29,831 bases of DNA from Spirochaetaceae bacterium. Lineage in GTDB: Bacteria; Spirochaetota; Spirochaetia; DSM-16054; Sediminispirochaetaceae. The stretch lies in contig JAWLDZ010000011.1 of NCBI GenBank assembly GCA_041686355.1, forward strand, positions 28,674 through 58,504, read 5' to 3'. Of the stretch, positions 1 through 29,831 are shown in pieces (the stretch's first letter is position 1; each line of letters starts with the position of its first letter). Both the position numbers and the translations under genes were made by a program. The notes under the pieces are model-generated. The model made no database searches. It saw only the letters and a program-made list of their open reading frames with translations, and was not told where the DNA came from.

Positions 1-630
1 CGCGCCCGTCGAACAGATAGCCCCCCTCCAGTTTAATCCCGCCGGGCTTGGCAACAAAGCGGAGGCCTGCCCGGCTCTCTTCCAGGCCGGCGGGCTGGGC
101 GTTGCTTAGCCCCGGGCTTACCAGCACCTCCACAAAACTGAAGGGGCCGAAGTAGCGGGAGAGGGAGGTGATCCAGGCGCTGGGGTCTTCAAACTCCTGC
201 TGCATCAGATTTGCTCCGGTACCGCGGCCGAAAATCTCGTCGGCCGCGTTGAAGATGAGCCCCTCGCCCCATGAGAAGGGGGCCTTGCCGATGACTCCCC
301 GAAAGGACTCGAAGCGAAACTTGCCGTAGGCGCGGCTGATGGACTGCAGCGAATCGATGCCGGTGTCGTTGGGGATGATCGCCGCAGTCAGCTCGAACTG
401 GGAGCGCACGTTGCGGTTGCCGGTCTGGTCTATCTTAATCGAGGCGCTGCCGGCCCCCGAATGGAGCCAGCTGCCGTCGGCGGAGCGCTGCACCGAGTTG
501 AACAGTTCCAGCTTGGTGGTTATGTCGCTTTCGGCGGCAATGGGCAGCGGCAGGATGAGCAGCAGAATTGCGCCAGCCAGAGCCCCTAAGGCGGCGCGTG
601 CCTTCACCGCTGTGATGGGGCCTACCATGT
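1..630 (-). CDS. Secreted hypothetical protein (3' end lies beyond the window start)
   Basis: Minus-strand ORF starting at ATG (complement of 628-630), open to position 1 in frame. N-terminus MVGPITAVKARAALGALAGAILLLILPLPIAAES is a Sec signal peptide. The start overlaps the upstream LolA-like gene stop by 9 nt. The ORF track omits it because no stop lies in the window. The plus-strand ORF 339..734 is antisense to it and spurious. Confidence 0.55.
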
Positions 631-1389
631 CAGCTCCTCCAGGGAGAAACGGCTGGCTGGAATATCAACCCCGATTTCGATCGATTCGATTACGAACTCG
701 GTGGAGCTGTTGCGCTTCATTTTGTCCTCGATAATAAAGTGTACGGGAAAGGTTTTACCCTTCAGGCTGCGGTACTCCTCCATCCGCATCTCCTTTAGGA
801 GTTTCTCGGACAGACTGAACATATGCACCCTGCGGGTGACAAACATTTCACTGTCTATCCAGAGTATTTCCCTGGGATAGGCTACGCCGCGTCCCTTGGC
901 CTTGAGCTCGACTTTATAACACTCCTCTCCATCTACACTTTCGGTTCCTAACAGAGTGGCATCGTAGGAGTCCAGCAGCCCCTTGCCGCCGGTCATATCC
1001 TCGTAGGACATGTCTGAACCGAGCACCGAATCGCGCAGGGCGGCCCCCTGCAGGCGGATTACCTCCGCCGCATCGGGAAAGTAGAGGTAAATCTCGTCGT
1101 CGGTTCGGAGAATTTTCTGGCCCCTCTCCTGTCGGCTGGTAAACTCGATCAGGGTCTTCTCCTCGCCCTCCGCCCAGGACTTGAAGGTGGTGACCTTCTC
1201 TCCAAAACGGTCGCTGATACTCATTTTCCCTTCGGAGCGGGAAGTTTCATGGACCTGGTTTTCCTCCAGTTTTTGGATTATCTCCTCGGCGGATATGGCG
1301 AACAGGGGCAGGCTGCTCAGCATACTCACTGCAAGCAGTATACCGGTTATCATTAGTATTTTTTGTCTTTTTTTTGGGATGGTGCACAT
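622..1389 (-). CDS. Outer-membrane lipoprotein-sorting (LolA-like) family protein, periplasmic
   Basis: 255 aa with an N-terminal signal peptide (KKRQKILMITGILLAVSMLSSLPLFA). It immediately follows the two FtsX permease genes. Composition resembles proteins commonly annotated as outer membrane lipoprotein-sorting protein next to LolCDE-type transporters. RBS GAAGGAG lies 5 nt upstream of the ATG at 1389. Confidence 0.6.
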   Translation of the reverse strand: MCTIPKKRQKILMITGILLAVSMLSSLPLFAISAEEIIQKLEENQVHETSRSEGKMSISDRFGEKVTTFKSWAEGEEKTLIEFTSRQERGQKILRTDDEIYLYFPDAAEVIRLQGAALRDSVLGSDMSYEDMTGGKGLLDSYDATLLGTESVDGEECYKVELKAKGRGVAYPREILWIDSEMFVTRRVHMFSLSEKLLKEMRMEEYRSLKGKTFPVHFIIEDKMKRNSSTEFVIESIEIGVDIPASRFSLEELTW

Positions 1390-1439
1390 GATTACACTCC
1401 TTCTAGTAAATTGTTGGTAAATTGCCCGGAGGGCATTAA

Positions 1440-2672
1440 CTAAATCGCCCGCAGGGCTTCTATCGGTTCGATCTTGGCCGATTTTCTCGATGGAATAAAC
1501 GAGGCGACCGAAGCGATAAAGGTTGAATAAAGAAATACAAACAGGGTCGATTTCAAGTTCAGCACCGGTCTTAGGATTTGAGATACCTCCATATCCACAC
1601 CCTCCATTGCTGCTGAAAAGTTGAGCCCGTAGATGGAGAGGGGATAGGTAATGCCTATACCGGCCAGGACCCCGACGAATGAACCGATGGCGGCAATATA
1701 GAATGCCTCCAGGAAGAAGAGGCGAACTATTTCCGGTCCGGTCATTCCCATTGCATTGATAGTCCCGATCTCCTTGCGGCGCTCAAATATTGTCATCATC
1801 ATGGTATTTATTATAACCGTGCTTCCCAGCAGAAAGAACATTAGGGCGATGATAAAGTAGACGGTATCGGCCATGACAACAAAGGAGTAGGTCTGGCTGA
1901 TGTTCTTCCACATGCGGGCCTCCAACTGGGGCCGGCCCCAGTCGGTAAGGCTGCGGTCGAGGCCGGCGGCGAACTCCTCCGCCGAATGGTTATCATCGAG
2001 CTTGATCAGAATTTCACTGACCGAATTGTCCATGCGCAGGAAGTACTGCACCCGGTCCAGGGGGGCTTGAAAAAAGCTGTTGTTGAGCCCCCCAAAATTG
2101 TAGTGGGACAGGCCGGTGATTTCAAAGGTAATGGCGTTCATTCCTCTGCCGCGGGTTTGGGTAAGCAGGGTAAAGTTGTCTCCAATATCAAGGTTCATCT
2201 CTTTAGCCAATCCGGTGGCTACCAGCACCTCGTTCCGTCCGTTCCGGGGCATGCGCCCCTTTACCACGTACTCTTCAAGTCCCTGGTACTCCGCTTCCCG
2301 TTCAAAATCCACCCCCTGGCCCTGAGCCCGGTAGGTGTTTCCCTCCTTATAAATGGCGGTGGGAAACTTGATGCGCGGGGAAATCGTGCGAACCCCGTCC
2401 ATGGAGTCCAGGCGCGCGGTCAGTTTGGTATAACTATCTACGCCCAGATGCAGGGGGTTCAGGTGCTTGTACTTTTCGAATTCGCTGTGGTGGATACGTA
2501 CCTCGCCTGTTACAAAGGTCTGCAGGTTGTAGGCTACATCCTGCTTCATCCCTTCGATCAAGCTGAACATGAAAACAAAGGTCATCGCCGCTATCGCCAC
2601 CGCCGACATCGATAGGATACTTCGGCGGGTATTGCGGCGAATATTTCTCCAGGCAATTTTGCGTAATTTCAT
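1440..2672 (-). CDS. ABC transporter permease, FtsX family (LolC/LolE/MacB-like)
   Basis: 410 aa. N-terminus MKLRKIAWRNIRRNTRRS is typical of FtsX/LolE, followed by TM1, a ~230-aa periplasmic domain and 3 C-terminal TM helices. RBS AGAGGAGAA is present upstream. Confidence 0.85.
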   Translation of the reverse strand: MKLRKIAWRNIRRNTRRSILSMSAVAIAAMTFVFMFSLIEGMKQDVAYNLQTFVTGEVRIHHSEFEKYKHLNPLHLGVDSYTKLTARLDSMDGVRTISPRIKFPTAIYKEGNTYRAQGQGVDFEREAEYQGLEEYVVKGRMPRNGRNEVLVATGLAKEMNLDIGDNFTLLTQTRGRGMNAITFEITGLSHYNFGGLNNSFFQAPLDRVQYFLRMDNSVSEILIKLDDNHSAEEFAAGLDRSLTDWGRPQLEARMWKNISQTYSFVVMADTVYFIIALMFFLLGSTVIINTMMMTIFERRKEIGTINAMGMTGPEIVRLFFLEAFYIAAIGSFVGVLAGIGITYPLSIYGLNFSAAMEGVDMEVSQILRPVLNLKSTLFVFLYSTFIASVASFIPSRKSAKIEPIEALRAI

Positions 2673-2698
2673 CTCAGGTTTCTCCTCTTTTGGCGGCG

Positions 2699-3952
2699 TT
2701 ACTGGTAACGCAGGGCATCGGTGATCTGCAGTTTCAGGGCCTTACGGGTTGGGATAAAGGCCATCAGGACCGACAGAAACACGCCGGTGAAGAAGGCAGT
2801 GAAAATGGTGGCGGTGCTCCACAGTCCGCGCATAATACCGGTAACTCGGTAGCCCATATCGGCATCGCGCATGAGAGCGGAGTAGTCGACGCCGATATTT
2901 ACCAGCGGGATATTCAGCAGCACCCCGATTAGTACCCCCGCCGAAGCCCCTATCAGTCCGATTCCCCCGGCTTCAATCAGAAAGGCAAGACGTATCTCGT
3001 GGCGCCGCATACCCAAGGCCCGGAGCATTCCGATCTCTCGTATTCGTTCGTATACCGACATCAGCATGGTGTTGGAAATTCCGACTGCCGCAATGATGAA
3101 GACCAGAAACAGGATAACCTTGCTCCCTGCACTTTTTGACGCAGCAAGAGCTACGAAGTCCTTTCCCAGAATATTCCAATCGACTACCGTGAGATCGGGC
3201 CGATTGCTCAGCGCAACAGAGCGGATTTTGGAAGTTTGTTCCTCAATGTCCGCCTGGTAGGCAAAGCTGGTATCGATCTGGCTTACACTTCCCTCCATCT
3301 GCAGGTAGTAATCGGCGGTTTTAATCGGTATAAATATGCCGGTGCGGTTGACCACCGGATTAGGGGTATTTGCGAGCCCGACGATTTCCAGGTCTATCGT
3401 CTGGAAGAAGCCCTCCTTGGTTCGGGTAACGATGGTCAGCGGGTAGCCCACCTGGGCACCGATATCCTCGGCCAGCCAGGCGCCGACAACTGCCTCGAGG
3501 CGGTCCTCTTCCAGAAAACGGCCATCACTGATTGATTCATCTATAAGGTAGACCTGCGGGTCCCTCTGCGGATCGATAGCGGTAATTTGGGCTTGAATCG
3601 AGCCGGACTCGGGATAGGGGTCTTTTTGCATGATCAGTTCACCCCTAAAAATCGTACGGGGAGCGGCATCGATACCGGCGGCATCCAGCTCTTCAAGTAT
3701 GGGCTGTGGCTTATCAATGCTGTGCTTAAGTGGCAGATTCTCATGCTCCTCCCAGAACTGTGTATTCATTATACGGGCCGAGCCGGTTTCATAGAGCATC
3801 AGGTTGCGGGTGGAGTCTTCCTCTATGCCGACCAGCATCGAGTCGATCAGGATAAACAGGGCCAGCCCCACTGCAATGGCAATTGAGGTAATCATAGTCC
3901 GCCGTTTATGACGGAATAGATTCTTAAAAGCTAAATTAACAAGGAATTTCAT
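2699..3952 (-). CDS. ABC transporter permease, FtsX family (second permease subunit)
   Basis: Start revised from the ORF-track value of 4024 to the ATG at 3952 (MKFLVNLAFKNLFRHKRRT). This ATG has a strong RBS, AGGGAGG, 7 nt upstream. It also removes a 53-nt overlap with the ATPase gene. The protein has the FtsX 4-TM architecture with a large periplasmic loop. Confidence 0.85.
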   Translation of the reverse strand: MKFLVNLAFKNLFRHKRRTMITSIAIAVGLALFILIDSMLVGIEEDSTRNLMLYETGSARIMNTQFWEEHENLPLKHSIDKPQPILEELDAAGIDAAPRTIFRGELIMQKDPYPESGSIQAQITAIDPQRDPQVYLIDESISDGRFLEEDRLEAVVGAWLAEDIGAQVGYPLTIVTRTKEGFFQTIDLEIVGLANTPNPVVNRTGIFIPIKTADYYLQMEGSVSQIDTSFAYQADIEEQTSKIRSVALSNRPDLTVVDWNILGKDFVALAASKSAGSKVILFLVFIIAAVGISNTMLMSVYERIREIGMLRALGMRRHEIRLAFLIEAGGIGLIGASAGVLIGVLLNIPLVNIGVDYSALMRDADMGYRVTGIMRGLWSTATIFTAFFTGVFLSVLMAFIPTRKALKLQITDALRYQ

Positions 3953-3971
3953 GTAAACCTCCCTTACCCGC

Positions 3972-4688
3972 TTATCCGCGGCTTCCGACTTTAGTACCGC
4001 CGGCGGCACGCTGGGTGATCTCATCGCTGTGGATCAGGCCGTCATGCAACCTGACCAGTCGATGGGCAAAGTCCATTACCATCTGGTCGTGGGTGGAGAA
4101 GACAAAGGTTGTGTTGTGTTTTGCATTCAAAACCTCCATCAGGTCGAGGATATCCTGGCCGGTCTCGGAGTCGAGGTTGGCCGTCGGCTCGTCGGCCAGC
4201 ACAATATCCGGAGACTTTATCAGTGCCCTGGCAATTGCCACCCGCTGCTGCTGTCCGCCGGAGAGCTCCGCCGGCTTGCGGTGCATCATCTCTTCCAGCC
4301 CCACCTCCTGCATTATTTTTACGGTGCGCTCATGGAGTTCCTTCTCCGTGACTCCCAGCAGAGAGAGGGGAAAGGAGGCGTTTTCATAGGCGGTGAGTAC
4401 CGGGATAAGGTTGAAGGACTGAAAGACAAAACCGATTTTCTCCCGCCGCAGCAGGGCCAGCTCCTTTCGGCTTTTCTCCGCTATGTTCACCGAGTCGATG
4501 TGAATGCTCCCCTCATCGGCGATATCCAGGCAGCCGATCAGGTTCAGCAGGGTGGTTTTTCCCGAGCCCGAGGGCCCGGCGATGGACAGAAACTCTCCGT
4601 TCTGTATCTCAAGGTCTACCCCCCTCAGGGCCTGAACTACCGTCTCTCCGGAGCGGTACTGCTTTTTTAGGTCTTTAATCTGTATCAT
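3972..4688 (-). CDS. ABC transporter ATP-binding protein (LolD/MacB-type)
   Basis: Walker A GPSGSGKTT, ABC signature LSGGQQQRVAIARAL, and Walker B IVLADEPT. The probable start is MIQIKDLKKQY at 4688, which has RBS AGGAGAAG 7 nt upstream; the ORF-track start at 4718 has no RBS. Confidence 0.85.
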   Translation of the reverse strand: MIQIKDLKKQYRSGETVVQALRGVDLEIQNGEFLSIAGPSGSGKTTLLNLIGCLDIADEGSIHIDSVNIAEKSRKELALLRREKIGFVFQSFNLIPVLTAYENASFPLSLLGVTEKELHERTVKIMQEVGLEEMMHRKPAELSGGQQQRVAIARALIKSPDIVLADEPTANLDSETGQDILDLMEVLNAKHNTTFVFSTHDQMVMDFAHRLVRLHDGLIHSDEITQRAAGGTKVGSRG

Positions 4689-5787
4689 TTTCTTCTCCTG
4701 CTTGCTTATCTTCTTCATTTTTTTGGTTTTGCAGCTTCTGTAACGCCGCCAGTCCGGCGGGGCTTCCCAGGTCCATGCTTTCGATGGCTGAAGAGGGCAT
4801 CAGCATGATGGAGCCTTTGCTCTGCCGCAGGCCGTCGTAGACCATATTCATGGCCCGCAGCTGAAAGGCCTGGGGATTTTCCCGGTAAAACTCGTTAGCC
4901 CGGGTCATTTTTTCAGCAACTGAAATCTCCGCATCCCCTAAAATCTCCCGGGCCTGCTTCTCCCGAAAGGCCTGGGCTTTTCGGCTCATGATGTCCTCCA
5001 GCTCCTTTGGAATGATAATATCGGTAAATTCAACCGAGAGAATGGTGATTCCCCAGGGGTTGGTTTTGGCATCCAGGATGCGCTGAAGTTCCCGACCCAC
5101 CTCATCCCGTTTGGAGAGCAGGGTATTGAGGTCGTGGCTGCCGATGGAATCGCGAAGGGCGGTCTGGGAGGACAGGGTCACCGCCTCTAGAAAATTCTCC
5201 ACTTCGAGAATCGCCTTCTGGGGATCCCATATCATCCAGAAGCAGATGGCATCAATATGCACCGGCACATTGTCCATACTAAGAGTGCGCTCGGCGCTGA
5301 AATCGGTCACTCGAATCCGTGTATCAACCTTGTTCGCGATGCGGTCGACGAAGGGAATCAGGAAAAAGAGCCCCGCTTCCTGAACCCGCTTGAATTTACC
5401 CATTCGCAGAATGACCGCCTTGTCCCAGTGATACATAAGCTGGGTAGTGGAGGAAAGCATAAGAGCGAGGGCTGGTATCAGATACGCGAGGGGATCCATG
5501 GAGGCGGAAACCTGGAATAATACAATCCAGCCGGCCAGCAGGGCAAACAGCAGCATATTCCAGATTGACACTAATGCAATAATGATTCCCGATACCACAA
5601 CTGCCAGGGTAATTCCCTGCAGCTCCATATCTGTGAAGCCGAGCCCGGTTAGTTCAAATACCGCCACCGCGGTAACGGCCAGAATGATAAGTACCAGCAG
5701 CGAAAAGGTGTTGAAGATAAAATCCTTTTCCAGGTGAAATGACGGCAGGTTCTTAATTCGGGTATACCGTTTTCTTAAAAAGTTCAT
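4675..5787 (-). CDS. SPFH/band-7 (stomatin-like) membrane protein with polytopic N-terminal extension
   Basis: 370 aa. Residues ~120-330 match the stomatin/prohibitin SPFH core (GLFFLIPFVDRIANKVDTRIRV...NPWGITILSVEFTDIIIPKELEDIMSRKAQAFREKQAREILGDAE). An N-terminal ~110 aa carries 3-4 predicted TM helices. Strong RBS AAGGAGGAG is present. Confidence 0.8.
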   Translation of the reverse strand: MNFLRKRYTRIKNLPSFHLEKDFIFNTFSLLVLIILAVTAVAVFELTGLGFTDMELQGITLAVVVSGIIIALVSIWNMLLFALLAGWIVLFQVSASMDPLAYLIPALALMLSSTTQLMYHWDKAVILRMGKFKRVQEAGLFFLIPFVDRIANKVDTRIRVTDFSAERTLSMDNVPVHIDAICFWMIWDPQKAILEVENFLEAVTLSSQTALRDSIGSHDLNTLLSKRDEVGRELQRILDAKTNPWGITILSVEFTDIIIPKELEDIMSRKAQAFREKQAREILGDAEISVAEKMTRANEFYRENPQAFQLRAMNMVYDGLRQSKGSIMLMPSSAIESMDLGSPAGLAALQKLQNQKNEEDKQAGEENDTD

Positions 5788-5808
5788 ATGTCTCCTCCTT
5801 GCCCGGTT

Positions 5809-6207
5809 TTATTCACGGTCCTGTAGCTCCTGCAGATGATCGATGATGTCCTGGATAGTAAAGCCATAAGATCCGGCTTTTGAGAGGAAGTCCCGGCTGA
5901 TTTGGCTTAGGATTCTCTCCCGTTCGATATCATCAATCTCGATCTGTTTATCTGAGATAAAGGTTCCGGTTCCCTGCTGTGTGTTCACAATCCCTCTGAT
6001 TTCCAGCTGATTGTACGCCTTGGCAACCGTGTTGGGGTTGATCTTAAGGTCCACCGCCAGGCTGCGCACCGTCGGGAGCTGATTGCCCTGCTGCAAGCGG
6101 TTGTCGGCAATTGCCATTTCTATTTGAAGAATGATCTGTTTATAAAAGGGGACACCGCTTTTGGGATCTATTGTGAACTTTAGATCTTCCGTCTTTTTAG
6201 GTGCCAC
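5809..6207 (-). CDS. GntR-family transcriptional regulator, YtrA-like (short C-terminal domain)
   Basis: 132 aa with a winged-HTH GntR signature (LPTVRSLAVDLKINPNTVAKAYNQLEIRGIVNTQQGTGTFIS). The effector domain is short (~60 aa), typical of the YtrA subfamily, which is encoded with ABC transporters. GTG start at 6207 with RBS GGGAGGG 8 nt upstream. Confidence 0.8.
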   Translation of the reverse strand: MAPKKTEDLKFTIDPKSGVPFYKQIILQIEMAIADNRLQQGNQLPTVRSLAVDLKINPNTVAKAYNQLEIRGIVNTQQGTGTFISDKQIEIDDIERERILSQISRDFLSKAGSYGFTIQDIIDHLQELQDRE

Positions 6208-6239
6208 AGTGTGTGCCCTCCCTATTCAGATTTGTTCCG

Positions 6240-6261
6240 TTGTACTATACATATAGTACAA
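6240..6261. promoter_or_regulatory. Putative GntR/YtrA operator: 22-bp near-perfect palindrome
   Basis: The sequence is TTGTACTATA-CA-TATAGTACAA. The arms are perfect 10-bp inverted repeats with a GTAC core, matching the GntR-family consensus (nGT-N-ACn). It lies 33-54 bp upstream of the GntR start codon. Confidence 0.5.
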
Positions 6262-6265
6262 TAAT

Positions 6266-6294
6266 AAAATAGACCCTTAGTTCAAGTTTGTCAA
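6266..6294 (-). promoter_or_regulatory. Sigma70-like promoter of the GntR operon (-35 TTGACA, 17-bp spacer, -10 TATTTT)
   Basis: The minus strand reads TTGACA-aacttgaactaagggtc-TATTTT. The predicted +1 falls inside the palindrome immediately downstream, consistent with autorepression. Confidence 0.4.
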
Positions 6295-6304
6295 CAAGAC
6301 TTTT

Positions 6305-6337
6305 GAAAAAAAGCTGAAAAAAAGCTGAAAAAAAGCT
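6305..6337. repeat. Perfect 3 x 11-bp tandem repeat (GAAAAAAAGCT)x3, phased A7 tracts
   Basis: Read directly from the sequence in the divergent intergenic region between the GntR operon and the lipoprotein gene at 6404. The 11-bp period matches the DNA helical repeat. Confidence 0.9.
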
Positions 6338-6403
6338 GGAATTTTAACGGGACAAATTGAAGCAGACCGATGAAGCAGGTGGTGGTGTTTAATAGGAGGA
6401 GTT

Positions 6404-7951
6404 ATGAAAATAATTACAATCGCAGGTTTTCCTGTACTGAAGACATCCCTATCTTCAGGCCTGATCTTAGTGTTTAGCTTGCTTCCGTTGATAATACTCA
6501 TGTCCCCGCTGTCGGCTTGCACCCAGGCTGCTGCAGGGGATGGGTCGTCTGAAAGCAAAGCCCTTCAGGCGTCAGTTTTGGACGCCTTGGACCAGGAATC
6601 ACCGGAGGAGTGTTATGCCGGCTTGCTGGGATTACATTTGCAGTATCCCCGGGCCCTGTCACCGATGATTTATCTTGCACAGATAGATTTTGCTAGTGGT
6701 AAGACGATTGCAGCAGAGGCGTGGCTTCAGGCGGCCCGAGATTCCAGCCGAGATTCCAGAGTCGAAGGGAGCTCACCGGACTCTGCGTTGGATTATGAAA
6801 CCCAGCTCATGTGGTACCTTTCAGCGCACAGCGCCTATGAGCGGCAGGAGAATCTGAAGTGCCTGTCTTACCTGGAGGAGATGAAAACGGGAGCCGCACC
6901 TGAGATTCCCCCGGATGATCATGTTCGGAGGGCGGAGTTATTCAAGCTTGCCCGGGTGCTGAAGGTAAGGGCTATGATGCACGGCAATGTGAACTCTCAA
7001 GGAGGGGACCCAAAGGCCGTATGTGATCTGCTGAACCTGGTGTGTGAGAGCAGCCCGGAATTGCTCCCGAAGGAGGTTCTGCTGCAGGGAGCTGATTTAT
7101 GTAGTTCCGTGAATCGTCCTGAGACAGCCTCGGTTTTGCTGCAGTACTATTGTCGAAGGCGAGCTTTCGATCCTGATTACTGGGAAATTACGGCGAAGCT
7201 CTGTGAAGACTGCGGTTTAGATACGGAGGCCTCACTTATCCGGCATGAGGCCCAAACTTTTTTACAGCCGGAGCGGGTTGCGTCGGTGAATTTTACCGGG
7301 GCGGATGAAAAGCTTCTGGAGGCGGTACGTTGCTTTCAATCGCAGCAGTGGGAAGGGGCCTTCGAACTGTTGCATACACTCCTCGATGAGGGCAAGCTGC
7401 CGAGGCACCGCTTTGCTGAATATATGTATGCGGTCAGTCGGCTTTACAGCCGCCCCCGGGAAAGAGCTGCAAGGGAGAACTATACAAGGCTGGCGGAACT
7501 GTACGGAGATGAGCAGCTGTATTTTGTACATCTCTATCGAGCCCTTTCTGGAGAGTTTTCCGGGGCGGCTGACTCGAATGGCGAGGCGATGAAACTGGTC
7601 GAGCAGGCTCTGCGCGGCTGTATTGCAGCAGGTCCGCATACGGAGTGGGCCGGTGATGCACGGTCGTATTTGGCGCAGTTGGCGGGCTTGCCCCAGGAAC
7701 TTGAAGCCGAGCCCCTGCTGAAAGAGGAGATGCAGCGGCTGGCCGGATTTGTGTGGGAGGGCGGCTCACCGCAGCTTCTGGATCCGCTGATTGAGACCTT
7801 AGAGTGGCCGGAGAATCGTTATACCCTGGAAGCAGGGCTGATCCTGCGGCAGCTGCGGGTTATACCCGGAGTGGACATGTACATTGCACGGCGAGGTGAG
7901 TTGGCCGGTGAAAGGGGAAAAGAGCGTATCCGGGCTATCCTGCAGTTCTAA
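6404..7951 (+). CDS. Hypothetical lipoprotein, alpha-helical repeat protein
   Basis: 515 aa. Signal peptide with lipobox LSAC (...MSPLSAC-TQAAAG). RBS AGGAGGAG lies 5 nt upstream. No recognisable catalytic motif; helical, TPR-like composition. Confidence 0.7.
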   Translation: MKIITIAGFPVLKTSLSSGLILVFSLLPLIILMSPLSACTQAAAGDGSSESKALQASVLDALDQESPEECYAGLLGLHLQYPRALSPMIYLAQIDFASGKTIAAEAWLQAARDSSRDSRVEGSSPDSALDYETQLMWYLSAHSAYERQENLKCLSYLEEMKTGAAPEIPPDDHVRRAELFKLARVLKVRAMMHGNVNSQGGDPKAVCDLLNLVCESSPELLPKEVLLQGADLCSSVNRPETASVLLQYYCRRRAFDPDYWEITAKLCEDCGLDTEASLIRHEAQTFLQPERVASVNFTGADEKLLEAVRCFQSQQWEGAFELLHTLLDEGKLPRHRFAEYMYAVSRLYSRPRERAARENYTRLAELYGDEQLYFVHLYRALSGEFSGAADSNGEAMKLVEQALRGCIAAGPHTEWAGDARSYLAQLAGLPQELEAEPLLKEEMQRLAGFVWEGGSPQLLDPLIETLEWPENRYTLEAGLILRQLRVIPGVDMYIARRGELAGERGKERIRAILQF

Positions 7952-7969
7952 ACGCCTGTACGCGGAGTC

Positions 7970-8728
7970 TCATGTGCCGTACATGCGGCCCTTCATGTGG
8001 CGGCCGCCGTCGATAAACAGAATCTGTCCGGTGACAAAGCTGTTGCTGCTAAGGAAAAGCACAGCCTGGGTGTAATCCTCCACCCGACCGATCCGCTGTA
8101 AGAGAGTCCCGGCCTTGTACTTTTCCAGCAGCCGGGGATCGTTTTCTTTGTCAGGCAGGATTATTCCGGGAGCGATGCCGTTTACCCTAATAGCCGGTGC
8201 CAGCTCGACGGCCAGCATCCGGGTAATGTCGTGCAAGCTGCGTTTACTCAAGTGGTAGGCGTAATGCTTAGAATCGTAGTCTACCATCCGGGCATCCAGC
8301 ACCTGTATCACCGATTCGGGGTTTCGACTTTTGGCGAAGGCCCGGCTGAGCGCAAGCGGGGCATAGGTATTGATGAGGTATGATTCAGAGAGCTCCTCAA
8401 AGCTCATGTTGTCCCAGGTTGAGCGGGGATATATGGACGCTGAGTTTATCAGGATGTGGGGAGACATACCTTCGGCATCCGCTTTTTCAAGGATCTCTTC
8501 CGGGCTGTTTGGCTTAGTAAAGTCCCCCTGCACTTGAACTACCCGGCGGCCCAGTTCCTCTATGTGGGCTGCGGTTTCCGCGGCCTGCTGCTGAGAGCTG
8601 TGATAATGCAGAATGATATCCGCACCGGCGGCGGCACATGCAATAGCTGCCGCCGCACCCATTCGGTGGGCAGCTCCGGTAATTAACACCTGTTTCCCTT
8701 CCAGTCTCATGGGTATAGTGTAGAGCAT
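7970..8728 (-). CDS. SDR-family (short-chain dehydrogenase/reductase) oxidoreductase
   Basis: N-terminal Rossmann motif (KQVLITGAAHRMGAAAA), catalytic YxxxK (YHLSK) and an NSAS-like motif. It starts 8 nt after the RND gene stop and is the last gene of the operon. Confidence 0.8.
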   Translation of the reverse strand: MLYTIPMRLEGKQVLITGAAHRMGAAAAIACAAAGADIILHYHSSQQQAAETAAHIEELGRRVVQVQGDFTKPNSPEEILEKADAEGMSPHILINSASIYPRSTWDNMSFEELSESYLINTYAPLALSRAFAKSRNPESVIQVLDARMVDYDSKHYAYHLSKRSLHDITRMLAVELAPAIRVNGIAPGIILPDKENDPRLLEKYKAGTLLQRIGRVEDYTQAVLFLSSNSFVTGQILFIDGGRHMKGRMYGT

Positions 8729-8736
8729 TGCCCAGC

Positions 8737-11589
8737 CTATGTCAGCCAGTCTAAGCCTTTGAGAGCGAGTATAGGCCTATGATTTCCAACTAGAATGAGC
8801 GGCGAGAGTGCCGCAGTGCCGAGGAACAGCATTGCCCAGGAAACGGTCGCTCCAGTGGCAATTACAACTGACAAGCCCGCAAGAATTCCAAAGCCCTCAG
8901 AGGATCCCCACAACAGAGGAATTACACCGGCAGCGGTGGTGAAGGTTGATGCGGTTAAAGAGGGGAGTTTTGTGCAGAGTGCCCGGATAAGATCGCACTG
9001 TCTAAGGGGCGCTGAGCTTGTGTCCGACAGCAGGACTAGTCCGTTATTGACGCTTATACCCACATTTACCAGAAAGCCGGTGAGGACTGGAATAGAGAGC
9101 GGAATTTCCAGCCAGTACAAGGGCAGCAGGGGGACTGATAAGGTCGGCGGGATAAAGCTCAATACAAAAAGAGTTCGATATATCTGGTTGTAACAGGAGT
9201 ACAGCAGCAGGGGGACTATAATGGAGGCCAGGCCGATAGCCAGGAGTACCCAATTGCGGTGAGCCCGTTCAACTTGTAAGGACGGTGCAAGTTGTGTACT
9301 GTAACCGGCGGGAAGTTCAAGCCGGTCGAGAACTGCCGAAACTGAATCGACCGCCTGCTGAATCTTCCCCGCAGGGGGCAGCACCGAAAAGCCGGAAAAG
9401 AGGGCCTGGTTGCTGCGTCTTAATACTCCCACTGTATGTACGGTTTCGAGCCGGGAAAGAGAAGACAGGGGGATACTGCGTTCCGTTCCCATCACTTGAA
9501 GGGAGTTATAAAAAGAAGGAAAGTCCCCGGCCCTGTGATTTGCCCGCAGTCTTACATCCTGCTGAGGCATAATCCCCAGTTTGGCTGCCGGGGCGCTGGT
9601 GATAAGTTGGTGCAGCTGTTCGGCAGCCTCCAGCGGACTTATCTGCTGTCGGGCAGCTGCTGCGCTATCAAAAGTGAGTCTGTAAATCGGCGGAGGGCTT
9701 TTGAAATGGTAGTAGAGTTGGTAGTCAGGATGATGTGACTGGATGAGCGCCGCGGTGTGCTTCACCTGTAACCGGAGCTCCCTCTCCTCGCTGCCGTACA
9801 TAAGTACCTGAAAACTCTTCTGGTGGGTGTTTTGGGAGTCCCTAATAAGAGTGGCCTGAGGCGGGAGAGAAATACGGTGAAGCGCCCGCTGAACTGTGCG
9901 GCTGTCACGACTATGCCGGCAGATAACCGAAAACGACGCCTGACCGTTGTGAGAATCGACTGTGAGAGCTTGTACCTGAGGCAGCTGCTGTACCTTTTGA
10001 AAATAGGAACGCAGGCGCTGGTCGATATATTCTGCTCGGGTCCCGGAGGGAAATTCAATCCGCAGATGAATTGTACGCTGCGAGATGTGGGGGAAGTAGT
10101 GAAACTCTAAATTGCCGCTGCAAAATAGAGGCAGTATGCACAGGGAAATATAGATGAACAAACATGGAACAGCTTTTCCGCAGAGGGGCTGCAAGAGGGG
10201 AGGCAGATATCTGAAGCGACCATGGAAATGAAGTTTCATCTGCACGTGTACGGGTGCCGGTCGGCAGAAACGGGGAAATACAACCAGCGTCCACAGGGTT
10301 CCGCAGGTGAGAATTGAAGTCATCACCACCATGAAGCCCTCTAGGTTACTTCGGATCGAGATAGGCAGGAGGAGAATTGGTATGAAGATTGAAATGCTGG
10401 TTATATTGGACAGAAGGACTGGCGCACGCACCGCCGCAACTGCGGCGGCTGCTCCGCGACTGCTATTCTCTTCATAAAAAAGAACCGCCGCATCTACCAA
10501 CAATCCACAGCTCACTGCAATTCCGGCTAAGCCCATAATATCCAGCGAGATAGAGCAGAGCGAGAGGGCTGTCACTCCGGTCAATAATAGGATAGGCAGG
10601 GTACAGAGCATAAGAACTAGTTCCCGGTCAAGATGGCCTACCTGTACGATAAGCACACAGGCTACCCCCAGGAGACCGACGAGGACTGTGACGGCGGTAG
10701 TATAAAGAAGTTTCTCCAGTTCTGTACCACGATTAAAAATTATATGTGCGGAGCGATAATTTTGAGATAGTACCTGTAATTGACGGCACATGCGTATATG
10801 CGGCACATCCCTATCAGCTGTGGCAAGTACGATATGCTGCTGCTGTCCGTTTAATCGATGGATGGAGGAGAAGGAGGGCTCAGGGGATGAACTGTGTCCA
10901 ACTACCCCCTGAAGCTGTGGATCCTCAAGGAGTTCTGTAGGTGGAACCGATACGGTTATTGGGAAATGGGAATCATCAGAACTGAGGGAAAAGGCAAAGC
11001 TGCGGTCTTGGAGCAGAGCAGCGGCTGTATACGACGAAATGTTCCGGCGGGAGACAGAATGTGAGTTGTATTCTAGATTTAGTGTGCGCCCCTTCTCGTC
11101 ACTGGAATGAGAGAGGGAGACACCGGGTAATTTCTCGGCTTCTGCCTGAAAGCCCTGGGATGCGACCTTTTTATCGAGGGGAAAGGCAACCGCAAAGATC
11201 GGCAGCACACTCTCTCCCTGTGCCCGTACTTGAGGATGATGTGCATCCCGGGGAAGCTGATAGATCGCTTTGGCCAGGTTAACCTGGACTTGAGATAGGA
11301 CCTGAGCGGCGGACGCACTGTGTGTAAAGGTAAGATGAATCCGGCTGCGTCCGTTTTTGCTTTCAGCCAGGCTGTTTTGCAGCCCCTCCAATGTGGAGAA
11401 TGCGCCTAACAAGGGCTGCGTAATTTTGCTGTCGATTTCCTTGGCGCCGGCAGGGGGCCAAGGGGTTTCTACCAAAAGGTGAGGTCGGGGGAGGGCAGGG
11501 TAGAGCGCCGGACTCACCCCGGTTCCGCACAGCAGAAAGCCTGCGAGCAGGCCCAGACCGGCAAGGAGACCGATTATATACCTCTTCAT
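8737..11589 (-). CDS. RND-superfamily efflux permease (complete, ~950 aa)
   Basis: Start set at MKRYIIGLLAGL (ATG 11587-11589), which forms an ATGA overlap with the upstream stop. The N-terminal pattern LPxxxxPxxxxPxLxVxTxWPGAxAKEIDSKITQPLExxxxxLxGL matches the AcrB-type porter-domain start. TM2-6, a second periplasmic domain (LPAGYSTQL...) and TM8-12 (NxG.vlv motif region) are all present. Confidence 0.75.
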   Translation of the reverse strand: MKRYIIGLLAGLGLLAGFLLCGTGVSPALYPALPRPHLLVETPWPPAGAKEIDSKITQPLLGAFSTLEGLQNSLAESKNGRSRIHLTFTHSASAAQVLSQVQVNLAKAIYQLPRDAHHPQVRAQGESVLPIFAVAFPLDKKVASQGFQAEAEKLPGVSLSHSSDEKGRTLNLEYNSHSVSRRNISSYTAAALLQDRSFAFSLSSDDSHFPITVSVPPTELLEDPQLQGVVGHSSSPEPSFSSIHRLNGQQQHIVLATADRDVPHIRMCRQLQVLSQNYRSAHIIFNRGTELEKLLYTTAVTVLVGLLGVACVLIVQVGHLDRELVLMLCTLPILLLTGVTALSLCSISLDIMGLAGIAVSCGLLVDAAVLFYEENSSRGAAAAVAAVRAPVLLSNITSISIFIPILLLPISIRSNLEGFMVVMTSILTCGTLWTLVVFPRFCRPAPVHVQMKLHFHGRFRYLPPLLQPLCGKAVPCLFIYISLCILPLFCSGNLEFHYFPHISQRTIHLRIEFPSGTRAEYIDQRLRSYFQKVQQLPQVQALTVDSHNGQASFSVICRHSRDSRTVQRALHRISLPPQATLIRDSQNTHQKSFQVLMYGSEERELRLQVKHTAALIQSHHPDYQLYYHFKSPPPIYRLTFDSAAAARQQISPLEAAEQLHQLITSAPAAKLGIMPQQDVRLRANHRAGDFPSFYNSLQVMGTERSIPLSSLSRLETVHTVGVLRRSNQALFSGFSVLPPAGKIQQAVDSVSAVLDRLELPAGYSTQLAPSLQVERAHRNWVLLAIGLASIIVPLLLYSCYNQIYRTLFVLSFIPPTLSVPLLPLYWLEIPLSIPVLTGFLVNVGISVNNGLVLLSDTSSAPLRQCDLIRALCTKLPSLTASTFTTAAGVIPLLWGSSEGFGILAGLSVVIATGATVSWAMLFLGTAALSPLILVGNHRPILALKGLDWLT

Positions 11590-13826
11590 TCCGCCTCGCT
11601 TTCGGCTATTTGAGAAATGTCGCACAGTTCTCCCAAGGGGACACTGCTGTTGCCACTACCCCCGCGGATGCTATCGATGAAAATCGGAAGAGCAGCCAGC
11701 TCGTTGACTGTTGAACTGCGGCCGTAATAAAGATGTACCGGAATCTGGGCCGAGACACTCTGTGTATCCGGTAGAGAGCCAATTTTATTTCCGGCAACCG
11801 ACAGCTGCAGATGAGAATAAAACTCATGATGACTTGCCGTGGCAAAGGGGCTATCCTTCTGCTTGATTTCCAGGTTGAAGCGCCGGGGCTGAATCGATTG
11901 CCCGCTGTCGGAGTCCTTCCTTCGAGCACCGGCCGGGTTGCCTAAACTGATTAGATTGCCCGGGTTGCTCAGATCGTGCAAAGCGCTTAGACCGCGCAGG
12001 GCGGTAAGGGGTGAAATAAGACAGTCTATACTGATGTGCTGTGGATGCACTCGTAGTTCCCAGTACTCAGAGGCGGTGCTGCAGCGCTCGATGTGAGAGT
12101 ATTGAGGAACTCCGGCGGAAAACAGGGCAGGCGGAAAACGGCTGCGAAAGTGGGAGCTGAGTGCAAGGCATGCGTTCTGAGGGGGAAGCGAGGTCTTTAG
12201 GAAGTAAGAGCGGGGACTGGGGAGAATCAACAGCGTCCCTGCGAGCAGGCCGATCAGGATGAAGAGGGGGATGAGTCGACCGAGGGGCACTCGGGGGTGG
12301 AGTTTGGACGAAAGAGAGGGGTGCTTAAGGGGTATCCGCCTCATTCCCGACAGGAGTATCCCGCAAAAAAAGAACCAGCATACCCCCTGCAGTACCTGTG
12401 CATAATTTAGAGTACCCCTTGCGAACAATGCTCCCGAAGGACAGCTTCTCAGGAGAGACGAATGGAAGGTCAGGCTGTTGCGGATTCCCTGCTGAACAGC
12501 TCCGTCAACGATGTCATGCAGGGTGATTCCCAGGCCAGTTATCAAGGCTGCGGAGGCGAGGGTAATTACACACAGGTCAACTATCTGCCCCAACCAGGGG
12601 CGGGCGGCTGCAGAAAGCAGTACAGTTATTCCCGGTACTGCTATGCAGATTCCAATGCAGCGGGAAGGGGTCAGGGGAATTTGAAACAGGGTGTGTAAAC
12701 CGAGCACCAGGGCCCAGGACAGTAGGTATTGCCAGATAGTACCATTGTCGTGTGGAGTCGGAGGAGAGGAGAGGCAGGCGGAGAGGAGCAGGCCCGCAGA
12801 AAAAAAGGCGCATAAAAGTACCACCGCCCCTATCACGGAGAAATAGGTGCCCCCGTTGAAAGTGATATCTTGAACCACATCAGTTCTCTGTACTGCCTGC
12901 CGGATATATCGGAAGAGAATGAGCTGCTGGAATAGCTGCAAGTGGTGACTCCCCTGAATAGAAATTTCTGCTACCCGCCATTCGCCTTCGCCGGTGGGGG
13001 TAGCCCCTCCGGCAAAGGAAAAGTCAGAGGTGGCGATAAAGTGAGTCGGCCTCAGCTCTTGCAGCTCCACCGAAGCCAGTTCCTGCAGGCGAATTATGTG
13101 GGTGCCCGTGCCTGAACTCCGGGGAATCGGCAACTCCAACTGCTTGAGATCGGTAATGTCTGCAATACTGCTTTGCATTTCCACCCCTATCTCGCGCTGT
13201 TCCTCCTGCTGGACACCGGAATAGAAATGAAACAGGGAGTGTTGGAGGTACTGCTGTATATAGAGGGGGGATATCCTCAGCCGGGATAGCTTCTCCGGAT
13301 CAAGACGTATGACTATTCTGCGAGCCCCGAACCCGCTGACCAGGGCCCTTTGAATGTTTGGATTCCTCTGCAGCTGCTCCTGTAGCTGAGCAAGTTCAAG
13401 GTTCCGGATAGTTTCGGTTTGGGGTTTTAGGGAACAGCAGAGCTTCAAGAACGGCGGTTCAGAAGGCAAGGGCGTTATAATCGGCCTGGAGGCTTGATAG
13501 GGCAGCCGATTTTGTATGCGGCTCATACTCTGTTGAACCCGGCTGATACCTGCTAGAACCGGAGTACCCCTGGGAAATCTCACCCTCAACAGCAGTTCGG
13601 CCTGGGCAGATTCAGTCTCTACATGAATCTGTCCGGACAAGGTGCGGAGTTCCTCCTCGACGAGGCCTTGCATCGATCTGCGTACTTGTTCTTTGCTCAA
13701 ACCCTCCGCCGGTATCCGAACCATGATCTGTGGAGTATCCGGTACCGGCCGGCCGGGTATAACTATTCGCGGCAGGCAGAAGAGCATACAGATGAGCAGG
13801 GCTGTCTCTATCGGCCGCGGATTCAT
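11586..13826 (-). CDS. RND-like protein, N-terminal half paralog (TM1, porter domain, TM2-6; lacks TM7-12)
   Basis: True start is MNPRPIETALLICMLF (ATG 13824-13826, an ATGA overlap with the upstream stop). It sits 11 aa before TM1, as in AcrB (MPNFFIDRPIF...). The ORF-track extension to 13976 has no basis. The porter-domain start (VPDTPQIMVRIPAEGLSKEQVRRSMQGLVEEELRTLSGQ) resembles AcrB. Hydrophobic helices end at ~aa 540, and the last ~200 aa are non-hydrophobic and low-complexity. Confidence 0.55.
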   Translation of the reverse strand: MNPRPIETALLICMLFCLPRIVIPGRPVPDTPQIMVRIPAEGLSKEQVRRSMQGLVEEELRTLSGQIHVETESAQAELLLRVRFPRGTPVLAGISRVQQSMSRIQNRLPYQASRPIITPLPSEPPFLKLCCSLKPQTETIRNLELAQLQEQLQRNPNIQRALVSGFGARRIVIRLDPEKLSRLRISPLYIQQYLQHSLFHFYSGVQQEEQREIGVEMQSSIADITDLKQLELPIPRSSGTGTHIIRLQELASVELQELRPTHFIATSDFSFAGGATPTGEGEWRVAEISIQGSHHLQLFQQLILFRYIRQAVQRTDVVQDITFNGGTYFSVIGAVVLLCAFFSAGLLLSACLSSPPTPHDNGTIWQYLLSWALVLGLHTLFQIPLTPSRCIGICIAVPGITVLLSAAARPWLGQIVDLCVITLASAALITGLGITLHDIVDGAVQQGIRNSLTFHSSLLRSCPSGALFARGTLNYAQVLQGVCWFFFCGILLSGMRRIPLKHPSLSSKLHPRVPLGRLIPLFILIGLLAGTLLILPSPRSYFLKTSLPPQNACLALSSHFRSRFPPALFSAGVPQYSHIERCSTASEYWELRVHPQHISIDCLISPLTALRGLSALHDLSNPGNLISLGNPAGARRKDSDSGQSIQPRRFNLEIKQKDSPFATASHHEFYSHLQLSVAGNKIGSLPDTQSVSAQIPVHLYYGRSSTVNELAALPIFIDSIRGGSGNSSVPLGELCDISQIAESEAE

Positions 13827-15265
13827 AGGTTGTAACTTTTCCTTACTGTACCGGCAAGCGAGTTTCCAAGGGAATCCTTCAGATTCTGATCGAGCTGCAG
13901 GTAGAGCAGGCCGGCAGCGGGAAAGCGGTTGACAGCAAAGGAGAGCCGGAATACCGAATCCGGCTGCAAGCTGCATAGCTCTTCACAGGCGGCATTAGTT
14001 ACCTGCTTCAGCGAGTGAAGCTGAATACCGGCGGCAGTATTTGTGGCGTATAGACCGAGTGCCTGCATCAACTGAGGGGTGGAGATTTCCGCTGCGTCGG
14101 AGTGGCTGAAGGCAAGCTCCATCGCCGCCTGTGATGAACTTTCACACAAAAGCAGCTCGTTTAAACGGATACGGCGGAACTCAGATTCCGCTGCGGTATC
14201 ATTGCAGAAGGAGACCCCCGCTAGTTCAACCCTTTGGAGTCCCTCTCCGTCCCATTGCAGATAATAATCATGCCCGCCGAGGTGCAAACGGTACAGCACC
14301 TCGGGGTCCAGCCGGCTAGGCGGCAGCAGACTTACCTGTTTGTAATTCTCACTCCAGTTGAAGTCGAAGCCCGGATTTGGCTGGAGTTGAAGGGTCTCCT
14401 CCCGCGGCTCTGATAGTGCGGGCTCGGAAAGGATAATCGAAAATTCCTGGCGGTGTCCGATATGGTAGGTTTTACCTGGTATCACTTCAGGGTATTCCGT
14501 TCCCTGATCTGAACTAAGGCGGAACTCATCCACCGAGATCTCCTGCCGGCTCCGGACCTCATACTGCCGGCGTACCGTCTCGGATATGTTTCGTCCTTCT
14601 GTATCGGAACAGCGAGTTGTAATTTGCAGCTGGTAGCGAAGCTCCGGGCTGAGCCCGCAGGACGGGATAAATCGAAGCCTGGAATTATCCTCCTCCCAGA
14701 TGAAGCTGCCCTGTATCTGTGGGGAGGTCTCAAAGGCACTGTAAAAACTTGCGGGGCTTACAGGTTTGTTGAAGCTGATAACAAACTCTGTGGCCGGATC
14801 AATAATCAAGTTATCAGGATCCGGGGTTATACTACTAATTTGAAGAGGGCGGGGATCGTCGCCGCATGAGAAGTTTCTCACAAAGGGCTCGGACATGGGA
14901 ACACCATCTTCCGAACGGGCGGTAAAGGCTATACGGAGGGTGCAGCTTTCCGATGAGGGAAGTGTGCGGGGGGTGAAGGAGAGATGGGCGGAGTCATGCC
15001 ATTCGAAACTGCCGTCGATCGGGTTTAAGCCCTGGGAAAAACTCCAGGCCGATTCTACGGAGGATCTGTCCATATCACAGGAGAACTGCACTGAAATAGG
15101 CTCTGCCGACTGCAGGATAGGGTATGGATTGAGGGCTTCAACTGTGGGAACCTTGTGCAAAAAACTCAAGTAAGGGCTGCAGCCGATCAAGCATCCGCAC
15201 ACCCAGCACTTCACAAGGTACTTCAAGCAGCCGCAAGGGGGCGGGTTGAATTTTACCTTTTTCAT
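13823..15265 (-). CDS. Lipoprotein with bacterial Ig-like (Big_5/SbsA-like) domain, paralog A
   Basis: 480 aa with lipobox LIGC. Segment PISVQFSCDMDRSSVESAWSF...IDGSFEWHDSAHLSFTPRTL fits the Big_5 pattern (I.V.Fse.md..Sv.....l.......i.G...w......l.F.P...L). ATGA overlap with the upstream gene. Confidence 0.6.
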   Translation of the reverse strand: MKKVKFNPPPCGCLKYLVKCWVCGCLIGCSPYLSFLHKVPTVEALNPYPILQSAEPISVQFSCDMDRSSVESAWSFSQGLNPIDGSFEWHDSAHLSFTPRTLPSSESCTLRIAFTARSEDGVPMSEPFVRNFSCGDDPRPLQISSITPDPDNLIIDPATEFVISFNKPVSPASFYSAFETSPQIQGSFIWEEDNSRLRFIPSCGLSPELRYQLQITTRCSDTEGRNISETVRRQYEVRSRQEISVDEFRLSSDQGTEYPEVIPGKTYHIGHRQEFSIILSEPALSEPREETLQLQPNPGFDFNWSENYKQVSLLPPSRLDPEVLYRLHLGGHDYYLQWDGEGLQRVELAGVSFCNDTAAESEFRRIRLNELLLCESSSQAAMELAFSHSDAAEISTPQLMQALGLYATNTAAGIQLHSLKQVTNAACEELCSLQPDSVFRLSFAVNRFPAAGLLYLQLDQNLKDSLGNSLAGTVRKSYNL

Positions 15266-16695
15266 GGGCTTACCCTCACTGTCAGAGTTTCCCCGGCGGC
15301 GGGTTCATCGGAAGGGGAGACTGCCAGGGAGAGCGAGTAGTAGCAATCCCGCTGATTCGATTGAACTCCAAAGCCCTGCATCTGAACCAGCATCCGATCG
15401 GCATCGGGCCACATAAAACTTACTATGGCGGGGGAGGGTAAGTCAGGGGGGAAGAGAGTTGAGACGGCGGTCTGTCCCTGCAGCAGCCCCCGGCTCTCCT
15501 CATCCGATACCTCCTCAGAGTATTCCACTAGAAAGCTGTAGTTTCCTTCCTCTCCATCCGGTGTAATATCAATCGCCTCCTCTGCCTCATCCCCTGACTC
15601 ATCCGGATCAATGGAAAATCCGTCTATCTCCTCTCCAGTTACCCGCAGTACCGAGGGCAGTGCTGCTGCGGTGTGAAACTGCCGGGGAGAGGTAAAGATG
15701 ATGTTGTGAAGGATGCTCTGTGAAGAATATGGATTTATACTGCAGCGGTAGGTAGTAGCTTGGGAAAAGCTCTCATCCGGAATAAAAACGGAGTTTAGAG
15801 AATCCTTCCAATAAAGAGAGCCCCCGCAGAAGGGGTCAAGGGTAAGGGCCGACTCGAACTCATCCTGATCAACCGGATAGTTCAACGAAAATTGAATACT
15901 CTCCTGCGGGCACAGTTCCGACAGCTCACCTTCGACCCTAGGAAAATCCTCCTCCCAATTCATCTCCACCGGCGAAATATGGAGTTCGATCGAATCGGGG
16001 CTCTCAAAGTCACAGACATAATAAGCGGAGGGGTAGGGCAGAGAAGAAAACTCCAAGCTGTAGATTGTATCCTTTGACCAGCCCTTCTCCGGGACCAGGC
16101 TTAGGGTGGTGGAGCTGCTGTTCCATACCAGGCTGTACGAAGACAGAGGCGAGAGTTGCAGATCCTGTGTTACCGCGGCAGCTTCGACTGCTGCCGGAAA
16201 AGTAAGCTGTATTGCTGTCTGTGCTTCTATTTCACTGCCGCTCGGGGGCTGATACACTACCTCCGAATCTGAGCCTCCCGGCGGGTGTAGGTAATAAAAG
16301 GGGATGAGTGTCTGTAGTGTACGGCGGGACCCTCGGGACATGTGCACGGTACCGCGCAGTTCAAGGCTGTAGCGGCCCCCTTTTTCCAGAGACTTCGACG
16401 GGTAGAACTCGAGACGGTTGTCCTGCCATTGGAAAGTTCCGGGAATCTGACCTGTGAGGCTTCTCAAGCTGAACACGGCTTCAGCTGAGCTGCGATCTAT
16501 ACCGGAGGCAAATTCTACTGTGATAGTATCGTCGGCGCTAAGAATTGAGTTCCGCTTCTTTGGACAGGTGGAAATAATCGGGTCGGGCTGCAGTTGATCG
16601 AAAATGAAACTGCATTGAAGCAGAGTAAGACTGATGACGAGGGTGAAGGTACATTTGCAGCATCTGTACAGCCGCAGATTAATACGATAATCCAT
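15262..16695 (-). CDS. Lipoprotein with bacterial Ig-like (Big_5/SbsA-like) domain, paralog B
   Basis: 477 aa. Signal peptide ends in LLQC. Segment TITVEFASGIDRSSAEAVFSL...IPGTFQWQDNRLEFYPSKSL aligns with paralog A. RBS AAGGAGGAG lies 6 nt upstream. Acidic C-terminal tract (DPDESGDEAEEAIDITPDGEEG). Confidence 0.6.
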   Translation of the reverse strand: MDYRINLRLYRCCKCTFTLVISLTLLQCSFIFDQLQPDPIISTCPKKRNSILSADDTITVEFASGIDRSSAEAVFSLRSLTGQIPGTFQWQDNRLEFYPSKSLEKGGRYSLELRGTVHMSRGSRRTLQTLIPFYYLHPPGGSDSEVVYQPPSGSEIEAQTAIQLTFPAAVEAAAVTQDLQLSPLSSYSLVWNSSSTTLSLVPEKGWSKDTIYSLEFSSLPYPSAYYVCDFESPDSIELHISPVEMNWEEDFPRVEGELSELCPQESIQFSLNYPVDQDEFESALTLDPFCGGSLYWKDSLNSVFIPDESFSQATTYRCSINPYSSQSILHNIIFTSPRQFHTAAALPSVLRVTGEEIDGFSIDPDESGDEAEEAIDITPDGEEGNYSFLVEYSEEVSDEESRGLLQGQTAVSTLFPPDLPSPAIVSFMWPDADRMLVQMQGFGVQSNQRDCYYSLSLAVSPSDEPAAGETLTVRVSP

Positions 16696-18166
16696 ATCTC
16701 TCCTCCTTGGATTGCGGTTTTGAGATCACCTCTATCTGCATGCCCTCGCAGAGCAGGTCTGGGGGCGAAACAATAATTTCATCTTCCCCGGAGAGTCCTC
16801 CTTCTATATATACTTTCTCAGGGCATGTTTTTACGATCTGAACCGCTTGTCGAAAGGCATGCTGTCGCCGGACTGTAAACACCGCTGCTTTTCCGGCTTC
16901 GAGAATGCTTTGTTCCTGCGGCCCGATGAGTGCCTGCTTTGGGAGGGTATACACCCGACGGGGCTCTTCAGTCCGGATTGTGATGTGAGCTTCCATGCCG
17001 GGGATAATATCCGCGGGGGGTGAGTTTAAACTGCAGAGCACCTCGAAGCTGCTGCTGTGCGGATGTATAACAGGCCCTACTTGCCGTACCCGGCCGCGTA
17101 TCGAATGGTCGTGGCGGGGCAGTTTAATTTGAGCACTTTGATCCCGCCGGATTTCCGGACGGTGGGATGCGGCGACCTGGGCCTGAACCTGCAGTGAGTC
17201 GGTTTCAACCAGGGTGGCCAGGGAGTCTCCCACATTGAGGTAGGATCCGGGAAGCGCGTGCAGCTCCGAAAGATAACCGGAGTCTGGTGAGCGTATCGAG
17301 CAGGCCTGTTGCCTGTCCTCGTTGTGATGAATCCTGTCTTTGAGCTCGGCAATTCTACTTTCGGCAGCTTTAATATGGATGTCCCCCTGACTGGCCACAG
17401 ACTGAAGATACGCAGCCGCCCGATCTACAGGCTGCGGGGATGGTTCCGACAGTTCAGCTAATTCGTCGGTCAGGTCCTTATCCCTGAGTCCGATCAGGGC
17501 TTCATTTAATTGATTCTCCAGATTAGAGAGCGAGGCCTCCTGCTGTTCTAAATCTAAGCGGTATTTCTGCAGCGCCGCGGTGGATATCCCCCCGGCTTTC
17601 TCCAGTGATTGGGCTTGTTGGTATTCCAGTTCGCTGTGAGCGCAAAGCGTGCGGGCTTGTTGCAGCTGCCGTTGTAATCGTTCAATTTTCAGCAAATGAC
17701 GCTCGGCCTGCCGCTGCATCTCAGCCCGATTCATTTGAGCCTGCTGCAGGTCGATCCGCGCTCTGGTGAGCTGTTCTACTAAAATATTGTGCTGAAGTTC
17801 AAGCTGCGCGGTACTGATGCGGATTAATACTTGATCCTTTTCTACCAGCTGGCCGCGCTCACTCCTCACTTCCGTCACTAAACCTTCTACAAGACTGCTG
17901 ATGACATGCTTCTCAAGACTCACGACTGTCCCCGGCACTGATATTCCGGCAGCATATTCCACTGCCTCGGGGGAACAGGTGTGAACGGGCAAAAGAGTCC
18001 CGGCGGGAGTATCGCCGGGATTTTCGGTAGTTTGGCGTTTTTCTCTGCCTGCCTTTGAGCAGGTCGGAAAGAGAGCCGAGAGCAGGACAAGTGAGAACGT
18101 GAGAAAGATGAGTAGATGTATTGATCCACATGTTGACCTCGTAGTCCGGTTACTGCTGTAGGGCAT
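16679..18166 (-). CDS. Periplasmic adaptor / membrane fusion protein (HlyD/EmrA-like, long coiled-coil hairpin)
   Basis: Start preferred at MPYSSNR (ATG 18164-18166) because GGAGG lies 5 nt upstream. N-terminal TM anchor, then a biotinyl/lipoyl-like beta segment (GTVVSL...VEGLVTEV...GQLVEKDQVLIRI), a ~200-aa coiled coil, and a beta-barrel/MP domain (SLATLVETDSLQVQAQV). Confidence 0.75.
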   Translation of the reverse strand: MPYSSNRTTRSTCGSIHLLIFLTFSLVLLSALFPTCSKAGREKRQTTENPGDTPAGTLLPVHTCSPEAVEYAAGISVPGTVVSLEKHVISSLVEGLVTEVRSERGQLVEKDQVLIRISTAQLELQHNILVEQLTRARIDLQQAQMNRAEMQRQAERHLLKIERLQRQLQQARTLCAHSELEYQQAQSLEKAGGISTAALQKYRLDLEQQEASLSNLENQLNEALIGLRDKDLTDELAELSEPSPQPVDRAAAYLQSVASQGDIHIKAAESRIAELKDRIHHNEDRQQACSIRSPDSGYLSELHALPGSYLNVGDSLATLVETDSLQVQAQVAASHRPEIRRDQSAQIKLPRHDHSIRGRVRQVGPVIHPHSSSFEVLCSLNSPPADIIPGMEAHITIRTEEPRRVYTLPKQALIGPQEQSILEAGKAAVFTVRRQHAFRQAVQIVKTCPEKVYIEGGLSGEDEIIVSPPDLLCEGMQIEVISKPQSKEERYGLSY

Positions 18167-19586
18167 GGGAACCTCCATAGGACTCAGGGCTCAGACTTTT
18201 CAGCACCCCCGGGATATAGCGGGATAAACCACAGGTTTGTAAAAGAGAACACTCCATTTCCAGGCAGCTGCGGCTGATTCGATACAGTTCGAGCAGGCTG
18301 TCCGTATATGTCTGGTGTGTTTCTACCAGGTCGCGAAGGTCTTCATCTCCAAAATCAAACTGATCAGCCTTGATGCTGCAGCTTTCGCGGTGCAGTTGGG
18401 TCTGCGCAAGAAGGTTCTTCTGTACTTCTTTCAGATGGGATAATTCGCCGTACAGTCTGAGGGCTCGGGTACTCGCGGAAGAACGGGCCACTTGGAGCTT
18501 CTGCCGGGCCTGCTGCAGCTGCAGGCGAAGCATGCTTCGCGTCTCCGACGTTTTTTGTGAAAAATCAACAGCCCCATGGGCAGATGAACTGCCGGCATAG
18601 GTATAGGAGGAGTAGTTGGAAGTATTTCCGGCGGCGGCTTCCATTTTTCCGGCTCCGCCGCTCAGCTGCAGACCGAAACTGAGGGACGGAGAAGCGGGGG
18701 GGAACTCAGAGCTCATAAAATCTATACGGGCGAAAACTAAGGTCTGCGGGCAGAACTGCCGGAGTGCAAGGGAGTACCGGTCGGCGGTAGTGCGGCATCG
18801 AATCTCCTGTTGGATAACCTCGGTATTGTTCTTCTGAGCCGCCTCTTTATAAAAGGCGGGCTGTGAGGGCAGCTGAGAGCCGATGCTGCCGGTATAAAAT
18901 CGAGGTAAACTCCCCTTCAGCTGGGAAGTCGGCGGGCTCTCTGAACCCAGAGACAACTCAAGCCGGGAGTACAAATTCTGTAAACGAAGCTCCTCGGCGC
19001 CCACTTCCAACTGTTTGGTTTCATACTCTAGACCAAGCCGGCGATAGCGCTGTGCGCTGATAGTGGCCGAAGTATGCTGTTGATCGGCACTGTGCAGATG
19101 CCGGGAGTATAGCTCCAGTAATTGCTCCATATGCTTTAGCGCTGTCTTGGAATAGAGAATATTTAGACAGAGTTCGGTAATTTGCGAGCTAATTGCCTCT
19201 CTCCGCAGTCGAATTTCTAGCTTAAGCTGCTCCAGCTTACGGGCCTTCTCCTGTTCGGAGAACCAGGAGCTGCCTTGATCGGTGAGCTCTACCTCAATCC
19301 CGACACCCAGCTTATGAGTAAGTCTGTAAGGCTCCTCCAATCCGTAGCTTTCACTGCCCTCATATTCTACAAACACACGTGGAAGACGGGCCCTCAGCTG
19401 GGGGGATAAGCTGCTGCGGGCTTGGTGGAGCCTCTTCTCTATCTGCTGCAGCTGCAGATCGGACTCTTGAGCCTGCTGAATAGCCTCTGCGACAGAGATT
19501 GCTTCGGCCGCCGCTCCGGTGCTTCCCTGCCAAAACATACTCAGCAGGAGAAGGAAAGACTCAAGGCACAGGAGGGGCTGCTTCAT
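18150..19586 (-). CDS. Outer-membrane efflux protein, TolC/OMF family
   Basis: 478 aa. Signal peptide, then the OMF signature start ISVAEAIQQAQESDLQLQQIEKRLHQARSSL. Two-fold internal repeat of long helical segments. Confidence 0.75.
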   Translation of the reverse strand: MKQPLLCLESFLLLLSMFWQGSTGAAAEAISVAEAIQQAQESDLQLQQIEKRLHQARSSLSPQLRARLPRVFVEYEGSESYGLEEPYRLTHKLGVGIEVELTDQGSSWFSEQEKARKLEQLKLEIRLRREAISSQITELCLNILYSKTALKHMEQLLELYSRHLHSADQQHTSATISAQRYRRLGLEYETKQLEVGAEELRLQNLYSRLELSLGSESPPTSQLKGSLPRFYTGSIGSQLPSQPAFYKEAAQKNNTEVIQQEIRCRTTADRYSLALRQFCPQTLVFARIDFMSSEFPPASPSLSFGLQLSGGAGKMEAAAGNTSNYSSYTYAGSSSAHGAVDFSQKTSETRSMLRLQLQQARQKLQVARSSASTRALRLYGELSHLKEVQKNLLAQTQLHRESCSIKADQFDFGDEDLRDLVETHQTYTDSLLELYRISRSCLEMECSLLQTCGLSRYIPGVLKSLSPESYGGSHALQQ

Positions 19587-20121
19587 CGTTCTTTTCCAGG
19601 TGCAGCAGACGCAGGGCGATTTGTCTGAATTCTCCTGCTTTGCTGTGAAGGCCTATGTGGTGATACATCTCCGCCCGGGTCAAATAAATTCCCGCAATGC
19701 CGGTTACACAACCGGCACCCCATTCAAGCAATGCTACTGCCTCGGTGTAGTTTCCCTGTTCAAAGCGGCACTTTCCTAGGAGCAGCAGCAGTTCCGGATG
19801 CTCCGGAATTATCTGGAGATATGGTGAGAGCAGCTCGTACGCCGGCTCGGGATGATTTTCCATTAGAAGGGCTCGCGCTTTCCATTTATCCATACGAAAA
19901 CCATAGGGAAATTGGGTCTCACTTTTCTCCCATATGTTCAGGGCTTCTGCATAACGGCCGGCAAAAAATTCCTTTTTCCCGGACTCCAACAGCTCATCGA
20001 ATATACCCGCTTGCTGCTGAGGACTACCAAGGGGCACAGAGTCGGATGAGTAGCTTGGGCTGCAGCCCAGCAGCATCCATATGCAACTGCCTGCCATCAG
20101 TTTTTGAATCCGGCATCCCAT
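19561..20121 (-). CDS. TPR-repeat lipoprotein (first gene of efflux operon)
   Basis: Start set at the ATG at 20119-20121, with RBS AAAGGAGGT 7 nt upstream. The TTG at 20124 used by the ORF track is too close to the RBS. Lipobox LLGC. TPR-like helices (GRYAEALNIWEKS...LLLLGKCRFEQGNYTEAVALLE). Confidence 0.6.
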   Translation of the reverse strand: MGCRIQKLMAGSCIWMLLGCSPSYSSDSVPLGSPQQQAGIFDELLESGKKEFFAGRYAEALNIWEKSETQFPYGFRMDKWKARALLMENHPEPAYELLSPYLQIIPEHPELLLLLGKCRFEQGNYTEAVALLEWGAGCVTGIAGIYLTRAEMYHHIGLHSKAGEFRQIALRLLHLEKNDEAAPPVP

Positions 20122-20236
20122 CAATCTAACCTCCTTTCATGGATATAGAGGCGGGTTGGAGCTTGTGTGCTTTTTTTTATGGCGGGGCTGAAGCACAGCC
20201 GTGTGTGTACCTGTCTTGCTTTATGAGGAGGAGTGT

Positions 20237-23200
20237 ATGAAAAGAGAAATTTGTATTGCGGCGGTGCTCTGCTGCAGCCTTGGCGGTATCGGAGGCTGGT
20301 CCGATTCCATGTATCATCAGGACCCAATTCAATCCTACATCACGAGTGTGCAGGAAAAAAGTCGAATTTACAGCAGACAGCTTCGCAGAGCATCCCAAGC
20401 CGAAGGGGAAGCTTTGCTGCGGGAGTATAAGCACGAGCTTCGGCAGCGCGCGGAAGAACTGGTATCGGAATGGCAGGGGGAGCGGCAGACAGAAGCGCCT
20501 GCCAATGTAGATCCGGCGGAGGTTGAAGAAGAGATTGAAAAAGCGGTTGAAAAAGTCCAACAGTCCATTGGAAGGAGGCGAGCAGAGTATCTCCGTCAGT
20601 TTGAGCGTCTGACCGAACTCTATGCCGATCGCTATCTGGAGCCGCAGCTAGCTGAAAGGCGTCAGAGCCAAAGCAGTACGGCTGGGGGAACCGGCCCGCT
20701 GCAGCGGATAAAAGAGGAAATGCAGTTGTATGCGGGGGGTAAATCGAACTCATTCTCGGCTCTGGATCAATGGGAGAAGGCTGAGTATCAGCTGCTTGAT
20801 CAAAGGATGGAGTGGGAGCGGAATATCGAAAACCGCTACGCCGACGAGTTGAAACAAATTAAGGCTGAGTATCAGCGCATTGACGACCAGACCAGTTGCC
20901 GGTTGGAAGCACTGCAGCAGCACTACGATCAGGGTCTGCAGCTTTGGCAGCGGCGGGAGCAGGAATTTGATTCCGCGTGGAGCGTGGAGCTTGAGCAGTT
21001 GAAGCGTGATGTGGACGAAAGAAATGCTGAGGCTGGAGAGCTGTATGCTCACTTGGCCGGTGCCTATCACAATTCCCAGGCGCTGATTGCCGAGGCGGAG
21101 GCCCACTTGTATGCGGGGGAAGATGTGTCGTCTTGGCAAAAGGTGCGCGCTGAGGAACTGGAGGCGTGCACAGACATTGAGGCCGCCTACATGGATTTAA
21201 TGCGTCCGGGTATGCAGGTTCCCGCGGCACTCCTAGAGCAGGAGATGAGCGGGGTGAAGATACAACTTGAAGCAGTCGGAGGACGAGTGGATATGCTGCA
21301 GTCTTTAGTGGACTTTATCAACCTGCCGGAGGAGGAACGAGATGTGGTGCAGCTTCAGCAGCTAAAGAGCGGACAAGCCGCAGAGTACCTCCGGCTGTTG
21401 AAAAGCGAAGGGGTGTTAAGTGAAGCAGCTGCCGAAGCGTATGCCGGCTACATTCTCACCGGAATAAAGGTGTCAATTGGAAAAGGGGATGCAGACGGGA
21501 TCTTATCCGAGCAGCAGAATGAACTAAAGAAGAAACTTCAGGCTGGGCGCGAGGAGTATGCACAGCTCCAGGCTATATATGAACAGTTCAGCACAATGTC
21601 TTCTGCCGCCCGCGATGAGGCTGGAGGCTCTGCAGAGTTGTTGCAGCAAAGCTTAGACTTGAAGTCTCAGGCAGAACTCCATCAGATAACGGGACAGCTC
21701 GAACAGGCCGAGGCATTCCTTTCCGCTCGCCGACAGCTGTATCGACAAGAAATATCAGAGCTCAGCTCCCAGTTCCAAGAGGGTCTTATGAGTTTGTTTC
21801 CCCAGATGCAGATTCAGTGTGAACCTATCCACCTAGGCAGCTCCCTTAACGGCGAAAGTTGGGACAGCCTTCAGGTCATGCCCGACGCAGAGGAGTATGC
21901 CCAGCAGCCGGAACTGCTGCGGCGGGATGCTCTGATTTGGGCAAATGAAATGGAGCGGGAGCGGGAATCGCAGCGGCTGGACTCTTTTCTAAAGGAGTGT
22001 GCCTTGGCTCTGTACCATGAGGATAATGAGCTTCTTGATCCGGGCTATGCTTCGAATAATCAAATCTACAAGAAACTGCAGAGTAAACTGCACAGCTCCC
22101 CTCAACACTACTTGGCAGCTCCTGCCCGAGGGGCTTACAACTCTATTGCAAAGGATGCGCGCAAGCTGAGACTGTATCGTTTCTACGCCATGGCTATCCA
22201 GGCACAGCCCGATCAGACAGCTTCGCCACTAAGCCAGGCGGCGGTGGAAGATCTGGGAGAGCTGCTATTTAAGGAGATCGTGGAGCATGCCCGGCGGAAG
22301 TCCACCGCTCTTAATCGGAAGCGCAAGGATTTATTAAAACAGGCTAAAGTTTATGCGGGATTAGCAGCTGCATGTTATGCAACCCTGAATGTTCCCCGGG
22401 GAGCTGCATTTACTGCCGCTGCGGCCGGGTATGCAGCTACTGCTGCGGATGTGAAAGCGAAAAGAGACGACATGAACGCCCTGAAAAAGAGTGTATCGGA
22501 ACAAGCCATGGATGGCTCTGCAGAGCGGCGGCAGGTTAAACAGGAGCTGGCCGGCCTATCCGTCAACCAGTCAGAACTCCACCGTATAAAGGGGCGGATT
22601 GCCTATCTTGAACAGGAGACCCACAGCGATGAGTATTGGAGGCAGCAAATAAAAAATGGGAAGGGAGAATTTAACTTTACCCGGTTTTATGAGGATGACG
22701 CTTTAAAAGCCGAGCCTTTGTATCAATTTATGAACGCAGCTGCAGTCGGGGACAGCTCCGTCTCTGCATCCGCATCTATCTCTGAGGAGCCTAAAGGCAC
22801 GCTCACCGAATATATACAGAAGCTTATCGAAGCTGCTTCCGAGAGGAACGAAGCGCTGGCGGAGCTTCGCCATGGGCTGAATGCACGGCTGCTGCCCGAA
22901 CTTGCCGAATATCCTGCAATAAGTTCCCGAGGAGCGGTCTATCCGCGACTGGCAGAGTCGGAGCTGCAGCTGCAGAGTTTATACGGCCATGGGCAGGCGG
23001 CGTTTAACCTTTCTGGTGGACTGGATGAGGCGGAGTTTGCATCAATGCTTTCGCTGGTGCAGCTGGGGGGAGTAACACGTGTGATGAAGGCCCGCTCTCG
23101 CAGGGCGCAGCTTAAACAGCAGTTACTTGATCAGAAAGGTTTGTGGGAACAGCACCTGAGCCTGACAACTGCATCTCAACAAAGTCATAGAGAAGCACAG

Positions 23201-26200
23201 CTTGAGAGGCTGCGGAAGTCCAGCCTGCAGTGGGACCGTGATTTCCGCAGGGCCTACCTAGAGCAACAACAGACCTGGGGTCAGCGTCTGAATAAGCTTC
23301 ATGGCGCCCGTAGTGTCTGGCTGGAGCAGACCCTGCATACTAAGGCCGGAGAGGTATGTGCTCGGGGAGAGAACTTTTTGAAGCTGAATCCTCAAGGGGC
23401 GGTGAGAAATTACACATTAGTTTCAATGGATCAGCTACCAAGCTGGGAAGCACCGGTTACAGCCAATTATTCCCCGACAGAGCGGGATGTGTTGAAATTG
23501 GATGTTTCAGGGATGGGCGGTCTTATTCCGGAATTGGAACAGACACGCAGCAGCTATACCGAGTACCGGCAGTCTGTACACCGGCTGTATGCTGCTGCAC
23601 AACAGCGGGCCGAACAAGCGGCACAGGAAGCGGGACTGCAGCGCTTTTCTCTATCCCTTCAAGAGCATCAGCAGCAGCTGACCCGATCGCTGCAGCAGGC
23701 GAATGGGATGGTAGCTGACTCCCTGCACAACAGCTTGCGGGCGGCGGGATACCGTAAACACGGCAGCTCCTTTCAGCGTAACGCTATTGTTGATGTAACT
23801 TACTTCGAACATGAGCGTGAGCTGCAGAGCATAGGGGAATACCGCAGTTACCAGCTGCCTGAACTCGATTGGCAGCAGCGTCTGCAGGTACTGTGTGGAC
23901 AGGTGAAAAGTGTGAAAAACCTGGAGAGCGGGTATCGTCAACTATTGGAGCAGATAGAAGCCCAAAGGCAACTGGTGTTTGGCGGATACGACGAGAATAG
24001 GGAGTCCCTCCTGCAGCAGGTGGATACACACATTCGGCAGGAATTTCAGCAGGTGGCGTTGGGCTTTACCGGGTCGGCCGGGTACCGGGAACATAAAGAC
24101 TTGAAGGGGCTTTTCCACTGGCATGTCGGGTACGCCCCTAAAATGAGTGAGAGCGAGCCTGAGCGGGTTCAGCAAAAGGGGTATGGTCAAACCGGACGAA
24201 TATTGACCGCGTATTATATAGATGAAGCCCGCCTTGGGCGGGGGTTGGGAATGATGGAGAGCGCTGGTTGGGACCGACGATTATGGGATGATGATGCTGA
24301 TAATGACGGCGAGGCCGACAGCTGGATGCGGGCGGCAACTATCCGAAGTGTAAGTGATTTGGGTATAAAAACCGTCGCAGGTCTGAGTCTGGGGCCGCTT
24401 GCCGCGGTGTTAACTGGACTGAGCGATGATGCATTCTTTGCCGTCGCGGATACCGCCGCCGGCTACAAAACCTGGGATGAGTCGGCATTTGCCTTTGGGA
24501 AGCAAGTGGCGGTACAGGCAGCGTCTGCCGCGAGTGCCGGTATCTGGGACACTCTGAAGGCAGTTCCCGCTTGGGATGAACAGGCTGGAGTGTTCCGTAA
24601 TGTGCTTCCTGCGGCGGGAAAGGCGGCGGGGGGGCAGTTAGTCCAGTCCGGTGCAGCAGGGGTCAATTATACCCATTCCGACGGCTGGGACTGGGACTAT
24701 GGGCGTTTTTCCGACAGCCTGTATAACCCGTCGGCCGCAGTGAAGGTTGGTCTGGCCGCAGCCGGAGCATTTAGCAGTGCAGTAAGTCACAATCAGATTC
24801 TGCAGAAGGAGCATACCATTGGTTTTGCATATGAGGATATTGAAGATATGAGGTCCGGAGTTGCCCTGAGTGGCGACCTTCTCGCTAGTGCTGTTGAATA
24901 CAGCCTTACCGGTGAAACCAGCTGGAATGTATTGGGAATTGAAGGGAACGGCCTTCTGGAGTTCCACTTGGCAGATGGAGACGCCTCTTTTGCCCTCGGC
25001 CGCACTGGGCGCCGTATTTCTGCTGAACGCCTTGCAGAGCTCTACCAGGGGGGCCAGCTGTTTAGCCTGCAGCAGCGGATTGCAGGTTTGAGCCGGCAGT
25101 ACAGCGACCCCTATGAACGCCGGAGTGTAGCAAAAATGCTGCGCTTTCAAGCGGGATTCGGTGATGACTATGGTCGGAGAGTGTTAGATGAGATTTTAAG
25201 GGGAGATGTGAGACTCTCGTTCCTCGGACAGGAAGAGCACGGCGGATTGGAATACCGCGGACGGACACACATCGACAGCAGGGGAACCAAGGAAATTTTG
25301 ATCTCCCTGCAGCAGCATGAACGCCTGTTGGATCCATCCCTAGGGCTAACTCTGCAGCATGAAGCCCATCGGGATGGCCGGTACCTGCCGAACAACACCC
25401 AGGAGACCCTGGAGGCTGTACTCTCCCATACAGCCATGGCTGCCGGGATTTCCAAAGATCACCTATATGGTAGTGATTTTCTAGGTGAGGATAGTCTGGT
25501 TTTGCAGGATATGGCTGCTATTGCATCTGGAGAGGGTGGACTGGCCGCGCTTAAGCGGAAGTATGATTCCGAGGGTGACTATTGGAGAATTACCTCTGAT
25601 GGCGATTTGCTGTGGGATGGTTCCCACCACCTGTGGGGAGAGAACGGGATCCTGCTGCAGACCCACGCCCCGGGTTCCTTCAGCCAGGATGTGGCCGACT
25701 ACATGGGGGTTAGCCGCGGGGAGGCACTGGATTTAATGCACAAAGCCGGATTTATGTGGAACGAATCGATGGGCACCTATCAGAAACAGGCTTCCGATTT
25801 CAGTTTGAAGGTTCGACCGGAATTAGCGGCGCACTACGATCTGCTGCGCCGGTTTAGCGAGCGGCCTGTCGTTGATAATGGAGCGGTCAACAGTCAAAGT
25901 GCCTACGCCTGGGCTTTGCGGGAGCATCATTATCTTACACAGGGTATTCAGAGGGGAGGGGCGGTTGACCCGCAGTATGCTGCAGCCATGGAGGTACTGC
26001 TCGCCGATCCTGTGGCCTTTCAGCAGGCAGCCGGCCTGGTTGATGCGGCGGAATTTGAAGGCATTAGTTCCAAAGCAGAGCTGAGGCAGTATTCTCAGCA
26101 GCGCTTAGAGACGGCGGTTACCGGCGCTCCCCTGGATGCTGCGGCGGGTAATGGCTACTGCCTGGCGGAGTCTATTGCAGCCCATTATGTGGACACCTTT

Positions 26201-26581
26201 GCCGAGGTCGATTGGGATGATATCGAGGGCGCATTTCGAAGTGTTGAATGGGGATCGAGTTTTGATACTTCCACTGGATGGGTCGGTGATAAGCAACGTT
26301 TTTCGGAGGAGCTCTCGAAAGGCTTGGGGGTAGATGCGGTGGTAAGGGAGTTTCGGTTTAACTCTTTGGATGAACTGAAGGTTTTCCTTCAGGAGAATGC
26401 CGGAAGCGATGTTTTTGATGACATCTCTTTTGTTGCCGATTATGGCGGACATTTTACACATGTACGAAAAGACGGAATTGAATTAAATTCTTATCAGGGT
26501 TGGAGTCACCCTGAAAACGAATCCGAAGCCGGACCGGAGAACTGGAGGCTGTATGGCTGGGATTACAGCAAAAATTGGTAA
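20237..26581 (+). CDS. Giant (2114 aa) secreted or membrane-anchored coiled-coil protein with C-terminal globular region and putative papain-like Cys/His motif
   Basis: ATG at 20237 with RBS AGGAGG 5 nt upstream; the GTG extension to 20201 has no RBS. Signal peptide MKREICIAAVLCCSLGGIGG. About 1300 aa are Q/E/L/R-rich with heptad-like periodicity. The last ~800 aa are W/G/D/Y-rich and end with GNGYC(26159)LAESIAAHY ... DYGGH(26450)FTHVRKDG. Confidence 0.75.
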   Translation: MKREICIAAVLCCSLGGIGGWSDSMYHQDPIQSYITSVQEKSRIYSRQLRRASQAEGEALLREYKHELRQRAEELVSEWQGERQTEAPANVDPAEVEEEIEKAVEKVQQSIGRRRAEYLRQFERLTELYADRYLEPQLAERRQSQSSTAGGTGPLQRIKEEMQLYAGGKSNSFSALDQWEKAEYQLLDQRMEWERNIENRYADELKQIKAEYQRIDDQTSCRLEALQQHYDQGLQLWQRREQEFDSAWSVELEQLKRDVDERNAEAGELYAHLAGAYHNSQALIAEAEAHLYAGEDVSSWQKVRAEELEACTDIEAAYMDLMRPGMQVPAALLEQEMSGVKIQLEAVGGRVDMLQSLVDFINLPEEERDVVQLQQLKSGQAAEYLRLLKSEGVLSEAAAEAYAGYILTGIKVSIGKGDADGILSEQQNELKKKLQAGREEYAQLQAIYEQFSTMSSAARDEAGGSAELLQQSLDLKSQAELHQITGQLEQAEAFLSARRQLYRQEISELSSQFQEGLMSLFPQMQIQCEPIHLGSSLNGESWDSLQVMPDAEEYAQQPELLRRDALIWANEMERERESQRLDSFLKECALALYHEDNELLDPGYASNNQIYKKLQSKLHSSPQHYLAAPARGAYNSIAKDARKLRLYRFYAMAIQAQPDQTASPLSQAAVEDLGELLFKEIVEHARRKSTALNRKRKDLLKQAKVYAGLAAACYATLNVPRGAAFTAAAAGYAATAADVKAKRDDMNALKKSVSEQAMDGSAERRQVKQELAGLSVNQSELHRIKGRIAYLEQETHSDEYWRQQIKNGKGEFNFTRFYEDDALKAEPLYQFMNAAAVGDSSVSASASISEEPKGTLTEYIQKLIEAASERNEALAELRHGLNARLLPELAEYPAISSRGAVYPRLAESELQLQSLYGHGQAAFNLSGGLDEAEFASMLSLVQLGGVTRVMKARSRRAQLKQQLLDQKGLWEQHLSLTTASQQSHREAQLERLRKSSLQWDRDFRRAYLEQQQTWGQRLNKLHGARSVWLEQTLHTKAGEVCARGENFLKLNPQGAVRNYTLVSMDQLPSWEAPVTANYSPTERDVLKLDVSGMGGLIPELEQTRSSYTEYRQSVHRLYAAAQQRAEQAAQEAGLQRFSLSLQEHQQQLTRSLQQANGMVADSLHNSLRAAGYRKHGSSFQRNAIVDVTYFEHERELQSIGEYRSYQLPELDWQQRLQVLCGQVKSVKNLESGYRQLLEQIEAQRQLVFGGYDENRESLLQQVDTHIRQEFQQVALGFTGSAGYREHKDLKGLFHWHVGYAPKMSESEPERVQQKGYGQTGRILTAYYIDEARLGRGLGMMESAGWDRRLWDDDADNDGEADSWMRAATIRSVSDLGIKTVAGLSLGPLAAVLTGLSDDAFFAVADTAAGYKTWDESAFAFGKQVAVQAASAASAGIWDTLKAVPAWDEQAGVFRNVLPAAGKAAGGQLVQSGAAGVNYTHSDGWDWDYGRFSDSLYNPSAAVKVGLAAAGAFSSAVSHNQILQKEHTIGFAYEDIEDMRSGVALSGDLLASAVEYSLTGETSWNVLGIEGNGLLEFHLADGDASFALGRTGRRISAERLAELYQGGQLFSLQQRIAGLSRQYSDPYERRSVAKMLRFQAGFGDDYGRRVLDEILRGDVRLSFLGQEEHGGLEYRGRTHIDSRGTKEILISLQQHERLLDPSLGLTLQHEAHRDGRYLPNNTQETLEAVLSHTAMAAGISKDHLYGSDFLGEDSLVLQDMAAIASGEGGLAALKRKYDSEGDYWRITSDGDLLWDGSHHLWGENGILLQTHAPGSFSQDVADYMGVSRGEALDLMHKAGFMWNESMGTYQKQASDFSLKVRPELAAHYDLLRRFSERPVVDNGAVNSQSAYAWALREHHYLTQGIQRGGAVDPQYAAAMEVLLADPVAFQQAAGLVDAAEFEGISSKAELRQYSQQRLETAVTGAPLDAAAGNGYCLAESIAAHYVDTFAEVDWDDIEGAFRSVEWGSSFDTSTGWVGDKQRFSEELSKGLGVDAVVREFRFNSLDELKVFLQENAGSDVFDDISFVADYGGHFTHVRKDGIELNSYQGWSHPENESEAGPENWRLYGWDYSKNW

Positions 26582-26648
26582 TTAAAACCTTCACGAGTGT
26601 CGATCTTTATGATATGATCACCTAAGTAATATATAGAGGAGAATCACA

Positions 26649-26783
26649 GTGAGCCCATCGGACACATTAGTTTCAATAGCGCAAGCAGTAATTTTCTTTT
26701 CAACAATTGGTATAATTATTTTTGGGCTGGTTCAATGGAACCGTGAAAAAGTCGCTCCCGCCGAGGCGGAAGAAAAAAAGTAA
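26649..26783 (+). CDS. Micro-ORF: 44-aa single-pass membrane protein
   Basis: GTG start with strong RBS AGAGGAGAA 5 nt upstream. Product MSPSDTLVSIAQAVIFFSTIGIIIFGLVQWNREKVAPAEAEEKK has one hydrophobic helix and a charged tail. It lies 67 nt after the giant gene and just before the terminator hairpin. It is below the ORF-track length cutoff. Confidence 0.4.
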   Translation: MSPSDTLVSIAQAVIFFSTIGIIIFGLVQWNREKVAPAEAEEKK

Positions 26784-26807
26784 ACCTACATAATAGAGTA
26801 CATTTAA

Positions 26808-26850
26808 TAACCGAGGACTTCTTCCGAAAAGGATGAAGACCTCGGTTTAG
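26808..26850. terminator. Bidirectional Rho-independent terminator
   Basis: Hairpin CCGAGGACTTCTTCC-gaaaa-GGATGAAGACCTCGG with 2 mismatches, followed by TTTAGTTT on the plus strand and by TTATTAAATG (A/T-rich) on the minus strand. It sits between the convergent micro-ORF and tpx. Confidence 0.55.
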
Positions 26851-26886
26851 TTTGTAAGCCCGTCAGAGCGCCCCTAGGGCCTCCGC

Positions 26887-27396
26887 CTAGAGGTTGTTTA
26901 AGGATTCTATCGCCGCATCGTAATTTGGGTGGTTATGATTTTCTGTAACTATTTCGATGTAGCGTATTATATCGGTTTTATCAATGAGAAAGATGCTTCT
27001 ATTTAAGAGTCTGAGTTCATTAATCAGAACTCCGTAGTTTTCACCGAAGGATGCGTAGTAGTGGTCGGAGAGGGTTTGTACCCGATCGATTCCGGCCGCG
27101 CCACACCAGCGTTTCTGCGCGAAGGGAAGGTCCATGCTGATGGTCAGCACTTCAATCTCTGGTGAGAAATCAGAGGCCATTTCATTGAACTTTCTGGTTT
27201 GCGCATCGCAGACCCCCGTATCGAGGGAGGGGACTACGCTAATGAGCTTTACCTTTCCCTGATAATCTTCCAAACTTGTCGGAAGCAGATCGTTGTTGAG
27301 TACCGTAAAGTCCGGGGCGGCATTCCCAATCTGCAGCTCCGGTCCTATGAGGGTAATTATATTACCGCCCATTTTTGTTACTTGTCGCTCCTCCAT
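26887..27396 (-). CDS. tpx: Thiol peroxidase (Tpx, atypical 2-Cys peroxiredoxin)
   Basis: 169 aa. Aligns to E. coli Tpx over its full length, with the peroxidatic Cys in VVPSLDTGVCDAQTRKFN and the resolving Cys region MDLPFAQKRWCGAAG. RBS AAGGAG is present. Confidence 0.9.
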   Translation of the reverse strand: MEERQVTKMGGNIITLIGPELQIGNAAPDFTVLNNDLLPTSLEDYQGKVKLISVVPSLDTGVCDAQTRKFNEMASDFSPEIEVLTISMDLPFAQKRWCGAAGIDRVQTLSDHYYASFGENYGVLINELRLLNRSIFLIDKTDIIRYIEIVTENHNHPNYDAAIESLNNL

Positions 27397-27406
27397 AAAA
27401 ACTCCT

Positions 27407-28795
27407 TTATGCGTGGATCACCCAGCCTTCCGTCGCTCGGGCTGCTTCCATGAGAGCCTCGGAGAGCGTCGGATGGGCGTGGATCATTTTAGAAATGTCG
27501 GTGGTGATGAGTTCCGAAGAACGTGCCAGCAGAAGCTCATGGATTAAATCGGTAGCTTGAGTTCCGACTATTCGGGCACCAAGTATTTCTTGGGTTTTTG
27601 TACTGTAGATAATTTTGACCATGCCCTCGGTTTTTTCGATTGCCACCGACTTGCCGGCGCCGCGAATTGGAAAAGAGTTGGACGCTGCTTCATAGCCCTG
27701 CTCCTTGGCCTGCTCCTCTGTATAACCAAACCCGGCAACCTCAGGCTCGGTATATACACCGGCGGGAATAGTGGTCGGGTCGAGTCGCGGTTCAACCTTT
27801 TCGCCGGCAAGGTGCTCCACAACCAACTCGGCCTCTTTGGAGGCAACGTGGGCTAATTGGGGAGTTACCGACACTACATCTCCGACGGCATAGATTGAAT
27901 CGACCGATGTCTGATAGTAATCGCCGATCGGAATAAATCCCTTCTCGGTGGAAATGCCCACATTTTCCAGACCAATATGCTCGGTATTGGGGGCACGGCC
28001 GACCGTTACCAGCAGGGTCTCGGCCTCCAGGGTTTTGTTTCCCTTTTTGGTTTCTACGTCCAGTATTACCTTGCCATCCTCTTTCCGGGGAGGTGAAGCC
28101 TTTGCACCGGTATACATTGTAATTTTACGCTTTTTGAAGGAGCGGGCCAAAACCTTCGCCGCTTCTTCGTCTTCGGTTGGAAGAATGTGGTCCAGCATTT
28201 CCACCAGGGTAACCTCCACCCCAAAGCGGCTCATGATGTGGGTAAACTCGCAGCCGATTGCTCCGGCCCCCAGGACAAGCATGCTCTTCGGTAAATCGGT
28301 TCGCATTAGGATGTCATCGCTGCTCATAATGGTGGTCCCGTCGAACTCAAAGCCCTTGAGCTCCCGGGGTCGTGACCCGGTTGCAATCAGGATGTTGTTC
28401 GCACTGATTTTCTTGTCCTCATTCACAGTTACTTCATGCTCGCCGGTGATGGTACCGGTTCCCTGTATATACTCAACCTTGTTTTTCTTCAGCAGAAAAC
28501 CGACGCCCTTTGAAAGTTGATCGGCGGCCTTGCGGGACTCTGCATGCACATTCCCATACTCAAAACCTCCAAGGTCCACCTTAACGCCCATACGTTCCAG
28601 GTTCCCTATGGAGTGAAAGTTTTCAGCCTGATGTACCAGTGATTTAGAAGGAATACAGCCGATATTCAGGCAGACCCCGCCGGCCTTATCCTTTTCGATT
28701 ATCCCCACTTTCATTCCAAGCTGGGCGGCCCGGATTGCCCCTACATAGCCCCCCGGACCTGCTCCTATTATTAATAAATCATAATCAAACGCCAT
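27407..28795 (-). CDS. lpdA: Dihydrolipoyl dehydrogenase (E3)
   Basis: N-terminal FAD motif DLLIIGAGPGGYVGAIRAAQLG, redox disulfide GGVCLNIGCIPSK and C-terminal HAHPTLSE. RBS AAGGAGG overlaps the E2 stop. Confidence 0.9.
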   Translation of the reverse strand: MAFDYDLLIIGAGPGGYVGAIRAAQLGMKVGIIEKDKAGGVCLNIGCIPSKSLVHQAENFHSIGNLERMGVKVDLGGFEYGNVHAESRKAADQLSKGVGFLLKKNKVEYIQGTGTITGEHEVTVNEDKKISANNILIATGSRPRELKGFEFDGTTIMSSDDILMRTDLPKSMLVLGAGAIGCEFTHIMSRFGVEVTLVEMLDHILPTEDEEAAKVLARSFKKRKITMYTGAKASPPRKEDGKVILDVETKKGNKTLEAETLLVTVGRAPNTEHIGLENVGISTEKGFIPIGDYYQTSVDSIYAVGDVVSVTPQLAHVASKEAELVVEHLAGEKVEPRLDPTTIPAGVYTEPEVAGFGYTEEQAKEQGYEAASNSFPIRGAGKSVAIEKTEGMVKIIYSTKTQEILGARIVGTQATDLIHELLLARSSELITTDISKMIHAHPTLSEALMEAARATEGWVIHA

Positions 28796-28804
28796 ACTGC
28801 CTCC

Positions 28805-29831
28805 TTAAAGCAATGCCTGCATCGGATTTTCAAACGTAGCCTTCAAATCGCGCAGGAAAGCGGCTCCTACCGCACCGTCAATAACCCGATGGTCACAGGA
28901 GAGAGTCAACTTCATCTTATTATCAAACGAAATTGAACCATTTTCAAGCTCTACCGGCTCGCGGGTAACTGATCCAACCGCCATTATGGCCGAGGCCGGC
29001 GGGTTGATGATAGCGGTAAACTGTTCAACCCCGTACGTCCCCAGGTTGCTGATGGAAAAACTGGCGCCGCTGTACTCCTCAGGCTGAAGCTTGCCCGCCC
29101 GGGCTTTAGCTACCAGCTGCTGTACCTCGCCGTCTATTTGACGAATACCCTTGCCGCCGCAGTTACGGACTACCGGAGTAATGAGCCCGTCATCCAGGGC
29201 TACAGCCAGTCCGATGTCAATTGAGCCGGGAATGTATATCTCTTGTTCCTTCCAGGCGGCGTTGACAATGGGGTGCCGTTTGATCGCCTCCGCGGTCAGT
29301 TTCATGATAAAGGCATTCAGGCTGAGTTTTGCTCCGCCCGCCTTGAGGCTCTGCTGGTTAATCTGCTCGCGGGCCTTGGTAAGCGGATCGGTGCGCAGCG
29401 AGCTGGACAGATAATAGTGGGGTGCGCTGTATTTGGATTCGGACAGCCGTTGGGCGATAACTGCCCGCTTGCGGCTGATTTTCAGGTGTTGCTCTTCGAT
29501 TCCGGTGGAGGAGACCGGAGGCTGGGTGCCAAGTCCGCCGCCGGGGGCTGGTGCCTTCTGTACAGCAGCCTCGCCGGCTGCTTGGACGGTAGACCGGGCC
29601 GAAGCTTGTGGGCTGCCGCCGGACTTCGCCGCTTCTACGTCTTTTTTGACAATTCGCCCGTCCGGGCCGGATCCCTGTCCCTGCAGGGCCGCCAGGTCGA
29701 TACCGGCCTCTTCGGCTATATTGCGAGCCAGAGGCGAGGCCTTGATGCGGCCGCCCTCAAGGCCGCTTGCACTTTGGCCTCCGCCGGCTTCCGGAACTTT
29801 GCCGGGCGTGCCGCCGGCTGCCGTGCCGCCT
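28805..29831 (-). CDS. Dihydrolipoamide acyltransferase (2-oxoacid dehydrogenase E2), 5' end beyond the window
   Basis: The reading frame stays open upstream of the ORF-track M at 29305. Peripheral subunit-binding domain SPLARNIAEEAGIDLAALQGQGSGPDGRIVKKDV at ~29650-29750. Catalytic-domain motif DHRVIDGA. Which 2-oxoacid complex it belongs to is undetermined because E1 lies outside the window. Confidence 0.85.
   Translation of the reverse strand, partial: GGTAAGGTPGKVPEAGGGQSASGLEGGRIKASPLARNIAEEAGIDLAALQGQGSGPDGRIVKKDVEAAKSGGSPQASARSTVQAAGEAAVQKAPAPGGGLGTQPPVSSTGIEEQHLKISRKRAVIAQRLSESKYSAPHYYLSSSLRTDPLTKAREQINQQSLKAGGAKLSLNAFIMKLTAEAIKRHPIVNAAWKEQEIYIPGSIDIGLAVALDDGLITPVVRNCGGKGIRQIDGEVQQLVAKARAGKLQPEEYSGASFSISNLGTYGVEQFTAIINPPASAIMAVGSVTREPVELENGSISFDNKMKLTLSCDHRVIDGAVGAAFLRDLKATFENPMQALL

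Follow-up and report, generated by a model that had tools for sequence, protein, structure and literature searches.

A spirochaete-specific operon encoding a tripartite RND-type export pump with paired Ig-like lipoproteins

The window, by which we mean the whole stretch of DNA analysed here, comprises 29,831 nucleotides from a Spirochaetaceae bacterium (GenBank assembly GCA_041686355.1, contig JAWLDZ010000011.1). Eight minus-strand genes between positions 7970 and 20121 form one tightly coupled operon for an envelope-spanning export pump of the RND type. A preliminary description, made from the sequence alone, had proposed a tripartite RND-type operon led by the gene for a TPR lipoprotein; all eight open reading frames are found on the minus strand, in the order and at the positions it gave, and its domain labels are borne out by profile matches. 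In the direction of transcription, and followed by the two flanking genes, the features are:

19561..20121, minus strand: TPR lipoprotein that opens the operon, 186 aa (start ATG 20121), lipobox MLLGC
18150..19586, minus strand: divergent TolC-family outer membrane factor (OMF), 478 aa, with a signal peptide and no lipobox
16679..18166, minus strand: lipidated RND-type periplasmic adaptor (MFP), 495 aa, alternative ATG at 18178
15262..16695, minus strand: BigA, a 477-aa lipoprotein with four Ig-like (Big_5-type) beta-sandwich domains, lipobox LLQC
13823..15265, minus strand: BigB, a BigA paralogue, 480-aa Ig-like lipoprotein, lipobox LIGC
11586..13826, minus strand: RND1-short, RND-derived, 746 aa, with TM1, a variable TM cluster, TM7 and a C-terminal region
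8737..11589, minus strand: RND2, full 12-TM RND permease of a very divergent subfamily, 950 aa
7970..8728, minus strand: SDR oxidoreductase, 252 aa, 8 nt downstream of RND2
20237..26581, plus strand: giant protein of 2114 aa, divergently transcribed, a frequently conserved neighbour
6404..7951, plus strand: 515-aa protein, convergent, weakly TPR-like, a conserved neighbour

The coupling between these genes is evident at their junctions. On the minus strand ATGA stands at 15262-15265, 13823-13826 and 11586-11589, as had been reported, and the ATG of the SDR gene does follow the RND2 stop codon at the spacing given above. The other overlaps had been put at 17-26 nt, which holds for TPR/OMF (26 nt) and MFP/BigA (17 nt), whilst the OMF/MFP overlap depends on the start codon chosen, being 29 nt with ATG 18178 and 17 nt with ATG 18166, the start used in the public gene call (495 aa). 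Strong Shine-Dalgarno sequences precede only the TPR gene (AAAGGAGG) and BigA (AAGGAGGAG), so the other genes probably rely on translational coupling, and no internal promoter or terminator signals above shuffle expectation were found in the operon. A public record of this contig (GCA_046496925.1, JAWOGJ010000218.1) has identical gene calls and the same genes are present in two independent Logan assemblies, so the short form of RND1 does not stem from misassembly.

The TPR lipoprotein matches Pfam TPR_19 (1.8e-9) and ANAPC3 (2.3e-8), and its lipobox is retained in orthologues. The OMF matches Pfam OEP over its first repeat (residues 33-214; 4.3e-8, 33.6 bits, cut-off 22), and a profile of 10 orthologues matches CmeC (9.4e-9), TolC (2e-5) and OprM (1e-4) across both repeats (positions 23-291 and 340-448); with an OEP repeat and similarity to solved channels in both halves, it is placed in the TolC family. 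The adaptor passes the RND_mfp model TIGR01730 (5.9e-40, 137.2 bits, cut-off 94.9), and its C-terminal half (residues 254-487) aligns to ZneB, TriA-TriB, MexJ and 4kks in the PDB, the last entered as 'Membrane fusion protein' and which we take to be BesA of Borrelia burgdorferi. These profile and PDB matches place an RND-type membrane-proximal domain and a beta-barrel in the protein. An EmrA-type adaptor (TIGR00998, 74.6 bits against a cut-off of 390.8) and a HlyD-type adaptor (TIGR01843, 45.2 bits against 208.65) were both rejected, so the HlyD/EmrA type first proposed does not stand by profile, and only the long helical insert of some 165 residues between the lipoyl half-motifs is EmrA-like. 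Pfam HH_EMRA matches the adaptor orthologues of two of the distant loci introduced below (L019 and L021). Across nine orthologues the length of this insert is kept and the lipobox cysteine (Cys36, motif FPTC) is invariant. The adaptor, BigA, BigB and the TPR protein each have a signal peptide ending in a lipobox cysteine and are all predicted to be lipoproteins.

RND2 matches Pfam ACR_tran with 173.2 bits (8.5e-51, cut-off 28), and its hydropathy profile gives a 1+5+1+5 arrangement of transmembrane helices, with peaks at residues 5-23, 299-438 (five), 473-491 and 781-934. It has two large periplasmic loops, and its alignment to MtrD (4mt1) spans all regions. The Pfam score together with twelve predicted helices in two 1+5 sets places RND2 in the RND superfamily. 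RND1-short matches the same model over residues 27-257 only (4.4e-18, 64.9 bits, cut-off 28), and thus profiles assign the two large proteins to the RND superfamily, as had been proposed, with no assignment to a non-RND family found. Classification could be taken as far as the superfamily and no curated subfamily cut-off was reached, both RND paralogues falling far below all of them. An HAE1 identity was rejected for RND2 (NF033617, 123.8 bits against 1250; NF000282, 67.9 against 1250; TIGR00915, 43.1 against 940) and likewise for RND1 and RND2 of Sediminispirochaeta smaragdinae (453 and 235 bits against 1250), and the CusA/CzcA family match of RND2 (3.7e-25) reaches 88 bits against a cut-off of 701. 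Compared with the HAE1 relay of AcrB (D407/D408/K940/R971), which RND2 does not carry in full, D366 is kept, D408 is replaced by Ala367, K940 by Asn848 in TM10 and R971 by Lys874. This pattern is family-wide and D366, the single aspartate of TM4, is invariant in the close and the broad family, even though RND2 identity falls from 46% to 21% beyond the clade. The TM4 sequence VDAAV with its single aspartate is presumably CusA-like; no conserved Met triad was found in RND2 in the family alignments. The single conserved TM4 aspartate suggests that RND2 is coupled to the proton motive force, but given that the canonical D408 and K940 are missing such coupling is not assured.

The two proteins encoded between the adaptor and RND1 are both Ig-like. 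Pfam Big_5 matches BigA (4.4e-14) and, in two stretches, BigB (2.1e-15), the pair scoring 57.8 and 53.5 bits (cut-off 23.6), and the two share 23% identity (E 4e-11). The AF2 model of BigA (mean pLDDT 87.8) has four beta-sandwich domains, for which the Foldseek matches are the S-layer protein SbsC (top), SbsB, Sap and the Ig domains of LdtMt2. The lipobox Cys28 of BigA is invariant in 35 homologues. A search with BigA gave 1076 representative matches, and 115 of the 150 best are 430-530 aa long; at least 112 full-length clusters at 50% identity were recovered, and the named sources of the family are all Spirochaetota except for one MAG labelled Planctomycetes.

Comparison across loci shows that this operon is not a one-off. 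Our loci (L numbers) comprise close relatives, the intermediate L017 and six distant ones (L018, L019, L020, L021, L022 and L023) reached by a HMMER search with BigA, of which L021 is S. smaragdinae; the module occurs in close MAGs, in S. smaragdinae DSM 11293, in Ca. Thalassospirochaeta and in gut Spirochaetia. All the related loci that we examined have the order TPR-(small ORF)-OMF-MFP-BigA-BigB-RND1-RND2. The TPR gene heads the module in L004, L009, L013, L016, L017, L018, L020, L021, L022 and L023, and in L019 it lies nearby. In every locus the two Ig-like genes separate the adaptor gene from RND1, often with 4-nt overlaps, the gene after BigA is orthologous to BigB, and one adaptor gene is followed downstream by two tandem paralogous RND genes. 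Module proteins in the distant loci are only 20-30% identical, and the BigA/BigB and RND1/RND2 orthologies are kept down to that level. Conservation of the order was one of the checks suggested at the outset and it holds, with the lipoprotein genes in the same position at 20-30% identity rather than recently inserted; the combination does differ from that of AcrAB-TolC, as had been stated, and it is that of a widespread spirochaetal family. The module is so far undescribed and spirochaete-specific, and always comes with a pair of four-domain Ig-like lipoproteins and a pair of pump genes.

RND1 differs between lineages. It is full length (944-1031 aa) in L018, L019, L021, L022 and L023, with VDN in TM4 and Asn at the K940-equivalent position of TM10 (INT/VNS); the window clade and L020 have the short form. 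Aligned with the full-length proteins of L018, L019, L021 and L022, RND1-short stops just before TM8 and lacks the TM4 aspartate and the GIGMIVDN motif, as well as TM8-12, the second bundle expected of a 12-TM RND permease. Profile alignment with RND2 (hhalign, probability 94%) covers residues 10-232 only, and no profile similarity to RND2 is seen past residue ~232. Hydropathy supports a layout of TM1, a variable cluster and TM7, in which the first periplasmic loop is conserved, the central cluster is degenerate and variable, and a periplasmic region of ~210 aa follows TM7. Given that the first RND gene is intact in distant relatives, the ancestral layout was an adaptor with two RNDs, and what was first called a half-RND derives, by truncation and degeneration, from the leading member of a tandem pair of full-length RNDs and is not an independent half-size transporter.

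It might then be asked whether the 746-aa gene is simply a functionless, decaying remnant, with RND2 alone working with the adaptor and channel. RND1-short is the least conserved and fastest-evolving gene of the operon (30-37% identity where RND2 has 46-51%), its orthologues range from 623 to 862 aa, and its transmembrane region gains and loses helices between species, those of L009, L015 and L016 having lost them. With TM8-12 and the TM4 aspartate gone, around 220 residues still align to the RND profile. Set against this, the open reading frame is intact, with its start overlapping the upstream stop, in every clade member (RND2 28-50% identical), the N-terminal loop and the C-terminal motifs EYW, PV.L.YG and LPIF are conserved, and dN/dS stays clearly below 1 everywhere, at 0.29-0.38 for the whole gene, 0.22-0.33 for the two periplasmic regions and 0.38-0.41 for the TM region. 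These sequence comparisons indicate that RND1-short is still under purifying selection, and we therefore regard loss of all function as unlikely. Its fast evolution, its variable helices and the low confidence of its AF2 model (pLDDT 36) nevertheless leave both fold and function uncertain.

The layout invites comparison with MdtABC-TolC and MuxABC-OpmB, in which an adaptor gene is likewise followed by two tandem paralogous RND genes; the B2C heterotrimer of MdtB with MdtC is obligatory (PMC7015380). The spirochaete operon differs in placing two Ig-like lipoprotein genes between the adaptor and RND1, in encoding the TPR lipoprotein and the channel as well and, in the window, in having RND1 cut to 746 aa. 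The exact arrangement of one adaptor and two full-length RNDs is found in L018, L019, L021, L022 and L023. The statement that the operon does not match Mdt layouts needs correction in that the ancestral layout does resemble Mdt/Mux. Orthology to MdtB or MdtC was rejected (27-260 bits in the equivalog models against cut-offs of 1584-1774), so the duplication was probably independent.

With AcrAB-TolC and MexAB-OprM the module shares the three-part architecture, a TolC-family channel, the 12-TM transporter with two large periplasmic loops and an adaptor with lipoyl, beta-barrel and membrane-proximal domains. As first noted, the layout is nonetheless different: there are four extra proteins, RND2 is ~21% identical to the nearest canonical RNDs and has the relay D/A/N/K in place of D407/D408/K940/R971, and the adaptor carries the ~165-residue insert, the AcrA hairpin being of about 75 residues. 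The long helical region, with its returning arm interrupted, recalls EmrAB-TolC and HlyBD-TolC, although here the partner is an RND and not an MFS or ABC transporter, and the membrane-proximal domain is RND-type. CusCFBA shows that an RND operon can include a gene for an additional soluble protein of the periplasm, but BigA and BigB are four-domain lipoproteins of ~480 aa without a conserved His/Met/Cys ligand set, their invariant residues being P, W, G, F, Y and the lipobox cysteine. Amongst spirochaetes, BesABC of B. burgdorferi and TP0790/TP0965/TP0966-0969 of Treponema pallidum are described RND systems (PMC2279261, PMC8407342). These too are tripartite with divergent TolC-like channels, but each has one RND gene and no Ig-like lipoproteins, and in T. 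pallidum a single adaptor is common to several pumps. To our knowledge BesA has no hairpin, whereas the insert of the window's adaptor is very long.

The genes at the edges of the operon are less uniformly linked to it. The SDR matches adh_short_C2 (3.5e-35), its best NCBIfam models being PRK09134 and pteridine reductase, both below cut-off, and with a dN/dS of 0.09 it evolves like a housekeeping gene. It is probably co-transcribed with the pump genes, but it follows RND2 solely in the window sublineage and L020, being absent from L018, L019, L021, L022 and L023; it is a sublineage-specific addition outside the core module. Neither flanking gene has a clear relative in Pfam, the giant protein having no Pfam or PDB sequence match and the 515-aa protein no Pfam match at 1e-3 (TPR_19, 0.023). 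As conserved neighbours, the two hint at a role more specialised than generic efflux, and the giant protein is possibly linked to the module.

If so, the module may be a machine for envelope biogenesis or export and not for small-molecule efflux, its client being, for example, the giant lipoprotein-like neighbour, surface lipoproteins or a lipid, with the TPR and Ig-like lipoproteins as client chaperones or receptors. A giant gene is divergent from the module in 8 of the 11 distinct loci with a readable upstream side, and is homologous to that of the window in seven (L004, L009, L013, L016, L017, L019 and L020), no similarity being detected for the one in L021; a homologue of the 515-aa gene lies on the opposite strand right after RND2 or the SDR in L004, L009, L013, L016, L019, L020 and L021. 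In addition, three accessory lipoproteins far exceed the needs of a drug pump, and both RNDs, far under the subfamily cut-offs, have a non-HAE1 relay with a single Asp and Asn at K940. However, the giant gene is absent beside the module in L018, L022 and L023, no sequence feature points to a client, adaptor and channel both belong to the ordinary efflux type, and we know of no RND pump that moves folded 2000-aa proteins, which makes this reading improbable. Least likely of all, in our view, is that BigA and BigB have no connection with an otherwise ordinary two-RND efflux pump and are lipoproteins of the periplasm or cell surface that merely share its transcript, since, for all that they lack catalytic or ligand motifs, resemble generic S-layer and LdtMt2 N-terminal Ig strings and have Big_5 domains, which also occur in numerous large proteins of other kinds (23 of the 150 best BigA matches exceed 600 aa), both genes stay between adaptor and RND1 everywhere with A/B orthology kept at 20-30% identity, and such persistence within an operon over deep divergence would typically mark genes whose products form a single complex.

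We consider it probable that the region belongs to a family of spirochaete-specific RND export machines working as follows. The core module would consist of the TPR lipoprotein, the TolC-family channel, the lipidated long-insert adaptor, BigA, BigB, RND1 and RND2, with the SDR as a co-transcribed passenger in the window sublineage. RND2 would be the inner-membrane 12-TM transporter, passing substrate via the long adaptor tube into the channel of the outer membrane. RND1 would ancestrally have been another complete transporter, probably partnering RND2 in the way that MdtB partners MdtC; in the window lineage it would have lost TM8-12 and the TM4 acid and now be a membrane-anchored periplasmic subunit that does not transduce energy and is still selected. 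The ATGA coupling may serve to make BigA and BigB in fixed proportion to the pump, and these are most likely periplasmic accessory or scaffold subunits and not enzymes or metal chaperones. Both the RND1-RND2 hetero-oligomer and the association of BigA and BigB with the pump are suggested by gene linkage.

More tentatively, spirochaetes may possess an RND class of their own, in which a hetero-oligomeric pump with two RNDs has, as integral and stoichiometric parts, two rod-like four-Ig lipoproteins and one TPR lipoprotein, which perhaps brace the assembly or extend it across an unusually wide, flagella-containing periplasm, and in which one RND paralogue has, in one lineage, turned from a transporter into a non-energised periplasmic scaffold. 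Few bacterial machines have been studied as thoroughly as tripartite RND pumps, whose accepted parts list names a transporter, an adaptor and a channel, with small additions in some cases. If the proposal is correct, a conserved, phylum-specific version with three more lipoproteins and a paired RND would lengthen that list and offer a handle on the construction of RND machines in the atypical envelope of spirochaetes. The cultured and sequenced S. smaragdinae DSM 11293 has the full module (Spirs_1761 region), so these questions are directly testable. RND1-short would then be a natural case of an RND protomer outliving its transmembrane engine, and its truncation may serve as a natural experiment on which parts of a protomer are for assembly and which for energy transduction.

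Curated profiles were compared with the eight consecutive open reading frames on the minus strand at window 7970-20124, and they bear out the labels of the preliminary description, establishing the gene products and their families. In gene order, the profile matches are as follows.

Profile matches of the operon products (window 7970-20124, minus strand)
TPR lipoprotein: TPR_19, 1.8e-9
TolC-family channel (OMF): OEP, 33.6 bits vs cut-off 22
Adaptor: RND_mfp (TIGR01730), 137 bits vs cut-off 94.9
BigA and BigB, Ig-like lipoproteins: Big_5, 57.8 and 53.5 bits
RND1-short, 746 aa: ACR_tran, 64.9 bits
RND2, 950 aa: ACR_tran, 173 bits
SDR: adh_short_C2, 3.5e-35

The junctions between these genes are tight. 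All three reported ATGA start/stop overlaps are present (15262-15265, 13823-13826 and 11586-11589), and the SDR ATG lies 8 nt after the RND2 stop, as had been described. The remaining overlaps, put at 17-26 nt, measure 26 nt for TPR/channel and 17 nt for adaptor/BigA; that for channel/adaptor is 29 nt from the ATG at 18178, and falls within this range (17 nt) only if the ATG at 18166 is used. Translational coupling is evident from this arrangement, and the limitation of strong Shine-Dalgarno sequences to the TPR gene and BigA fits with coupling of the remaining genes. Scans for consensus promoters and terminators within the gene row gave no signal above shuffle expectation. The window corresponds to contig JAWOGJ010000218.1 in the public record (Spirochaetia MAG GCA_046496925.1); two independent Logan assemblies contain these genes too, which excludes an assembly artefact. 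The observation of an atypical, tightly coupled operon is thus confirmed by its reading frames, overlaps and profile identities, while its interpretation is supported in part, with corrections to the type of adaptor, the origin of the half-RND and the mechanism, including the role of the SDR.

The adaptor had been considered a HlyD/EmrA-type protein. It scores below the family cut-offs for EmrA and HlyD and above that for RND_mfp, and because its C-terminal half also aligns with RND-type adaptors (ZneB, the TriA-TriB fusion, MexJ and the 4kks membrane fusion protein) we assign it to the RND type. Around 165 residues of predicted helix separate its lipoyl half-motifs, an insert of equal length in 9/9 aligned orthologues, in which the lipobox Cys is invariant; the Pfam EmrA-hairpin model does match the adaptor orthologues of two distant loci, L019 and L021 (Sediminispirochaeta smaragdinae DSM 11293). 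The channel is weak against Pfam, and a profile built from 10 orthologues matches CmeC (9e-9), TolC (2e-5) and OprM (1e-4) over both repeats.

BigA and BigB are paralogues (23% identity, E 4e-11) for which NCBIfam holds no model. In the confident AF2 model of BigA (pLDDT 87.8), a lipoprotein signal peptide is followed by four beta-sandwich domains, and its Foldseek neighbours are the Ig-domain strings of the S-layer proteins SbsC, SbsB and Sap together with the Ig domains of LdtMt2, which indicates a generic fold with no catalytic domain. When 1.84 billion representatives were searched exhaustively by HMMER with BigA, 1076 matches were obtained at E < 1e-3 (267 at < 1e-10); a word-index homologue search had badly undercounted the Big family at 10 clusters. 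Among the best 150 of these matches, 115 are of 430-530 aa; 112/115 carry an N-terminal Cys and 112/115 resemble BigA more than BigB. The named sources are Spirochaetia or Spirochaetota, plus one MAG labelled Planctomycetes, and include the cultured S. smaragdinae DSM 11293 (Spirs_1761), S. bajacaliforniensis and Ca. Thalassospirochaeta sargassi.

Gene order is conserved from close relatives to distant loci. Seven contexts were inspected beyond the close-relative MAGs (L017-L023), six found through the BigA search and L017 through an earlier BigB search, and the order (TPR)-(small ORF)-OMF-adaptor-BigA-BigB-RND-RND is seen in 7/7, with two qualifications: the L017 contig ends within the first RND gene, leaving RND2 outside the view, and the TPR gene of L019, perhaps together with that of the channel, follows RND2 rather than preceding the adaptor. 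Without exception, tblastn identified the leading Big gene as orthologous to BigA, the one after it as orthologous to BigB and the final RND gene as orthologous to RND2. The two lipoprotein genes keep their place between adaptor and RND genes in all seven contexts, and since both position and orthology are maintained, they are ancient, fixed members of the operon and not a recent insertion. The SDR can be ruled out as a core component because the distant modules lack it; it is restricted to the window's sublineage, where it is the most conserved gene of the row.

The protein initially described as a half-RND is RND by profile, but is better understood as a truncated derivative of a full-length RND1. 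Its RND match is confined to residues ~10-257, and BLASTP between RND1-short and RND2 was not significant (E 0.25), so that profiles were needed to establish homology. Hydropathy reveals TM1 and, after a loop of ~300 residues, a hydrophobic cluster in the centre, followed by a single additional TM helix and a tail of ~210 residues. Orthologues of 623-862 aa have gained and lost helices of the central cluster, conservation being retained in the first loop and in several motifs of the C-terminus; an AF2 model from a 6-sequence alignment reached a pLDDT of only 36. The same position is occupied in L018, L019, L021, L022 and L023 by a full-length gene of 944-1031 aa, to which RND1-short is collinear across TM1 and the first loop; the GIGMIVDN motif of TM4 is lost in the degenerate central region, and the alignment resumes after TM7 and ends within the second periplasmic loop, before TM8. 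The ancestral state is two full RND genes. A short RND1 (718 aa) also occurs in L020, where RND2 shares only 28% identity with that of the window, so the truncation is old and stably inherited.

RND2 has the full 1+5+1+5 hydropathy pattern and aligns over its length with MtrD and CusA. It is very divergent: in a search of 5.8 billion proteins the identity of its relatives drops from 46% directly to 21%, and it falls far below the cut-off of every curated subfamily model. One Asp is kept in TM4 (D366, equivalent to AcrB D407) and the second Asp position is Ala; the TM10 Lys is replaced by Asn848, and Lys874 is aligned with R971. Conservation of D366 and of the Asn pair extends across both the close and the broad family. 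Clade-specific RND2 patterns searched across 185,579 species-representative genomes retrieved four MAGs only, all labelled uncultured Sediminispirochaeta.

A comparison with S. smaragdinae (L021 12945-18720) showed RND1 to be the more canonical paralogue (453 vs 235 bits for RND2 to NF033617); it is this protein of the ancestral-type module, and not the divergent RND2, that degenerated in the window's lineage (8737-13826). Asn occupies the AcrB K940 position in both paralogues. In L022, from a gut Spirochaetia MAG, the RND2 orthologue (15556-18270) contains an inserted region matching Pfam LPD3, and its alignment is poor in the vicinity of TM4 and TM10, which suggests that RND2 has been further remodelled in this lineage.

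We used the Nei-Gojobori method among the three closest genomes to assess constraint on each gene.

dN/dS of the operon genes
RND1-short, whole gene: 0.29-0.38
RND1-short, first periplasmic loop: 0.25-0.33
RND1-short, TM region: 0.38-0.41
RND1-short, C-terminal region: 0.22-0.30
RND2: 0.20
BigA, BigB: 0.20-0.26
Adaptor, channel: 0.23
SDR: 0.09

RND1-short is under the lowest constraint of the operon genes, yet is not neutral; selection acts on the RND1 remnant.

Close relatives share the wider row, including the SDR and the first three of the flanking features listed here.

Features flanking the operon
20237-26581, plus strand: giant ORF of 2114 aa in divergent orientation to the operon, with a good RBS
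6404-7951, plus strand: ORF of 515 aa converging with the SDR, TPR signal weak only
622-5787, minus strand: GntR-SPFH-ABC-FtsX-FtsX-LolA-like cluster (PF17131, TP_0789-like), just downstream, with the GntR gene near 5800-6400
26887-29305, minus strand, past the giant ORF: peroxiredoxin (Redoxin/AhpC-TSA), dihydrolipoamide dehydrogenase-like and 2-oxoacid dehydrogenase acyltransferase genes

The giant protein, without a Pfam or PDB sequence match, has a signal/lipobox-like N-terminus (MKREICIAAVLCCSLGG), ~1000 coiled-coil-rich N-terminal residues, a Gly/Ala-rich hydrophobic stretch at residues ~1290-1420 and a HEAHRD motif. A homologous gene (2000-3000 aa) holds the same position in most related loci, and in L020 it is likewise flanked by a peroxiredoxin gene. 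Homologues of the 515-aa ORF lie on the opposite strand directly after RND2 or the SDR in seven related loci (L004, L009, L013, L016, L019, L020 and L021), and this ORF may be part of an extended module. The LolA-like cluster is 77-88% conserved in relatives, far above the pump; in T. pallidum the equivalents TP0786-TP0789 adjoin its sole RND gene, TP0790, and there may be a deeper linkage between the LolA-like/FtsX system and RND pumps in spirochaetes. An ORF of ~155 aa, matching neither Pfam nor NCBIfam, sits between the TPR and channel genes in 4/7 contexts (L018 6669-7160, L021 6803-7264, L023 2961-3431 and L019 21024-21452) and is missing from the window's lineage.

Beyond the identity of the components, we infer function from sequence and synteny. 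RND2 would be the energised transporter, feeding the long adaptor tube and the TolC-like channel. RND1 was probably its partner originally, as MdtB is to MdtC, and in the window's lineage was probably kept as a periplasmic subunit that is anchored in the membrane but has no engine. BigA and BigB would most likely act as stoichiometric accessory or scaffold subunits; the TPR lipoprotein may aid assembly, and the SDR is a likely co-transcribed passenger. The frequent neighbours, a TPR-like protein and one of 2000-3000 aa in which no known domain is recognised, are compatible with a more specialised role in the envelope.

In function, the nearest analogues are MdtABC, in which MdtB and MdtC form a B2C heterotrimer (PMC7015380), and MuxABC-OpmB; the window's family failed a test of orthology to these systems. 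AcrAB-TolC differs in its relay residues and adaptor length, and the module has four extra proteins. BesABC and T. pallidum TP0790 (with TP0965 and TP0966-0969) each have a single RND gene and lack Ig-like lipoproteins, unlike the module. CusF provides a precedent for a periplasmic fourth component, but BigA lacks conserved metal ligands; a reading as metal chaperone or heavy-metal pump was set aside, as neither BigA nor RND2 has a conserved His/Met/Cys ligand set and the CusA/CzcA model scores far below cut-off. In full-text literature searches, neither the module nor any RND operon with Ig-like lipoproteins was found described. The module elaborates on the tripartite RND pump, occurs spirochaete-wide and is uncharacterised; the window contains a derived form of it with a truncated RND1. 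Its unexplored biology is directly testable in a cultured species.
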